Notes: generated from the sequence alone by a model not told the origin. Numbered from the stretch's first letter, positions 1-64,000 are shown. The stretch: DNA of 64,000 nt from Pseudomonadota bacterium (GCA_041178085.1 JBEGVZ010000119.1:44723-108722); one strand, 5' to 3'. A program made the numbers and translations.

Positions 1-752
1 GCCGGATGCCAAAGGATCCGCTGGTCATCAAAACCATCGTGACGACCGACATGCAGGCCGACATCGCACACCACTATGGAGCGGCCTGTGAGGAAACCCT
101 GACTGGCTTCAAGTGGATCTGTGACCGGATTGAGGCCTATGCCACCGGCGCCCTCACCCCCAAAAAGACTTACGTTTGCGGCGGCGAAGAAAGCTACGGA
201 TTCCTGATGGACCACTTCGTTCGCGACAAGGACGCCGTGGCTGCCTGCTGCATCGCAGCCGAGATGGTCGCCTGGTACAAGCACCAGGGCCTGACCATGT
301 CCCAGGTTCTTGACCGCCTGTTCCTGCGCCACGGGCTTTATCAGGAAGGACTGCATACCATCACGCTGCCCGGGCAATCAGGCGAAGCGCGTATCAAACA
401 AATGATGAACGGACTGCGCAAAGCACCCCCATCAACTTTGGCTGGCAAGAAAGTAAAGATCATCCGGGATTATGAGTTCGGGCGGGTACTTGCCTGCACC
501 CCCAAGGGGCCGGAATTGGTGGGGAATATCACGCTTCCCAAGTCGGACGTGCTACAATTTGAGCTGGACGACGGGTCCAAGGTCAGTGTCCGCCCTTCCG
601 GCACTGAACCCAAGATCAAGTTTTATGTCAGCGTCCGGGACGGCAGAGCCAAAGGGGCGAGCCTGGCGGAACTTCCGGCCTTGAAAAAAGAGGCGCTTGG
701 AAGGGTCGAAGAGATCAAGCAGACGTTTGTGGATCTCGCCAGCAAGCAGTAA
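1..752 (+). CDS. alpha-D-phosphohexomutase family protein (phosphoglucomutase/phosphomannomutase type), C-terminal part; the 5' end lies outside the window
   Basis: The frame of ORF 6..752 is open to the window edge. Motifs GGEESYGF and RPSGTEPKIKFY match the sugar- and phosphate-binding loops of phosphohexomutase domains 3 and 4. Confidence 0.8.
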   Translation, partial: RMPKDPLVIKTIVTTDMQADIAHHYGAACEETLTGFKWICDRIEAYATGALTPKKTYVCGGEESYGFLMDHFVRDKDAVAACCIAAEMVAWYKHQGLTMSQVLDRLFLRHGLYQEGLHTITLPGQSGEARIKQMMNGLRKAPPSTLAGKKVKIIRDYEFGRVLACTPKGPELVGNITLPKSDVLQFELDDGSKVSVRPSGTEPKIKFYVSVRDGRAKGASLAELPALKKEALGRVEEIKQTFVDLASKQ

Positions 753-795
753 GCAAGTCCAGTTCCGGGATGACCGGCAATGTGGAGTCGTTGTG

Positions 796-1662
796 ATGAA
801 AAATTTCTGCTCCCGAGTTGTCCTTGCGGCAGGCGTTGGCCTGATCACATGGTCAGCTGGCATGACGACTGCGGTCTTTGCTCAGACCAGCGGCCAATAC
901 CAGCGTGCGAGCGACGGCGCTGAAGTCGTCATGCGCAAAATGTATCCCAAGAAAGGCCGGTTCGAGCTGGAAGCGACTGGCGGCATGATCCTGAACCAGT
1001 CCTATCTGAACACATTCCTTTTTGGCGGAGGCGCCAACTACTTCTGGTCCGAGACGTGGGGGCTTGGTGCAGAGGTCATGATCGCATCCAATTCGGACAA
1101 GGACGAGCGTACTTGCCTGGAAAATTTCTATAACGACCCTGAGGACGTCGTCGGCCCTGAATGTGGGTCTGCCGACAACCTGAGTGGCCGCGCCAACTAT
1201 GGGCCGGCCTACGTGCCGATCCGACAAACCAACATGATCCTCGGTGCACACGGAATCTGGAATCCAGTTTATGGCAAACAGATTATCCTCTTGCGCGCGG
1301 TTACCCACTTTGACCTGTACATGCTGGTTGGTGGTGGCCTTGCGTTCTCGACCTTCTGGCCGCAGCAGTTGAACTTGAAAGGCACCACGCGGAGCGCCCG
1401 CGGCACTTTCAATGCGGATCAGAATGCCACCTCCGGCAATCCAGGTGCCACGCCCGGCGAGAGCGATCTTTACGGAACCAATGGCCGTCCTGACCCTGAG
1501 TCGACGACCAACATCCAGGGCACCGCTGCCGTTGGACAAAAAATCCACTTCACAAAAAACTTTCACGCCCGGATCGAGCTCAGAAATTATCTTTTGCTGG
1601 GAACAAAGTCGGGTTTTGACAACTTCTTCGCGCTTACCGGCGGTGTTGGTTTCCGCTTCTGA
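796..1662 (+). CDS. outer-membrane beta-barrel protein (hypothetical)
   Basis: The internal ATG at 796 gives a signal peptide (MKNFCSRVVLAAGVGLITWSAGMTTAVFAQ). The sequence is rich in Gly and aromatic residues in an alternating pattern. The C-terminus GGVGFRF ends in Phe, as in OMP barrels. Confidence 0.55.
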   Translation: MKNFCSRVVLAAGVGLITWSAGMTTAVFAQTSGQYQRASDGAEVVMRKMYPKKGRFELEATGGMILNQSYLNTFLFGGGANYFWSETWGLGAEVMIASNSDKDERTCLENFYNDPEDVVGPECGSADNLSGRANYGPAYVPIRQTNMILGAHGIWNPVYGKQIILLRAVTHFDLYMLVGGGLAFSTFWPQQLNLKGTTRSARGTFNADQNATSGNPGATPGESDLYGTNGRPDPESTTNIQGTAAVGQKIHFTKNFHARIELRNYLLLGTKSGFDNFFALTGGVGFRF

Positions 1663-1667
1663 CTCCG

Positions 1668-2003
1668 TCAGGCGCCTGTGCGTTGCTTGATGATGGCGAA
1701 AACCTTTTCCAGGTCTTTTGGTGTGATGCCGATTTTGAGCAGGCCGCCGACGTCTATGACGATGGCTTCCTGTTTGAAGGGTCGCATCAAGTCGCGATGA
1801 AACCAGATCCTCTGCAAGTCCATGCCCCAAATCCGCCACTTGCCGGAAAGCAGGCCCAGATTTTTGCGTCGTGCAGAGCGGATTTCCGTCCAGGCGATCT
1901 TGCGCGCCCGGCGGGACGGAAAATAAAAATTGCGGACCAGAATTCCATCTGATCCGCAAGCAACGAGCGAGTCGTCATAGATCCATTTTGAACTGCTTTT
2001 CAC
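1668..2003 (-). CDS. hypothetical small protein (111 aa)
   Basis: An ORF lies directly downstream of ssb on the same strand. It has no recognisable motif, and several alternative-frame ORFs overlap it. Confidence 0.35.
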   Translation of the reverse strand: MKSSSKWIYDDSLVACGSDGILVRNFYFPSRRARKIAWTEIRSARRKNLGLLSGKWRIWGMDLQRIWFHRDLMRPFKQEAIVIDVGGLLKIGITPKDLEKVFAIIKQRTGA

Positions 2004-2017
2004 GCCCTGAATCCCGT

Positions 2018-2485
2018 TTAGAAGGGGATGTCATCCAAGGTCGGGTCATACGCGCCGCCAGCATTGGGCTGGCTGCCGCTGATTTCACCGGATCCCGGGC
2101 CGCTGGTGGACGGGGCTGTTCCCATCTCGCCGCGCTCACGGGACTGCGATCCCCCGGCTCCGCCAAGGAATTGCACATTCTGCGCCACGATTTCCGTTGT
2201 GTAGCGCTTCTGACCGGTCTTGTCTTCCCACGAACGGGTCTGAAGCTTGCCCTCGACAAACACCGTCCGTCCCTTGGCCAGGTATTTCGCACAGTTTTCA
2301 GCTTGCTTGTTCCAAACTACGACACGGTGCCACTCTGTCTGTTCCTGACGCTGGCCGTCGGCGCCCGTACGGTAGTCAGTGGTCGCCACGTTCAAAGTTG
2401 CGACGGCAACCTGGTTGGCGGTGTAACGGAGCTCGGGGTCTTGGCCGAGGTTACCGATGATCAGAACACGGTTCAGGGATGCCAT
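2018..2485 (-). CDS. ssb: single-stranded DNA-binding protein
   Basis: The N-terminal OB fold starts MASLNRVLIIGNLGQDPELRYT. A Gly/Ser-rich linker follows. The acidic tail DDIPF is the canonical SSB C-terminus. Confidence 0.95.
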   Translation of the reverse strand: MASLNRVLIIGNLGQDPELRYTANQVAVATLNVATTDYRTGADGQRQEQTEWHRVVVWNKQAENCAKYLAKGRTVFVEGKLQTRSWEDKTGQKRYTTEIVAQNVQFLGGAGGSQSRERGEMGTAPSTSGPGSGEISGSQPNAGGAYDPTLDDIPF

Positions 2486-2627
2486 GGTTGGAACTCCTTC
2501 AAGTGCAGCGCCAGCCGATTACAGGGCCGGCAAGCTTTCGACTTCTTGGGATAGCCGCAAAGCTTTGTCCCCGTCAAAAGCTAAATTTGGGTTTGCTGAA
2601 AATGCCATGCCATGACATCTTCGCTCC

Positions 2628-4136
2628 ATGAAACCTCGACTTACGGATACTGCCAGAAGCCGCTTGAAAATCAGCATGTTCGTTGCAGGTTGCGCTGGTG
2701 TAATGGCGGCCCTCACAGCGACCAGCGGATGTCAGCGCGACGAAAGATTCCCCGCACTGGGCGACCGGATCGCCAGCCCGGTGGCGATTGTCACCGGTCC
2801 AGACGAGCAACACTTCTACGTTTTGAACGCCGATTTTGACCGGACTTACAACGCCGGTTCCATCGTGGTCATCGACGCCGATGGCAACAAAAAAGCAGTC
2901 GTGCCAGTTCCGCGCCTTGGCCGAACGCTCTCCGTCTCGGGGACGAGCCTGCTCGTGACCTTCGACTCCGACGGGACAAGCAGCGGTCCACAAGCGATCC
3001 TGTTTGACCTTTCAGACGCCGCAAATCCCGTTGAAGTGAAGCGCATCGACATGCCTTGCAACCCGCTCAACGTCGTAATGCGTGACGGCTACAAATACTT
3101 TGCCGTTGCCTGCGAGGCCAATGGCGACACGGGTAGTCTGGCCATTGGGATACTTGACGGGGCCAACACAGTGATCAACCTGGTCCGCTCTTACGGCACC
3201 GCGCGCAGGGCCATGCACATCGACGTGACCAACGAGCTTTTGTTCGCATTCCCAACCGACTTCGGCTTGCAAACGTGGATGGACCTCGACATGGACGACG
3301 CGGTCAGCTACGGAACCGACGGATCCCAAACCGCACAACCCAATGAAATCCCGGACGAATACGAAAAAACGCGCAGGGCCCGCTCCAACACTGGGCAGCG
3401 CCGGATTTTCCAATTCGTCGTTTACGATCTGAAGGCAGAAGCGCAGGCCAGCCCAGAGGCTTTCCCCTTCCGGCCAGTGTCCGACAAACAGGTCGAGAGT
3501 GAATTCCGCTGGATCTACTTCAACCCCCAGGGCTTTGGCGGGCTACCCGATTCCGACGCTGGCCTGACGTCAACCACTGCAACCAGGCGTTACTACAGAA
3601 CAAACTTCTTCAGTGCCGCGCACGATCCTGAAGACGGTGCCGCCTTTTACCTTTCTCATCGCGGGCACGTCGACGCCGCCACAGGCATCGGCTCGCCACA
3701 CGCCAACGACGTTTTGCGAGTAAGCCTGACGGGCGATCCGCGCCCAGCAGCTGACGGAACAGTCCCCAAAACTTCGACCTACCTTGGCTTTGAGCGGGTT
3801 TACGGAAGGGGCAACGAAGACCACGCCCAGGGGCTGCATTATCCGGGTGATATCGCAGTTCGCCGGGTCGCCGGCCAGAAGATGCTTTTCGTAAATCATT
3901 TCAGGGATTTGGTGAACTGGACGCGTTCCCAGGTCTATTTTGCTGTGGCGGCAAAGACCCTTGGCAATGACTACTGGCACAGCGAAAAAGGCAGCGCCGA
4001 CCCCTACGAATCCTACTACCAGATGGCCGTCACGAAGACCGGTCGCATGGCCGCGTGTTCCTTCTACGGCAGCAAGGTTATTCTGTTTGATGTTCTGCCC
4101 GGTGCTGCTATAAATGAGCGATTGAGCATCCAATAA
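2628..4136 (+). CDS. hypothetical lipoprotein, probably a beta-propeller-like fold
   Basis: There is a signal peptide with a lipobox (AALTATSGC). It is a long ORF with normal composition and no catalytic motif that I recognise. Confidence 0.5.
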   Translation: MKPRLTDTARSRLKISMFVAGCAGVMAALTATSGCQRDERFPALGDRIASPVAIVTGPDEQHFYVLNADFDRTYNAGSIVVIDADGNKKAVVPVPRLGRTLSVSGTSLLVTFDSDGTSSGPQAILFDLSDAANPVEVKRIDMPCNPLNVVMRDGYKYFAVACEANGDTGSLAIGILDGANTVINLVRSYGTARRAMHIDVTNELLFAFPTDFGLQTWMDLDMDDAVSYGTDGSQTAQPNEIPDEYEKTRRARSNTGQRRIFQFVVYDLKAEAQASPEAFPFRPVSDKQVESEFRWIYFNPQGFGGLPDSDAGLTSTTATRRYYRTNFFSAAHDPEDGAAFYLSHRGHVDAATGIGSPHANDVLRVSLTGDPRPAADGTVPKTSTYLGFERVYGRGNEDHAQGLHYPGDIAVRRVAGQKMLFVNHFRDLVNWTRSQVYFAVAAKTLGNDYWHSEKGSADPYESYYQMAVTKTGRMAACSFYGSKVILFDVLPGAAINERLSIQ

Positions 4137-4155
4137 ACGCTTGTGGCAGTGACCT

Positions 4156-7100
4156 ATGCACCTAAAACGAATCACCGTTCAGGGCTTCAAGTCCTTTGCT
4201 GACAAAATCAGCCTGACCTTTGACCGGGGCATCACTGGTGTCGTCGGTCCCAACGGTTCGGGCAAAAGCAACATCATCGACGCTGTCCGCTGGGTGATGG
4301 GCGAACAAAACGCCAAGAACCTTCGTGGTGAAAAGGCAACGGACATCATTTTTGCGGGTTCAGAACGCCGCAAGACCATGTCCATGGCAGAGGTTTCGCT
4401 GACCTTTGACAACACCGAAGGTGCCAGCATCTGTCCGCCAGAATACCGGCACGAACCTGAAATCACCCTGACGCGCCGCCTCTACGCGGACGGCCAGCGG
4501 GAATACTTGATCAACCGTAAACCCTGTCGTTTAAAAGACATCGTCGGCTTTTTCGCGATGACCGGCCTTGGTGGGCGCAGCTACTCAATGATCCAGCAGG
4601 GTCAAGTCGACCGGATTCTTAACGCAAAGCCGGAAGACGTCCGCGAAATCCTGGAAGAAGCGGCCGGTACGCTGCTCTACAAGCAGCGCAAGATCGAAGC
4701 GCAAAAGCGCCTGGAAGCCACCAACCTGAACCTTTCGCGCGTGACCGACATCCTGGCTGAAATTGAGCGTCAGAAGACCAGCCTCGAGGAACAAGTCGAA
4801 AAAGCCCAGAAGTGGCAGGAAATGAGCACAAGGCTGCGGGAAGAAGAACTTCTCCTGTTCGCCCACAACTTCAAGCTGTTCAAAGACAAGCTCGACGAAG
4901 CCCAGGCAGCCCTTGCCGAGCAGACGACCAAGGAAGCGGAATTCCTGGCTGCGGTTTCACAGTACGAGGCCCGTTACGAGGAACTCCAGCAGATGCTGGC
5001 CGAAGCAGACCCTGAGCTGGCTGCCGTGGTCGAGCAGATCTCGTCTGTCCGCGAGGAGATTGCCCGCGCAGAATCTTCTGTCAGCAATGCACAGACCCGC
5101 ATGGACACCGGTGCAAACCGCCTGCGCGACATCGGTCGCGAGATCCAGGAAGACGCCGCCAACCTGGCCGTGATTGAGGCCCAGGTCGAAGGGGCGACTG
5201 TGGAACTTTCCACGGCTGAAAAGCTGGCGACGGAACTTCGCCGGCAACTTGAAGACTTCCAGAATGAAGTCGACGCGGTCGATGAATCTGCCCAGGTCTT
5301 CCGCGCGAAGATCGAAGAGGGTGAAGACGAGATCCGCAACCTGACCCGCCTGATCGACACGAACAAAGTGCGTACCGAATCGACCCAGCGCGAGATTGCG
5401 CGGGTCGAGAAATTGATCGAAGGCGAAAACACGCGGCGACAGAGCCTTAGAGAAGACGTCGCCCAGGCCCTTGCGATCGTCGAGTCGGCTCAAGGCAAGG
5501 CTGCCGGGCAGCAAGAAGGCCTGGACGTCGAAATCCGTGAAAAGCACTCGCGTGAAGCTGCGGTTGCTGCGCGTTACGCGCAAATGAAAGAAGCCAACAC
5601 AACCCGCGACACACTGCGCGAGAAGTACCACGAGTCCCGTGCGCGCCTTGCGTCCTTGCAGGAACTTGATGAGCAGGGGGCGACAGACGCCTCTGCTTCA
5701 CTCAACAAGCTTTACGAAACCGGCACTGTCGACCGCGCCAACGTCCCGGGGCTTTTTGCTGAGCAAATTGCCTGGAACAGTAACTCCCAGGAACTGCCGA
5801 AGCCTGCAACGCAGGCCTTTGAACGCTGGGCGGAGCGCATCGTCATCACCGGTGTCGATGGCCTGAACCAGGTCGTACGCGCAGCGTCCAAGGCGGAGGT
5901 GACTCCACTGCCCGTGACCTTGCTGGCGCGTTCCGTCACGCTCAAGTCAAACAGCCAGTTCGCCAGCCAGGTCGCATCCTGGGCATCTGCTTATGATGCC
6001 GTCCCGATGGGTGAGTTCCTACGGATTGACTCCAAACCTCATGCCAGCGGTGAAGCGAAGAGCGGGCTCGAGGCGCTTCTCTCCCGTCTTTACTTCGTCC
6101 CGGCACTGGCCATGGACCAGGCTACGCTTGGAGAGATGCCAGCCGGCCTGATCGCCTTTACGGCACAAGGGCTTTGCATAACCGGTGAAGACGACTTCCT
6201 GGTGAGTGGCAAGGGCGGAGCCAGCGTCTTGAGCCGCAAGTCTGAACAAGAATCGCTGGCCAAGGCGCTGAAGCAAATCGAAGGGGACCTCGCCCGCGCG
6301 CAGTCGCTGATCGATGAGCTGGAACTTAAAATCAACGAAGACCGCGCCGTCGTCACAGAAATCGACGGACGCCTTCAGCAACAAAATGCGACTGTTCTGG
6401 CGATCATGTCGGAACTCCAGTCCGCGCAGCAGGTTGCAACGCACAAGCAGGAGTTGCTTGCTGCACAAGAGCAAACCATGGCGGAACTGTCCCGGCAGGA
6501 CGAGCAGTTCAAGTCGGAACTGGCAAATCTGGAGACCTCGCGCACTTCGCTGGAAGAGGAACTGCGCAACGCCGAAATCGAATTGGCAAGCATCCGCGAA
6601 GAAGCTTCAGGGCTTGAGGAAAGACGCGAGGAAGTCTTCCGCCAGAACCAGCAGCGCTCTGTCGACCTGGCCAAGTCAGAGGCCCGGGCCAATGCCCTGC
6701 GCGAAAGCTTCACCCATGCACGGGCTCAGCAAGAACTTCTGCAAAACAAGCTGAGCCGCCGTTATGAAGAACAGGCCTCCCTGCAAGGGGACATCGACGC
6801 AGCTAAAAATCTGCTGGAACACTCTCAAAACAGGATCGAGGGACTGATTGCCCAGCGCGCTGAGCTGGACGAGAAAGTCGCGGAAAAACGCGAAGCTCAA
6901 GCCGGCATCCATGAAGAACTGCGAGTGATCGACTCGCGCCTCAAAGAGTGCCGTGACCACCAGGCCAAGGTGCAAAAGAGCCTGTCGGACAAGAACGTCC
7001 AGATCGAACGTGCAACCATGGCCATCTCGAGCGTGACGGCCCAGGCCCAGGAGAAATACCAGCTCGACATCGCAACCTACGAATTCACCTTTGACCCTGA

Positions 7101-7974
7101 ATTTGAAGCAGACAAAACTGCGCGCAGCGTCGGCAGCTTGCGTGGTCGCATTGAATCCCTTGGCCCGATCAACATGATGGCCCTGCAGGAGTTCGAAGAG
7201 CTGACCACACGCGAGAACTTCATCCGCACGCAACAGGATGAGATCAACTCCAGCATCATGCTTCTCAATGAGGCCATTGGAGAGATCGAAGTTTCCTCGA
7301 AAGACAAGTTCCTGGCGACGTTCCACATCATCAACCGCGAATTTGGCCAGCTGTTCCCGATCCTTTTCCCGAACGGGGAAGGGCACCTGGAACTGACCAA
7401 CCCGGAAGATCCGCTTGGTGGTGGCGTCGAGATAATGGTCCGCCTGCCTGGCAAAAAGCAGCAGAGCATGAACCTGTTCTCGGGTGGAGAAAAAGCCCTG
7501 ACGGCGATCTCACTGATCTTTGCATTGCTTAAGACCAAGCCGACACCGTTCTGCTTCCTTGACGAAGTTGATGCGCCGCTCGACGAAGCCAACGTCGGCC
7601 GCTACAACCGTGTCCTCGATGCGCTTTCGGACCAGTTCCAGTTCATCATCATTACCCACAACCGCCGCACGATGGAGGTCCTTGACACCCTCTACGGCGT
7701 GACGATGCAAGAGCCAGGCGTCTCCAGCATCGTTGGCGTGGACATGAAGAAGGACTTGCCACCTCACTTGCGCAAGGCGTTCAAGGAAGAGGGTTCAAAG
7801 GAGGCCGTCAAGCCGGCTGCTTCGGCGGCTCCGACGACGAGGATCTCTGGCGCCACGGCAGTGGACGAGGGCGAATCCAGACCAGCTTTGTCGACGGAAC
7901 CTGTGGAACTTGCCCCGGACTTTGACACGGACATCCCCGTGCCGGTCGAGGCACTGCAGGGCAAACTTGAATAA
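4156..7974 (+). CDS. smc: chromosome segregation protein SMC
   Basis: The N-terminus is MHLKRITVQGFKSFADK...GPNGSGKSNIIDA (Walker A). Long coiled-coil arms and a hinge follow. The C-terminal head has LSGGEKALTAISLIFAL (signature), FCFLDEVDAPLD (Walker B) and IIITHN (H-loop). An acidic/Pro-rich tail of about 80 aa follows. Confidence 0.95.
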   Translation: MHLKRITVQGFKSFADKISLTFDRGITGVVGPNGSGKSNIIDAVRWVMGEQNAKNLRGEKATDIIFAGSERRKTMSMAEVSLTFDNTEGASICPPEYRHEPEITLTRRLYADGQREYLINRKPCRLKDIVGFFAMTGLGGRSYSMIQQGQVDRILNAKPEDVREILEEAAGTLLYKQRKIEAQKRLEATNLNLSRVTDILAEIERQKTSLEEQVEKAQKWQEMSTRLREEELLLFAHNFKLFKDKLDEAQAALAEQTTKEAEFLAAVSQYEARYEELQQMLAEADPELAAVVEQISSVREEIARAESSVSNAQTRMDTGANRLRDIGREIQEDAANLAVIEAQVEGATVELSTAEKLATELRRQLEDFQNEVDAVDESAQVFRAKIEEGEDEIRNLTRLIDTNKVRTESTQREIARVEKLIEGENTRRQSLREDVAQALAIVESAQGKAAGQQEGLDVEIREKHSREAAVAARYAQMKEANTTRDTLREKYHESRARLASLQELDEQGATDASASLNKLYETGTVDRANVPGLFAEQIAWNSNSQELPKPATQAFERWAERIVITGVDGLNQVVRAASKAEVTPLPVTLLARSVTLKSNSQFASQVASWASAYDAVPMGEFLRIDSKPHASGEAKSGLEALLSRLYFVPALAMDQATLGEMPAGLIAFTAQGLCITGEDDFLVSGKGGASVLSRKSEQESLAKALKQIEGDLARAQSLIDELELKINEDRAVVTEIDGRLQQQNATVLAIMSELQSAQQVATHKQELLAAQEQTMAELSRQDEQFKSELANLETSRTSLEEELRNAEIELASIREEASGLEERREEVFRQNQQRSVDLAKSEARANALRESFTHARAQQELLQNKLSRRYEEQASLQGDIDAAKNLLEHSQNRIEGLIAQRAELDEKVAEKREAQAGIHEELRVIDSRLKECRDHQAKVQKSLSDKNVQIERATMAISSVTAQAQEKYQLDIATYEFTFDPEFEADKTARSVGSLRGRIESLGPINMMALQEFEELTTRENFIRTQQDEINSSIMLLNEAIGEIEVSSKDKFLATFHIINREFGQLFPILFPNGEGHLELTNPEDPLGGGVEIMVRLPGKKQQSMNLFSGGEKALTAISLIFALLKTKPTPFCFLDEVDAPLDEANVGRYNRVLDALSDQFQFIIITHNRRTMEVLDTLYGVTMQEPGVSSIVGVDMKKDLPPHLRKAFKEEGSKEAVKPAASAAPTTRISGATAVDEGESRPALSTEPVELAPDFDTDIPVPVEALQGKLE

Positions 7975-8261
7975 AAAGCATTGCTAATCATTTCGCTCGC
8001 GCAATGATCTTTGCGTCATGGACGTAGGGAACGTTAACAGTCAGCGTCAACGTCTCCATGGAAACGTCATAGGTGTATTGATCCGGGCCAAGGACAGATT
8101 CTTTTCCGTCGGCAGCTATCAGGAGCTGGTATTCGTCGGTTATATACTTGGCAGGGACCTGATGGGAGCGGAACAGCTTCTTTGACGCAAACCCCTGCAA
8201 CCACGCCAAACCCTTTGAATAGTCGGCCTCACACACTGAGGACCTGAAATCCGCTGCGCTG
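7628..8261. repeat. left copy of the 634-nt direct repeat (smc 3' end + spacer + 3' end of the vWA-lipoprotein gene)
   Basis: By-eye alignment to 15056-15689 is colinear with no indels and about 22 mismatches (about 96.5% identity). Confidence 0.9.
7988..8261 (-). pseudogene. 3' fragment of a vWA-lipoprotein gene; duplicate of the C-terminus of 15416..17236
   Basis: ORF 7988..8308 encodes ...VCEADYSKGLAWLQGFASKKLFRS(H/Y)QVPAKY...LTLTVNVPYVHDAKIIARAK. This is nearly identical to the last ~90 aa of the 615-aa ORF. Homology stops at 8261, and the fragment has no signal peptide or vWA domain. Confidence 0.85.
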
Positions 8262-8374
8262 GCGAGTACACTCACCCTGGCCTGGTTATCCCGAGGAATT
8301 CGTTGCATGGTCGGGTGGCTGTATTAGAAAACGAGTACACTACAATCCAATCACCGGATGTGCAAAAACCAGAT

Positions 8375-9040
8375 CTATTGGCATCGCGCTTCAATCATAC
8401 AACCGTCCTCGTCTGGGGAAACCGAATTAATGAGGCAGCGGCGATCGCTGATCGCAATCTCATCGTCCACTTTGTAGGCGCCACAACCGCCCGGGACCAC
8501 CAAATACTGAATCGAAGCGTAGGGCGTCGGACCCTCCAGCGTTAAAGGGCACCGGATGATACCGACGGTCCACTCAGTCTGCTGCGTTCCCGGTGGTGAA
8601 AGGCGCTGACAATTTGAACCATGAGATTGTCCCAAAAGAAAACGATTGGCATTGTAATAGCAACATGTCTCGGTTGTACCGTCGGTTTCTGGAACTGGTT
8701 CCCCTGGGTCGCAAAACCCGTTGACTGCGTTGATATTGTACTGATCTCGGGGGTAGATCGTACTCAGTAACCCACAATCGCGCGGATTCTCGACAGGCAA
8801 CGATAACTCAATTCTCATGGAGCCCTTTAAGCGGACACAGCAATACATATTTTCTGGCGGACCATCTGACGTTGGCTCTGGCGTACCTTGCTCAAGCAGG
8901 GACAACCGGGAATTCTCGCCCGTAGGATATTCGTTGACCTTCGTCCGTCGATCCAATGCCTCATCCACTGTGCAACCATATATCAAACAGACACCCATAG
9001 TCCCGATCGCAAATCGGCTAACGAATCTAGAAATGGTCAC
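8375..9040 (-). CDS. Cys-rich lipoprotein (hypothetical)
   Basis: The signal peptide and lipobox read MGVCLIYGC. The mature part has more than 12 Cys. I recognise no family motif. Confidence 0.5.
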   Translation of the reverse strand: MTISRFVSRFAIGTMGVCLIYGCTVDEALDRRTKVNEYPTGENSRLSLLEQGTPEPTSDGPPENMYCCVRLKGSMRIELSLPVENPRDCGLLSTIYPRDQYNINAVNGFCDPGEPVPETDGTTETCCYYNANRFLLGQSHGSNCQRLSPPGTQQTEWTVGIIRCPLTLEGPTPYASIQYLVVPGGCGAYKVDDEIAISDRRCLINSVSPDEDGCMIEARCQ

Positions 9041-9193
9041 TTAACACCTCCAGAATAACCGAAATATTCAAATGCCACCCGACGCGGATAACTAAGCCTA
9101 GGTCAGAAGCGCGACCATGCATCATGATTGCATGTTACCTGTCGACCCAACAGCTCTGGGACCAAAAGTCATCCAAACACGGCAGAGTCCTTT

Positions 9194-9538
9194 TCAATCT
9201 CCAATCGTCTGAAGGGGACCACTAACTGGGTCAGCTGTCGAAAAGTCAGACGCCAATCCACGCGTATCCGTAAAATTGCAAGCTGGCGAGGGAAGGTTGG
9301 GCGCGGTTGAACCAAGCAAGTGGCATTCCAGCGTCTGGTGACAATGCCCATTAGTAAAAATTTGAAACATCACCTTACAGCTCTCTCTCTGGCCCGTCTC
9401 GGTGCATCTTTCAAAAATTTGATACAATCTCTCTCGGCACGGGCCGAGATAAGACGTCGGCCCTGACGCAAAACCAAGGTCCACGATCGACGCAAGTAAC
9501 GTACATAGAACAAATGCAAAAACCACGAATCTCACCAC
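9194..9538 (-). CDS. small secreted Cys-rich protein (hypothetical)
   Basis: The N-terminus is hydrophobic (MVRFVVFAFVLCTLLASIVDLGFASG) and the mature part has 7 Cys. The only other support is ORF length in AT-richer DNA. Confidence 0.35.
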   Translation of the reverse strand: MVRFVVFAFVLCTLLASIVDLGFASGPTSYLGPCRERLYQIFERCTETGQRESCKVMFQIFTNGHCHQTLECHLLGSTAPNLPSPACNFTDTRGLASDFSTADPVSGPLQTIGD

Positions 9539-9688
9539 GTTTGCCCTCCCTCGCGTCGTTAAAACAATAATCTCGGGCTGACCGTACGGTTACTGGGACC
9601 CCAGAGTCCAAAACGTCTTTCCACTCTGACGTCAGCGGTCGGCAAAGCAAAAAACTTAATAAGGCTTTTTCAGTGACACTAAATCTCG

Positions 9689-9990
9689 CGCCATTCCCGG
9701 ATGTTATCGTGTTCGCCCATTACACTTTATCAAGTGTAGTACGGTCTCCTGTTTGCTGAGGTTTACACGCGGGTGCCATCGACCTGGTGGTTGAGCGCTA
9801 TTTAGTCGCCCGGGATTTGTAGGAAATTGAAGCGCGGTTTGGATTCTATGGAACCCACCCTACGCCCCCGCCAATTTCGTTGGCCCATCCGTTACGCACC
9901 GGTATTTCGGGCTTCCCTAGCTATCCAACACCGCCATCATTCGACCAATCCCTGAGCGTCCCCATTTTTTAGTAAACACTCGGTGTCTCC
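9689..9990. repeat. island internal repeat, copy A (non-coding)
   Basis: Blocks cgccattcccggat..., gaaattgaagcgcggtttggattcta and acgcaccggtatttcgggcttccctagctatccaacaccgccatcattcgaccaatccctgagcgtcccc recur at 12052-12232. Copy A carries extra internal segments. Confidence 0.8.
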
Positions 9991-10292
9991 ATGCTTAATT
10001 GATTCTCGACATACGGCGATCACCTAGCTCCTCACACATCAAAATCCCAGAAGCCGTACCCCCCGTATTGTCTCATCGGACCATTGCACAGGGTTCACTC
10101 TTCTCTGGAGCTATCTAAGATCGATGAATTTTTGATGAATCCAGAAAATATTATCAGATTCCCTAAAGTTGGCATGGACTCATACCGAATGATTGACCGG
10201 ATAACAAACGAAGAGGCCTCAAAGAGCAATTGAATGGAAAATTTTTGGTTGAGACCGAGAGCAAGGGTTTCGCAGAAACGGAGGGTCAAGTT

Positions 10293-11786
10293 ATGACTCA
10301 AAAAATCCGACTGCTCGTCGCGTTGCTTGTCATCTCTGCGTGCGATGCAGATTCAGGGATGACCGGACGCAGCGCCCAGCCGTCTAGGGTAACAGGGAAT
10401 CCAACAACGGGTGCTCTTTGGATTGTTGACGGCGAGGAAATCAAAACCGTGGACGATGGCGTTGGGGCTTTGATCAAATTTTATGACCCAGCCCCCCAGC
10501 CACTAAACACCATGCCGCCCCGAAATCAGCCTATGACGCCGCCAAATAAGTCCATTCTGACCGTCTGCTCGTCTTCGGAAATTCCCGGGAGAATTAAAGA
10601 AAATGGACGCTGCCTTTTGACAGCAGCCCATTGCGTCCAGGAGGAGTGGGGAACTCTCACAAGAGATTTTTTTTATCGGCAACATTACTACGCCAGGTTC
10701 ATCGACGGTAAGGGCGACAACCTGGACGAGATTCAAAAGGGTCATGTCAACCGCTCAATCCGAGTCAAGCCTCACCCTTATTACCGCTTGTCCGTGCAGC
10801 AAGTCACATCCGAACCTTATTCCAACATGGACCTGGCATTGGTTTGGCAACGTCCGTATGCATGCAAGCTGGAAAAAGGTCGCGATTGGGGACACAAATG
10901 TGAAGAGAAGGATCCCAATGCAGTCAAAATTCAATGGCACCCTCTTGTGCTCGCATTTGACCGTACAAAGGAAGGACAATTGCTGGATCATGTCGGCTAC
11001 GGCAGATCCAGAATAGATGACGATGATTTCAGCACATCAGGCATTAAGAGACGCGGGCAAACAATTTTGAAAGACGTTTATGAATCCGACGTAGGTTTGG
11101 GAGCTTTCTATATTTATGGAACAATCGAAGGAAAGTCACAAATAGTCGAGAAAGGCGACAGCGGTAGTCCGATTTTAGTCAATCGGAAAGTTGTTGGTGT
11201 AGTAAGTGCGCGACATGAGGCGGGAGAGCGAGGTACCGCCCTCTTTCCGTTTCTCAACCATCAATTCGTAGCAAACGAACGAGTATTCGAGCCGGCAAAT
11301 CAGAAATGGCATTGGGGTGAAGCGGCTAAATTCTGTCGCCCAAAACCCCTCTTATCTTTGGATGTTCAGGTCTTTGCAGAGGGTTCAGATTCTGCGCAAG
11401 TCGTAACCGATTTCAATCGCGGCAACATCGACGTCGAAATTATCGACCCTGTTGAGGAATACGAGAAACGTGCCGGCACCTGTGACAAGACCGAGGAGCC
11501 AACACAACTATGTTTAGTCGATTCTGTCGTTGAGGAAATCACACTAAAAGCAAAGCCGAAGAATAACTTCCGCTTCATACGGTGGGTATCCAGAATCCCC
11601 GGCGCAGAATTATGCCCCTGTGGGAATAGCACATCGACCGAGTGTCGAATCAACACCAACAACATCTCATGGAGGCAAGAGAACGAAGGGATTCAGTGCG
11701 CTGCACAGTTTGATATTGCATCTAGTCCACCGGGATCATGCGATATCCCGTCGCTTTCTGGCACGAGATGCGGTCTCCAAGACTGA
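10293..11786 (+). CDS. secreted trypsin-like (S1 family) serine protease with a Cys-containing C-terminal extension
   Basis: A GGAGGG RBS lies 7-8 nt before the ATG at 10293. The lipoprotein-type signal is MTQKIRLLVALLVISAC. The catalytic triad context is LLTAAHCV (His), NMDLALVW (Asp) and EKGDSGSPIL (Ser). Confidence 0.85.
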   Translation: MTQKIRLLVALLVISACDADSGMTGRSAQPSRVTGNPTTGALWIVDGEEIKTVDDGVGALIKFYDPAPQPLNTMPPRNQPMTPPNKSILTVCSSSEIPGRIKENGRCLLTAAHCVQEEWGTLTRDFFYRQHYYARFIDGKGDNLDEIQKGHVNRSIRVKPHPYYRLSVQQVTSEPYSNMDLALVWQRPYACKLEKGRDWGHKCEEKDPNAVKIQWHPLVLAFDRTKEGQLLDHVGYGRSRIDDDDFSTSGIKRRGQTILKDVYESDVGLGAFYIYGTIEGKSQIVEKGDSGSPILVNRKVVGVVSARHEAGERGTALFPFLNHQFVANERVFEPANQKWHWGEAAKFCRPKPLLSLDVQVFAEGSDSAQVVTDFNRGNIDVEIIDPVEEYEKRAGTCDKTEEPTQLCLVDSVVEEITLKAKPKNNFRFIRWVSRIPGAELCPCGNSTSTECRINTNNISWRQENEGIQCAAQFDIASSPPGSCDIPSLSGTRCGLQD

Positions 11787-12051
11787 CATCTCGTTTTTTG
11801 ACCTTTGCGTTATAAACGGGATTGTAGAATTAACGAAGCACCTTGAGACCAGCTCGCGGCAATCTTCCAGGATCATGAAGGGAGAAGCTAACGGGACTTT
11901 AACAAAACTCCCTGAGGTTGCTATCATTGTAGTTAAGAGGCCGAGAGTTGTCTTTGAGGAGTTTAACCCTAAGAACAAGGTGAAAACTCGGTAGCAGTCG
12001 CCAGAGGCGGCGATTAAGTTTATATAAATCAAAAAACCAAAAATTTTCCTT

Positions 12052-12232
12052 CGCCATTCCCGGATATTCGCCGTCACTCCAAGACGAGATGCGTCATCGT
12101 CTCCCGCGGCCGATTGCAGAAAATCAAAGCGCGGCTTGGGTTCTAACGCACCGGTATTTCGGGCTTCCCCAGCTATCCAACACCGCCATCATTCGACCAA
12201 TCCCTGAGCGTCCCCATTTTTCGTAAACACTG
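12052..12232. repeat. island internal repeat, copy B (non-coding), immediately downstream of transposase remnant 1
   Basis: See copy A. The 86-nt core acgcaccggtatttcggg...cgtcccc has only 1-2 mismatches. Confidence 0.8.
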
Positions 12233-12292
12233 CCTCACCGGCACCATTTTTCAGAGCGCATACCGCCACCAATTGAGCAGAGAAATATTCCC

Positions 12293-12589
12293 AGCCTGGC
12301 GACGGCGTCTGATCCGTGCTGGCATCGACTGCAGGATCAGCGTCAAGCCCCATCAACATGGGCTTATAGTAAGACGAGGCGCATGCGGGGGATCACTGGC
12401 AAGTCCGACGTGACGCAGGTAGCGCCGCGCCTCATTCAGGTGGCAGATTGCCGCTACGACGCACAGTTCTCCGCCGCAAGTGCAGCGGGTGATGTCGATG
12501 TTAAAAACACGGGATAAAAGCCCTGATTCGCAAATCGCTATTGCGGCTATTGGGCCTATTGAAAAGAAAAAAAAATTTCCCTGTGACAT
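12293..12589 (-). pseudogene. IS91/ISCR-family (Y2 rolling-circle) transposase, 3'-terminal remnant 1
   Basis: The minus-strand translation is ...LLSRVFNIDITRCTCGGELCVVAAICHLNEARRYLRHVGLASDPPHAP. This matches my recollection of the IS91-family C-terminus (W-x-x-LL-x-RVF-x-D-x-x-x-C-x-x-CGG...HLGL...PP.AP). The catalytic N-terminal part is absent. Nucleotide homology to 14696-14905 continues past the stop. Confidence 0.55.
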
Positions 12590-12694
12590 CCATCACGAAT
12601 TGAATTCCAAGAGATGAATTTGGTTGATCTGGCGTAGCTAATCCAATATCAATCGCGCGCTTTCTTAATTAAAAAAACGTCATAAAAGGATCCG

Positions 12695-13216
12695 ATGATG
12701 AAAGCTTTCCTACGCATCCTCTCTTGTTTTGCTGTCTCCGTTAGCGTTCTAGCCTGCGGTGAAATCCGGCCCGTGGCGACCTTGTCTGAAAGCAGCGCCA
12801 TCGGAGCAAGTGCCGGCGAATTGGCCCAGAAATTGGAAGCTATCATGGAGGGGACCCTTTACTACAGTGAGGCCGACTATCCATGGACGGCTTTCCATTC
12901 TAGGGTCGCTGTCTCGAAACTTTATGGCGAAAATGAGTTGCGCCTTGCTCTTCGCGTACCAGCAGGCGCACCGATTCGAGTTTACTCAGCAAACGATACT
13001 CGTGAAATCTGGCAATCCCTGCGAGAAGATAATTCCAGCGATCCGCAAGCCGCGACCCGTTATGGAAAACTGCACTCTGTAATGCATGAAAACCTGCAGG
13101 ATGTCCGTTTTATAAAAATCGGAAAGGGAGACAGCGGCGCACTGGATTTTTTCGTCGTGGGACGCGACGCGCGCGGATTCCTGATCGGGGTGAAAACCAT
13201 CAAAGTTGAGACCTGA
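12695..13216 (+). CDS. exported NuiA-like nuclease-inhibitor family protein
   Basis: The signal/lipobox is MMKAFLRILSCFAVSVSVLAC. GTLYYSEADYPWTAF and FFVVGRDARGFLIGVKTIKVET parallel the Anabaena NuiA segments GLLFMSESEYPFEVF and VYVIGETPAGNLAGISTKVVET, which I recalled from memory. Confidence 0.6.
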   Translation: MMKAFLRILSCFAVSVSVLACGEIRPVATLSESSAIGASAGELAQKLEAIMEGTLYYSEADYPWTAFHSRVAVSKLYGENELRLALRVPAGAPIRVYSANDTREIWQSLREDNSSDPQAATRYGKLHSVMHENLQDVRFIKIGKGDSGALDFFVVGRDARGFLIGVKTIKVET

Positions 13217-13241
13217 TCCTAGTTTCCTAGAATCTTTGCCT

Positions 13242-13272
13242 AAGGCTGCCAGTTGATCCTGGCGGCCTTTTC
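13242..13272 (+). terminator. putative Rho-independent terminator after the NuiA-like gene
   Basis: The hairpin is aaggctgccag-ttgatc-ctggcggcctt (11-bp stem with one G-U), followed by tttt. Confidence 0.55.
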
Positions 13273-13601
13273 GCTATCATCGGACGAAATTCGATGTTGC
13301 CGCCTCACAGAGAAATGCCAACAGTCGTACCTACCTCATGGCCGAGTGGATAAAGGCCACGCACAAGAGTGAAAAAGGCACCATGACCGAATCCACTTTG
13401 GAGCGGTCGCCTTTCCGAATAAACCCATTTAGTTCGGGTTGTTAACCTCGTGCACGCCCTGTTTCTAGGCAAATCATTCTCGCCCTAATATTCGGTCAAA
13501 CCATCGAAATCACAGCTAAAGGCGCCATGAAGCAGCCTGGTACACGAGCTGCATCCACAGGCCAATAGTGCGAATTGACTTATCGAAGGAGAAACAAAGT
13601 C

Positions 13602-14048
13602 ATGAAAAAAATTGTTTTTGTTTTGGGCACATTAGCTGTGGCTGCATGCGGGACAAATCTAGATCAAAGCAATTTGGCGACCCAGCGTGACACAAAATCG
13701 CAAGCCAAGAAGGAAAAAATTGCAAAAATTCCGGGGCTTGTTGGCCAAGATCGACAAGGCCGGCTGGAATTCTACGGGATCGATCGTAAGGAGCAAACCA
13801 TCGCGATACGCGTACCGGTAGTCGACGGATTTTTCACCCAAACTGACATCAAAAAAATGATGGATTGCAGTGTTAAAAGGCAAACGCACGCCATCACAGT
13901 CGAAGTTCACAAGAGCACGCAAACTGGCGTACCCACTGGCATCCCAGGGGTGACGATCGAAACTCACATGCCGAAATACAAAAATATTCGCTGTGAAAAA
14001 ATGCCAGGTTTTCTCGCTGAATGGCGACTGGTAGTCAACGGCCGATAA
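13602..14048 (+). CDS. small lipoprotein (hypothetical)
   Basis: An AAGGAG RBS precedes the ATG at 13602. The signal/lipobox is MKKIVFVLGTLAVAAC. I recognise no family motif. Confidence 0.55.
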   Translation: MKKIVFVLGTLAVAACGTNLDQSNLATQRDTKSQAKKEKIAKIPGLVGQDRQGRLEFYGIDRKEQTIAIRVPVVDGFFTQTDIKKMMDCSVKRQTHAITVEVHKSTQTGVPTGIPGVTIETHMPKYKNIRCEKMPGFLAEWRLVVNGR

Positions 14049-14109
14049 AATTGCTCGCACGACAATTGAACTGAAACAAATAATCCAAATTTTTTTAGAG
14101 GAGAGATTT

Positions 14110-14523
14110 ATGCGTAGTTTTCTGGTAACAGCGATGATGGTTTCCGCGGGCGGATTTATAGCATGTAAAAGCGGTTCTCAAGGGGATCTTTCCTTTTCTG
14201 CCAATGCGGCAGACGCTTTGAAATGCAGAGCCCAAATTGAAACTGTACAAGACATCCACCTTGATAACCGAGGTAAAACCCTGCAATTGGAACCGCAGGG
14301 TGGCGAACCCTTGCTGTACGCAGCGAACGACGCGGGCATTTCATATAATGCGTCGGTCGACGACGAAGCAGGCGTGATTGATTTCCAGATTTTCGACAAG
14401 ACACCCAAGACGGGATTCAAAGCTACATCCAAAGGATTCGTTCCAGACGGCAAGTACCGGCGTAACAGCAGCAAGCTGGAAGTTACAAACTCCAAGGGCC
14501 GTTTCACGATTTATTGCGAGTAG
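14110..14523 (+). CDS. small lipoprotein (hypothetical)
   Basis: A GAGGAGAG RBS precedes the ATG at 14110. The signal/lipobox is MRSFLVTAMMVSAGGFIAC. I recognise no family motif. Confidence 0.55.
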   Translation: MRSFLVTAMMVSAGGFIACKSGSQGDLSFSANAADALKCRAQIETVQDIHLDNRGKTLQLEPQGGEPLLYAANDAGISYNASVDDEAGVIDFQIFDKTPKTGFKATSKGFVPDGKYRRNSSKLEVTNSKGRFTIYCE

Positions 14524-14695
14524 CAGTCGCTCGTCAGGGCAGGCACCAAACAGTGCCTGACCCTGGCACAGTGAAAGCCTTGACGCGCGTCGCACCAGGC
14601 CAATACCTGCGAATGATATCTTCATCTGCGGATGCCCCGAAAGAGCGCAATAAAATCGGAGCACCAGAAGCAGCGGTAACATTGATTTATTCAGG

Positions 14696-15012
14696 GCCTG
14701 GCGAGATCATCTGGTCCGTGCTGGCATCTACTGCAGAACCGGCATCAAACTCCATCACCACCGGCTTATAATGAGGCAGGACGCATGCCGGGGATCACTG
14801 GCAAGTCCGACGTGATGAAGGTAGCACCGCGCCTCATCCTGTTCACAGATTGCCACTACGGCGCGCAACTCTCCGCCACAGGCGCAGCGAGTGATGTCGA
14901 CATTAAAGACACGCGAGAGAAGATTCGCCCAGCTCGACCCATTAAGATCGTCTAGACTAGATATCTTTTCAAGAAACTCCAGCGGGATGATAAGCAGGGG
15001 GGACGTCCCATC
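14696..15012 (-). pseudogene. IS91/ISCR-family transposase, 3'-terminal remnant 2 (internally deleted); it lies about 43 nt from the right direct repeat
   Basis: The minus-strand translation is DGTSPLLIIPLEFLEKISSL..SSWANLLSRVFNVDITRCACGGELRAVVAICEQDEARCYLHHVGLASDPRHA. It is homologous to remnant 1 (12293-12510) at both DNA and protein level. It has no start codon or catalytic region of its own. Confidence 0.55.
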
Positions 15013-15055
15013 ACAGGCGATTGAAGCTTGATCTGCTGCATTTTTTGGATTTTGA

Positions 15056-15402
15056 CGGACCAGTTCCAGTTCATCATCATTACCGACAACCGCCGCACGA
15101 TGGAGGTCCTTGACACCCTCTACGGCGTGCCGATGCAAGAGCCAGGCGTCTCCAGCATCGTTGGCGTGGACATGAAGAAGGACTTGCCACCCCACTTGCG
15201 CAAGGCGTTCAAGGAAGAGGGTTCCAAAGAAGCCGTCAAGCCAGCTGCTTCGGCGGCTCCGACGACGAGGATCTCTGGCGCCACGGAAGTGGACGAGGGC
15301 GAATCCAGACCAGCTTTGTCGACGGAACCTGTAGAACTTGCCCCGGACTTTGACACGGACATCCCCGTGCCGGTCGAGGCACTGCAGGGCAAACTTGAAT
15401 AA
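15056..15402 (+). pseudogene. smc 3' fragment (last ~115 codons), duplicate of 7628-7974
   Basis: ORF 15028..15402 encodes DQFQFIIITDNRRTMEVLDTLYGVPMQEPG...ALQGKLE. It differs from the SMC C-terminus by H->D, T->P and A->E plus 6 synonymous changes. It lacks Walker A/B and the coiled coil. Confidence 0.9.
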
Positions 15403-15689
15403 AAAGAATTGCTAATCATTTCGCTCGCGCAATGATCTTTGCGTCATGGACGTAGGGAACGTTAACAGTCAGCGTCAACATCTCCATGGAAACGTCATAG
15501 GTGTATTGATCCGGGCCAAGGACAGACTCTTTTCCGTCGGCAGCGATCAGGAGCTGGTATTCGCTGGCCACATACTTGGCAGGGACCTGATAGGAGCGAA
15601 ACAGCTTCTTTGATGCAAACCCCTGCAACCACGCCAAACCCTTTGAATAGTCGGCCTCACACACTGAGGACCTGGAATCCGCTGCGCTG
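15056..15689. repeat. right copy of the 634-nt direct repeat
   Basis: See the left copy, 7628-8261. Confidence 0.9.
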
Positions 15690-17236
15690 AAAAGGATTTT
15701 AGACTCCGCTGATGGATCTACTGCGCATCCAGAGGCATTTCCTGCCCCCGTGTTGCCGATCACCGAGACTGTAAAATTTCCAGGGCCAAAAAGGTTTACG
15801 GCCCTCGTTCGCAAGAGTGCTGGTAAATCACCGGCGTTGGTCACGCCATCATAGTTTATGAATCCGCCTTTTTGCTGGCCGTACCATGTGCTGAACCATA
15901 CTTCGCCACTGAAAATGTCGTCTGGATAGACCTCCTTGAAATAATCGACAACCGATGGATAGGTCTTTCCCTGGTAAATGAACGGCGCTGGATTGATGTT
16001 ATTCCATTCGACGGGCACCGACGATCCGACCTGGTGCGACCATTGAAGCACCGTGTTGCATGTGTCGTTGTCACTCAAACGATATTTCCCGGATTGAATC
16101 TCTGCGGCGTAGGTTTGCCTGAAATACTGCAAGTAATCTGCCCTCTGTTCGGTTGTGCACGCTTCATGGGAATTCATTGGTTTCGATGGATCACAAAGTG
16201 AATTGATCTTGCACCGTTTTTGTAGCCTTTGGAGGCTAGGCTGGCGGTCGCAATAGCCGTCATTGACAGTGCTGTCGCATTTTGCCTGATAATTCATGGT
16301 CACGACGGTTTGCAAACTCCTGGCAATGGCATTGGTGTTTTGGTAGGCAAGCACGGTTTGCTTGTTGGCGTACGGACAGGGCAGTAACCTGCTTGTCTGG
16401 TCCTCATCCGAAATGATCAGGAACGCAACGCGGTCCTTGCTGGCAAAGATTTTATTCGGACCATCGTTATCCAGCATGGCTGCCATGGCGCAAAGAGGCA
16501 TCTCTTCGGGATTTCCGCGATCTCCCAGGATGATCTCTTGCTTCAGCTTCGACCGCACGGCCGCGAAATCCTGCGCCGACATGTTGTCGGTAAATTTAAG
16601 GGTCCCGTCCTGGCTGGTGAATCCGGACTGGTTGATGACGAATTTTGTCATGGCCTCTTCCGGGACGAAATCGAGCTCGTTGGAAGTTGCCGTGATCCAG
16701 ATGCCACCCTTCCTGACCGTCGGGATGAAGGCAAGGGACGGTTTCAATGTGTCAGAAAGGATCTCGGAATAGTGAAGTCCAGGCCAGGTTGCGAAGGTGT
16801 TACCCAGGGGAAGATGCTTCAGGACATAATTGTTCAGGTAATTTGTCCCAAAAAACTTGAAGGTCCGGTTGAAGATTGATGAAGAGTAAAGATAAACGGT
16901 CACATTCTTACCGCGGACGCTTTCCATGGCTGAATCAAGGGCCTTCGCCAAGAGCTGTTGCTTCGGCACCATGGACGAAGAGTCGTCAACAATCAGGACC
17001 AGCTTCAAGGGCTCTGACGTGTCATCAAAGCGCAAGTTCAGGGCAAAATCTGGCGCCTTCGCCGGGGCAACTTGCGGACGGTCAAGCGGGCGCCCCGTTA
17101 TCGCGCTTTCGGTCTGTTGGACGATTGCATGATTGTCGGGGCCGTTTGAGTCCGTAATGCCTGAAAACTTAGCGATGCGAGAACAGGCTGTCGTCGCCAG
17201 CAGGCTGGCGATCGGAATTAAGAACTCGAATCGCAT
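15416..17236 (-). CDS. vWA-domain lipoprotein (hypothetical)
   Basis: The start at ATG 17236 gives the signal/lipobox MRFEFLIPIASLLATTAC. The MIDAS-like motif is LVLIVDDSSSM (DxSxS). The CEADYS motif is shared with the paralog at 37189..39354. Confidence 0.65.
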   Translation of the reverse strand: MRFEFLIPIASLLATTACSRIAKFSGITDSNGPDNHAIVQQTESAITGRPLDRPQVAPAKAPDFALNLRFDDTSEPLKLVLIVDDSSSMVPKQQLLAKALDSAMESVRGKNVTVYLYSSSIFNRTFKFFGTNYLNNYVLKHLPLGNTFATWPGLHYSEILSDTLKPSLAFIPTVRKGGIWITATSNELDFVPEEAMTKFVINQSGFTSQDGTLKFTDNMSAQDFAAVRSKLKQEIILGDRGNPEEMPLCAMAAMLDNDGPNKIFASKDRVAFLIISDEDQTSRLLPCPYANKQTVLAYQNTNAIARSLQTVVTMNYQAKCDSTVNDGYCDRQPSLQRLQKRCKINSLCDPSKPMNSHEACTTEQRADYLQYFRQTYAAEIQSGKYRLSDNDTCNTVLQWSHQVGSSVPVEWNNINPAPFIYQGKTYPSVVDYFKEVYPDDIFSGEVWFSTWYGQQKGGFINYDGVTNAGDLPALLRTRAVNLFGPGNFTVSVIGNTGAGNASGCAVDPSAESKILFSAADSRSSVCEADYSKGLAWLQGFASKKLFRSYQVPAKYVASEYQLLIAADGKESVLGPDQYTYDVSMEMLTLTVNVPYVHDAKIIARAK

Positions 17237-17353
17237 CCGGAATTTTAGGCTTCCTCTCAGCATGTAACGGAGTATCGGATCCGGGGCGACCGATGCTTAC
17301 GGGTAATTCGGCTTTACGATTAACCATCCATTATCATTGATGATATTAGACCA

Positions 17354-18673
17354 TCAGAGAGGCTTGTAGGGCTGAAAGAACTGGTTGAGTCCAAGGGACA
17401 CACCTGATGTCCTGATTTCGTTGCTCCGACCCCAGCCATAATCGATTCGAAACACCAGCCGGTGAACCTTCGGAATGGCAATGCGTACACCAGCACCAGC
17501 CGAACGAAAGACGTCTTTTTTCGCGTCAGCAAAATCGTCACCTGCGATGCCGGCGTCCGTGAACAGGACTCCTGCCAGCTTCACAGCGCGTGAAGTAAAC
17601 ACTTCTGAACGCAGTTCGAGGTTGCCGTAGGCGGCAAAGGGGCCCTGACGAATACCGTCTGGAAAACCCCGCACGGAGTCAAAACCGCCTAGATGAAACA
17701 CGTTGGAAATCGTCGGCGCCCCGGCAGACTGCATGTAAGCATGTGCTGCCATGTTGAACGTCTGCACCGGGCGCAGGAAGGCAAATCCCTCGACTTCCGC
17801 ATAACGAGAATCACCGGGGTTTTCGACACCCGCCGAACGGGACACGCCCCACTTTAAACTTGCACGGACCCCGTCAAGCAACTGGTCCTCGACTGCCATA
17901 TTGTCAAACACTGCCGACAGCAGAAGACGGTTCTCAGACGATGCGTCACCTGCCGGTAAATCGATTCCGGTCAAGGGACTGCCTTCGATCGAGGGACGGC
18001 CGTCGCGCCTGCTCAAAAACTCAAACCCAGCCTGTAAAATCAGCGGATCCAGCGGACCGGTAATAGAATCAATCAACGAAAAAAGATGCTGGGCGCGGAC
18101 AAAAGAGCTGTCAAAACCGAGTACCCCCGTTTCGTTTCCTGCTGCGTCATAAAAAGTCCGGCGGCGAAAATCCCGCCATAGCTCAATCCCGGCAGAACTC
18201 CTGCCCTGTCCAGCGCGCGGAAGTTTTGCCCAGAGCGTGAATCCCGCCGGCGCACTGCCATATTTTTTGGTTTCCGCACCCAGGGTGACCAGGCGGCCAA
18301 GAGCGTGGGTTTCATAAACCCCGGCGACCAGCAGGGGAGTACCGCCGCCGTAAGCGCCACGCACGACCGGGATGGTTGTCCATTTTTCTTCCACGTCGAT
18401 CACGAGGCGACCGTCCGCTAGACGGACGTCCACGCGCAGGAAAACATCCGTAGTCAGGAGTTTCGTGCGGATACGCTCCAGGTCAGCGTTCGCCAAATCG
18501 GCTGGCAAGGCCAATCCAAGATAATGTTTGAGCCAATCCGGATCGGTGCGGGAGATTCCGCGAAATTCAAAATCACGGGCAACTTCCCCGTAGCAGGAAC
18601 CCTGCGCAAACAAGAACAGGAAAAATGCGCAGGCATAAGGCAGCGCGCTGCGCCAGCAAGAAAGCCAGCTCAC
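17354..18673 (-). CDS. Omp85/BamA-TamA-family outer-membrane protein with a single POTRA-like domain
   Basis: A signal peptide is followed by a POTRA-like segment (FEFRGISRTDPDWLKHYLGL...RLVIDVEEKWT). The barrel follows, with GGFDSVRGFP and RIDYGWG motifs typical of the bacterial surface antigen (D15) domain. Confidence 0.6.
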   Translation of the reverse strand: MSWLSCWRSALPYACAFFLFLFAQGSCYGEVARDFEFRGISRTDPDWLKHYLGLALPADLANADLERIRTKLLTTDVFLRVDVRLADGRLVIDVEEKWTTIPVVRGAYGGGTPLLVAGVYETHALGRLVTLGAETKKYGSAPAGFTLWAKLPRAGQGRSSAGIELWRDFRRRTFYDAAGNETGVLGFDSSFVRAQHLFSLIDSITGPLDPLILQAGFEFLSRRDGRPSIEGSPLTGIDLPAGDASSENRLLLSAVFDNMAVEDQLLDGVRASLKWGVSRSAGVENPGDSRYAEVEGFAFLRPVQTFNMAAHAYMQSAGAPTISNVFHLGGFDSVRGFPDGIRQGPFAAYGNLELRSEVFTSRAVKLAGVLFTDAGIAGDDFADAKKDVFRSAGAGVRIAIPKVHRLVFRIDYGWGRSNEIRTSGVSLGLNQFFQPYKPL

Positions 18674-19656
18674 AGAAACGGATCCACGTGGGAAAGATAA
18701 CGGCTTACGTATTCCTTCACGCCCTCTTCAAGGCGCGTAAATGGTTTCGTGTATCCACCCTCTTCACGCAGCCGGCCAAGGTTGGCTTCGGTGAAATACT
18801 GATACTGGGCTTTCAAATCCTCTGGCATCTCGATCCACTCAAACTTGGATTCGGGCTTGCCAACCGCAGCAAACACCGCACGGCCAAGATCCGCGAAGGA
18901 ACGGGCCTCGCCGCTACCAACGTTATAGATACCGGATTTTGCCGCCTCATTGGGGCGCATGAAGTGACTGATGACCTGAACCACGTCCTTGACCCAGACA
19001 AAATCGCGGCGCTGTTCGCCGTGGCCAATCCCGTCTTTATAGGACTTGAAAAGCTTTAGGATGCCCCGGTCCCTGACCTGGGGAAAGGCATGAAAGACAA
19101 CGCTGGCCTGCCCCCCCTTGTGGTACTCCTGTGGGCCATAGACGTTGAAAAACTTAAGTCCCGCCCAAAACGGGGGACGCTCGCGCTGTTTCAAGACCCA
19201 CTGGTCGAAGAGATGCTTGCTGTAACCGTACGGGTTGATCGGCCGGAGGCGGCTGAGAAGCTGGGGATCGTCCGAGTAGCCGTGCTCCCCCATGCCGTAT
19301 GTGGCGGCGGATGAAGCGTAGACAAAGGGGATTTTTTCGCGCGCAGCATACTGAAACAACTCCACGGAATAATTGAAGTTATTCCGAATCAGATAGTCGA
19401 CATCCTTTTCCGTCGTCGTGGAACAGGCCCCCATGTGGACGATTGCCTGAATGGCGGCCGGACGCGTCTTGGTGCCCAGCCAGCTGAGCAGTTCATCCTT
19501 GTGAAGGGCGTAAGTGATCTGGCGCTTGGCCAGGTTTCGCCACTTGTGTCCCGTTCCAAATTCGTCGGCTACGACGATGTCCCGCTGGCCCTCCTCGTTC
19601 AGATGAGCCACGAAGGCGCTGCCAATGAAACCTGCGCCGCCGGTAACCACGATCAT
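18670..19656 (-). CDS. hldD: ADP-L-glycero-D-manno-heptose 6-epimerase
   Basis: The N-terminus [38 protein letters not shown] closely parallels E. coli RfaD/HldD. It is an SDR fold of about 328 aa. The stop overlaps the start of the downstream Omp85-like gene. Confidence 0.85.
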   Translation of the reverse strand: MIVVTGGAGFIGSAFVAHLNEEGQRDIVVADEFGTGHKWRNLAKRQITYALHKDELLSWLGTKTRPAAIQAIVHMGACSTTTEKDVDYLIRNNFNYSVELFQYAAREKIPFVYASSAATYGMGEHGYSDDPQLLSRLRPINPYGYSKHLFDQWVLKQRERPPFWAGLKFFNVYGPQEYHKGGQASVVFHAFPQVRDRGILKLFKSYKDGIGHGEQRRDFVWVKDVVQVISHFMRPNEAAKSGIYNVGSGEARSFADLGRAVFAAVGKPESKFEWIEMPEDLKAQYQYFTEANLGRLREEGGYTKPFTRLEEGVKEYVSRYLSHVDPFL

Positions 19657-19715
19657 GGGGACGTCCTCCGTTTCCCGTTTCTCATTTCATACAATTCTAC
19701 TAGAGTCGCCGCCAT

Positions 19716-20039
19716 ATGTTTGGACTTGGGATATCTGAAATCATTGTCATTGTCGTCGCCGGGCTGATCTTTATCGGCCCCAAACAACTGCCGGATTTCA
19801 TCCGTTCGGCCGGGCGGCTTTTCGTCCAGGTGCGTCGTGCGGCCAACGAGGTCAAAGGCACCGTCGATGGGGTCATTCGCGAAGCCGAAGATGAACTCCG
19901 TAAAGAAAAAGATTCCATCACCCAGTCGCCCGAAATCAAGGAGCTGGCTGCCGTGAAAAACGACATCGAATCGACCATGCGCAGGGGATCGTTTGACGAC
20001 TCTTCGCTGGCATTGCCTTTCGGAAGCATGACCCCTTGA
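19716..20039 (+). CDS. tatB: twin-arginine translocase subunit (TatA/TatB family, TatB-like)
   Basis: The sequence MFGLGISEIIVIVVAGLIFIGPKQLPDFIRSAGRLFVQVRRAANEVK shows a TM helix, a hinge Gly-Pro and an amphipathic helix. Confidence 0.7.
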   Translation: MFGLGISEIIVIVVAGLIFIGPKQLPDFIRSAGRLFVQVRRAANEVKGTVDGVIREAEDELRKEKDSITQSPEIKELAAVKNDIESTMRRGSFDDSSLALPFGSMTP

Positions 20040-21280
20040 TCGGCTTTCACCGGGAAAACGGCAAGATCCACTGCGATGGCATCGCCCTGGAGCGTATCGC
20101 CCGCAACCTCAAGACGCCCTGCTACCTGTACTCGCGGGCCTTTTTCGAGTCCCGGCTGGACCGGCTCGGACAGGCATTCAGCGGGTTCAACCTGTTGCCC
20201 TGCTTTGCCATGAAATCCAACCACCACCCCTTTTTCCTGACCACCCTCCGGGGAAGAAAAGCGCCCGCATGGGGTATCGATGTGGTTTCGGGGGGGGAAC
20301 TCTCCCATGCCTTGAAACATGGCTTTGACGCGAAAAACTCCGTGTTCTCTGGCGTTGGCAAGTCCATGGCAGAACTGGATCTGGCGGTTGCAAACGATAT
20401 CCTTTTGAACGTCGAAAGCCTTTTTGAACTTGAGATGATCGTAAACTCTGCTGGCAACGCCGGAAAAAAAGCACGCGTCGGCATCCGGATCAACCCCGAC
20501 ATCGATGCCCACACCCATCCGAAAATCACGACAGGCACGGATAAGAACAAATTTGGGCTGGCCGTCACGCGCTTGCCGGATGCGTTACATTACATTGCGA
20601 AAAAACATGACTCGATCACACTCGAGGCGCTCTCTGTGCACATTGGCAGCCAGCTGACGGACCTGCCTGCGTGGACGGCTTCGTGTGCAGCCCTTGTGGA
20701 ACAGGCGGACAGGATCCACACGGATAACCATCCAGCCCTGAACGGCAGACAACTTAAATCCCTCGATTTCGGCGGCGGATTCCCCGTGCGCTACCGGGAT
20801 GAAGAGGAAGTCCCGCCGATAGAAGATTTTGCCGCCGCGTTGAAGGCTGTACTTCACAACGCGAAGACTGCAGCAACTCGCAACTGCACAGTGATCATTG
20901 AGCCGGGACGCTGGGTCGTTGCAGAGTGCGGGGCACTCCTATCCCGTGTCATCGGAGTCAAGGAATCCTTCGTCATCATCGATGCTTCCATGACTGAACT
21001 GGTGCGCCCAGCCATGTACGAGGCCCGTCATGATATCTGGGTAGACGGTGAGACTGCGACGTCCTCACCATCGCGCGTGAAGTTCGATTTCGCGGGACCG
21101 GTCTGTGAATCGAGCGATGTGATGGGCTTTGATATTCCGTGCGCCCACCAACCAGTCCAAGGCGACCTGGTTTTGATCCTTCAAGCTGGTGCCTACGGCG
21201 CGTCGATGGCGTCAACCTACAACATGCGCCCACTGCCGGCCGAATTCGTGGTCAACCAGGACGGTTCGCTTATTTCTTGA
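20036..21280 (+). CDS. lysA: diaminopimelate decarboxylase
   Basis: This is a fold-III PLP decarboxylase of 414 aa. Features include TPCYLYS near the N-terminus, FAMKSN (PLP Lys), GGGFPV and the CESSD motif. The TTG start overlaps the tatB stop. Confidence 0.85.
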   Translation: MIGFHRENGKIHCDGIALERIARNLKTPCYLYSRAFFESRLDRLGQAFSGFNLLPCFAMKSNHHPFFLTTLRGRKAPAWGIDVVSGGELSHALKHGFDAKNSVFSGVGKSMAELDLAVANDILLNVESLFELEMIVNSAGNAGKKARVGIRINPDIDAHTHPKITTGTDKNKFGLAVTRLPDALHYIAKKHDSITLEALSVHIGSQLTDLPAWTASCAALVEQADRIHTDNHPALNGRQLKSLDFGGGFPVRYRDEEEVPPIEDFAAALKAVLHNAKTAATRNCTVIIEPGRWVVAECGALLSRVIGVKESFVIIDASMTELVRPAMYEARHDIWVDGETATSSPSRVKFDFAGPVCESSDVMGFDIPCAHQPVQGDLVLILQAGAYGASMASTYNMRPLPAEFVVNQDGSLIS

Positions 21281-21740
21281 CGTAGTCGCGGATCATCTTG
21301 ACGAGGCCGTCAATCTCATCCTTCGAGAGAACTCCGCCCCATGGAGGCATGGTGCCGCTAAGGCCTTTCGCAGCTCCACCTTTCTCAATCACGACGTAGA
21401 TGTGGGCGTCGTCAACCTTGGCTTGCCAAGCCGCGTCATGGAAGTTTCGTGGCTTCGGATTCAGGCCAGCAGAAGCTGCGCCGTTACCCTTGCCATCTTC
21501 ACCGTGACAGCTGGCGCACATGGTGGCGTATTTGGCAAAAACAGGATTTGCTTCAACGACAGCGGCGCCCTTCGGGGGCAATTCACCTTTGGCCGTGAGC
21601 TTTGGCAATGGACGATGGGCGATTTCACGCTCGTCGCGGGTTTGCTTCCAGAAGCGGCGCGGATCGTACTGCTCCATGCAACCAGAGGTCACCACAAGAA
21701 ACCCGATCAAGGTAAACAGGGAAGCAAGTCTGGATGCCAT
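21270..21740 (-). CDS. class I c-type cytochrome lipoprotein
   Basis: The signal/lipobox is LIGFLVVTSGC. There is one heme-binding CASCH motif and a distal Met in the context GTMPPWGG. Confidence 0.8.
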   Translation of the reverse strand: MASRLASLFTLIGFLVVTSGCMEQYDPRRFWKQTRDEREIAHRPLPKLTAKGELPPKGAAVVEANPVFAKYATMCASCHGEDGKGNGAASAGLNPKPRNFHDAAWQAKVDDAHIYVVIEKGGAAKGLSGTMPPWGGVLSKDEIDGLVKMIRDYVKK

Positions 21741-22065
21741 GAAAAATACCCCTCAGCCAAGTAAGGCGACGAACGAAACAGCCCGTAAAGATTAGCTGAT
21801 CAGGGCATCCCTTCCAATCAGAATTGCGCGGGCAAATTCCTTGCTCATTTTTTAAGCAGAAGGGGTTATGCAAGTCCGCCAAGGACCCGTCGCTGCGCCA
21901 AAAACATGGCGCAAGCCCGACCGGATCTTTGACGGCACCGTCAAAATGGTGGATTTCCAAGTCCCGGGCGAACCACCAAAATCACGAAGATTCTCCAGTC
22001 GGTTCGCTGTCATCAGACAAACCACCAATGTCCATTTGCCGCGTCAATCCGATGACAACACGCCT

Positions 22066-22081
22066 TGGCACGCCTTTTGTA
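22066..22081 (+). promoter_or_regulatory. putative sigma-54 (-24/-12) promoter upstream of fliL
   Basis: TGGCACG-CCTT-TTGTA has one mismatch to the consensus TGGCACG-N4-TTGCW. It lies about 88 nt upstream of the fliL ATG. Confidence 0.5.
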
Positions 22082-22168
22082 TGAGTAGGCAGGGAAATCC
22101 CAGATCCATCGTCGAATCGAGCTTGCACGAAGAAAATTTTGCGCACCACTGCGCGACCGGGACGCATC

Positions 22169-22951
22169 ATGTCTGACAAAAAAGAAGAGAAAAAAGACGA
22201 GAAGAAGGCCGCCGGGGAAAAGGGTGCCGAGGCAACCCCCGAAGACGAAGCCAAAAAGAAGAAGAAGAAACTTCTTATCATGGCAATCGGCGGTGTCGTC
22301 GGTGTTGGCGCCATCGGCGGCGGCGCAGCCTTTTTTCTGATGTCGAAGAAGCCGGCACCAGCTGCGGCAGGCGACCAGAAGGCCGAGACGCACGACGGCA
22401 AGAAGCCAGAAGATGGGGGCCACGGAGGTGAAAAACCTGCCGACGCCGCACATCAAGGTGAGAAAAAAGATGATGCCCATGCCGGAGATAAAAAAGAAGG
22501 CGCTGAAAAGAAAGACGGCGACGCCCATGGCGGCGACAAAAAAGAGGGTGGTGAGAAGAAGGAAGGCGACGCTCACGCAGGCGATAAAAAAGAGGGCGAT
22601 GGTCACGGCGGTGGCAAATCCGGTGGCAGCGACGCCGGGACACCAGACTTTGGCCAGACCTATGCTTTCTCTCCCTTCAACATCAACCTGGGCAATCCCC
22701 TGGACAACCACTACGCACGCCTCGAGGTGACGGTTGAATTTTTCGGCGGTGCTGACCAGGAAGGCGAGATCAAGAAACGCCTGCCGCAGCTGCGTGATGC
22801 GATCGTTTCAGTCGCCAGCAAAAAGTCGCGGGAATTCCTGCTGGGGCCCGATGGCAAGGATCAGCTGCGCCTTGAGATCAAGAACCGCTTGAACCAGTAC
22901 ATGACCCGCAAGATCGAAAACGTTTACATCACCGACATTCTCATTGAGTAG
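22169..22951 (+). CDS. fliL: flagellar basal-body-associated protein FliL, with Lys/Glu-rich N-terminus and a His/Lys-rich repeat linker
   Basis: There is a single TM helix (LLIMAIGGVVGVGAIGGGAAFFLM). The C-terminal FliL domain runs FNINLGNP...YARLEVTVEF...LRDAIVSVASKKS...LRLEIKNRLNQYM...VYITDILIE. It sits directly upstream of fliM. Confidence 0.85.
   Translation: MSDKKEEKKDEKKAAGEKGAEATPEDEAKKKKKKLLIMAIGGVVGVGAIGGGAAFFLMSKKPAPAAAGDQKAETHDGKKPEDGGHGGEKPADAAHQGEKKDDAHAGDKKEGAEKKDGDAHGGDKKEGGEKKEGDAHAGDKKEGDGHGGGKSGGSDAGTPDFGQTYAFSPFNINLGNPLDNHYARLEVTVEFFGGADQEGEIKKRLPQLRDAIVSVASKKSREFLLGPDGKDQLRLEIKNRLNQYMTRKIENVYITDILIE
22472..22615 (+). repeat. three tandem 48-nt (16-aa) repeats inside fliL
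   Basis: The units are DAHAGDKKEGAEKKDG, DAHGGDKKEGGEKKEG and DAHAGDKKEGDGHGGG. Confidence 0.8.
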
Positions 22952-22960
22952 GACGGAGCG

Positions 22961-23947
22961 ATGAACCAGGTCTTGTCACAAAGCGAAGTCGATGCGCTGC
23001 TTTCTGCCGTCTCGGACAACCGTCCAGAAGGATCGGAAACCGGCGGTGGAGGCGCCGCGCCCGGCAAAGCCGGCATCATGGGTTACGACCTGGCCAACCA
23101 GGACCGGATTATCCGCGGCCGCATGCCGACCCTTGATATCATTCATGATCGATTTATCCGCCTGTTCCGCGTGACGTTGTCCAACTCACTGCGCAAGATG
23201 GCAAATCTGAGCGTGAACTCGACCGGACCGTTGAAGTTTTCCGAATTCATGAACTCACTGCCACTGCCGTCTTGTTTGAACATACTCCGTCTGGAGCCCC
23301 TCCGCGGTGCGGCCGTGATGGTGATCGAGTCCAAGCTGCTGTATGCGCTGGTAGACAGCCTCTTTGGCGGAAACGACGTCCCGTACACCAAGATCGAAGG
23401 CAAGGATTTCACACCGATCGAGATCAAGATTGCCCGCAGGATTGTCATGGCGGCGATCGACGACCTGGAGAAGGCGTGGGAACCAGTATACCCGCTGAAA
23501 ATCGGTTACAGCCGGACCGAGATCAACCCGCAGTTCGTCGCCGTCGTGCCGCCCTCTGACGTGGTCATCGCGACGACTTTCGATATCGAACTTGAGAAGG
23601 TCTCCGGGACCATCAAGATCGTCGTCCCGTATTCGACCCTTGAGCCGATCAAATCAAAACTTTCCGTCGGGTTCCAAAGTGAGCAGCTGGAAGTCGACTT
23701 CATCTGGATCAACCGGATCAAAGAAAAAATCATGGGCACGGATGCCAACATCATTGTGCGCCTGGGCGACGCAGACATCAGCGTCAAGGATCTGATGAAC
23801 CTTGAGCCGGGTGACATCATTCAACTGAATAACGACGCCACGCTGCCACTCGACGTGCTGGTCGAGGGCGTGCCGAAATTCCGCGGCGTACCCGGACTTC
23901 TCAAGGGCAGCCGGGCGATCAAGATCACGGAATCGCTCATCGAGTAA
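22961..23947 (+). CDS. fliM: flagellar motor switch protein FliM
   Basis: The N-terminal CheY-P-binding-type peptide is MNQVLSQSEVDALLSAV. The size is 328 aa. The C-terminal SpoA-like domain ends ...LVEGVPKFRGVPG. Confidence 0.9.
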   Translation: MNQVLSQSEVDALLSAVSDNRPEGSETGGGGAAPGKAGIMGYDLANQDRIIRGRMPTLDIIHDRFIRLFRVTLSNSLRKMANLSVNSTGPLKFSEFMNSLPLPSCLNILRLEPLRGAAVMVIESKLLYALVDSLFGGNDVPYTKIEGKDFTPIEIKIARRIVMAAIDDLEKAWEPVYPLKIGYSRTEINPQFVAVVPPSDVVIATTFDIELEKVSGTIKIVVPYSTLEPIKSKLSVGFQSEQLEVDFIWINRIKEKIMGTDANIIVRLGDADISVKDLMNLEPGDIIQLNNDATLPLDVLVEGVPKFRGVPGLLKGSRAIKITESLIE

Positions 23948-24002
23948 GAAATCAGGCAAATAAAAGAACAGTCCAGAAAGATACGCCAGGGAGGGAGTCA
24001 TC

Positions 24003-24395
24003 ATGGCTGACAATGCCGCCGAAAGCACCGCGACGAGTCCAGATTTTGACAACGCACTAAAAGACGGCGCCGCGGGGGGAGAAGCTGGCGAGGAGCGCAG
24101 TGGACGCCTTGCACGTACTGACTTCTCGAAGCTCAAAATGATCCTCGACGTCCCCCTGAAAGTCTCCGTCGAGCTTGGCCGCACCAAGATGCTGATCAAC
24201 GACCTGCTCCAGCTTGGCCAGGGTTCGGTGATTGAACTCGACAAGATCGCCGGCGAGCCGATGGAAATCCTCATCAACGACAAGTTGGTAGCGATGGGTG
24301 AGGTAGTGGTCGTCAATGAGAAGTTTGGCGTGCGACTGACGGACGTTGTTTCCCAGTTTGGCCTTAATGATTTGCAGCCTTCCAAAGAGGCCTGA
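24003..24395 (+). CDS. fliN: flagellar motor switch protein FliN
   Basis: The SpoA domain reads [69 protein letters not shown]. Confidence 0.9.
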
Positions 24396-24415
24396 TTACA
24401 CCCGGGAGTCAATGC

Positions 24416-25741
24416 ATGAGCCGGTTTATTGAGTCAGCCCTGGTCACGACTTTGTTGTTCGCTCTCCCCGCCCTTGGGGAGGAACGGACCACATCACCTG
24501 CTGCATCGGCGCAGGCGCCTGGATCGATCACGCGAATCGAAGGCGAATCCGACAAGGCACTTTCGATTGTGACCGTGGGACTTTCCACCAAGCCGGTATG
24601 GTCCTCACCGGTGGTCGAGGACCACGGCACTTTTGTGCAAGTGTTGATGCCTTCCACTGTCGTCCCTGAGCCAGGCACTTTCATTGACGCGAACAGCCCG
24701 TTTATCACCAAGATTGCGGCATTTCAGGTGAACAATCCGGCTTCCGGCCAGCCAACGGATGCGGCCATCCGGATGTTCGTCAATCGTGACGCAGCCGCCA
24801 TCAGGGAAGCGACGGTGGCTGAAATTCTGGCCGACCGCCTGGTGGTCACACTGGATCACAAAAAGCTGGAAGGCGCGCTCGCAAGGTCCGGCACGCTGGC
24901 CAGCCCTGCTTCCGATTCCGTCCCCGCTGCAGAAACCGACCGCGAGCCCACACCAGCTGAGATCGTCCAAGGTACGGCACTGGAAGAGAAATCGTCTGCC
25001 GCATCAGCATGGCCGGCTGCCGGCATCAGGGTCCCGAACCTCTCCAACAAGCTTGCCATTGTCAGTGGTTTTTCCCTGTTCATGCTGGTGCTGATGGGCG
25101 CGGTTTACCGCTTCAAACGGATCAATCCGCTTCGCAGCGGTGGTTTGCGCGAACATTTTGAAAACCCGGTCCGCCAAATGAAAAAGATGGTCAAGCACCG
25201 CGTCCCGGCAAGCGAAGACGGCGACGACTACGCGCGCGACATCACCATGAAAACCATCTCGACCATGATTATCGGCGCCCGCCAGAAGCTTGCCCTTGTT
25301 CAGGTTGGGCCGGAAACCATTCTGCTTTCTGTGAGCCCGACCGGAGTGCAATTCTTGACCAATGTCGGCAATCAGGCCCGCCAAGTCGCGACCCAACCCG
25401 TGCAGATAGCGGCACCGGCGGGAATTGAGACCGTCAACCAAGCAGCCCTTCCCCAGGCACGCGGGTTCGAGGAACGCCTCGCGAGCGAGACACTCGACGA
25501 AGTCGCGCAGGTCACAAGACCATCCAAGGTGCCTGCCAGGACAGCCCTCAAGGTCAATACCCGCCAGGGCGCATCCACCAGCAAAAAAGTCCGCGTCGCA
25601 GTCACGGATGAAGGTGTCACAGACATGTCTGGAAACGGACAAGCGCGGGACGCCAGACCTGAAACCAAGGATGACGAAAAACCATCTGACGACATTACGA
25701 GGTTGATCCGTGAGAAACTCCGGAACCTTCCAGTCATCTAG
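24416..25741 (+). CDS. fliO: FliO-like flagellar export protein with a large N-terminal periplasmic (AMIN-like) domain and a long C-terminal extension
   Basis: It occupies the synteny position between fliN and fliP. It has a signal peptide, one internal TM helix (LAIVSGFSLFMLVLMGAVYRF) and a FliO-type segment (MKTISTMIIGARQKLALVQVGPETILLSVSPTGVQFL). The total is 441 aa. Confidence 0.55.
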   Translation: MSRFIESALVTTLLFALPALGEERTTSPAASAQAPGSITRIEGESDKALSIVTVGLSTKPVWSSPVVEDHGTFVQVLMPSTVVPEPGTFIDANSPFITKIAAFQVNNPASGQPTDAAIRMFVNRDAAAIREATVAEILADRLVVTLDHKKLEGALARSGTLASPASDSVPAAETDREPTPAEIVQGTALEEKSSAASAWPAAGIRVPNLSNKLAIVSGFSLFMLVLMGAVYRFKRINPLRSGGLREHFENPVRQMKKMVKHRVPASEDGDDYARDITMKTISTMIIGARQKLALVQVGPETILLSVSPTGVQFLTNVGNQARQVATQPVQIAAPAGIETVNQAALPQARGFEERLASETLDEVAQVTRPSKVPARTALKVNTRQGASTSKKVRVAVTDEGVTDMSGNGQARDARPETKDDEKPSDDITRLIREKLRNLPVI

Positions 25742-26540
25742 GGGCACGCGCTTGGGCCGCCTGTCCGCCCTCGCCCCGGCATTGCTGGTGGCGGGGATTT
25801 TTGCCGTCATTTTGACGGGTTTTTTCGCATCGGCAACCGCATTTGCAGCAGATGCTTCAATGCCTTCCCTGAGCATCAACCTGGCGCAAAAGGATGACCC
25901 GGATTCCGTCGTCCCTGCGATCAAGATCGTTGCATTACTCACGGTCCTTTCGGTCGCCCCGGCAATCCTGTTGATGATGACTTCGTTCACCAGGATCCTG
26001 ATTGTCCTCAGCTTCGTACGCCAAGCCCTTGGCACAATGTCGATGCCACCAAATCAGGTTCTGGTCGGACTATCTCTCTTCTTGACCGCGTTCACAATGT
26101 CACCGGTCATCGAAACGCTTGAACAACGCGCCATCACTCCTTACCTGGCCAAGGCGATTACGCAGGAGCAAGCCCTGCAAGCCGCATCTGAGCCACTGCG
26201 AAAATTCATGATTGGCGAGACCCGGGAGAGCGATATTGGTCTTTTCTACTCGATCACCCGTAAGGAACAGCCGAAGTCCCACAAAGACATTCCCCTCACT
26301 GTGCTGGTCCCGGCGTTCATGATCAGCGAACTCAAAACGGCATTCCAGATTGGCTTCCTGATCTACATCCCGTTCCTGGTCATCGACATGGTCATCTCGG
26401 CGATCCTGATGGCCTTGGGGATGATGATGTTGCCGCCGACGATCGTCTCGCTGCCTTTCAAGCTGGTTCTGTTTGTCCTGGTTGACGGATGGTCACTGAT
26501 CGTCGGGTCCATCGTGAAGAGCTTCCACTCGTTTGGATGA
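25710..26540 (+). CDS. fliP: flagellar type III export gate protein FliP
   Basis: The conserved core is ALLTVLSVAPAILLMMTSFTRILIVLSFVRQALG...PNQVLVGLSLFLTAFTMSPV...AFQIGFLIYIPFLVIDMVISAILMALGMMMLPP. Confidence 0.9.
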   Translation: MRNSGTFQSSRGTRLGRLSALAPALLVAGIFAVILTGFFASATAFAADASMPSLSINLAQKDDPDSVVPAIKIVALLTVLSVAPAILLMMTSFTRILIVLSFVRQALGTMSMPPNQVLVGLSLFLTAFTMSPVIETLEQRAITPYLAKAITQEQALQAASEPLRKFMIGETRESDIGLFYSITRKEQPKSHKDIPLTVLVPAFMISELKTAFQIGFLIYIPFLVIDMVISAILMALGMMMLPPTIVSLPFKLVLFVLVDGWSLIVGSIVKSFHSFG

Positions 26541-26577
26541 CAGGCAACGCAGAAAAAATGAATGCGGGAGGGGCACC

Positions 26578-26847
26578 ATGACCGAACAGACCATCATCGA
26601 CATTGGCGGCAAGGCAATCATGGTCGCGATGCAAATTGCAGCGCCGGCCCTTGTCTCAACCCTGCTCGTGGGCCTTATTGTGTCTGTATTCCAGGCCGCG
26701 ACGCAGATCAACGAGCAGACGCTCACTTTCATTCCAAAGATCCTGATCATGAGCGTTGCACTGGCGATTGCCGGGCCGTGGATCATCCAGACGATGATGA
26801 ATTTCACCGTAGACATATTCAACACAATCCCGACCGTCGCCCGTTGA
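26578..26847 (+). CDS. fliQ: flagellar type III export gate protein FliQ
   Basis: A GGGAGGGG RBS precedes the ATG at 26578. The 89-aa protein has two TM helices and the core QAATQINEQTLTFIPKILIM. Confidence 0.9.
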   Translation: MTEQTIIDIGGKAIMVAMQIAAPALVSTLLVGLIVSVFQAATQINEQTLTFIPKILIMSVALAIAGPWIIQTMMNFTVDIFNTIPTVAR

Positions 26848-26858
26848 GGGAGCCTTGA

Positions 26859-27650
26859 ATGCTTGATTTCAGGGACGTTGATTCAGTGCTCAACCACGGA
26901 CTCGCCTTCCTGCGGGTAGGCGGCGTCGTGTTTGCATTGCCCGTCCTTGGGGACCAGCCAGTTCCGGTACCCGCGCGTGTCATCCTTGCCGCCGCAATAA
27001 CGGCAGCGATCGCCCACACCATCCCTGCCGCACCAGTCATGCCCCCGGGCGGCGATGTGCTCGTGCTAGCAGCCATGGTGATCAAGGAACTCGTGGTGGG
27101 CATTGCGATTGGCTATCTGGCTCGTGTCACATTTGACGGCCTTTTGATGGCTGCATCCATGGTGGGATACCAGATGGGTTTCGGCACGGCGTCCCTGTTC
27201 CTGCCAGACGCCGGCCAGCAGCTCGACACTTTCACATCGTTCCACAGGGTCATCATGATGACCATTTTCCTGCTGCTCGACCTGCATCACCTGTTCATCG
27301 ACGCGATCCTGACCAGCTTTATGCTGCTGCCTCTTGGCAAGTTGACCTTTTCACTTGCGCCACTCGCTGACACGGTGTTGACCGCCAGCAACCAGATCTT
27401 CAAGGTCGCATTGCAGCTTGGAGCTCCTGTGCTGGTTGCCCTGATGTTCACCCAGGCGGCGCTCGGTCTTGTGGCCCGCGCGGTCCCCCAGCTGAATGTG
27501 TTTGTCATCAGCTTCCCGCTCAGCTTCGCCGTAGGGCTGGTCGTCTATGTGGCGACACTTCCGTTTTTTCCTGAATGGATGCGGGAACATTACCTGGGTA
27601 CGAGGGACTCGTTCCATACGGCGATGAAGGCCATGTCAACAGTCCGCTAA
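26859..27650 (+). CDS. fliR: flagellar type III export gate protein FliR
   Basis: It is a polytopic membrane protein of 263 aa between fliQ and flhB. The segment QMGFGTASLF is typical of FliR. Confidence 0.85.
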   Translation: MLDFRDVDSVLNHGLAFLRVGGVVFALPVLGDQPVPVPARVILAAAITAAIAHTIPAAPVMPPGGDVLVLAAMVIKELVVGIAIGYLARVTFDGLLMAASMVGYQMGFGTASLFLPDAGQQLDTFTSFHRVIMMTIFLLLDLHHLFIDAILTSFMLLPLGKLTFSLAPLADTVLTASNQIFKVALQLGAPVLVALMFTQAALGLVARAVPQLNVFVISFPLSFAVGLVVYVATLPFFPEWMREHYLGTRDSFHTAMKAMSTVR

Positions 27651-27679
27651 ATAATTGACGAAGGGCGCGGGGAAAACCA

Positions 27680-28771
27680 TTGGCTGCATTTGATGAAAAT
27701 AATGAAGATCGCACAGAAGAAGCGACGCAAGAGCGACGCGAGGACTTCCGTGAGCGCGGTCAGGTGGCCGTCTCCCGGGAGGTCACCGCGGTCTTCATAC
27801 TCCTCGCGGCGACCCTTGTGGTTTACTACGGCGGGTCAGCAGGCCTTGCAACCATAGAGCGGATGATGACGTCTTCCTTCCAGATGGCAAGCCGCCTGCG
27901 CATCGACGACAAGAACATTTTGTCTTACCTCGGCGCAATGTGGCTCCCGGCCTTGTTCATTATCGTACCGGTATGTGCAGCCGCGGCGGTGATTGCGGCC
28001 GCGGTGACCCTTTTGCAAACGCGTTTCAACTGGTCATGGGAAAAACTTGCACCTGATTTCTCGAAGCTCAACCCTATGCAGGGCTTGACCCGGATGGTCG
28101 GCCTGGACGCCGGAGCAGAGCTTTTGAAGGCCTCAGCCAAAACTCTGGCCATTGGGGCAGTCGCGTGGGCAGTTCTGAAGAGCGAGCTGTCACGAGCACC
28201 TGGCCTGATGATGACGCCCGTCACTGCAACGTGGGCATACTGGGGACACATGACGACCCAACTCGTGTGGGCGGTGGGTGGCGTCGCGGCATTCATCGCA
28301 GCCGCCGACTTCTTCTACAACTGGTTCCGCCTCGAAGGCCAGATGAAGATGACCAAGCAGGAAGTGAAGGAAGAGATCAAACGCCGCGAAACGGATCCGC
28401 ACTTGAAGGCGCGCCAAAAGAGAATGCAGCGGGAAATCGCGAATCGCAAGGTGGTCGAAAAAACCCGCCAGGCAACTGTTCTGATCACCAACCCGACACA
28501 CTATTCCATCGCGCTCAAGTACGAAATGGGAATGGGCGCGCCTGTGGTTCTTGCCAAGGGAGTCGACCATTTGGCCCTGAAAATGCGCGAGATCGCGCGC
28601 GAGGAAGACATACCGATCGTAGAAAATCGGCCACTGGCGCGGGCGATCTACGCCGAGGTCGACGAGGACCAGGAAATTCCGGAGACAATGTACCGGGCAA
28701 TTTCAGAGATCATCCGCTACGTGTTCAAGCTGAAGGGCGTCAATATCGGCCGAAAGAAAAAAACGGCCTGA
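27680..28771 (+). CDS. flhB: flagellar export switch protein FlhB
   Basis: The N-terminus is EDRTEEATQERREDFRERGQVAVSRE. There are four TM helices. The autocleavage site NPTH lies in VLITNPTHYSIALKY. Confidence 0.9.
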   Translation: MAAFDENNEDRTEEATQERREDFRERGQVAVSREVTAVFILLAATLVVYYGGSAGLATIERMMTSSFQMASRLRIDDKNILSYLGAMWLPALFIIVPVCAAAAVIAAAVTLLQTRFNWSWEKLAPDFSKLNPMQGLTRMVGLDAGAELLKASAKTLAIGAVAWAVLKSELSRAPGLMMTPVTATWAYWGHMTTQLVWAVGGVAAFIAAADFFYNWFRLEGQMKMTKQEVKEEIKRRETDPHLKARQKRMQREIANRKVVEKTRQATVLITNPTHYSIALKYEMGMGAPVVLAKGVDHLALKMREIAREEDIPIVENRPLARAIYAEVDEDQEIPETMYRAISEIIRYVFKLKGVNIGRKKKTA

Positions 28772-28795
28772 TAACAGGACAGGGGAACGGCAATC

Positions 28796-30916
28796 ATGGC
28801 GACTGCAGCAACAGCCAAGGCCAGCACCGGGGCGGAGACCGCCCCTACGGGCCTGCTTTCGATCATAAAGAGTCCTGACATTCAGTTTGCTGTCGGCCTG
28901 CTCTCGATCGTCTTCATGATGATCGTCCCGCTGCCGGCAATCCTTCTGGATATGCTGCTTGCCGTCTCAATCACGGTTTCCATCCTGATCCTCCTGGTCT
29001 CTGTCTACATCAAGCAGCCACTTGATTTCTCAACGTTCCCCACAGTGCTTCTTGTCACGACACTATTCCGCCTCGGCCTTAACGTCGCAACGACCAGAGC
29101 GATCCTGCTGAAAGCGCAAAATGGGGACGTTTCTGACGTCGTCGAGGCATTCGGCAAGTTTGTGGTCGGAGGAAATTACTTCGTCGGTTTCACCATCTTC
29201 GTGATCCTGGTCATCATCAACTTCATCGTAATCACCAAAGGTGCGGGCCGCGTCGCAGAAGTGGGCGCACGATTCACTCTCGATGCAATGCCAGGCAAGC
29301 AGATGGCCATTGACGCCGAAATGAATGCCGGCCTGATTGACCGGGACGAAGCCAAGCGTCGTCGGGCCAAGGTCGAGCAAGAAGCAGACTTTTACGGGGC
29401 AATGGACGGTGCTTCAAAGTTCGTCCGGGGAGACGCGATCGCCGGCATCATCATTACCATCATCAACATCATCGTTGGCCTGATGGTGGGCGTATTCCAG
29501 CACAACATGTCCTTCGGTAACGCAGCAGAACTCTACACTTTGCTCACGGTTGGTGACGGCCTGGTATCACAGATCCCGGCTCTTATCATATCAACCGCAG
29601 CAGGTATCATCGTCACCCGCGCCTCAGCAGGTGGCGGGTTGTCGCAAGACCTGTCGGAACAGATGATCGTCCATCCGAAAGCCCTTTATGCATGTTCAGG
29701 GCTGCTGGTCGTGATGGCGCTCATTCCTGGGCTGCCCGCATTACCGTTCCTGTTGATGGCAGCAGGTTTCTATTACCTGGCCCGGCAATCTGCCAAGGCA
29801 ATGACCCTGAAAATCGAGGAAGAAGCAAAGGCAACAGCCATCGAAAGAGACAGGAAGGACGGGGCCTCGGATTCCATTGAGGCACTGCTTCACGTTGATA
29901 CCATGGCACTGGAAGTGGGTGTCGGCCTGATCCCACTGGTTGATACCCAGCAAGATGGTGAAATTCTTGAACGTATCATCTCGGCGCGCAAGCAGTTCGC
30001 GCAGGACTTGGGAATTGTTGTGCCGATGGTGATGGTGCGTGACAACATCCAGCTCGCGCCTGGCGAATACCAGATCCTGCTCAAGGGTAACGTCATCGGA
30101 CGCGGCAACTTGATGATCGACTATTATCTGGCCATGGACCCAGGTGATATTTCGGATCCCATCCAGGGAATCAAGACGATCGAGCCCGCCTACGGGCTTG
30201 AAGCGATATGGATCAAGCCCAACCAGCGCGACGAAGCCACTTTCCGCGGCTACACTGCCGTGAACTGTGCCACTGTGGTCGTCACCCACCTGACCAAATT
30301 GATCTCCGAGCACGCCCAGGAACTGCTAGGCCGCCAGGAAACACAAAACCTCATCGACTCCGTCAAGAAGGAGCATCCCAAAGTTGTCGAGGAGATGATT
30401 GGGGCCGACCGCCTGACCCTTGGGGATGTCGTCAAGGTCCTCCAGAATCTTCTCGGAGAAGGCGTAAGCATCCGGGATGCACTGACAATTTTCGAAACTC
30501 TTGCCGACCATTCCAAGTCAATCAAGTCGCCTGAAGTGCTCACGCGATATGTCCGCATCGCACTTGGGCGTGGTATCATCAAGAAGTACCTGACCAATGA
30601 CAATCAGCTACTCATCGCGAGCCTTGATCGCGCTGTGGAGGACACGATTGTCATGAGCCAGCACACAAACGAGGATGGCTCTTCGACGCTGGATCTGGAT
30701 CCAGAAATGGCGCAGAGGCTCCTCAACAGCATCGCCGCAACCATGAGGAATTTTGAACCTCATGGCGCAATACCCATCCTCCTCTGCGGATCCCGCATAC
30801 GATGGGGACTCAGGAAACTTGTGAACAGGTTCATCCCGGGCTTGATCGTCCTGGCATTCGATGAGTTGCCGCAGGGGACGAAAACCAAGTCGGTCGGGAC
30901 TGTCAGGCTTCAGTAG
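28796..30916 (+). CDS. flhA: flagellar export apparatus protein FlhA
   Basis: The protein is 706 aa. The conserved FHIPEP region is FPTVLLVTTLFRLGLNVATTRAILL...GGNYFVGFTIFVILVIINFIVITKGAGRVAEVGARFTLDAMPGKQMAIDAE. Confidence 0.95.
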   Translation: MATAATAKASTGAETAPTGLLSIIKSPDIQFAVGLLSIVFMMIVPLPAILLDMLLAVSITVSILILLVSVYIKQPLDFSTFPTVLLVTTLFRLGLNVATTRAILLKAQNGDVSDVVEAFGKFVVGGNYFVGFTIFVILVIINFIVITKGAGRVAEVGARFTLDAMPGKQMAIDAEMNAGLIDRDEAKRRRAKVEQEADFYGAMDGASKFVRGDAIAGIIITIINIIVGLMVGVFQHNMSFGNAAELYTLLTVGDGLVSQIPALIISTAAGIIVTRASAGGGLSQDLSEQMIVHPKALYACSGLLVVMALIPGLPALPFLLMAAGFYYLARQSAKAMTLKIEEEAKATAIERDRKDGASDSIEALLHVDTMALEVGVGLIPLVDTQQDGEILERIISARKQFAQDLGIVVPMVMVRDNIQLAPGEYQILLKGNVIGRGNLMIDYYLAMDPGDISDPIQGIKTIEPAYGLEAIWIKPNQRDEATFRGYTAVNCATVVVTHLTKLISEHAQELLGRQETQNLIDSVKKEHPKVVEEMIGADRLTLGDVVKVLQNLLGEGVSIRDALTIFETLADHSKSIKSPEVLTRYVRIALGRGIIKKYLTNDNQLLIASLDRAVEDTIVMSQHTNEDGSSTLDLDPEMAQRLLNSIAATMRNFEPHGAIPILLCGSRIRWGLRKLVNRFIPGLIVLAFDELPQGTKTKSVGTVRLQ

Positions 30917-30950
30917 GCGTTTTCGATCTCGCAAGGAAGGATTTTGACCA

Positions 30951-32153
30951 ATGCAGATCAGGACATTCGAGGCCAATTCTTTCAAGGAAGCCGTCAAGGC
31001 CGTGAAGCAGGACCTTGGCAGCGAGGCTGTCATCCTGTCGACGCGTGAGAAGCCGATCGAGGGCCGCCCTGGGGCAAAGATGGTGGAAGTCACCGCCGCC
31101 GCCCCTGCCGGAGCTCGCACCGTCATCGGCGGACAGTCAGCGGCCGACGCTCAAGCCAGCGACAAAATGGCTGGCGCTTACATGCAGAAAATCGATTCGC
31201 GTATCGACGCAATTGAAGCAAAAATGCCGTCTTCGCGGCGCCTCGAAAATCTTGAGGCTTCGGTGCACGACTTGAAGCTTCTACTTCTGGAGGTGCTCCG
31301 CCAGGGCAACCAGCAAGCCGAAAAATCACTGGCTCCAGAAGCATGCGAGGTTGTTCGCCAACTCCGCCATGCCGGCATTGATGAGATGCTGTTGACGCGT
31401 CTTGCCACTTTCCTCAACAAATCAAACACGAGCCGCCCAGCAAAACAGCCCTCTGGCGAAGAAATCCCCGTCAGCCCTGAGAATTGGGTGCGGGATCAAT
31501 CGATCCGGTGGATGTTGAAACAGATCTCCATCGCCCCGCGATGGGATACCATGCCAGGCGGACAGTCCGTGCACTGCCTTGTCGGTCCTCCCGGAGCTGG
31601 CAAGACCACTTTGATATCAAAGCTCGCGGCGCAGTTCACCCTGCGCGAAAAAAGAAAAGTCGTGCTTGTCTCCTACGACACGGTGCGCCTGGCAGCCTCT
31701 GAACAGCTGAGGGTGTATGCCAAAGTAATGGGCATCCCGTTTGAGGCAATTCAGCAGCCAGGTGACCTTGCCGGCGCAATTAGCAAGCACCCAGACGCTT
31801 CGCTCTTTCTGCTCGACACCACAGGAAGACCGGTCAAGCAGAACAAGATCATCCAGGAACTCAGCGCCCTGAAGCGCACGGCGCCTGCCATGGAATTTCA
31901 TCTGGTGCTTTCCGCCGCAGAGAAGCTTCAATCCCTAGAATCCGCTGTACGGGCGCATACCGAGCTCGGAATCCGCAGCATTGCCTTCAACAAGCTGGAT
32001 GAGAGCTGGCAATTCGCAGACGCATTCAACATCGCTGCAAAGTGGGCGGTTCCACTCAGCTTCTTCGGCACCGGGCCGGAAGTTCCTGATGCAGTAGAAC
32101 GGGCGAGCCGGGAACGAATTGTTGAGCAGGTGTTCGGTCTTTCCAGGTCCTGA
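30951..32153 (+). CDS. flhF: flagellar biosynthesis GTPase FlhF (SRP family)
   Basis: The G-domain motifs are LVGPPGAGKTTLISKLAA, LLDTTGR and FNKLDE. It sits between flhA and flhG. Confidence 0.85.
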   Translation: MQIRTFEANSFKEAVKAVKQDLGSEAVILSTREKPIEGRPGAKMVEVTAAAPAGARTVIGGQSAADAQASDKMAGAYMQKIDSRIDAIEAKMPSSRRLENLEASVHDLKLLLLEVLRQGNQQAEKSLAPEACEVVRQLRHAGIDEMLLTRLATFLNKSNTSRPAKQPSGEEIPVSPENWVRDQSIRWMLKQISIAPRWDTMPGGQSVHCLVGPPGAGKTTLISKLAAQFTLREKRKVVLVSYDTVRLAASEQLRVYAKVMGIPFEAIQQPGDLAGAISKHPDASLFLLDTTGRPVKQNKIIQELSALKRTAPAMEFHLVLSAAEKLQSLESAVRAHTELGIRSIAFNKLDESWQFADAFNIAAKWAVPLSFFGTGPEVPDAVERASRERIVEQVFGLSRS

Positions 32154-32167
32154 GGAGAACTGCGACG

Positions 32168-33010
32168 ATGGAAAATTTGAACAGACATGGCGCAAAATGC
32201 AGGATCGCTGTCTCCAGCGGCAAGGGCGGCGTTGGCAAGACGCTGACATCCGTGAATCTGGCCGCGGCTGCGGCGCGCCACGGACAACGAACCTTGATCA
32301 TTGACGGCGACCTTGGCCTTGCAAACGTCGACGTCCTGCTTGGACTTCGCGCCGAAAACAGCATCTTCGAATTCCTGACAGGAAGGCTCACGCTCGACGA
32401 TGTCGCCGTCAGGGGTCCCCTTGGCATCACCGTAATGCCTGCCGGATCAGGGATCGCAGCAATGCAGAACCTTGATACTTCTTCACGGGATCGCCTCCTG
32501 GATGCGCTGGCGGCCTATGCGGCCGCCTTTGACGCAGTAATCATCGACACTGGGGCGGGAATTTCTGAGACCGTCATTGCGCTCAACCGGATGGCCAGCA
32601 CAAACCTTGTCGTAACCACGCCGGAACCCCACGCGATCACGGACGCCTATGCCCTGATCAAGGTCCTGTCGGAGTGCGAGGACATTCCGGTGATCGCTGT
32701 AGCAGTAAATCAAGCACGGTCGGAGGAAGAAGGGCGTCGAGTATTCGACCGTCTATGCGAAGTGGCCGCAAAATTTCTGAGTGCAAAACTCGTCTACGCC
32801 GGATCCATCCCGGTTGACAGCTCAGTCACCAAGGGCGTGATGGCGCGCCGCACCCTGACGGAAAACACCCAGGGCACCCTTGCGGGACAGGCTTGGACAC
32901 AATGCTTCCACCGCCTTGCATCGTCCTACGACCCCGAGGGGCCTGTAACGAACTTTGGCGCGGCATCCTTGATTCAAAATGACATCATCAACCGGAGGCC
33001 CCAGCCATGA
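32168..33010 (+). CDS. flhG: MinD/ParA-type ATPase FlhG (FleN)
   Basis: The deviant Walker A is IAVSSGKGGVGKTLTSVNLAAA. It sits between flhF and fliA. Confidence 0.85.
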   Translation: MENLNRHGAKCRIAVSSGKGGVGKTLTSVNLAAAAARHGQRTLIIDGDLGLANVDVLLGLRAENSIFEFLTGRLTLDDVAVRGPLGITVMPAGSGIAAMQNLDTSSRDRLLDALAAYAAAFDAVIIDTGAGISETVIALNRMASTNLVVTTPEPHAITDAYALIKVLSECEDIPVIAVAVNQARSEEEGRRVFDRLCEVAAKFLSAKLVYAGSIPVDSSVTKGVMARRTLTENTQGTLAGQAWTQCFHRLASSYDPEGPVTNFGAASLIQNDIINRRPQP

Positions 33011-33765
33011 AAGGCTTGGTCAAACGCTACAAGCAGGAAACGCAAGGCGTAGACGGCAAGCTGAGGGACCAGCTGATCATGGACTATGCGCCACTGATCC
33101 GCTTTGTTGCCCAGAGGATTGCGGCACGCTTGCCCTCCAACATTGAAATTGATGACTTGATCAGCGCCGGCGTCATCGGCTTGATGGATGCGATCGAAAA
33201 ATACGACCCCAGCCGGGACAACAAGTTCAAGACTTATGCGGAATTCCGTATCCGGGGCGCAATCCTGGACGAACTCCGCAGCCAGGACTGGGTGCCGCGT
33301 TCTGTCCGGGACAAGGCGAAAAAAATCGAGCGAACCTACGCCGAACTTGAGCAAAAATACGGGCGTTCGATTTCCGACGCGGAGCTTTCTGACGCTCTGG
33401 GGATGGACCTTGACTCCTACCATGAACTTGTCTCGAAGGTTAAGTCAGTCACGTTGCTCTCCATCGATGAATTGAGTGGACCAGGGCAGAGTGACCGCAA
33501 GAGCCTTTTGGAGTCACTTGAAAACCCGAACTCGAAGAATCCGTTCCAGCACCTCAAAAACCAGGGCGTACGGCAACTTTTGATCAACCACATCGCCGAC
33601 CTCCCGGAGAAACAGAAACTTGTGCTGTCGCTCTATTACTACGAAGACCTGAACCTAAAGGAAATCGGCAGGATTCTTGAGGTGACTGAATCGCGCGTCA
33701 GCCAGTTGCATACGCAAGCGGTGAACAAGCTGCGCACAAAGCTAAAACATATCCTTAGCGAGTAA
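33007..33765 (+). CDS. fliA: flagellar RNA polymerase sigma factor FliA (sigma-28)
   Basis: Region 2 reads DDLISAGVIGLMDAIEKYDPSRDNKFKTYAEFRIRGAILDELR. Region 4 reads LSLYYYEDLNLKEIGRILEVTESRVSQLHTQAV. The position in the cluster also supports the call. Confidence 0.9.
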   Translation: MKGLVKRYKQETQGVDGKLRDQLIMDYAPLIRFVAQRIAARLPSNIEIDDLISAGVIGLMDAIEKYDPSRDNKFKTYAEFRIRGAILDELRSQDWVPRSVRDKAKKIERTYAELEQKYGRSISDAELSDALGMDLDSYHELVSKVKSVTLLSIDELSGPGQSDRKSLLESLENPNSKNPFQHLKNQGVRQLLINHIADLPEKQKLVLSLYYYEDLNLKEIGRILEVTESRVSQLHTQAVNKLRTKLKHILSE

Positions 33766-33777
33766 GGGGGAAGATTC

Positions 33778-34188
33778 ATGGCACTTGGCGCACCAGAGAT
33801 GAAAATACTGATCGTCGATGACTTCCCGACCATGAGACGCATCACCCGCACCCTGCTCAAGCAGCTTGGCTATAGCAACTGCGTTGAGGCCGAGGACGGA
33901 AAGCAAGGCCTGGAGATGCTCAACCGGGAAGGGTCAATTGAATTCGTGGTTTCTGACTGGAACATGCCCAACATGACCGGCCTTGAACTGCTCGGAGCGG
34001 TGCGCGCAAGCGAAAAACTGAAGAAGATGCCGTTTTTGATGGTCACGGCCGAGGCGGAGCAAGAGAACATCATGGCCGCCGTGAAGGCTGGCGTTTCCAA
34101 TTATATCGTGAAGCCATTCACTGCCCAGATCCTTCAAGACAAGCTAAATAAAATTTTTGCTGCATATGGTGTCAAAAAAGAGGGATGA
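33778..34188 (+). CDS. cheY: chemotaxis response regulator CheY
   Basis: It is a stand-alone receiver domain: [12 protein letters not shown]...[16 protein letters not shown]...[22 protein letters not shown]. The acid pocket, phospho-Asp, Thr and Lys are all present. Confidence 0.9.
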
Positions 34189-34229
34189 CAAGGGCCTGAC
34201 AGACATTTGTGTCACGAGGAGGAGCTGCC

Positions 34230-34715
34230 ATGTCGGACGTCGTGCAACAAGACAATAGCTTGCCACAAGAAGAGCACAGCAATGCGGCAACACAGGCTGC
34301 GCCACGCGACGAAGCAGTTGCTTTTAGCGAAGAATTTATCCGCAGCTTCCCCCGCAGCAACCGCAAAGTTTCCATCATTGTGATGCCCTTCGGCCTGAAA
34401 GGTGACCCGGACAAGAATCACGAGGGAACATCCTTGTTTATCTCACCGCACGGAATCGAATTCCAGGCGGCCAGAGACTTCAAGGCCGGATCCCTGCTGA
34501 AGATCGAAATCACGATCCCGGATTACTGGGAACGGAAGATGAAAGTGGTCGAGTATCGCCGCATTGACCGGCCGGAAAACTTCAGAATCCTGGCCAAGGT
34601 CATGAAAGTGGAAGACATCGGCAAAAGGGGTCGCAAGAAACACGTGATCGCACAGACGGTTAACCTCGAGCCCTGCGATGATAAAGTCCTGCGCGCCTAT
34701 CTTCAGGAAGGGTGA
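34230..34715 (+). CDS. PilZ-like beta-barrel protein with degenerate c-di-GMP motifs (putative)
   Basis: A GAGGAGG RBS precedes the ATG at 34230. PRSNRKV stands in place of RxxxR, and FISPHGIEF in place of (D/N)xSxxG. It lies at the distal end of the flagellar cluster. Confidence 0.4.
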   Translation: MSDVVQQDNSLPQEEHSNAATQAAPRDEAVAFSEEFIRSFPRSNRKVSIIVMPFGLKGDPDKNHEGTSLFISPHGIEFQAARDFKAGSLLKIEITIPDYWERKMKVVEYRRIDRPENFRILAKVMKVEDIGKRGRKKHVIAQTVNLEPCDDKVLRAYLQEG

Positions 34716-34718
34716 GCC

Positions 34719-35324
34719 ATGAATACGATTCTGATGGCAGTGCTGCTGATCGTTGACGTCGGACTGATCTATGCGGTCTGGCAATTTTCGCGTCGCCGCA
34801 CGATCGAGGCCGATATTGTCGCAGAGCTTGCCGAGGAACGTCGCCTGATTGAGGAGATTCGCCACTCGATCCGCGAAGAACTGTCATCGGGCCAGTCACG
34901 CATCCGGGAGGCAACTGACCGCGTCAGCCGCCTTGCCATGGAGGCGGAGCAGGAAGTGGCCAGCAGCGGCAACGTGATCAGGTCAGAAGTTGAAAAAGCG
35001 CTGGCAGGCCTTGGCGGTTCCCTGAACCTGCCAATGGCAGAACTCGCCCAGCGACAGGAACAGCTGGCCGGATTGCTACGCAAGGTTGAAAACGAAAAGA
35101 ACTTGCTGCGCAAGGCACTGTCCCGCGCAGAGATGATGATCAAGGCCCTGGACGAAAAAGCGCCATTTGAAGAAGTCATGGGTGAACTGGTCGAGAAGAA
35201 GTACACAGACGCCCGCAGCATGCTGGCCCAGGGGATGAGCGTCCCGAAGGTCGCCATCGAAGTGAACCTCAGTGAGCCAGAAGTGCGACTGCTTGCCGGC
35301 CTGGCAAGCCATCAGACCAGGTGA
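34719..35324 (+). CDS. membrane-anchored coiled-coil protein with a C-terminal HTH-like tail (DUF2802-like, putative)
   Basis: The N-terminal TM helix is MNTILMAVLLIVDVGLIYAVW. The middle is coiled coil. The tail ARSMLAQGMSVPKVAIEVNLSEPEVRLLAGL resembles the DUF2802 motif seen in gammaproteobacterial flagellar clusters, as I recall it. Confidence 0.4.
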   Translation: MNTILMAVLLIVDVGLIYAVWQFSRRRTIEADIVAELAEERRLIEEIRHSIREELSSGQSRIREATDRVSRLAMEAEQEVASSGNVIRSEVEKALAGLGGSLNLPMAELAQRQEQLAGLLRKVENEKNLLRKALSRAEMMIKALDEKAPFEEVMGELVEKKYTDARSMLAQGMSVPKVAIEVNLSEPEVRLLAGLASHQTR

Positions 35325-36097
35325 CCGGAAACCAGTTCGTAAAGCTGTGAGGGAATCTCAGCAATCAAGAGGTGTCCGGCTGCCGGCACCTCTTTTAATT
35401 TTGCACCATAAATTCCGTTTGCAAGGATCCTGCCTGCCGACACGGGGACGATGGCATCCTCTGCGCCGTGAATGATGAGCGTAGGAGCCGTGATTTGGCC
35501 AAGGTGGGATGTCGCATCAAATCCTTGCATGGCCTTCATCTGACGCCCCGCATTCATCAAAAACGGGCCGCCACTTGCGGCCGCCTGCGCCATCTGTTTC
35601 GCCATGGCGTTCACGAGCGGCTGGTTTGCGGCAAGGAACCTGGATGAAAAGTAACGGGCCAGCTTCGCCTGCACTGCATCCTGATGCCCGGACCATTCGT
35701 AACTTCCGTGATCGTTGATGAAGTCCCGGTTTGGGCAGGTGGAAACAAGCACCAGCCGTCCTACCCGGGCAGGGAAGTGAGACGAAAGCCACTGGGCAAT
35801 CATCCCGCCCATGGAAATACCGAGCACGTGGCTTTTCTGAATGCCCTCCGCATCCCAGACGGCGATGATGTCATCGACCATCTCAGGTAGCTGGAAGTCT
35901 CGCGACACTTCACTCTGGCCACTGCCACGATTATCACACGAAAGAACCCTGAAACCGCGTCCAGCAAGGTGGCGCGCGAGCATCCGGAAATCGGATGTGG
36001 TACGGGTATGGCCATTGATCAGCGTAACCCAATGACCATCGCCATCGCCCCAGGTTTCATAAAAGATCGTTGCGCCGGGGCGGTCAATGAACGGCAT
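35312..36097 (-). CDS. alpha/beta-fold hydrolase
   Basis: Starting at ATG 36097 gives MPFIDRPGATIFYETWGDGDGHWVTLINGH. The nucleophile elbow is GISMGG, and a late His lies in the context AAGHLL. Confidence 0.75.
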   Translation of the reverse strand: MPFIDRPGATIFYETWGDGDGHWVTLINGHTRTTSDFRMLARHLAGRGFRVLSCDNRGSGQSEVSRDFQLPEMVDDIIAVWDAEGIQKSHVLGISMGGMIAQWLSSHFPARVGRLVLVSTCPNRDFINDHGSYEWSGHQDAVQAKLARYFSSRFLAANQPLVNAMAKQMAQAAASGGPFLMNAGRQMKAMQGFDATSHLGQITAPTLIIHGAEDAIVPVSAGRILANGIYGAKLKEVPAAGHLLIAEIPSQLYELVSGHLV

Positions 36098-37118
36098 GGC
36101 TGAGTTCTTTGATACTTGCACCGCCCTTTTTTCGCATGAGCAGGTACGGTACCAATCCAGTGAGGTTGAGCGCCAGCTGGCCAAGCATGATCACATTGAA
36201 GACGTTTGCGCCGCCGGTCAGACCGATGAGGGCAAATAGCTTTTCGAATGCAACGTGTCCGACGCCAAGACCGCCTGGCGCCACGGGAATCACAGTGGCG
36301 ATCATGCCAAAAGGCAGCACGATCGCAAACTCTGACAATGCTGGCGTCTGGCCGGTAAGAACCGAGGTCGTATACCAGTAATAGGCAACGCCGGCGGACT
36401 GAATAACAACTGACACAGCCCATGCTCCCAGCAAATGCGCGGGGTGGTCGCGATAGGACCGCAGTGCTTCGTACACTTTGAGAATCAGCGCAAACAGGGG
36501 TCCGATCAACGGAATCTTGCGCCTCAGTAACCGGACAAAAGGATCCTTGCCCGGCTTATGCGGATAAAAAACGACACCCAGAAACGCCAACATGCCGAAG
36601 CAGCAAGCAGTGACTGCGCCAGCCATTGAAGCCAGGAACGGGCTACTCGAAACGCTGCGCATGAAAAACAGGCTAGCGATTCCTGCAATCGAGAACAAAC
36701 CCATCAAACCGACCACACGGTCGAGTACGATTGCGATGGCAGAAGCTGTGCGCTTCTGACCGCGCTGGTCCCTGACCACATACACGGCCTTCACAAGATC
36801 GCCGCTTACCGAGCCGGGCATGGTCGTGTTGAAAAACAACCCGACCATCTGAAGTTCTGCCGTGCGCCACCAAGGAGCCGGGACCTTCGCCCCGCGCAAT
36901 AAAAGCCACCAACGGAAAGATCCAAGAGCAACTGGCACAAAAAGCCAGAACAAAACAGATACGATCAGGAAAGTCCGGTTCTGAGCAAAAATCGCAACTT
37001 CGGAAAGGTTCAACTTTCCGCCACTGATCATCCACCACAAAAGCGCTGCGACGAGCGTGACTTTGAGGGCGGTCGTGGCAAGATTTTTTATCTTCGCGCG
37101 CATCCTGGCGAGCTCCAC
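36084..37118 (-). CDS. flippase-like membrane protein (lysylphosphatidylglycerol-synthase TM-region / UPF0104 family)
   Basis: It has about 8 TM helices. The N-terminus ...LKVTLVAALLWWMISGGKLNLSEV...GSFRWWLLLRG is typical of that family. Confidence 0.6.
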   Translation of the reverse strand: MELARMRAKIKNLATTALKVTLVAALLWWMISGGKLNLSEVAIFAQNRTFLIVSVLFWLFVPVALGSFRWWLLLRGAKVPAPWWRTAELQMVGLFFNTTMPGSVSGDLVKAVYVVRDQRGQKRTASAIAIVLDRVVGLMGLFSIAGIASLFFMRSVSSSPFLASMAGAVTACCFGMLAFLGVVFYPHKPGKDPFVRLLRRKIPLIGPLFALILKVYEALRSYRDHPAHLLGAWAVSVVIQSAGVAYYWYTTSVLTGQTPALSEFAIVLPFGMIATVIPVAPGGLGVGHVAFEKLFALIGLTGGANVFNVIMLGQLALNLTGLVPYLLMRKKGGASIKELSHAVH

Positions 37119-37188
37119 ACCGGCGGTCTAATTACCTGAACGGGAACGACCCGATCATACGCACCGCCGTGGATACTGGCCAGAATTT

Positions 37189-39354
37189 TCAGTCGTCGCT
37201 CGAGGCCTTACGCAAGCCTTCCCCGGTGATCGTAATCGCATCATGGGCTGTTGAGACCACGCCCGCTCCCAACACAAGACGGCCACGCGCAAGCTCGAAG
37301 TCCTTGGTTTCCTTGCCATCAACCGTAACTTGCAGCTTCTTCAACCTGACGCGGGAGTCCTCGCGCCCAAGTTCCTCTGACAGGTCGAAGGTTGACCGCC
37401 TGGCGGTGATCGCCCTGTACGAGATCGACAGAGTCGCCCGGTCGCCAGGGTTACACTTGAACGATAAAGTCTTGCCCGTGACACTTACGTCTGACGTACA
37501 GGCACCCGGTGGATCCGCGGTCATGGTGAATGTTCCGTCCTCAGGGTAGTCCGCCAATTCCCAGGTTTGCTGGCTGTCCTCCTCACCGTAATCGAAGATC
37601 ACCAGAACTTTGCGGAAGGGAGTCACTGAATCGCGCTCGAACACGACGGCGTCACCCGCGAAAGCCACCGGGATGTTCTCACCCGTGTCGACATCGGATG
37701 CTCGCACGGAATCGATCTTGGCAGGGCTGGAAAGGGACACGGGGTAAGACGTCGTGTAATCGCCCCTGACCCGGTACGAGACGGATATGCGCGCACCTTC
37801 CGCCGGTGGTGCCGGGAACTGTATCGTAGAACCGTCGGCCGACAGGGAGTAGTCCGCTGCGCCAGTGCCATTCACGTCAACCTTCACCGTCGCGGGAACG
37901 ATGTCGGTGCGCCCAAGGCTAAAGGAGGTCTTCCAGGTCACTTTCTCCTTATAGCGCAGCTGGATCGCGGCGCGTTCAGGAGGTTGAGAGGAGAATCTGA
38001 GGGTCTTCGTCGCCGGATCAAAACTCCAGTCACTCTCTGGCAAAAGGACACCGTTGACCGTCACCTGAACCGTGTCTTCATCGGGCATCTTGGTCAGCGG
38101 GACAGAATCAAAGCGGGGAACACCACCTGACGAGTAAGTAACCACCAGGGTGGTGCGACCATCATTCGCCTGATCGAGTTTCAAAGTGTGCCCTGAAATC
38201 GTATAACCGGCGGAAAGCGACTCGCCGTCGACTGCCACCTGAAGCACACGCATGTCTGGGGCCTCGGCCAGCGAAAACTCTTTGCTCACACTGCGACGGA
38301 CATCCTGCGAAATGCGACGCAGTGTGGTGCTATAGTCAGCCTCACAGATCGAGCCGGCGATGCCACCGGTTGCCGCAACCCCTTCCTGGTACTTCCACGC
38401 CTCGCCCAGTGCCGTACTGCAGCTGCGGTCGTTTGGAATCCAGTGAATGCCGTACAACTTGGCCCGGTCGGAGGGCCGGATCGTGCGCAGGAACTCGACC
38501 ATTTCGGTTGCATTCTTGCCGTAGTCGAAAGCGCACGAACGGGAACCGTTGTTGCTGCCACAGTTATCCTCATCACTGACGACCAAGACCGCGACAGTTG
38601 AACCAGGACGAATCCAAGGATTGGAGCTGCCGAGACATTCACCCTTGAGGGCGCGGATCGCCATCGGGTAGCCCTTCTCGACAACATTATTGTTCATGCC
38701 AACCGAAGCGGCCTCGCGAAACGCGGCATCCCGGTCAACGTCGTTCCTGCGAATAACGCGGCTAAGCCGCAGGCAGGGGCTCGACATGTTGATGACGCCA
38801 AGCTGCCAGTTTGTGTCGTCAATGGCAGAGGTGAGGGCGCCTAGCTTCTGGGAAAGGTTGGCTTGTTCCTCTTCCATCGAAGTCGAATTGTCCACGACCA
38901 CAAGGATATCGAGGAGTCCTGCGCGGCTGACGGCGAAAGTCTCAGTGCGCACCGCGCCGTCGTGACCTTGAGTGAACGAATCGACTACATTATTACGGAC
39001 CAACTGCCGGAACTCGGCGCGCGACTCAGGCTTCACCTGCATCGTCAGGTTTTCTTCTACTTCACCAAACGCAGGCCGGATCTGGACGGCAACGTCTTTG
39101 CGTTCGACCACTTGATCGTAACGGGTAAAAGAGAAAGGCTCCCATGCGTCACCGAAATCATCGGAGTAACCGGTCGAGGACGGGTCGAATCCGGCTCCCG
39201 GACCGGACATGTCGCCTGCAAGCGCGTCACTGCCCGCGCCCTGGACGCGGCTCCCGTTGGCAAACTCTGCCTCCTGGGAGCACGCATTCAAGCTGGCCGC
39301 GGCAACAAAAACCGCCATCTGAGCATGGGAAAAACGGAAATGTTTCTTTTTCAT
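37189..39354 (-). CDS. vWA-domain lipoprotein with a long beta-rich C-terminal region; paralog of 15416..17236
   Basis: The signal/lipobox is AVFVAAASLNAC. The MIDAS-like motif is LDILVVVDNSTSMEEEQ. It shares the motif GSICEADYSTTL. Confidence 0.65.
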   Translation of the reverse strand: MKKKHFRFSHAQMAVFVAAASLNACSQEAEFANGSRVQGAGSDALAGDMSGPGAGFDPSSTGYSDDFGDAWEPFSFTRYDQVVERKDVAVQIRPAFGEVEENLTMQVKPESRAEFRQLVRNNVVDSFTQGHDGAVRTETFAVSRAGLLDILVVVDNSTSMEEEQANLSQKLGALTSAIDDTNWQLGVINMSSPCLRLSRVIRRNDVDRDAAFREAASVGMNNNVVEKGYPMAIRALKGECLGSSNPWIRPGSTVAVLVVSDEDNCGSNNGSRSCAFDYGKNATEMVEFLRTIRPSDRAKLYGIHWIPNDRSCSTALGEAWKYQEGVAATGGIAGSICEADYSTTLRRISQDVRRSVSKEFSLAEAPDMRVLQVAVDGESLSAGYTISGHTLKLDQANDGRTTLVVTYSSGGVPRFDSVPLTKMPDEDTVQVTVNGVLLPESDWSFDPATKTLRFSSQPPERAAIQLRYKEKVTWKTSFSLGRTDIVPATVKVDVNGTGAADYSLSADGSTIQFPAPPAEGARISVSYRVRGDYTTSYPVSLSSPAKIDSVRASDVDTGENIPVAFAGDAVVFERDSVTPFRKVLVIFDYGEEDSQQTWELADYPEDGTFTMTADPPGACTSDVSVTGKTLSFKCNPGDRATLSISYRAITARRSTFDLSEELGREDSRVRLKKLQVTVDGKETKDFELARGRLVLGAGVVSTAHDAITITGEGLRKASSDD

Positions 39355-39469
39355 GGCCCGGTTCCTCTATAAGCCGCCCCCCAAAAAGGCCGGGCGGATG
39401 TCGGGGGTTCGGAGGGCCGTCCAGCAGGCTTTAAGAGTTTTTTACAGGCCAGGCAATTACGTTATGAAA

Positions 39470-40213
39470 TCAGGGACTTGAAGGTAAGCTTGGGGCGCCG
39501 GCAAGTTTCAGGAAATCCGCCGCCAAGTGATCCATTTGCGGGCCGGCGGTATTTGCGAAGGCGCCGTACCCAGAGGAATGAAGTAGAAACTTCGGAGCAA
39601 CATCAGGACTGGTTCGAGACCTCAGCAAATTGAAGAGTGTTTCCGCGTCATCGTGAACGACAAACGGCCGGCTGGCATCGGTGACTGAATGTTGCGCGAC
39701 CCAGACCGCCGGGTCGCCCCCGGAAACCACGGCAACAACCAGAACGCCGGTCGTGCCAGCAGGTAGCGCCCTCACATCCTGCATCAACCGGTCGACGCAT
39801 TCAGCACAAGCAAAGGGCACCAGGTGGAACAGGGCCAGACGCACGTTGGAGTCCGCCATCAATTTGCAGAGGGATTTTGTCTGTCCGCCAGAAATAACTT
39901 TCCAGTCACCTGCCGGCAGCTTGACCAGCTTGTTATCAAGGGCCATCGACCGGGCTGCGGCGAGAAAAGATTCTAACCCAGGGTCCGTTCCGCACGGAGC
40001 ATTGATCAAGCTCACACGCGAGTCCGCATAACCACCGGAACCGGATGACCCGCCAGATGGAATAACGCCCCTGGATTCCGGCGACCCACCGCGGATTTCT
40101 GGATCCTTCTCGCCCCGGCCAGCGACCCGGCACGCCTGAAGTCCGGCAAGCGATGCCAGCATCACAAGTCCAGCGAGTGCAAGCCAACCCACCCGGGACT
40201 GGATAAACGTCAT
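39470..40213 (-). CDS. lipoprotein with a CxxC motif (possible thioredoxin-fold protein)
   Basis: Starting at ATG 40213 gives the signal/lipobox LVMLASLAGLQAC. It contains PFACAEC. The fold assignment is tentative. Confidence 0.4.
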   Translation of the reverse strand: MTFIQSRVGWLALAGLVMLASLAGLQACRVAGRGEKDPEIRGGSPESRGVIPSGGSSGSGGYADSRVSLINAPCGTDPGLESFLAAARSMALDNKLVKLPAGDWKVISGGQTKSLCKLMADSNVRLALFHLVPFACAECVDRLMQDVRALPAGTTGVLVVAVVSGGDPAVWVAQHSVTDASRPFVVHDDAETLFNLLRSRTSPDVAPKFLLHSSGYGAFANTAGPQMDHLAADFLKLAGAPSLPSSP

Positions 40214-40405
40214 TGTTAATGGGATGTTACAGGTCACAGTTCGTCTCCCGGAAGGACCAAAGGCCGCCCTCACTCCTCGGCATTAGCCGGCAGGTCCTTG
40301 AGTAGGTGGGGGAACTCCCTGCCACCTTTCCTTGGCTTGCCATTTCATCGATGGGGGCATAAAACCGAAGTTTCTGGAATCACGAAGGGAAAAGGGCGCT
40401 TTTTC

Positions 40406-42163
40406 ATGATGACCAACACAAAAAATAAAGACCTGCAGGCATGGGTGGACCAGGTTGCCAAGCTCACCAGACCGGATAAAGTCCACTGGTGCGACGGTAG
40501 CCAGGAGGAGTTTGAAAACCTCGTTCAAGAGATGCTTGCCGCAGGTACGCTGATTGAACTGAACGAGAAGACCCATCCCCGCTGCTACCTTCACCGCTCG
40601 AATCCAACCGACGTCGCCAGAACAGAACACCTGACCTTCATCTGCACCAGCAAACAAGAAGATGTCGGCCCGAATAACAACTGGATGCCGGTTGCTGACG
40701 GGCACAAGAAAGTCGACACCCTCTTCGAAGGTTGCATGCGCGGCCGCACGATGTACGTGATTCCTTACTGCATGGGACCGGTAGATTCTCCGCTTTCCCG
40801 CTGCGGAGTTGAAATCTCAGACAGCGCTTACGTCGTCGCCAACATGCGGATCATGACGCGGATGGGACGCAAGGCGCTTGACCGCATCGAACGTGAAAAC
40901 CAATTTGTCCGCGGCCTGCATTCGACAGGTGACTTGAGTCCCGACCGCCGCTTCATCATGCACTTTCCGGAAGAACTGATGATCAAGAGCATCGGTTCCG
41001 GATACGGCGGCAACGCCCTCCTTGGCAAGAAGTGCCACGCCCTGCGCCTTGGTAGCTGGCAGGCCCGCAAGGAAGGCTGGCTGGCAGAGCACATGCTGAT
41101 CGTCGGGGTCGAGAATCCCGAGGGTGAAATCCATTACATCGCAGCAGCATTCCCTTCTGCCTGCGGCAAAACCAACATGGCGATGATGATCCCGCCGGAA
41201 ACCTACAAAGGCTGGAAAATCTGGACCGTGGGCGATGACATCGCGTGGATCCACCCGGGAGAAGACGGCCGCCTCTATGCGATCAATCCAGAGGCCGGAT
41301 ACTTTGGTGTGGCGCCAGGTACCAGCAAAAACACCAACCCGACAGCTCTGGCGATGCTCAACCACGATGCTATTTTCACCAACGTCGCCGTCACGAAAGA
41401 GGGACAGCCGTGGTGGGAGGGTCTGAGCAAGCCTGCACCGGAAGGCATGACCGACTGGCAGGGCAAGGCCTATCAGCCCGGGTCCGGCCCGGCAGCGCAC
41501 CCGAACTCCCGCTTCACGGTGAGCGCAAAGCAGTGTCCGAGCTACACGACCAAGGCCGAAGAACCAAAAGGCGTTCCGTTGACGGCGATCGTCTTTGGTG
41601 GACGCCGCCGCGAACTTGCGCCGCTGGTCTTTGAAGCACTTGACTGGAATCACGGCGTGTTTGCCGGCGCGTCCGTTGCCTCGGAGACAACTGCCGCAGC
41701 GACAGGTAAAGTCGGCGTAGTCCGTCGGGACCCGATGGCCATGCAGCCTTTCTGCGGATACAACTTTGCTGATTACTGGACCCACTGGCTCAGCTTCGGC
41801 AAAAAGTACAAGAAGCTCCCAAAAATTTTCCACGTGAACTGGTTCCGTCAGAACAAGGACGGCGAGTTCCTGTGGCCAGGATTTGGTGACAACCTTCGGG
41901 TCATGCGCTGGATCATTGACCGCTGCAAGGGTGCGGGCGACGCACGTCGCACCGCAATTGGCTATCTGCCAGCAGAGAACGCCATCGACACCCGCGGCCT
42001 GAACCTTTTGCCGGGCGCGATGCATGAGCTGCTCAGCGTCGACAAGGAAGCATGGAGCCACGAAGTAGGGGCTATCCGCGACTACTTCGCCCACTATGGC
42101 TCGCGGATGCCAAAGGAACTAGTTTCTGAATTGGACAGAATCGGAAAAGAACTTCAGTCCTGA
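40406..42163 (+). CDS. pckG: phosphoenolpyruvate carboxykinase (GTP)
   Basis: Starting at ATG 40406 gives about 585 aa. The motifs are typical of GTP-PEPCK: ...YGGNALLGKKCHALRL..., the kinase-1a motif FPSACGKTN and WIHPGEDGRLYAINPE. Confidence 0.9.
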   Translation: MMTNTKNKDLQAWVDQVAKLTRPDKVHWCDGSQEEFENLVQEMLAAGTLIELNEKTHPRCYLHRSNPTDVARTEHLTFICTSKQEDVGPNNNWMPVADGHKKVDTLFEGCMRGRTMYVIPYCMGPVDSPLSRCGVEISDSAYVVANMRIMTRMGRKALDRIERENQFVRGLHSTGDLSPDRRFIMHFPEELMIKSIGSGYGGNALLGKKCHALRLGSWQARKEGWLAEHMLIVGVENPEGEIHYIAAAFPSACGKTNMAMMIPPETYKGWKIWTVGDDIAWIHPGEDGRLYAINPEAGYFGVAPGTSKNTNPTALAMLNHDAIFTNVAVTKEGQPWWEGLSKPAPEGMTDWQGKAYQPGSGPAAHPNSRFTVSAKQCPSYTTKAEEPKGVPLTAIVFGGRRRELAPLVFEALDWNHGVFAGASVASETTAAATGKVGVVRRDPMAMQPFCGYNFADYWTHWLSFGKKYKKLPKIFHVNWFRQNKDGEFLWPGFGDNLRVMRWIIDRCKGAGDARRTAIGYLPAENAIDTRGLNLLPGAMHELLSVDKEAWSHEVGAIRDYFAHYGSRMPKELVSELDRIGKELQS

Positions 42164-42193
42164 TTCCAGCTTAAAAACTCACTCATCTGACAC

Positions 42194-42230
42194 AAAGCCC
42201 GCTGTAACAAAATTACAGCGGGCTTTCAGT
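42194..42230 (+). terminator. Rho-independent terminator after pckG
   Basis: There is a perfect 14-bp stem (AAAGCCCGCTGTAA / TTACAGCGGGCTTT) with loop CAAAA. It lies 30 nt after the stop. The U-tract is short. Confidence 0.7.
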
Positions 42231-42379
42231 TAATTCAGAGGCTTACCCCCTACTGGCTAAACCCACCTTCCGGGCAACCAGGAAGTTTCTTGCCTTTGAA
42301 CCAATTGGCACCCTCAGTAACCCCTTGAATCTGCCGAAATCCAAGGTAGATGAACGCACGATTTCGACATCGATATCGG

Positions 42380-45300
42380 ATGGATAGCCTTGGCCGGACC
42401 ATGATGGTCTTAGGATTTTTTTTTCATGCTTCAGGGCTTGTCTCCTGTGGGCGGGCCTCAATCAAACCCACGGTTGCATTCGGCCCGCCAATGGCCAGCC
42501 TTGAAGATGGCGGTGACGTTGCAAAAGTAAATGCAATGCTACCCCTGGAAGGGGCATATGTCGGTGCAACAGAGGCCGCCGCGCTGACCATCTCGGGTGT
42601 CTGCATTACAAGGTCGGTTGCTGTCACGATCTCCATAACGGGCTCGGGCATAAAGCAGACTGTCGCTTGTGATGAATTAAGCGGCGGGTTTAGCGCAAAA
42701 ATTGATATCAGCAGCTTTCCAGATGGCGCGGTCGAAATCACAACCAGCTATCTTTCAAATCTAGTCAGTACACATCCCATATTCCAATTCGTCCGGACTG
42801 TGATTAAAGACGCCACGCCCCCGTCAAACGGCACCTTCACACAATCGAAGCCACTTGCAAGCACTGGATTTTTGCTAGACTGGAGTGCTGGCAGTGACAA
42901 TATATCGCCCCCAGAAATGCTTCAGTACTATGTTTGCAGCGGGCCCTCCAGCACAGCGATTGACACCGTGGCTGAGTGCGAGAGCGCCACACAAGAGATG
43001 AACTGGATCGCAAACACACGGACGCTTGCGGTCACCGGAAAATCGGCTTCAACGACCTTGTATTTTAATGTCCTGGTCATGGACGCTGCTGGCAACAAAG
43101 CTGGCTACAGTGGCAAATCACAGAAAACGAAAGGCGACACCAGCATCAGCGCGCTGGCCTCGCGCCGCGGCTCGCAGCGTTACACTTTCTTTGACTCCGT
43201 GAATCAAAGACACTGGGCCTTCTACAAGGACGGCGCAGTGATCAGGAGTATGTATTCCACCGACAATGTCGACTGGACGCTGTCTAGCACAATCAATGTA
43301 GATACCCGCGAATTCTCTCTCACCTACAAATCAATTGGCGGGGTGGGCTACGCATTTGTCGTCATGGAGGAGAACTCCTGGGACATCACCATCCGGCGTG
43401 GGACCTTGGGCGCAACATCCGTCACCTTTGCCGCCCCCGTGACGGTCTATGATGGATCCGGGGTGAGTGATCGCTATCACAATCCCACCATCGCTCTGGA
43501 CGACAGCAATGTGTGGGTCGCAGCGTCACATTTTACGGGATTTAACTTCACGCTCAAGGCTCGCGAGTCGACCAATGCGGCTTCAGGGGATCTTTCGGCC
43601 TGGCAGGCCGCCTCCTCAATTGGCACACCATCGACACTCGGCAAAGACGCCGCTCTAGTCCCCAAGGGGGGCGGCGCCATGTATCTTCTTTCGCAGCAGG
43701 AGAATCTGGTTGAAGGATTCGTCTTCAATGGGACGACATGGTCCGCAGCCAATACTGGAGGAGACTACGACTGGTTTACTATTGCGGGATTTGGCGGAGC
43801 AGAAGGGAGCGAAGTCACAGTAATGAGAGTGGCTGCGGACGGCCTCTACGTAGGTGGTAACTTCGGAAATGCCGGAGGAAATGGGAAGGCCGACGCCATC
43901 GCACGCTGGGACGGGACAAGTTGGCACGCCCTTGGGAATGGCTTGAACGGCCAAGTCCTGGCCATCGCTGTATCAGGTAGCGACGTCTACGTCGGAGGGG
44001 GTTTCACAGACGCAGGTGGTGATTCAAAGGCTGACTACGTCGCACGTTGGGACGGGGCAAACTGGCACTCACTGGGGACTGGCTTGAACAACTCGGTCCA
44101 CGCAATTGCTGTTTCGAGCGAGGGTATCTACGCGGGAGGTACTTTTACTGACGCAGGAGGAAACGCTAATGCCGACGCGATTGCTCGTTGGGACGGATCC
44201 AACTGGAACGCCCTTGGCACCGGGCTTAACGACACAGTCGAGACCATCGCGTTGTCGGGCAGCGACGTCTATGCAGGGGGTGATTTCAGCAATGCCGGCG
44301 GCAACGCCGACGGGGATTTTATTGCCCGTTGGGATGGCACTGGCTGGCATCCTCTGGGGACAGGATTGAACGCGCGGGTGGAAGTGATCGAGATCCTTTA
44401 CGGGATGATCTACGTCGGTGGAGCGTTCACTGACGCCGGGGGATTGTCCAACGCTGATTACATTGCTCGATGGGCATACACAGGCTGGGACGCACTTGGC
44501 AACGGTTTGAATGACGTGGTTTTCGACATCAAAATCGTGGGTGGATCGCTCTATGCAGTTGGCAACTTCACAGATGCCGGGGGAGTTGCAAACGCTGATC
44601 GCGTCGCCATGTGGAACGGAGCCGTGTGGAGTGCCATCGGCACAGGCATACCTAACCCTCCGGTTTTTGCGGTTGCGGTCATCGGAACCTATGTCTACGT
44701 GGGAGGGAATTTTGTTTACGATTCCGCCACCGCCGAAACGATGATGCGTTGGAATGGATCAAGCTGGGAACGCATTGGCACAGGCATGACCGATCAAATC
44801 AATGCCGTCGCTGTATCAGGCAGCAATGTCTATGTCGGGGGTGCCTTCACGGATGCAGGCAACAATCCTGATGCAGATTATATCGCCCGGTGGGACGGGA
44901 CTGCTTGGCAGGCCCTCAACACCGGCTTGAACAATCCGGTTTATTCAATTTCCATATCTGGAACCGACGTATACGTCGGGGGTGAATTCACCGATGCAGG
45001 GGGCGACAATGACGCTGATCGGATTGCGCGCTGGACTGGTTCGGCGTGGGTACCACTTCTAACTGGTTTGAACAGCACCGTGTATGCGATCGCCATCTCA
45101 GGATCAGATGTCTATGTCGGTGGCGATTTCACTGACGCTGGAGGAAATTCCAACGCTGACAAAATTTCACGCTGGAATGGCTCGGCATGGAGTGCACTTG
45201 CATCAGGTGTTAATGCATCAGTCCGAGCCATCGCTGTCTCTGGCAGCAATGTCTATGCGGGAGGAAGTTTTACAGATGCGGGGGGAAATAGTAACGCAGA

Positions 45301-46108
45301 CCGCATTGCGCGATGGAATGGCACCTCCTGGAATCCGCTTGGAACGGGTGTAAGCGCTGGAGAAGTTTATGCCATCGCGATTTCGGGAAGCGATGTTTAT
45401 GTCGGAGGATCCTTCTCAAATGCTGGCGGAAATGCCGATGGTGACAATATCGCCCGATGGGACGGCACAAATTGGAATGCGCTCAGCAAGGGCATGATTT
45501 CAGGAGTAAGAGCTCTCGCTGTATTGACTGACGGTATCTACGCCGGCGGTAACTTCCTGGACATCAAAAGTTCTGTGGCACGCTGGGACGGAAGTGCCTG
45601 GCAAGCTATCGGCACTGGCATGAACAACGATGAAGTTTTTGCCATCGGGAATTCTGGTAGCAATATCTTCTTTGGAAGTAGCCGTGGCTTTGCGACCTTG
45701 AAACCGGGGGGTTCCACAGGAGCCCGCGCCTATTCGGCGGTCACCGACAACGCCGGTAACCTGCACCTTGGCTGGGCCACGGAAACAGGCGACATCGTGG
45801 GCCGGATCTTCGATGGCACTGGCAACACCTGGGGATCATCTACTTCGCTTTCTGGCATAAATGCACTTCGGGCGATCCTGTCGCACGACACGGCGTCAGA
45901 CGATGTCTTCGCAATATGGGGCCAGGATGGCGCAATCAAATACAAGCGCTACAACGGCTCCTGGGACACCTCTGCAAGCAACCTCACGTCATCGGGAGCG
46001 ATCTATCCCGTGTGCCATGCGGAAAGTGGTGGAAGCGCCATCGCCTGCTTATGGACGACCTACTCCAGCAGTATTTATGAAATCACGGGTGGGGTAGTCA
46101 CACCCTGA
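42380..46108 (+). CDS. very large exported protein with about 13 tandem 47-aa beta-propeller-type repeats (start uncertain: 42350, 42380 or 42401)
   Basis: The lipoprotein-like signal is MMVLGFFFHASGLVSC. The N-terminal modules look Ig/FN3-like. The repeat unit is ARWDG-x-x-W-x-x-LGTGLN-x-x-V-x-AIAVSGSDVYVGG-x-FTDAGG-x-x-x-AD-x-I. Confidence 0.7.
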   Translation: MDSLGRTMMVLGFFFHASGLVSCGRASIKPTVAFGPPMASLEDGGDVAKVNAMLPLEGAYVGATEAAALTISGVCITRSVAVTISITGSGIKQTVACDELSGGFSAKIDISSFPDGAVEITTSYLSNLVSTHPIFQFVRTVIKDATPPSNGTFTQSKPLASTGFLLDWSAGSDNISPPEMLQYYVCSGPSSTAIDTVAECESATQEMNWIANTRTLAVTGKSASTTLYFNVLVMDAAGNKAGYSGKSQKTKGDTSISALASRRGSQRYTFFDSVNQRHWAFYKDGAVIRSMYSTDNVDWTLSSTINVDTREFSLTYKSIGGVGYAFVVMEENSWDITIRRGTLGATSVTFAAPVTVYDGSGVSDRYHNPTIALDDSNVWVAASHFTGFNFTLKARESTNAASGDLSAWQAASSIGTPSTLGKDAALVPKGGGAMYLLSQQENLVEGFVFNGTTWSAANTGGDYDWFTIAGFGGAEGSEVTVMRVAADGLYVGGNFGNAGGNGKADAIARWDGTSWHALGNGLNGQVLAIAVSGSDVYVGGGFTDAGGDSKADYVARWDGANWHSLGTGLNNSVHAIAVSSEGIYAGGTFTDAGGNANADAIARWDGSNWNALGTGLNDTVETIALSGSDVYAGGDFSNAGGNADGDFIARWDGTGWHPLGTGLNARVEVIEILYGMIYVGGAFTDAGGLSNADYIARWAYTGWDALGNGLNDVVFDIKIVGGSLYAVGNFTDAGGVANADRVAMWNGAVWSAIGTGIPNPPVFAVAVIGTYVYVGGNFVYDSATAETMMRWNGSSWERIGTGMTDQINAVAVSGSNVYVGGAFTDAGNNPDADYIARWDGTAWQALNTGLNNPVYSISISGTDVYVGGEFTDAGGDNDADRIARWTGSAWVPLLTGLNSTVYAIAISGSDVYVGGDFTDAGGNSNADKISRWNGSAWSALASGVNASVRAIAVSGSNVYAGGSFTDAGGNSNADRIARWNGTSWNPLGTGVSAGEVYAIAISGSDVYVGGSFSNAGGNADGDNIARWDGTNWNALSKGMISGVRALAVLTDGIYAGGNFLDIKSSVARWDGSAWQAIGTGMNNDEVFAIGNSGSNIFFGSSRGFATLKPGGSTGARAYSAVTDNAGNLHLGWATETGDIVGRIFDGTGNTWGSSTSLSGINALRAILSHDTASDDVFAIWGQDGAIKYKRYNGSWDTSASNLTSSGAIYPVCHAESGGSAIACLWTTYSSSIYEITGGVVTP
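43822..45682 (+). repeat. tandem array of about 141-nt coding repeats (about 13 units) inside the large exported protein
   Basis: The W-DG-x-x-W...YVGG-F motif recurs with a regular 47-codon period in the translation. Confidence 0.85.
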
Positions 46109-46111
46109 TCT

Positions 46112-47509
46112 TCATTCAAAGATCTTGCCTGGGTTCATGATCCCGTCGGGATCAACCAGGTCACGAATCTTCTTCATCAGCGCGATCTCACCCGGTGAGC
46201 GCGAGAATTTCAGATCCTTCTTTTTCAGAAGGCCGATGCCGTGTTCGGCGCTGACGCTGCCACGGTATTTTGGCAGCAGCGCAAAAATCTTCTCCTCGAT
46301 TTTTCGGGCCTCTGCCTGAAATGTGTGTTTATCTGCCGACTTTGGACCAGCGTAGTTGATGTGCAGGTTACCGTCACCGATATGACCAAACAGGACCACC
46401 TGAATCTCTTTTGGTGCCTTGGCAACTTCCTCTTCAAGCTCCTTGATAAAGGCATCAAGCTTGTCGATCGGAAGGGAAATATCGTTCTTCCTGACCTGAC
46501 CGTAGCCTGCGAGGGATTCGGTGATGTTTTCACGCAGCCCCCAGAATTCACGGAACTGGGCAGAGTTCTGGGCGATCACTGCATCAACGCAAAGACCGTT
46601 CTCAAAGACTTTCTCAAGGAGGGGTTCCATCACGTTAGCCCCGGCGGCACCTTCCTCGACTTCAAGCAAAACATAGAAAGGTGTCCGTTCCTTGAAGGGA
46701 GTCCGTGCACCCGGCGACTGCTTCAAGACAATCCCGTGCGCCACATCGGTGAAAAATTCGAATGCAGTGATCGTAACCCCCTCGGCGTTACACAAGCCCA
46801 GGATTGCGGTGATGTCTGCGAACTTTCCGACACCAAGGCAGGCAAGCTGCATATTGCGTGGCTTCGCAACCAGTCGAAGGGTCATGCGGGTGACAATCCC
46901 AAGAGTTCCCTCGGCACCAATGAAAAGCTGCTTCAGGTCATAACCCGTGTTGTTCTTGCGCAAGCTAGAATCCATATCCAGGACAGTCCCGTCCGGCAAT
47001 ACGACCTCAAGTCCAAGGACCTGCTCCCGGGTTCCACCGAAACGGATGAGCTTCAAGCCTCCCGCATTGGTGCTGACGTTGCCACCCAACTGACAGCTGC
47101 CCTTGGATCCAAGGTCGAGCCCAAAGAAAAGTCCTGCAGCCGCTGCGGCCTCCTGAATTGCCTGGGTCGTCGCTCCGGCTTCGCACTGGATCGTCAGGCC
47201 AACGCGGTCCACAGGCTGGATTTTGTTCATCCTGGAAAGCGAGAGCACCACTTCTTTGTTTCCGGCGACCGCTCCACCAGCAAGGCCCGTGCGTCCACCG
47301 CTCGGCACAACAGGAATTTTGTTGCGGTGGCAGTAACGTATGATTTCGGAAACTTCGCGGGTTGAGCCGGGAAACACAGCTGCGAGTGGATCGACCGGAA
47401 AAATCTTTGTCCAGTCGCAGCCCCAAACTTGCAATTCCGCAGGATCGGTCACGACATGACGCTCACCAACGATCGCCCGCAAACCTGCAAGAACTTCGTC
47501 TGAAATCAT
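46112..47509 (-). CDS. FAD-linked oxidase (D-lactate / D-2-hydroxyacid dehydrogenase, GlcD-like)
   Basis: The N-terminal FAD-binding PCMH domain includes VVPSGGRTGLAGGAV. The C-terminal domain includes HIGDGNLH and SAEHGIG. Confidence 0.85.
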   Translation of the reverse strand: MISDEVLAGLRAIVGERHVVTDPAELQVWGCDWTKIFPVDPLAAVFPGSTREVSEIIRYCHRNKIPVVPSGGRTGLAGGAVAGNKEVVLSLSRMNKIQPVDRVGLTIQCEAGATTQAIQEAAAAAGLFFGLDLGSKGSCQLGGNVSTNAGGLKLIRFGGTREQVLGLEVVLPDGTVLDMDSSLRKNNTGYDLKQLFIGAEGTLGIVTRMTLRLVAKPRNMQLACLGVGKFADITAILGLCNAEGVTITAFEFFTDVAHGIVLKQSPGARTPFKERTPFYVLLEVEEGAAGANVMEPLLEKVFENGLCVDAVIAQNSAQFREFWGLRENITESLAGYGQVRKNDISLPIDKLDAFIKELEEEVAKAPKEIQVVLFGHIGDGNLHINYAGPKSADKHTFQAEARKIEEKIFALLPKYRGSVSAEHGIGLLKKKDLKFSRSPGEIALMKKIRDLVDPDGIMNPGKIFE

Positions 47510-47669
47510 CGCTGCTCCTGTCGTCCGTCATTTGGTCAATTGCGAATCGCAGCCGCAATCCCCAAACATTGCCGTAAGTTACGCAAAAAACCTCAATGAG
47601 TATGCACCGATTCCGAGGACTCTCGCAACCGGCTGAATGACTGGCTGGTTACTTAGAGGAGATTTCATC

Positions 47670-49139
47670 ATGAAAAGGTCTATTTTTGCAAAAGCCGGCG
47701 CGGCAGGGCTTGCCTTGCTCGCCGCAGGATGCGGCGTCGAACCACCGGGCAACTCCAACATCCAGGCCAAGGACGGATGCCACGAAAAGGTCGTTCCGCC
47801 CAAGGGCTACTACGACGCCCTTATGGAGCAGAAAACGACGAGCCTCGGCCTGGTGGACACCAAAGCACCGCACGTCCTTCACATCAACTTCGACGGGGCT
47901 CGGATTAAGAAAGGCTTCAAACGGGCAGAGAGTTTCATCCTTTGCGCTGCAGAAGCCACTATCCCGGCCTCGAATTTGTCCCTTGTCGACCGTGACGAGG
48001 TCATCCAGCGCGTGAGTGAGCACTTCAAGGCCGCCGGAGTTGCCCTGAACGTTGTGGCGAGTGCGCCGGCAAGCGGAGACTACACGACCATGCACGTCGG
48101 GGGCTCCTTCGGCGCGCTTGGCTGCACCGAAAGCAGATCTACCCTGGGCATTGCCCCGTTCGACGACCGGAATGCCAACCGCAACGACGTTGGCTTTGTC
48201 TTTGATGCTTTCGAGGTGGACGCCGGCGTGATTGCCGATACGATCGCCCACGAAGCGGGACATACTTTCGGACTCGATCACACGATCAACATCAAGGACT
48301 TGATGCACAGTACGGCAAGGGCAGACGACTTGGCCTTCGCCATCAGCCAGATCGTAAACAGCAGCGAAATCCAGGATGCTCCTGCTCTGCTGCGCGCCAA
48401 CATTGCCGCCTTGCCCGGCTTTGTTGACCCGTCGGCACCCGGCGACGCCACCAACGGTGGTTCGACTCCGAGCCCAACCCCGGCACCTGGTGGTGGCGGT
48501 GGTCTGTTCAGCGGTATCACTGTCCTTGGCAACCTGCTGGGGCAATTGCAACCAAGCCAGGTGATTGACGTGTCGCAGCTTTTACCAGGATTTGCTGCGT
48601 TGATCCCTGGTCTTGTCCCCGGCTACGTGCCTGGCAGCGGGACTAATCCGTTCAACGCAGGTAACTTCTCGAGTGTCATGACGGCGTTGCCCGGCCTGCC
48701 ACAGATCAACACCTTGATCGCGATGGCCGCCCCGGGATTTGCCGGTACGGTTCCCGGCGCTGTGGCTGGGCTTGATCCAGCGACGATCACGACGCTGGTG
48801 GCGCTAGCGGCTTTCGGTGGCTACGGCAGCGTTCCCGCTGCAATCATCGGCGGCCAGGCGGCACTCGGACCGATGCTGAACTTGCTGATGCAGATGCTCG
48901 GAATGAACCTTGCTGGTACGGGAGCACTTCCTGCACCCGCAACGGTGGCAACGCAACTGCCGTCGTACATGACCGCTTACAACCTGAATGGCATGACGTC
49001 AGCGCCGGACTTGATTGCCGCGATGATGATCCAGGCAGCCTTCATCAATGCCAACTATACGGGCAGCACCCAGCAGGCATTGATCTCCGGGCTCATGGTC
49101 GCAGCAAGCCAGGCATATACGCAGCTTCCGTCCTACTAG
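47670..49139 (+). CDS. metzincin-type zinc metalloprotease lipoprotein with an Ala/Gly/Pro-rich C-terminal half
   Basis: An AGAGGAG RBS is present. The signal/lipobox is GLALLAAGC. The zinc motif is HEAGHTFGLDH (HExxHxxGxxH), followed by a candidate Met-turn (DLMH). The last ~240 aa are low-complexity. Confidence 0.75.
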   Translation: MKRSIFAKAGAAGLALLAAGCGVEPPGNSNIQAKDGCHEKVVPPKGYYDALMEQKTTSLGLVDTKAPHVLHINFDGARIKKGFKRAESFILCAAEATIPASNLSLVDRDEVIQRVSEHFKAAGVALNVVASAPASGDYTTMHVGGSFGALGCTESRSTLGIAPFDDRNANRNDVGFVFDAFEVDAGVIADTIAHEAGHTFGLDHTINIKDLMHSTARADDLAFAISQIVNSSEIQDAPALLRANIAALPGFVDPSAPGDATNGGSTPSPTPAPGGGGGLFSGITVLGNLLGQLQPSQVIDVSQLLPGFAALIPGLVPGYVPGSGTNPFNAGNFSSVMTALPGLPQINTLIAMAAPGFAGTVPGAVAGLDPATITTLVALAAFGGYGSVPAAIIGGQAALGPMLNLLMQMLGMNLAGTGALPAPATVATQLPSYMTAYNLNGMTSAPDLIAAMMIQAAFINANYTGSTQQALISGLMVAASQAYTQLPSY

Positions 49140-49153
49140 AGGAAACAGGACGC

Positions 49154-49188
49154 GGGCGGATCAAGGGTTTACAGACCCTGATCCGCCC
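49154..49188. terminator. possible bidirectional terminator hairpin between convergent genes
   Basis: The hairpin is GGGCGGATCAAGGGT-TTACAG-ACCCTGATCCGCCC (14 bp with one bulge). It overlaps the last codons of the minus-strand gene. Confidence 0.45.
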
Positions 49189-50132
49189 AAACCCGCCAGG
49201 ATTCCAGCCAAAGAAGCCCCGTTGTCTTGCGAAAGGGCCTGCAACAAAATCGGTAACAGATCGTTCGTCTCAAGATTTGAAAACAATACTGCCAAGGCAG
49301 GTTTCAACGCAGCCAGTTCCGGAGCTTTGGCAGAGATTGGATCGACGATACTGCCAAGGAATTCCGGCGTCATGGAATCCTGACGCTGCGCAGCTTTTGC
49401 AATCCCCCGTAATGCCGACAAGGCAGTCTCTTGGATGTCCGCCTTTGCCTCATCCGAAAGCTGGGGCTTTGCCTGTTTCGCTCGGATATCTGCTGCGATC
49501 CCGGTAATGGTAGCGGCGGCTTCCGGGATGCGCTCGCCGTAAACGACGGGCGCAAGAAAATCCCTGGCAAAGATAATGGATTTTTCAGCAACCAGTCGTT
49601 CCACAGGCTTGGTTGCCTCGGGGAATTTCTCGACAATTGCAGGTCCGAAAAGGCTTGTCATCAACGGCAACAACTCCACCACCTTTTCGACCCTTGAAGG
49701 CGCCAAGTTGAACTTCGAGATTTTTTCGCCGGACTTGCACCCGATGACATTGGCGCCATTTTCCTGCTTGTGTCCGCAAACATCGGCAAGCTCGCCCTTG
49801 TCAATGTCCAGGCACTTGATGCGCACGAGCTTTGACGGCTGGCACTCGAAACATGCCTTTCTTGTCCTGGACGGGGATATCAGTTGCTGGAGCACGGAGA
49901 ACAGATCGTCACGCCCCATGTCTGGGTCAACGATTTCCTTGCATGAAGCCGGCAACCCAGGATTGCCCAAACTGATGGATCCTGTACCGGGCTTCTCGAA
50001 GTCCGTCACCACGGCGTCGGCCGACCGGTCGACGACACGATTGGTTTCGACGGCCGGTTTTTTTCCACAAGCGGTCGCACCAACAAAAATTGCGAGGATG
50101 GTGTGCAGATGATTTGAAGGCGCGCGTGCCAT
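49161..50132 (-). CDS. hypothetical lipoprotein (third gene of a three-lipoprotein operon)
   Basis: The signal/lipobox is ILAIFVGATAC. The C-terminal half looks helical and Ala-rich. I recognise no family motif. Confidence 0.5.
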   Translation of the reverse strand: MARAPSNHLHTILAIFVGATACGKKPAVETNRVVDRSADAVVTDFEKPGTGSISLGNPGLPASCKEIVDPDMGRDDLFSVLQQLISPSRTRKACFECQPSKLVRIKCLDIDKGELADVCGHKQENGANVIGCKSGEKISKFNLAPSRVEKVVELLPLMTSLFGPAIVEKFPEATKPVERLVAEKSIIFARDFLAPVVYGERIPEAAATITGIAADIRAKQAKPQLSDEAKADIQETALSALRGIAKAAQRQDSMTPEFLGSIVDPISAKAPELAALKPALAVLFSNLETNDLLPILLQALSQDNGASLAGILAGLGGSGSVNP

Positions 50133-50184
50133 GACGACTCCCGAAAATTTCCTCTCTTATCGGAAAAATCCGGGCAAAACCTGA

Positions 50185-51144
50185 TCACAGGGCTTCGAAG
50201 CGGGTTGCCTCGAGTTCGATGCGAACCTTGCCGACGAAGATATCGCCAATCCTTCCGAGTACTTGGCCATTACCGACACCGCCACCCTGGGCGTTTCGAA
50301 ATGGGCCGCCGGCACCGGGAAATAAAGCATTTTGATTCGCGGAAGAGGAGCCTGAGCTGCCGCCCACAAAGCTGCTGACATTACCCTCGATAACAATCTT
50401 CGGCACCACAAGGGGACGTGCGTTCCACAGCATTTCAATACGGTCAAAAATAAAAGCGTCGCTTTTCGGGATGCCATCGTACCCCGTTGATGTCATTTCC
50501 CAGTGGAGCACCTGATCAAGCTTTCGTCCGAGCAACTCGGAATTGTAGGTCTCCTTGACACCCAAAACTCGCACGCGGGTAGTGCCACTAGTTGAAACAA
50601 ATTTGCCTGAAACAGGGTCCGTCCATTTCGCCGTGTGATTGCTCGTCTGGTCCAGGCCTACGAACAATTGAGGGTTCTGGACAATTGGGCCAACGACCAG
50701 GGGACGCGCGGGTTCAAATGTGACGCCACCAATATTCTTGATCCGTAGCATCGTTCCATCTGCCTGGACCTCGTTTTTCACATCCAGTGATCCTGAAATC
50801 CCTTGCAGCAGCTTGCCCATGTCCACAGGACGATTCATGCAAATCATGGCGCCTGTTGAAGGGCCAAAGCTGAGGTCGCTCATCAACTGCAAATCAACTC
50901 CGCCGCTGCAGAATTCCATATTCGCCGGGCCAGTGCCATTGACCCTGACCCGATAGGAAGCCATGGCGATCGGCACTGCTTTGCGCGCGTTTTCCGGGTT
51001 TGCATTCGAATTTCCCATGCGCGCCTTACGCGCAGCAGGATCAAGGAAGACATCATCATCAGCGGCATTGCGACAGGCATTCAATGGCAATATTGCCATC
51101 AGGCCAAGGCCCAAAATTGCCAGTTTCAGAACACGCCGCATCAC
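50185..51144 (-). CDS. hypothetical lipoprotein (second gene of the operon)
   Basis: The signal/lipobox is GLMAILPLNAC. The gap to the upstream gene is 3 nt. I recognise no family motif. Confidence 0.5.
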   Translation of the reverse strand: MMRRVLKLAILGLGLMAILPLNACRNAADDDVFLDPAARKARMGNSNANPENARKAVPIAMASYRVRVNGTGPANMEFCSGGVDLQLMSDLSFGPSTGAMICMNRPVDMGKLLQGISGSLDVKNEVQADGTMLRIKNIGGVTFEPARPLVVGPIVQNPQLFVGLDQTSNHTAKWTDPVSGKFVSTSGTTRVRVLGVKETYNSELLGRKLDQVLHWEMTSTGYDGIPKSDAFIFDRIEMLWNARPLVVPKIVIEGNVSSFVGGSSGSSSANQNALFPGAGGPFRNAQGGGVGNGQVLGRIGDIFVGKVRIELEATRFEAL

Positions 51145-51147
51145 GGT

Positions 51148-52020
51148 TTACTCCAACTTGGTGAGCGCTTCGAGCGTTGCCTTGACACCTGTACTCAGGG
51201 TCTGGCTGATCTGCTCTGTGAGCAGACGGTCCACGCCGAGGGAATGGATGTAGAGGTCCAACACCATGTCTACATAGACATCGTTGCCGTAGGGAATCAC
51301 GAGTACGACGGCATTCATCCGCTGAAAGATAGACTTTTCGAAAGGGCGATCTTCGCGTGTGTTGATCTCGAAGGCCATAGACTCATCAAAAACCCTGCCT
51401 TCCGTGGTGATAACGTTGTTTATCGCGACAGCACCCTTGCCCGTCAATTCAATCACAGCGCTGATGTATTTTCCGGTCGGGTCAATTTCCGTCTTCTTGA
51501 TTTCCTTAAAGCTGAGATTCACCACCTGGCTTTGCGCGGCAGACGCATTCATGTTGGGCAGAAGGGCGCTGTCACCTGTCTCCTGAGCGCGACGGGCAGC
51601 AGAGACCAGCTTCTCGGCCAGCTGCAACATCGGCCGGTTCAACCAGACCTGACCACGGGTCTGAACGTACAGCACACCAGGGCCGCTTGCGGTATTGCCT
51701 CCGGAAGGGGAGCCAGGCTTGAACATCTTCTGGTCAACGTGAGTGAAATCGAGGGCAGACGAGCTGTTCAGCTCGCGGGAATTCGTGTCTACCTTGACGC
51801 AGTCGACCGGGTTGAGTTTTACCCGCTTCAGGGAGGGGCTTTCCTGGGATTCCGCCAGCAAGTCGCACAGACCACTGGCAATTTCACGCAACCTGTCTGG
51901 TTGCCGCTTGAACATCTGGACCACATCGCCAGCACGCTGTGAAGGAGCCCCGCAAGAAGTGAGGGCTGCGACCAGCAAAACGCTCGCTAGAGACACTCCG
52001 GCTTTTTTTCCACTCCGCAT
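51148..52020 (-). CDS. hypothetical lipoprotein (first gene of the operon)
   Basis: Starting at ATG 52020 gives the signal/lipobox SVLLVAALTSC. I recognise no family motif. Confidence 0.5.
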   Translation of the reverse strand: MRSGKKAGVSLASVLLVAALTSCGAPSQRAGDVVQMFKRQPDRLREIASGLCDLLAESQESPSLKRVKLNPVDCVKVDTNSRELNSSSALDFTHVDQKMFKPGSPSGGNTASGPGVLYVQTRGQVWLNRPMLQLAEKLVSAARRAQETGDSALLPNMNASAAQSQVVNLSFKEIKKTEIDPTGKYISAVIELTGKGAVAINNVITTEGRVFDESMAFEINTREDRPFEKSIFQRMNAVVLVIPYGNDVYVDMVLDLYIHSLGVDRLLTEQISQTLSTGVKATLEALTKLE

Positions 52021-52214
52021 TTCAGCACCCGCAGCCGCATCAACATTCAGCATCACGACAACATGCCGGGACCACAAACCCAGTGGGTTGGTGCAAGAAG
52101 CGGACTCACACACGCGGTGAAGAGATCAAAGAAAAATCATCTGTTTTCGGGGTTTTATCGCAAAACGGAACCCTTGCCGGCTGTTCGCACAACCGGCAGG
52201 TGTCCAGACAATTG

Positions 52215-53834
52215 TCAGTTCTGGGTGGCGTCCAGCCAGGCCGCGAGGGCTGTGTCCTGAATATTTCTCAACGAACCAACGCCAGGCTGGGGCTTTCCGG
52301 GCATCCCGTTCATCAGGATCGCAAAGGCCACCAGTCCCTCTTGCGGATGCCTGAGGTAACCCGCCAGACCAGACACCGAAACCGGTTCGCTTAAAGTGCC
52401 TGATTTGGCCCGTATGAGGCTGCCAATGCGCTCGCGCTGCGATTCCTTCATGCGCTTGTGGAGCGAACCATCCCAGCCATAAGAAGGCAAGCTGGCAAGA
52501 AAGTCAGGAAAAATCCTCATGTCATTTTCGACGTGAAGCAGAACCCGCACCACATCGGCTGCGCTCAGACGATTTTCGGATGCCAGGCCAGATCCATTTT
52601 CGATCACGAAGCCTTCTTTCAAGCCGACATCCTGGCGCAAGTAATCACGCAGCACACGGGCGCCGTTCTCCATGGTGCCTGCACGCGCACGTCCCGCAGA
52701 AAAGCGTTTCGTGAGCATGTCACCGATGAAATTGTTGGAGAATGTGTTCAGCCCCCCAACGATGCGCCGCATGTCATACGACGGAATCGTCAGCAAGGTT
52801 CTTGCTTCGCCTGAAACCTCACCCGACCGGACCTTGCCGGACACATCAATGCCGGCGTCTTTGAGGAAACCACGCAAGTATTCTCCCGCAAGGCGGGCGG
52901 GGTTAACCATGGAGCGGTAAATTTTCTGCGGTTCGCTGTCAGCAGCAATCTGGCCGGATACCTTGATCACAGGAAGCTCGCCATCAGCTCCAATGCGCAC
53001 AGCACTGATTTTCGCCTGCGCTCCTGCTGCTGCCGTCTTTACCGAACTGTCAACCTGAAGCCCCCCCAGCTGGACTGGATCCAGCGTGACAAGGGCCGGG
53101 CTGCCTGGTTTGTCCCCTGGACTTACCGAAACCGCCACGGTGTTGAAGTTGACGGCAAATGCAGATACGGGGGCATCATAAGCATTGCGCGAAGCAAGGG
53201 CCCCTTCCTCGCGACTCTCATCGCGCGACTCTGCATCGAACAGGGAATTATCGACGACGATATCCCCGCGAATTTCGCGGATGCCCATCGCACGCAAGTC
53301 AGCTGCTGCCTGCCAAAGCTTTTCAGAGGTAAGAAGCGGATCGCCGTCGCCGATGGCGTACAAGTTGCCTTCAATCGAGGCTCCCTTGCGCTGGCCAGAA
53401 TGGGCCAAACGGGTCGAAAACGTGTGTGCGGGGCCAAAACGGTCAAGTGCCACGGCCGCGGTAACCAGCTTGGTCACCGACGCAGGCGAAAGCCGCAGGT
53501 CCGGATTCTGCTCAAAAAGAATCCTGCCGTCCTCGATCCGGACAAATTTAATGCTTTGCAACGTGCTGCGTGCGGGTGTTCCGAAGTGCCGGGAAAGCAG
53601 CGGAGCGTTTCCGGCAACGGCCGCACGAGCCGACGGCTTCCTGACATCCTTGCCATTCTGCCGGGCACCAAAAAGAGACGCAGGACAGAGAATCAGTATC
53701 GCTGAAAGGAGTATCCCGGCCCTGCTTAGAGAGACGTATCCTTCACCGGGATATTTTCGTCCTGCCCTTCGCTCGATTGCTTTGCGCGTCCCGCCGGATT
53801 CAAGGCAGCTACGGTATTGCTTTTCTTTAGCCAT
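52215..53834 (-). CDS. dacB: D-alanyl-D-alanine carboxypeptidase/endopeptidase, PBP4 (S13) family
   Basis: The active-site motifs are SVTK (SxxK) in PASVTKLV, SNN in TFSNNFIGD and KSG in RAKSGTL. The only canonical in-frame start is ATG 53834. Confidence 0.8.
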   Translation of the reverse strand: MAKEKQYRSCLESGGTRKAIERRAGRKYPGEGYVSLSRAGILLSAILILCPASLFGARQNGKDVRKPSARAAVAGNAPLLSRHFGTPARSTLQSIKFVRIEDGRILFEQNPDLRLSPASVTKLVTAAVALDRFGPAHTFSTRLAHSGQRKGASIEGNLYAIGDGDPLLTSEKLWQAAADLRAMGIREIRGDIVVDNSLFDAESRDESREEGALASRNAYDAPVSAFAVNFNTVAVSVSPGDKPGSPALVTLDPVQLGGLQVDSSVKTAAAGAQAKISAVRIGADGELPVIKVSGQIAADSEPQKIYRSMVNPARLAGEYLRGFLKDAGIDVSGKVRSGEVSGEARTLLTIPSYDMRRIVGGLNTFSNNFIGDMLTKRFSAGRARAGTMENGARVLRDYLRQDVGLKEGFVIENGSGLASENRLSAADVVRVLLHVENDMRIFPDFLASLPSYGWDGSLHKRMKESQRERIGSLIRAKSGTLSEPVSVSGLAGYLRHPQEGLVAFAILMNGMPGKPQPGVGSLRNIQDTALAAWLDATQN

Positions 53835-54655
53835 TGATAAATCCGCCTGACATCGGCAAACCGGGTAAGTTTGCCCTCTGCACCCATCAGCACCATGCCG
53901 AGGTCTCCATGTTCCACCGTCCTCAAGGCAACTGCAAGACAGTAGCGCGCAAGGTTGGTGAAGCCAGTCTTGCCGCTGATAACGCTGAAGTCGCGGCTTT
54001 GCAGCAGGCGATCTGTGTTTCTTATCTCGTAGCGCATCTTGCGGCCGCTCGGCAGGTGGGCGGTCATCCAGTGTGAGCGCTTGGCCATGATGTTCTGAAG
54101 CCGGGGTCTTTTGGTGACCTCCTGCAGCATCAAAGCCACTTCATGGGCGGTCGATACGTTGTTTGGCGAAAGGCCCGTCGGTTCGGCAAAAACGGTCTTC
54201 ATCAAACCAAGTTCCCGGGCACGGGACGTCATGCGTTCACCCAAAACCGTGGGTGACATGCCGCAAGCCTCCGCCATGGCGGGAAAAGCCCGGTTGTCGC
54301 TGCGCATGAGCGCTGCGTGCATCAGATCATCAAGGGTAAAGCGCCAGCCCGTCCGGAGCTTGGAAAAATCACCGCCCCGGGCCGCTTCACGGTTTTCTTC
54401 TGTCATCTGATGCAAGGTATTCCAGCCGAGCTTGCATTCGTCGTGCAGCACCATTGCAGCAAACATCTTGGACAGGCTGGCAATCGGTCTGACTTCATCC
54501 GCATTGCGTTCGTAAAGGATCTTTCCGTGATCCCAGGACAAAACCACGACACTGGGGCTTTTCACGTCCGGACGCGAAGCTGCCAAGGACGAACCTGCCC
54601 CAAGGGCAAACGCCCCAATGAGTGAAAAGGCCACCGCTGCACTATTTTTGTACAT
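53726..54655 (-). CDS. D-alanyl-D-alanine carboxypeptidase/endopeptidase, S11 family (PBP5/6/7-like, short form)
   Basis: Starting at ATG 54655 gives a signal peptide. The active-site motifs are SLSK (SxxK), SDN in MRSDNRA and KTG in SGKTGFT. Confidence 0.8.
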   Translation of the reverse strand: MYKNSAAVAFSLIGAFALGAGSSLAASRPDVKSPSVVVLSWDHGKILYERNADEVRPIASLSKMFAAMVLHDECKLGWNTLHQMTEENREAARGGDFSKLRTGWRFTLDDLMHAALMRSDNRAFPAMAEACGMSPTVLGERMTSRARELGLMKTVFAEPTGLSPNNVSTAHEVALMLQEVTKRPRLQNIMAKRSHWMTAHLPSGRKMRYEIRNTDRLLQSRDFSVISGKTGFTNLARYCLAVALRTVEHGDLGMVLMGAEGKLTRFADVRRIYQWLKKSNTVAALNPAGRAKQSSEGQDENIPVKDTSL

Positions 54656-54830
54656 GCTTCCCGGTCCTCTTGCTTTCCCCATATCGTACCAATGTATCGG
54701 CCAGTCAGCCAACCCCCTAAAGCATTTGGGGGACAAGCTTTTCGGGGGCGGGAACTTGCGGAAAAGGCTTACCAATCCGCCCAGGTTTCATTATTCTCCG
54801 AGCGGAATTTACTCCTGGAGGCTCCCTGAC

Positions 54831-55766
54831 ATGGGCACCAATCCGTCTGATGTTCAAAATGTAACCATCGTGGGAACCGGCCCGGCGGGCCTGACCGCGG
54901 CCATCTATGCGGCCCGCGCGGCATTGAACCCCGTCATCTATGCCGGGATGCAGCACGGAGGACAATTGACGACAACGACTGAAGTGGAAAACTTCCCGGG
55001 CTTCGAACACGGCATCCTGGGGCCAAAGCTGATGACCGACATGACTGCCCAGGCCGAGCGATTCGGCAGCAAGATCCTCTACGAAGAAATCACAAAAGTG
55101 GATTTTTCCTCGCAGCCGTTGAAATTGTGGGCGGGGGAAAAGTTGATCCAGTCGCGCACTGTGATCATTGCCACCGGTGCGACGGCAAAGACCCTGGGTT
55201 TGAAGACCGAATCCTCGCTAATGGGGCGCGGGCTCTCGACGTGTGCCACCTGTGATGGATTCTTCTATAAGAACAAGCGCGTGGTTGTGGCTGGTGGCGG
55301 CGACTCGGCGATGGAAGAGGCAAGCTACCTGTCAAAGATCTGCTCCGAGGTGATCCTGATCCACCGCCGGAGTGAATTCCGTGCCTCGAAAATCATGATC
55401 GACCGGGTCATGAACAACCCCAAGATCAAAGTCATGACTCCCTGGGTGGTGGAAGAGACCATTGCAGACCAGACAGGTCTGACCGGTATCAAGATTAAAA
55501 ATCCGGAAACCGGAGCGGTGCAGACAATCGACACGACTGCACTGTTCATGGCGATCGGGCACAAGCCGAACTCGGACATCTTCAAGCCGTGGGTTGACAC
55601 GGATAGCCACGGCTACATCAAAACCACAAATCACACGGCAACAAAGACACCCGGTGTCTTTGCCGCCGGAGACATTGCAGACCCTAACTTCAAGCAGGCA
55701 ATCACGGCTGCCGGTATGGGCTGTCAGGCCGCCATCCAAGCGGCCAAATTCCTGGAGGAACATTGA
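54831..55766 (+). CDS. trxB: thioredoxin-disulfide reductase
   Basis: The FAD site is IVGTGPAGLTAAIYAARA. The redox centre is CATCDG. The NADPH site is VVAGGGDSAMEEA. Confidence 0.9.
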   Translation: MGTNPSDVQNVTIVGTGPAGLTAAIYAARAALNPVIYAGMQHGGQLTTTTEVENFPGFEHGILGPKLMTDMTAQAERFGSKILYEEITKVDFSSQPLKLWAGEKLIQSRTVIIATGATAKTLGLKTESSLMGRGLSTCATCDGFFYKNKRVVVAGGGDSAMEEASYLSKICSEVILIHRRSEFRASKIMIDRVMNNPKIKVMTPWVVEETIADQTGLTGIKIKNPETGAVQTIDTTALFMAIGHKPNSDIFKPWVDTDSHGYIKTTNHTATKTPGVFAAGDIADPNFKQAITAAGMGCQAAIQAAKFLEEH

Positions 55767-55769
55767 ACC

Positions 55770-56936
55770 ATGGGAATCATTGACCGGATCACGGGGCATT
55801 TGAGCGGAAAGACCGGGGCGGGTGTTGCCAATGCTGGCAGCCTGGATGAACAGTCCGTGTTGACGGCACTCAAGGCCGTCCAGGATCCGGACCTGCACAA
55901 GGACATCGTAACCCTTGGGTTTGTCCGCAATCTTGAGATCAGCGGCAACAAGGTCAAGTTTGAGGTCAACCTCACCACACCGGCATGTCCCGTCAAAGAC
56001 AAGCTGAAACGCGAGTGCGAGGAAGTTGTCCTTGCGTTGCCAGGTGTCTCGCAAGTCGATGTGACCATGACGGCTTCGACGCGTGGAACGCTTCCCATCA
56101 ACACGACATCACCTGCTGCTGCCGCACTCGGGCAGGTCAAGAACATCATCGCCGTCGCCAGTGGCAAGGGCGGGGTAGGCAAGTCGACTACTGCCGTGAA
56201 CCTGGCCTGGTCGCTCGCAGCATCCGGGTCGAAGGTCGGACTGCTCGATGCCGATATCTATGGGCCGTCCCTGCACTTGATGACCAACGTCAAGGAACCA
56301 GCGACTGCATCGGAGTCGCTGGTGCAGCCACCGGTCGTCAACGGCGTGAAGGTGATGTCCGTTGGAATGTTTGGCAATGCCGGCAAGGCAACGATCATGC
56401 GCGGACCAATGGCAGCCGGTGTGATCAAGCAGTTCCTGACCCAGGTAGCATGGGGCGAGCTTGATTACCTCGTCATAGATTACCCGCCGGGAACCGGTGA
56501 CATTCAGCTAACCATCTCGCAGACCGCACCCGTGACGGGTGCCGTGATCGTGACCACGCCGCAAGAGGTCGCCTTGATCGATGTTCGCAAGGCGATCAAC
56601 ATGTTCCAGACACTCAAGGTGCCCGTTCTGGGCGTGGTTGAAACGATGAGCTATTTCGTCTGTGACGGCTGCGAGAAAAAACACCACATCTTCCGCTCGG
56701 GCGGGGGCTCCCGCGTTGCGGCCGAAAGCGGCTTGGCATTCCTTGGTGAGGTCCCGATGGACCCTGCACTGGTCAAGGCCTCAGACGAAGGGACGCCGTT
56801 TGTCTCCGGACACAAGGACTCTCCGGTAACAAGCGCTTTTGCCGCGGTTGCCGGCGCGGTCGCCGCTCAAGTTTCGATCCTGCACGCAGAAAACCAGGGC
56901 GCGCTCCAGCACTTCAGCCTTGAGTGGAAAAATTGA
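55770..56936 (+). CDS. apbC: Fe-S cluster carrier ATPase (Mrp/ApbC/NBP35 family) with an N-terminal DUF59/MIP18 domain
   Basis: The DUF59-like N-terminus reads VLTALKAVQDPDLHKDIVTLGFV. The deviant Walker A is IAVASGKGGVGKSTTAVNLA. A CxxC motif (FVCDGCEK) is present. Confidence 0.85.
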   Translation: MGIIDRITGHLSGKTGAGVANAGSLDEQSVLTALKAVQDPDLHKDIVTLGFVRNLEISGNKVKFEVNLTTPACPVKDKLKRECEEVVLALPGVSQVDVTMTASTRGTLPINTTSPAAAALGQVKNIIAVASGKGGVGKSTTAVNLAWSLAASGSKVGLLDADIYGPSLHLMTNVKEPATASESLVQPPVVNGVKVMSVGMFGNAGKATIMRGPMAAGVIKQFLTQVAWGELDYLVIDYPPGTGDIQLTISQTAPVTGAVIVTTPQEVALIDVRKAINMFQTLKVPVLGVVETMSYFVCDGCEKKHHIFRSGGGSRVAAESGLAFLGEVPMDPALVKASDEGTPFVSGHKDSPVTSAFAAVAGAVAAQVSILHAENQGALQHFSLEWKN

Positions 56937-57283
56937 TGGGAAAAGTCATGGAGAAACCAGTGGATAAGCCGGACGACAATTCCGCGAACATCCGGGTGCA
57001 GCAAATCGAGCAGATCGATACCAAGACTCTTGGGATCACCTGGACCGATGGAAAAAAATCGTCACTCGATGTGGTGATGCTGCGACGCAAGTGCCCTTGC
57101 GCGGCCTGTATTGACGAATGGACCCACGAACCAAGGCTCAAGCCACAGGACGTCAAAGATTCAGTCCGTCCTGTGAAAGTCGAATCTGTTGGCCTTTATG
57201 CGTTGACCATTCACTTCAACGACGGTCACCGGACGGGGATTTACACTTTCAAATATTTGCGGGATCTTGGGCCGCTGTCATGA
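56936..57283 (+). CDS. DUF971 domain protein (gamma-butyrobetaine hydroxylase N-terminal-like)
   Basis: The ATG overlaps the apbC stop (TGATG). Recognisable segments are LGITWTDGKKSSL..LRRKCPCAAC and YALTIHFNDGHRTGIYTFKYLRDL. Confidence 0.7.
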   Translation: MGKVMEKPVDKPDDNSANIRVQQIEQIDTKTLGITWTDGKKSSLDVVMLRRKCPCAACIDEWTHEPRLKPQDVKDSVRPVKVESVGLYALTIHFNDGHRTGIYTFKYLRDLGPLS

Positions 57284-57296
57284 GAGACAACGCGGT

Positions 57297-58286
57297 TCAC
57301 ATACGCTTCTGGAACTTCTGACGGAGCTGGTCCAGTTCCGGGGTATCTGCTTTGCGTTGGCGGACCTCGGTGATCTTGCCTGCAAGGTCCGCCGGCATCT
57401 GCCCCAGGACTTCCATCTCGTACTCGAGCCAGACACCAAACTTTTGGTACACAACCTCGCGCATCTTCAAAGTCATTTCCAGGATATCGCGGCTGGTTGC
57501 ACCTTCATTGAAGACAAAGTTTGCATGCCAGGGACTTACCACTGCGCCGCCGTGACGCATGCCTTTGACGCCAGCTGACTCAAGAAGCATTCCACTTGGA
57601 ACACCGACGGAGTAGTCATTCTTGAACACACAGCCGCACGAAGGATGAAGGAACTGCCCCTTCATCACGCGGTCATCTTCGCAAAATTTCATCAGCTCCT
57701 GAGTCGCCTTGACATCGCCGGGCGCAAGCTCAATCTCTACGGCAGCGACAATCTCGCCCGTTTTCATGAAGCTCGTGTCTTTGTAGCCGTGAAATACCTT
57801 TGACGGGTCATCGTGAATCACAACATGGCCGTTCATATCGACACAAGTGATACGACGCACGATCTGGCTGATCTCCCCGCCATAACAGCGTGCATTCATC
57901 CGGACAGTCCCACCCATCTGACCAGGTAGCCGGTACATCCATCCGGCGCCAGTCAGTCCGTGGGCGACTGCAAAACGCGCGAAGTGAGAGTTGTCGACGC
58001 CCGCTTCGCAGAAGATGGTCGTCCTGTCTTTATGGTCTTTACTGTCCAGAAGGCGCAGCCCCTGCATCCTGGCAAGGGCGATCACCGCACCGGGCCAGGG
58101 ATCGTCACAAACCAGGGAATTGGTCCCGCCACCGAGGACAAAGAAGGGCAGGGACAAACTGTGGATTTCCCGCACGGCAGACTTTAATTCATCAATGCTT
58201 TCAGGAAGATATAGCTTTCCACAGGCGCCGCCTGTCCGGTAATAAGCGAGTTCCGAAAGTGTCTTTTTCGCGGAAGCCATGAACAC
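57297..58286 (-). CDS. murB: UDP-N-acetylenolpyruvoylglucosamine reductase
   Basis: The FAD-binding segments are YRTGGACGKLY and FVLGGGTNSLV. The C-terminal domain has PSCGCVFKN. Confidence 0.85.
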   Translation of the reverse strand: MFMASAKKTLSELAYYRTGGACGKLYLPESIDELKSAVREIHSLSLPFFVLGGGTNSLVCDDPWPGAVIALARMQGLRLLDSKDHKDRTTIFCEAGVDNSHFARFAVAHGLTGAGWMYRLPGQMGGTVRMNARCYGGEISQIVRRITCVDMNGHVVIHDDPSKVFHGYKDTSFMKTGEIVAAVEIELAPGDVKATQELMKFCEDDRVMKGQFLHPSCGCVFKNDYSVGVPSGMLLESAGVKGMRHGGAVVSPWHANFVFNEGATSRDILEMTLKMREVVYQKFGVWLEYEMEVLGQMPADLAGKITEVRQRKADTPELDQLRQKFQKRM

Positions 58287-58295
58287 GCCAGCCTG

Positions 58296-58838
58296 TCAGG
58301 GAAGGTCAGCAAAGGCCGCAAAAAGTTGCGCCTGGAAACAATCATAGACCGGCAGGCTGCCCATCACCAGCGTGATGCGCCTTGGCGGGGCTGGAAACCC
58401 ACCTTTTGAGTTCACGCCCGGAGTATGGCGCACAGCTGACTCGTCAAGGAAGCTCTTCAAGGCCACCATTGCGAGGCTCCCGTACAAGTCGCCCAGTTCT
58501 TCCGACTGCGGGACCGACATCGCCACATGCCTTACACCCAGGCTCGCGGCAAAGGCCAGGGCGTTGGCATAGGATCCCAGGACTGTGCCCAGCTTGCCGC
58601 GGTCTTCCATGTTCGCCACCGGCAGGTACGAAACGGCAAGAAGCTGAGAGGAAGGATAGCCGCTTTCCCGCGCAGGAAGGCTGATCGCTTCTCCGGCAGG
58701 CAAACCGGAGACCGGCGGAAACCCGGGCATCTGAGTGCCAGCTGAAAAGAACACGACCGCCGCATCGCAAGAGAACTTTTTCAAGTCCCCTTGCCAGAGG
58801 TCGATCGCAGTTCCCTGGTAGCGGCGGATGCCCAGCAC
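58296..58838 (-). CDS. macro-domain-like protein (putative)
   Basis: IDLWQGDLKKFSCDAAVVFFSAG resembles the GDIT...DAIVNAAN motif. VRHVAMSVPQSEELGDLYG resembles the SIAFPAISTGVYG region. The match is divergent. Confidence 0.4.
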   Translation of the reverse strand: MLGIRRYQGTAIDLWQGDLKKFSCDAAVVFFSAGTQMPGFPPVSGLPAGEAISLPARESGYPSSQLLAVSYLPVANMEDRGKLGTVLGSYANALAFAASLGVRHVAMSVPQSEELGDLYGSLAMVALKSFLDESAVRHTPGVNSKGGFPAPPRRITLVMGSLPVYDCFQAQLFAAFADLP

Positions 58839-58845
58839 GGGTCGT

Positions 58846-59733
58846 TTACTTCTTTCCGCGCTTTTTCATGTGCTCGATCAAGGTTGAGGCAATGTCGGCC
58901 GGCGATCGCGCGACACCAACACCAGCCGCCATGAGGGCTTCCATCTTTTCTGCGGCCGTGCCGTGACTGCCGGAGATGATTGCACCTGCGTGGCCCATGC
59001 GCTTGCCCTTGGGTGCCGTCTGGCCGGCAATGAACGCCGCCACTGGCTTGCGGATGTTTTCCTTGATGAACTGGGCGGCCTTGATCTCGGCATCACCGCC
59101 GATTTCGCCGATCATGATGATGGCCTCCGTTTCCGGATCCTCTTCAAACATGCCCAGAAGGTCGATGAAGTTTGTGCCCATGATCGGATCGCCACCGATT
59201 CCGACGCACGTCGTCTGACCAAGGCCGGCGCGGGTGGTTTGCCCGACGGATTCGTACGTCAGCGTCCCTGACTTGGAAACAATACCGACCTTGCCACGTT
59301 TGTGGATGTGTCCCGGCATGATCCCGATCTTGCATTCTCCCGGCGTGATGACACCCGGGCAGTTCGGACCGATCAGGCGTGATTTCTTCGACCGCTCAAG
59401 CGCCTTTTTCACCGGCACCATGTCGAGCACCGGGATGCCTTCCGTGATACAGACAATGAGTTCGATCTCGGCGGCAATCGCCTCAAGGATCGCGTCGGCC
59501 GCAAAAGGTGGCGGAACAAAGATCATCGAGGCATTGCAGTTGGTCTTTTCCTTGGCTTCTTTGACCGTGTCAAAAACAGGAAGCTCGACGTGCTTGGTGC
59601 CGCCCTTGCCTGGAGTCACGCCGCCGACAAAACGGGGAGCGTGCTCTTGGGACAGCCTGGTGTGAAACTCACCGGACTTTCCAGTGATGCCCTGGGTGAT
59701 GACCCTGGTGGATTTATTGACGAGAATCGACAC
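58846..59733 (-). CDS. sucD: succinyl-CoA synthetase subunit alpha
   Basis: The N-terminus is [21 protein letters not shown]. The phosphohistidine loop reads GHAGAIISG. Further motifs include IGIGGDP. Confidence 0.95.
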
Positions 59734-59751
59734 TTGGTCTTCTCCTGTAAG

Positions 59752-60924
59752 TTAGTGCTTGGCAGCGCGTGCAGCTTCCACTGCCTTGCGCGCGCCATCG
59801 GCCATGTCTTCTGCGGGAATGATCTTAAGTCCCGAAGTCTCCAGAATCTGCTTGCCTTTCTCGACGTTGGTACCTTCAAGACGGACGATAAGGGGCTGGC
59901 GCAAGCCAAGCTCCTTCGCAGCCGTGACAATACCTTCCGCGATCAGGTCACAGCGCATGATGCCGCCGAAGATGTTGACAAAGACCGCCTTGACGTTCGG
60001 ATCAGAGAACAGGATGCGAAAGGCGTTTTTCACCATCTCGCCGCTTGCGCCGCCTCCCACATCCAGGAAGTTGGCAGGTTCGCCGCCGCAGTACTTGATG
60101 ATGTCCATGGTAGCCATGGCCAGTCCGGCACCATTGACAAGACAACCAATGTTGCCTTCCAGGCCAATATAATTCAGCCCGAATTTTGACGCTTCGACTT
60201 CACGGGGATCTTCTTCCCCGTAGTCGCGCATCGCATCGATGTCCTTGTGCCGGTAAAGGGCGTTGTCATCAAAATTCATCTTGCCGTCGAGGGCGAGCAT
60301 CTTGCCCTGTTTAGTGACGATCAGTGGATTGATCTCGAGCAGCGAGAAGTCATACTTCAGGAACATCGCGTATAGCTTTTTCACCATCCCGGTGAGCTCT
60401 TTCGCCTCTTCCGGGGGCAGCTTGATGCCATATGCCAGCGCGCGCAGGTGGTAACCTTGCAAACCGACCGTTGGATCTACCGTCACCTTGACGATCTTGT
60501 CGGGGTGCTTTTCAGCAACTTCCTCGATGTCCATACCACCTTCGGTCGAGAACATGATCGCTACGCCAGCCGTTTCGCGATCGAGAACCATCGCAAGGTA
60601 ATACTCCTTGGCGATCTCACTTCCAGCCTCGACGTAAACCATGCGGACGAGTTTGCCCTCGGCTCCCGTTTGCGGCGTGACCAGGTGCATTCCGATCATC
60701 TTTTCGGTGACCTTGGCGCATTCGTCGGGGGATTTAACCAGCTTCACCCCACCAGCCTTGCCTCGACCACCTGCGTGGACCTGTGCCTTAACCACTGCTA
60801 CCGGGGTGCCAAGGCGACGCATGGCGAATTCTGCTTCGACGGGGGTACGGGCCAGGTAGCCCTCCGGGACGGCCACGCCGTTGTCAGCAAACAGTTTCTT
60901 TGCCTGATACTCATGGATGTTCAT
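59752..60924 (-). CDS. sucC: succinyl-CoA synthetase subunit beta
   Basis: Starting at ATG 60924 gives the canonical N-terminus [12 protein letters not shown]. It has an ATP-grasp domain and the motif [10 protein letters not shown]. The upstream part of ORF 59752..61110 is not coding. Confidence 0.95.
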
Positions 60925-61050
60925 CGGGTCGTTTCCTTTATTGTCCGGGAAAGCCCCCCCACTATACAGTCCGCCGCGCCTGCCGGCAATTGAAGGTCGT
61001 GGACAAATGAGGGCGGCGAGTCCACAATGACCGGCACGGAGGCCTGGGCC

Positions 61051-62013
61051 ATGAACACAAGGAAAAAGCGGGTTCTTATTGCAGGCGGCGCGGGGTTTAT
61101 TGGCAGTCACCTGTGCGAGGTTTACCTCAAGGACGGATGGGAAGTCCTGTGCCTTGACAACTTCATGACCTCAAGCCGCTCAAATGTTGCACACTTGATG
61201 GGCAACCCCCGCTTTGAACTAATGCGCCATGACATCGTTGAGCCCTACCGTGCAGATGTCGATCTTGTGCTCAACTTCGCATGTCCCGCCAGTCCGGTCC
61301 ACTACCAGGACAACGCCATTCGGACGATCAAGACCAATGTGCTTGGCACGATGAACTTGCTGGGCCTGGCCAAACGTTGCGGTGCCAGGTTCGTTCAGGC
61401 CAGCACCTCGGAGGTCTATGGTGACCCCAAGGAACACCCCCAGCGCGAAACATACTGGGGTAACGTCAACCCGGTAGGCATCCGCAGCTGCTACGACGAA
61501 GGCAAGCGCGTGGCAGAAACGCTGTGCTTCGATTACCACCGTCAACACGGTGTCGACATTCGCGTCATCAGGATCTTCAACACTTACGGCCCGCGAATGG
61601 CAATCGATGACGGCCGCGTCGTCAGCAACTTCATCGTCCAGGCGCTCAAGGGCGAAGACTTGACGGTTTATGGAGACGGAAAACAAACCCGGTCATTCTG
61701 TTTCGTTGACGATCTGGTGCGGGGGATCGTGCAATTTTCCCGGACCGAGGGCGAGACGGGGCCAGTGAACCTGGGTAATGACGGAGAATTCACTGTTCTT
61801 GAACTGGCTCAGGAAGTGCTGCGCCAGATTCCCTCGAAGTCGAAAATTGCTTATCGCCCGCTGCCTTCCGATGATCCCAAGACAAGGCGCCCTGATTTGA
61901 GCAGGACCAAGTCCATCCTCAAGGGCTGGAATCCAGACGTGCCGCTGAAAGAGGGCATCGAAAGGGCGATTCCCTGGTTCCGCGAAGCCGTCCAGCGGAC
62001 GCAAAATCCCTGA
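61051..62013 (+). CDS. UDP-glucuronate decarboxylase (UXS-type SDR)
   Basis: The N-terminus is [57 protein letters not shown]. The catalytic YDEGKR motif and the segment IFNTYGPRM are present. Confidence 0.8.
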
Positions 62014-62196
62014 AAAACAGGGGTAAAAGCTTTTTTTTAATGACTGGCAAATTTGTCTGCCTCATCCAGTTGGCTGCGCGAGCCGAGAACCTGTTCGAAC
62101 AGGTGGGCTCGCCAGACCGGAGGCACGTTGGCCACATCGGAATCAAAACTCCCGGATGTTGAACCAGTGAGAAAATTGCGTGGCCGCCATGCATGG

Positions 62197-64000
62197 ATGA
62201 CGCGGCGCGTCATTCCGATTGGCATCGTGGTGCTTGCGATCTTCATCCTGCAACCCCAGAACTTGTTTAACCCGGACTGGGATACCAATGCGCTCCATGG
62301 CACGATGGTCCAGAACCTCCACGACCAGACAATCTGGGAACTATCGCTTGCCGAGGGCATGGAACCTCCCACTTGTCCCGGTGCAACATGCCCGCTCAAT
62401 GCAGGAACACGAGAGCAAAACACAAATCAGGCCGCGCCACAGATGGCATGGCGAGCGACTCCAAAAACCCTGTCAGCTCGGGCATCCACAGACTCATGGC
62501 GCGGCCATCATTATTCCAGGATTGAAACAACCCTGCCCGGGTTTGCCGCGGAAACGGGCACACCCGTCGCTTTCGACATCCTTGGGATCGCGGGCAAAAA
62601 GTGGCGACTCTTCGTGAACGGCATAGAAAAGGCGCACGGCAACGGTGGCCTCATGAAAGAGGCTATCGTTTTCACTTCTTCGGGGGGAAAGCCTGGAGAC
62701 CCCTTGATTCTTGGGTTTGAGGTTGAGGTTGGCCGGACATTCATCCCTGGCATTGTTTCCCTCAGCCAACCGTTTCTTTCTACTCCTGCCATTGCACCCG
62801 CCCTGAGAGCCGCCTACCGCGGAGTCGACAAAGAGCGGGTCCTGCCCGACACGTGGGCCAGGTCGATGCTGGCGATCCTGGTCGCATTGGCTTCCATGAT
62901 GACTCCATTTTTTATGGAACTTATTGTTTTCGCCGGCGGTGTCATGCTGTGGAACTACAACATCCTCACTGCCAACGACCTGACATTCTTCCCGTCAAAC
63001 ATGAAGATTGATTACGGAACGTTGCGGGCAACCGTGAACTGCGCCTTTTACGCCTGCCTGGCTGCGTTCTACCCGCATTTCTTCCGAAACCGCGCTCGAA
63101 TGGCGTTCGTCCCTTCACTGATGTTCGCTGCGCTCGCGGGTGCCTCGCTGGTGGCCGGGCGTTTTGGCATCATCCCTGAAGTTGTGCCGCTGGTGCTCAA
63201 GCATCACTATCTTTTCTTTGGACTGACCTGCCTGTTCGGTGCCGCGCTGGCATTCAATACGGCAAGGGCAACCGCACCTCTGGCCCATGCACGCTTTCGT
63301 TCGATCACTGCGAGGATCTTTTTTGTCGTCCTTGCGGCACAATCCGTGATGGCACTGGCCATGCAATTTGCTGCCTGGAACTGGCCGGCCTTTGCCTCGC
63401 TCAACACTTTGACCGTGATTTTCCGGGTGGCAAAGCTGAACGAGGGAAACATTCTTCTTTTCGGCATCGTCATGGGACTCGACTGGGCCCTCGTGGTGCG
63501 TGATCGCCAACGGGTCTTGCAACGCTTCGGGATGGTCATGGACCCACGCTTGATGCGCGAGATCATCCGTAGCCCCAATTTGCCCAGCGTGAAGGCGGAG
63601 CGCGTTGTCGCCCTGTTTGTTGACCTGCGTTCCTTCAGCAAGATGTGCGAGGAATTCACGCCAGTGGAGGTCAACCAGGCTCTGAACCAATACCTTGATG
63701 TCGTGACTCAGGCGGTCCAAGCCAACAACGGAATCATCGATAAGTTTGTCGGCGATGCTGCAATGGCACTCTGGGGTGTTCCGACAGCGTGCGCGAGCGA
63801 TCCGCGTGACAGCGTGCGAGCCGCCATCGCCATCCGCCGGGGAATGAAAGAACTCAATGCCAGAAGGATTGCCGACGGACAGCCCGCGCTCCAATTTGGC
63901 ATCGGATTGCACTGCGGACCTGCGATCTTTGGGCCAGTGGGCAACGCTCAACGCGTGGATTTCACCGCGATCGGACCGACCATCAACCTGGCCGCCCGCC
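62197..64000 (+). CDS. membrane receptor-type class III adenylate/guanylate cyclase, N-terminal ~600 aa (3' end outside the window; start uncertain, ATG 62197 or GTG 62167)
   Basis: My translation of frame 1 from the stop at 62041 to the window end found no stop codon, so the ORF track does not list it. It has an N-terminal TM helix, a periplasmic domain of about 190 aa and about 7 TM helices. The cyclase domain reads VALFVDLRSFS...IDKFVGDAAMALWG...GLHCGPAIFGPVG...DFTAIGPTINLAAR. Confidence 0.8.
   Translation, partial: MTRRVIPIGIVVLAIFILQPQNLFNPDWDTNALHGTMVQNLHDQTIWELSLAEGMEPPTCPGATCPLNAGTREQNTNQAAPQMAWRATPKTLSARASTDSWRGHHYSRIETTLPGFAAETGTPVAFDILGIAGKKWRLFVNGIEKAHGNGGLMKEAIVFTSSGGKPGDPLILGFEVEVGRTFIPGIVSLSQPFLSTPAIAPALRAAYRGVDKERVLPDTWARSMLAILVALASMMTPFFMELIVFAGGVMLWNYNILTANDLTFFPSNMKIDYGTLRATVNCAFYACLAAFYPHFFRNRARMAFVPSLMFAALAGASLVAGRFGIIPEVVPLVLKHHYLFFGLTCLFGAALAFNTARATAPLAHARFRSITARIFFVVLAAQSVMALAMQFAAWNWPAFASLNTLTVIFRVAKLNEGNILLFGIVMGLDWALVVRDRQRVLQRFGMVMDPRLMREIIRSPNLPSVKAERVVALFVDLRSFSKMCEEFTPVEVNQALNQYLDVVTQAVQANNGIIDKFVGDAAMALWGVPTACASDPRDSVRAAIAIRRGMKELNARRIADGQPALQFGIGLHCGPAIFGPVGNAQRVDFTAIGPTINLAAR

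Follow-up and report, generated by a model that had tools for sequence, protein, structure and literature searches.

A compositionally foreign island with IS91/ISCR-family remnants between repeated smc and lipoprotein gene ends in an uncultured Bdellovibrionota bacterium

How does a chromosome come to carry the junction between two of its genes twice, in the same orientation, with almost 7 kb of unlike DNA in between? The question is raised by a locus of an uncultured Bdellovibrionota bacterium, which an earlier note, made from the sequence alone, had read as the product of a circle integrating into the junction. Here we consider that reading over the 64-kb stretch of DNA that contains the locus (hereafter, the window); the features discussed are collected in Table 1.

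A duplicated gene junction around foreign DNA

The two repeats are direct and colinear: an ungapped comparison at an offset of 7428 gives 612 identities over 634 nt (22 mismatches, no indels, 96.53% identity), and immediately outside both ends identity drops to background (21–33%). BLASTN and a repeat search, run over the 64 kb, likewise found these two copies (E = 0, 1045 bits) and no others. The figures counted earlier by eye (about 22 mismatches, no indels, about 96.5%) thus prove exact, and the contents of the repeat are also as the earlier note had them, each copy comprising 347 nt from the 3' end of smc and 274 nt from that of the convergent lipoprotein gene, with a 13-nt spacer between them (in the left copy the smc stop falls at 7974, followed by the spacer at 7975–7987 and the lipoprotein 3' end at 7988–8261). 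As it had further described, the left copy completes an intact SMC of 1272 aa and holds the lipoprotein gene only as a 106-codon stub, whereas in the right copy it is the 615-aa lipoprotein ORF that is completed, smc being reduced to a 124-codon stub. This geometry, in which a host segment is directly duplicated and each interrupted gene is intact on one side only, is of the Campbell type. The label "vWA" formerly given to the lipoprotein finds no support in Pfam, a DxSxS motif being its only basis.

Six of the nine differences in the smc segment are synonymous, and two replacements in conserved motifs, H1168D (in the H-loop) and T1183P, are derived in the stub, a combination consistent with some divergence while under selection and decay thereafter. 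The lipoprotein stub differs from the intact copy at six amino acids.

Table 1. Features of the island and its borders, with window coordinates.
Feature	Coordinates	Strand	Basis or remark
smc, intact, 1272 aa	4156..7974	+	TIGR02168 SMC_prok_B, 873 bits; 82–90% identical to relatives' SMC
Left 634-nt direct repeat	7628..8261		smc 3' end, 13-nt spacer, lipoprotein 3' stub
Lipoprotein 3' stub, called 106-aa gene	7988..8308	-	lipoprotein-derived part is 7988–8261 only
Module M3 gene, 221-aa predicted lipoprotein	8375..9040	-	no family match
Module M3 gene, 114 aa, hydrophobic N-terminus	9194..9538	-	no family match
Copy a, last ~165 nt of 3' non-coding region only	9817..9980	-	79–86% identical to three L020 copies
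Module M2 gene, 497-aa lipoprotein, trypsin-like serine protease domain	10293..11786	+	Pfam PF00089, 27.3 bits, over cut-off
Copy b, transposase last ~80 codons (frameshifted) and 3' non-coding region	12112..12522	-	NCBIfam ISCR_clade_Ia
Module M1 gene, NuiA-like (nuclease-inhibitor fold) lipoprotein, 173 aa	12695..13216	+	Pfam PF07924, 58 bits
Module M1 gene, 148-aa lipoprotein	13602..14048	+	no family match
Module M1 gene, 137-aa lipoprotein	14110..14523	+	no family match
Copy c, transposase remnant, 5'-truncated	14678..15027	-	NCBIfam ISCR_clade_Ia, E = 1e-6; tblastn, BLASTN
smc 3' stub	15056..15402	+	called as 124-aa gene, TTG start at 15028
Right 634-nt direct repeat	15056..15689		sequence comparison with left copy
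Lipoprotein gene, intact, 615 aa (606 aa as called)	15416..17263	-	GC 0.52
Omp85-superfamily gene, 439 aa	17354..18673	-	conserved right border of hotspot

The 6,794 nt between the repeats form a compositionally foreign, AT-richer island of 6.8 kb. Its GC content is 49.9%, against 56.4 ± 0.5% elsewhere in the window (the null being 205 windows of island size from the rest of the window: 0.564 ± 0.005, minimum 0.552), its tetranucleotide distance lies 13 SD over the null (z = 13), and GC3 is 0.48–0.55 in island genes versus 0.59–0.69 in flanking genes; the AT-richness remarked on earlier is thus borne out. So is the claim that the island encodes only exported proteins, as judged by motif rather than by a dedicated predictor: five of the six ORFs carry a lipobox-like motif and the remaining one has a hydrophobic N-terminus, and we call the products exported on these grounds. 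The protease-like protein of module M2 retains both TAAHC and GDSGSP motifs. The present role of the island would simply be to add exported proteins to the surface and secreted repertoire, and the island is probably immobile today save through recombination between its flanking repeats.

Three truncated copies of one IS91/ISCR-family element

Transposase debris and two internal repeat families had been reported within the island. The debris is confirmed; the two families are not separate, all of this material being one IS91/ISCR-family element in three 5'-truncated copies (a, b, and c) of identical orientation. Read along the minus strand, the order is right repeat, remnant c, module M1, remnant b with its origin-end region, module M2, origin end a, module M3, and left repeat, and after each of the three decayed copies exported-protein genes come next.

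Two transposase fragments match the NCBIfam profile ISCR_clade_Ia (E = 1e-6 and 1e-3) at positions 443–487 of 509, at the C-terminus, and by tblastn the remnants match annotated transposase genes of ISCR1, ISCR2/ISVsa3, and the IS91 family, carried by over 5000 plasmids. The remnants are 77–80% identical to a 313-aa ORF of a Pseudobacteriovorax MAG (L019), which matches Pfam Y2_Tnp (5e-13) and aligns with ISCR1 residues 198–498; for copy c, tblastn matches were to ISCR1, ISCR2, ISCR27, and the L019 ORF, and BLASTN matches to L019 and L020. On these alignments, the debris is of the IS91/ISCR family and homologous to HUH/Y2 rolling-circle transposases.

What survives of the transposase is its last ~80–115 codons, with a frameshift and an internal deletion. 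Copy b aligns at 12146–12522 with L020 2446–2823 in one contiguous stretch (82% identity), and a 45–55-nt deletion has taken out one of its hairpin arms, its terminus being degenerate. Copy c shares the frameshift of copy b and has an internal deletion of ~177 nt at 14947–14952; its 5' side faces the right repeat, 28 nt away, and its origin side faces the cargo, but the 3' non-coding region and origin end are missing, which counts against the explanation that we favor below. An intact transposase with HUH and two-tyrosine motifs was found nowhere in the 64-kb window, nor was an intact transposase of the remnant lineage found among 1.84 billion representative proteins, where the nearest match (74%) is a 145-aa fragment. 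L019 and L020 show the same pattern of truncated copies alternating with exported-protein genes, and the copies seen overall, eight in three genomes plus one circle (described below), are all 5'-truncated; for this reason no upstream end is seen, and no terIS was found in the island, L019, or L020 copies.

The other end of the element could be defined through comparison with five copies in two other genomes. The 3' non-coding region common to five copies in three genomes ends at GCGCTTCAATTTCCTACAA, ~227 nt past the stop codon; beyond this 3' terminus the flanks are unrelated in every copy, with aligned homology stopping at the motif. Copy a has a perfect terminus, CCGCGCTTCAATTTCCTACAA (9837→9817, the single match in the window), as well as the upstream inverted-repeat arm. 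Pairing of the terminus with this conserved arm, as the two arms of a hairpin, fits the hairpin-forming ends described for the IS91/ISCR family (PMC13393415). The oriIS (...GTTTGAACTTCCTATACCC) of ISCR1, ISCR2, and ISCR27 ends 234–258 nt past the stop, and the proposed terminus is identical to the ISCR consensus at 14 of 18 positions, compared by eye. Because the canonical ISCR oriIS motif is absent from the island and a scan with a matrix from four ISCR oriIS places the best island site only 9th of 128,000 positions, we call the terminus family-like only in position and behavior, and regard it as a candidate oriIS that would delimit the element and could form a hairpin.

The smc/Omp85 interval in relatives and other assemblies

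The comparison with related genomes that the earlier note had called for was answered in part: the island is absent from the six relatives examined (SMC 82–90% identical), and an empty-site allele (smc, a single repeat, lipoprotein gene) was not found among them; these six also lack the lipoprotein gene. The smc/Omp85 interval is empty in L008 and L009–11, holds one unrelated 864-aa lipoprotein in L007 and L026, three small unrelated exported proteins in L004–6, and a different, larger gene set in the P0137 contig; in two relatives the Omp85 gene is directly convergent with smc. Neither the island genes nor the 615-aa lipoprotein occur in any of the compared smc/Omp85 intervals. As the 615-aa lipoprotein gene is missing in four relatives at the DNA level and in two more by gene order, the whole 7960–17353 interval is a variable hotspot, and the lipoprotein gene itself, with only two homologues in the protein collection, is therefore accessory, not core.

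A 39,952-bp JGI contig and a 108,856-bp NCBI contig are identical in sequence over the whole region, and the two assemblies probably share their source reads. In another run and sample, a Logan contig (L025) carries module M1 and remnant b at 98% identity, together with ~0.6 kb of the lipoprotein/Omp85 junction; M1 is joined there to the genes for the lipoprotein and Omp85 as in the window, in order and orientation alike. The ends of L025 overlap by exactly k−1 = 30 nt; closed on that overlap, the contig becomes a circular graph path of 2,996 bp with one module and a host fragment. An excised form of the island had been anticipated, but the 7,428-bp circle that it would form (the insert with a single repeat) was not found, and L025 is distinct from it because its host fragment differs and its origin end is missing. 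Junction and repeat patterns had no match in the metagenome collection, from which the window's own contig was likewise not returned, and no donor with the element next to smc is known.

Origin of the island

We hold with moderate confidence that the island is a fossil array made by an IS91/ISCR-type rolling-circle insertion sequence and sited through homologous recombination. Elements that overran their terminator would have copied adjacent DNA, collecting the cargo modules and also picking up a piece of the smc/lipoprotein junction from their own species or a close relative. A circle with cargo and one junction copy would then have recombined with the resident junction by host RecA-type homologous recombination, duplicating 634 bp with smc and the lipoprotein gene both remaining intact. 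Deletions would have taken nearly all of the transposase sequence, and probably more of the duplicated smc too, and the two non-functional stubs would have drifted. The single-crossover (Campbell-type) integration proposed in the earlier note agrees with what could be tested here; as neither an empty-site allele nor an excised 7.4-kb circle was found, the integration event is one that we infer. Also against the favored reading are the lack of a known donor, of an intact transposase of the lineage among the proteins searched, of terIS, and of the canonical oriIS motif, together with the differences between L025 and the expected circle.

The resemblance to ISCR1 suggested earlier goes beyond analogy, since the debris is of the IS91/ISCR family and is positioned as the ISCR1 model predicts. 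Complex class 1 (sul1-type) integrons with ISCR1 have, in order, sul1 of the 3'-CS, the transposase gene, oriIS, and cargo (PMC6218425; also our reference layout, L018); the Toleman model attributes them to aberrant rolling-circle replication and then homologous recombination, and PMC7707992 summarises how a circle and homologous recombination would generate structures of this kind. Common to those integrons and this locus are a conserved segment directly duplicated around the insert, an IS91/ISCR copy adjoining the first segment copy by its 5' side and turned with its origin end toward the cargo, an insert without its own recombinase, and multi-module arrays. Unlike those integrons, the locus has no intI1, attI, qacEΔ1, or sul1 (island and flanking ORFs searched), its duplicated segment is a chromosomal smc/accessory lipoprotein junction, its cargo consists of exported proteins rather than resistance genes, its three element copies have all suffered heavy truncation, and the terminus is GCGCTTCAATTTCCTACAA as opposed to ...TTCCTATACCC in ISCR1; the host, too, is an uncultured Bdellovibrionota bacterium.

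Other systems share parts of this layout. With the one-ended transposition of IS91, IS801, and IS1294 the locus has in common Y2_Tnp homology, hairpin-forming ends, an origin end a couple of hundred nucleotides downstream of the gene, and capture on the transposase 5' side, but here no intact element, terIS, or HUH/Y2 catalytic region is present; IS91 itself prefers GTTC/CTTG targets. Truncated ΔISCR2/ISVsa3 units flank floR, sul2, and tet(X) in plasmids and genomic islands (L017 is an example context), forming arrays in Proteobacteria resistance regions that usually include at least one intact copy. Here as there, 5'-truncated copies alternate with cargo, keep the origin end, and are often in tandem in the same orientation, but the remnant lineage has no intact copy in the representative proteins searched. 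The geometry is identical to that of a laboratory Campbell insertion, in which a non-replicating circle with a cloned fragment integrates, that fragment comes to lie in two direct copies, and recombination between them excises the insert; the differences are that this event would be natural, that the copies have diverged by 3.5%, and that an IS-derived array would replace the plasmid as vehicle.

The repeats might instead have arisen by an in-situ tandem duplication, through unequal crossing-over or slippage, of a segment that began within smc and took in the lipoprotein gene; IS91-like arrays would then have entered the first lipoprotein copy, whose 5' part was lost to deletions as far as the smc stub, and the 3.5% divergence would have accumulated wholly in place. 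Tandem duplications are the commonest bacterial rearrangement, the reading frame is kept and free of stops in each stub, and changes are found on both lineages. Two further observations favor this course and count against the one we prefer: by our own estimate the synonymous excess is not significant relative to a model of in-situ decay (p ~ 0.09), so that the codon-position pattern does not reject such decay, and the junction of copy c with the smc stub is a deletion-type join, resembling a deletion endpoint and not a terIS boundary. More events would nonetheless be needed (duplication, insertion in one copy, and deletions ending exactly at the present boundaries), a duplicate of at least 2 kb would be unstable, where remnant c lies relative to the repeat and which way it points would be down to chance, and the circular path with a module and host fragment would be left unexplained; we therefore consider a tandem duplication rather unlikely.

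Since the source is a metagenome, we also weighed an assembly chimera, in which a single-repeat chromosome was joined through shared k-mers to a separate molecule or other strain bearing the island and a second, 3.5%-diverged copy. The resulting sequence would equal that of a true Campbell product, the longest exact runs common to the copies (73–74 nt) suffice to join paths at k ≤55, and another sample has yielded a small circular path of related content, L025. That same contig, from an independent run, links M1 to the lipoprotein and Omp85 genes as in the window, two assemblies of differing length agree on the structure at 100% identity, the 22 differences are spread over the repeat such that read pairs and large k could separate the copies, and an island with no replication gene or intact transposase could not persist alone, all of which makes a chimera quite improbable. 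Foreign composition and flanking direct repeats are also what a site-specific integrative island would present, with an integrase or recombinase acting on the repeats as attachment sites. Profile searches of the island ORFs of at least 114 aa found no integrase or recombinase domain, no tRNA or tmRNA lies in the island, its genes match no defence or phage-type families, and the repeats, two gene ends spanning 634 nt with 96.5% identity, are not short identical att cores; we give this possibility almost no credence.

If the island is indeed a fossil rolling-circle array, the ISCR1-integron layout occurs here in an environmental bacterium, with different cargo. More tentatively, it is possible that Oligoflexia and related Bdellovibrionota carry an IS91/ISCR-like lineage that builds chromosomal "origin-end plus cargo" arrays of exported-protein genes at hotspots, as ISCR1 does for resistance, and that the modules travel as small circles with a few hundred bases of host DNA as a homing arm. 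As all copies are 5'-truncated and no intact transposase is public, the short origin-bearing ends might be working module boundaries; if so, they would be mobilised in trans or by recombination alone, and would not be mere debris.

Duplicated gene ends around the island

The island, 6,794 nt long, is bracketed by two 634-nt direct repeats; set against each other at a constant offset of 7,428 nt, they agree at 612 of 634 positions (96.53%), and outside both repeat ends identity falls at once to 21–33%. BLASTN and a repeat search return this same pair (E = 0) and no further copy in the 64-kb window. Every figure that the earlier note had read by eye for these colinear segments and their contents (22 mismatches, no indels) proved correct in an ungapped comparison and BLASTN. 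The left repeat runs on from an intact smc and terminates as a lipoprotein stub, and the right repeat starts as an smc stub and runs into the intact lipoprotein ORF, an arrangement already proposed and now confirmed by the ORF positions. The stubs (7988-8308, 106 aa; 15028-15402, 124 aa) are called as protein-coding in public annotations, and the 124-aa product groups with SMC proteins in clustering; both of these repeat-edge "genes" should be treated as gene fragments.

Features of the window and of compared sequences (array steps 1–9 follow the minus-strand reading)
Feature	Coordinates	Strand	Description
smc	4156-7974		1272 aa; TIGR02168, 873 bits; last 347 nt within repeat
Spacer in repeat			13 nt between smc 3' end and convergent lipoprotein 3' end
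Lipoprotein ORF, convergent	15416-17263	minus	615 aa; last 274 nt within repeat
Omp85-superfamily gene	17354-18673		439 aa
1, right repeat	15689 to 15056
2, 28 nt			between right repeat and copy c
3, copy c	15027 to 14678	minus	transposase remnant; 5'-truncated; ~177 nt deleted internally; 3' non-coding region missing
4, module M1			NuiA-like protein and two lipoproteins
5, copy b	12522 to ~12112	minus	last ~80 codons and 3' region; one hairpin arm deleted; terminus degenerate
6, module M2			protease
7, copy a	9980 to 9817	minus	last 165 nt only; perfect terminus
8, module M3			genes for two exported proteins
9, left repeat	8261 to 7628
smc/Omp85 interval, window	~7960-17353
Interval, L004	6272-7766		L004-6: three small exported-protein genes, unrelated
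Interval, L007	13751-16354		L007, L026: one unrelated 864-aa lipoprotein gene
Interval, L008	13760-13786		empty
Interval, L009	13787-13818		L009-11: empty
Interval, P0137 contig			larger, different gene set
IS copies, L019	3311-4356; 7593-8072
IS copies, L020	174-448; 2180-2911; 3485-3919
L025 segment 1	window 12299-14680		part of copy b and whole M1; 98.0%
L025 segment 2	window 16707-17071		inside lipoprotein gene; 97.3%
L025 segment 3	window 17281-17527		lipoprotein upstream region and Omp85 3' end; 91-95%

The smc part of the repeat carries 9 differences (6 synonymous, 3 replacements) and the lipoprotein part 12 (4 synonymous, 6 amino-acid changes), with no stop or indel in either stub. Four outgroups have H and T at the positions of H1168D (H-loop) and T1183P (within YGVTMQE), which makes the smc stub the derived copy at both; at one synonymous site the derived state is that of the intact smc. 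Tested against purely neutral change, the excess of synonymous differences is significant (binomial estimate ~0.01); tested against a model in which one copy is selected and the other neutral, it is not (~0.09), so that some of the 3.5% divergence may pre-date the merger. The longest exact identity runs between the copies are 73–74 nt, and recombination between them may still occur; with a crossover right of 7702 and left of 8052 it would restore both genes.

The island is AT-richer than its surroundings, as had been noted, and stands apart from them in all three profiles that we computed. Its GC content is 0.499, versus 0.564 ± 0.005 (minimum 0.552) in 205 same-size windows elsewhere in the 64 kb; its tetranucleotide distance from the rest lies 13 SD above the null of 205 windows; and GC3 is 0.48–0.55 in its genes versus 0.59–0.69 in smc, the epimerase gene and their neighbours. 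The 615-aa lipoprotein gene is intermediate (GC 0.52, GC3 0.63). In agreement with the claim that the island encodes only exported proteins, all six ORFs are predicted from their sequences to be lipoproteins or signal-bearing: a 221-aa lipoprotein and a 114-aa signal-bearing protein on the minus strand, and, on the plus strand, a 497-aa lipoprotein whose trypsin-like domain keeps the TAAHC and GDSGSP motifs intact, a NuiA-like lipoprotein (PF07924, 58 bits) and two small lipoproteins. No integrase, replication protein, tRNA, Rfam family or defence family (PADLOC) was matched in the island, and a promoter/terminator scan gave no signal above shuffles.

Remnants and terminus of an IS91/ISCR-like element

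Two transposase fragments on the minus strand (12286-12520 and 14688-14922), 80% identical to each other, match NCBIfam ISCR_clade_Ia at profile positions 443–487 of 509, as well as the transposase C-termini of annotated ISCR1, ISCR2/ISVsa3, ISCR27 and other IS91-family genes (thousands of plasmids). A word-indexed protein search with both fragments yielded zero candidates; a degenerate-pattern scan of reference genomes located closer relatives (77–80% protein identity), namely a 313-aa ORF in a Pseudobacteriovorax antillogorgiicola MAG (Oligoflexia; L019) and fragments on a 4.6-kb MAG scaffold (L020). The L019 ORF matches Pfam Y2_Tnp (5e-13) and aligns to residues 198–498 of ISCR1 and 203–494 of ISCR27. 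Relative to L019 and L020, the window fragments have a common frameshift, and their true coding ends lie at 12286 and 14688; we accordingly rejected a non-coding end for the 67 nt conserved past the apparent fragment stop, which are coding in both relatives. The frameshift (~12388 and ~14791, minus strand) is common to remnants otherwise only 80% identical, and either both derive from an already defective copy or they represent a sub-lineage with a shorter C-terminus. An exhaustive search of 1.84 billion representative proteins found 362 relatives of the 90-aa remnant, among which short fragments predominate; the remnant aligns at the extreme C-terminus of full-length relatives (486–555 aa) with 42–51% identity, the sole close relative (74%) is a 145-aa fragment, and an intact member of the window lineage is absent from this set.

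The 3' non-coding region of this element accounts for the repeat family whose members, 96.5% identical, lie at 9894-9980 and 12146-12231: 12146-12522 aligns uninterrupted with L020 2446-2823, and 9817-9969 with the ends of all three L020 copies. The two repeat families and transposase debris described in the earlier note are thus all present but not separate, being pieces of one mobile element, and three such pieces account for the island's long non-coding gaps. In an alignment of five copies (three from L020, one from L019, and window 9817-9980), all end at ...CCGCGCTTCAATTTCCTACAA(TC), with unrelated sequences beyond; exact matches to the terminal 19-mer lie in L019, at two places in L020 and at one in the window, and viral contigs contain none. 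The distance from stop codon to terminus is 227 nt in L020, and in the sequences of ISCR1, ISCR2 and ISCR27 that we fetched for comparison the origin end, oriIS (...GTTTGAACTTCCTATACCC), finishes 234–258 nt past the stop; the ISCR1 oriIS region is given as 232 bp (PMC6218425). The terminal CAATTTCC pairs with a conserved upstream GGAAATTG, which agrees with the hairpin-forming ends described for ISCRs (PMC13393415). Since the canonical ISCR oriIS (TTCCTATACCC; also as an 18-mer with ≤3 mismatches) is absent and a position matrix built from four ISCR oriIS ranks the true terminus only 9th in the window, the terminus was set by comparing copies; by that comparison and by its position it appears oriIS-like.

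Copies a and b agree at 96.5% in their 3' non-coding cores, the coding parts of b and c at only 80%, and copy c lacks precisely the region kept in copy a. Insertion of M1-b-M2 may have divided a single element into c and a, or recombination may have taken place within the 3' region.

The smc/Omp85 interval in relatives and material from other genomes

We compared the interval between smc and the Omp85 gene in six relatives with 82–90% identical SMC; SMC relatives with a name are Bdellovibrionota/Oligoflexia MAGs. In L008 and L009-11, smc and the Omp85 gene converge with no gene between them, and the epimerase, TatA and fli genes known from the window come next; closer SMC relatives reached through cluster membership (P0137, P0141/L026) still have other content downstream of smc. 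The search for an empty site proposed in the earlier note gave no single-copy repeat locus among these relatives; the island genes, IS remnants and 615-aa lipoprotein are found at none of their loci. Because relatives lack both island and lipoprotein, and some intervals are empty, convergence of smc with the Omp85 gene is the ancestral state; the interval is a variable hotspot for exported-protein genes, and the lipoprotein gene is itself accessory. Hotspot size ranges from 27–32 nt (two relatives) to 9.4 kb (window), and its proteins are always mutually unrelated, with a signal peptide or lipobox. Between the window and the closest relative that can be aligned, even the last five codons of smc differ, and the final ~5 codons vary together with the insert.

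Only two homologues of the 615-aa lipoprotein (53% and 47%) exist among 5.8 billion cluster representatives, and none in the reference-genome collection; both, P0002 and P0003, are non-syntenic and were rejected as empty-site sources given their unrelated contexts. The gene's called start differs from that of the 615-aa ORF. Its earlier designation as a vWA protein holds by motif only: DDSSS (DxSxS) follows a predicted beta-strand, with a later 'IISDED' strand, but neither Pfam nor NCBIfam gives a match, VWA included, and an AlphaFold model from a three-sequence alignment is unusable (pLDDT 36).

Comparable arrays recur elsewhere. In L019, two 5'-truncated copies 3.7 kb apart enclose genes for exported proteins of 419 and 402 aa, and L020 packs three copies into 4.6 kb, where they alternate with the genes for a 513-aa lipoprotein and a smaller exported protein; cargo proteins show no relationship between genomes. 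Every L019 and L020 copy has a different 5' truncation point and retains the 3' terminus. The two ends of a 2,661-bp contig from a Pseudomonadales MAG (JBGSHJ010000054.1) overlap exactly over 96 nt and both carry C-terminal pieces of IS91-family transposase; a distant member of the family may have been assembled here as a circle or between repeats. Neither the smc/lipoprotein junction nor the 87-nt internal repeat was found in metagenome scans, a result of little weight as the collection missed the window's own JGI contig.

Cluster look-ups led to a Logan contig from another sample (L025; SRR19514065_1035555, 3,026 bp), three segments of which match the window in the same relative order and orientation. 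Its first and last 30 nt are identical, equal to k-1 at k = 31 (an overlap seen in 0 of 5 other Logan contigs), and its joined ends give continuous Omp85 sequence; L025 is therefore a closed 2,996-bp graph cycle, corresponding to a small circle or to a tandem array. It confirms from another sample that the copy-b/M1 junction and the M1 boundary at 14680 are real, it links M1 elsewhere to the same chromosomal neighbourhood, and it shows that a closed path combining cargo, an IS remnant and some hundreds of bases of host DNA, as our model needs, does occur. L025 is not the circle predicted for the window, having another host fragment, no origin end and at least three differing junctions, one of which is a deletion between 9–10-nt direct repeats. 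This deletion, between CCGGGGC(G/A)AC repeats (L025 ~2881-2890; window 17063-17072 and 17281-17290), removed the lipoprotein start, the signal peptide and 17 nt upstream. L025 carries ~0.6 kb of the lipoprotein/Omp85 junction and no replication gene; possible forms are a free circle, a tandem amplification and an excision product enriched by amplification.

Origin of the array

Copies a, b and c share one orientation, with the 5' (terminator, terIS) side of copy c towards the right repeat. In complex class 1 integrons, a further copy of the 3' conserved segment (3'-CS) lies beyond the cargo. ISCR1 itself is ordered as 3'-CS (sul1), transposase gene, oriIS and cargo (PMC6218425, PMC13393415), and in the accepted model rolling-circle replication that aberrantly runs past terIS yields a circle with ISCR1, cargo and part of the 3'-CS, which then joins a resident 3'-CS by homologous recombination (PMC7707992). 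The window has the same topology, with the smc/lipoprotein junction in the 3'-CS role, but without an integron platform and with its own host, cargo and terminus; the likeness to the 3'-CS flanking ISCR1, suggested earlier from repeat geometry, is thereby substantiated by ISCR-family remnants in matching order and orientation.

On balance, we read the island as probably the fossil of an IS91/ISCR-type capture array that homologous recombination placed in the hypervariable smc/Omp85 hotspot. Aberrant rolling-circle capture by the element would have taken the smc/lipoprotein junction in tow, and the circle would then have integrated in the hotspot by homologous recombination; the left repeat boundary probably goes back to a secondary deletion, given that remnant c and smc are joined at positions internal to the transposase and to smc. 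Direct transposition alone was rejected, as an insert would have had to restore the smc (7627/7628) and lipoprotein (15689/15690) frames exactly; with both frames intact across these points, recombination within homologous sequence is needed. The single-crossover (Campbell-type) integration of a circle put forward earlier is in this way supported and sharpened, as far as repeat geometry and exactly restored frames can indicate.

A tandem duplication followed by insertion and deletion could also leave two repeat copies; we think this less likely, since it takes additional steps and makes the place and direction of remnant c coincidental. An assembly chimera, in which a chromosome with an empty site was joined to a separate element through the repeat common to both, would have the sequence of a true integrant, but is unlikely: a JGI contig (3300043449 Ga0451725_0000304, 39,952 bp) is 100% identical over shared sequence to the window, which comes from a 108,856-bp NCBI contig, so that two assemblies concur, the island lacks any replication function, and M1 is tied to this neighbourhood in L025. 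An integrase-mediated island has no support, the island having no integrase match.

Capture by the ISCR route is known almost only from resistance regions of clinical Proteobacteria, and transposition is experimentally unproven for any ISCR (PMC6218425). The present locus places ISCR-type architecture in an uncultured environmental Bdellovibrionota chromosome, and supplies a defined terminus and a candidate circular molecule that are directly testable. More speculatively, and with considerable doubt, exported-protein genes might be shuffled lineage-wide as modules with origin ends, carried on small circles whose host DNA serves as homing arms. Because the duplicated segment is here a housekeeping-gene end, the cargo is surface or secreted, and arrays recur in two other genomes, the locus suggests that this capture mechanism is a general way to shuffle accessory genes, not special to resistance integrons.
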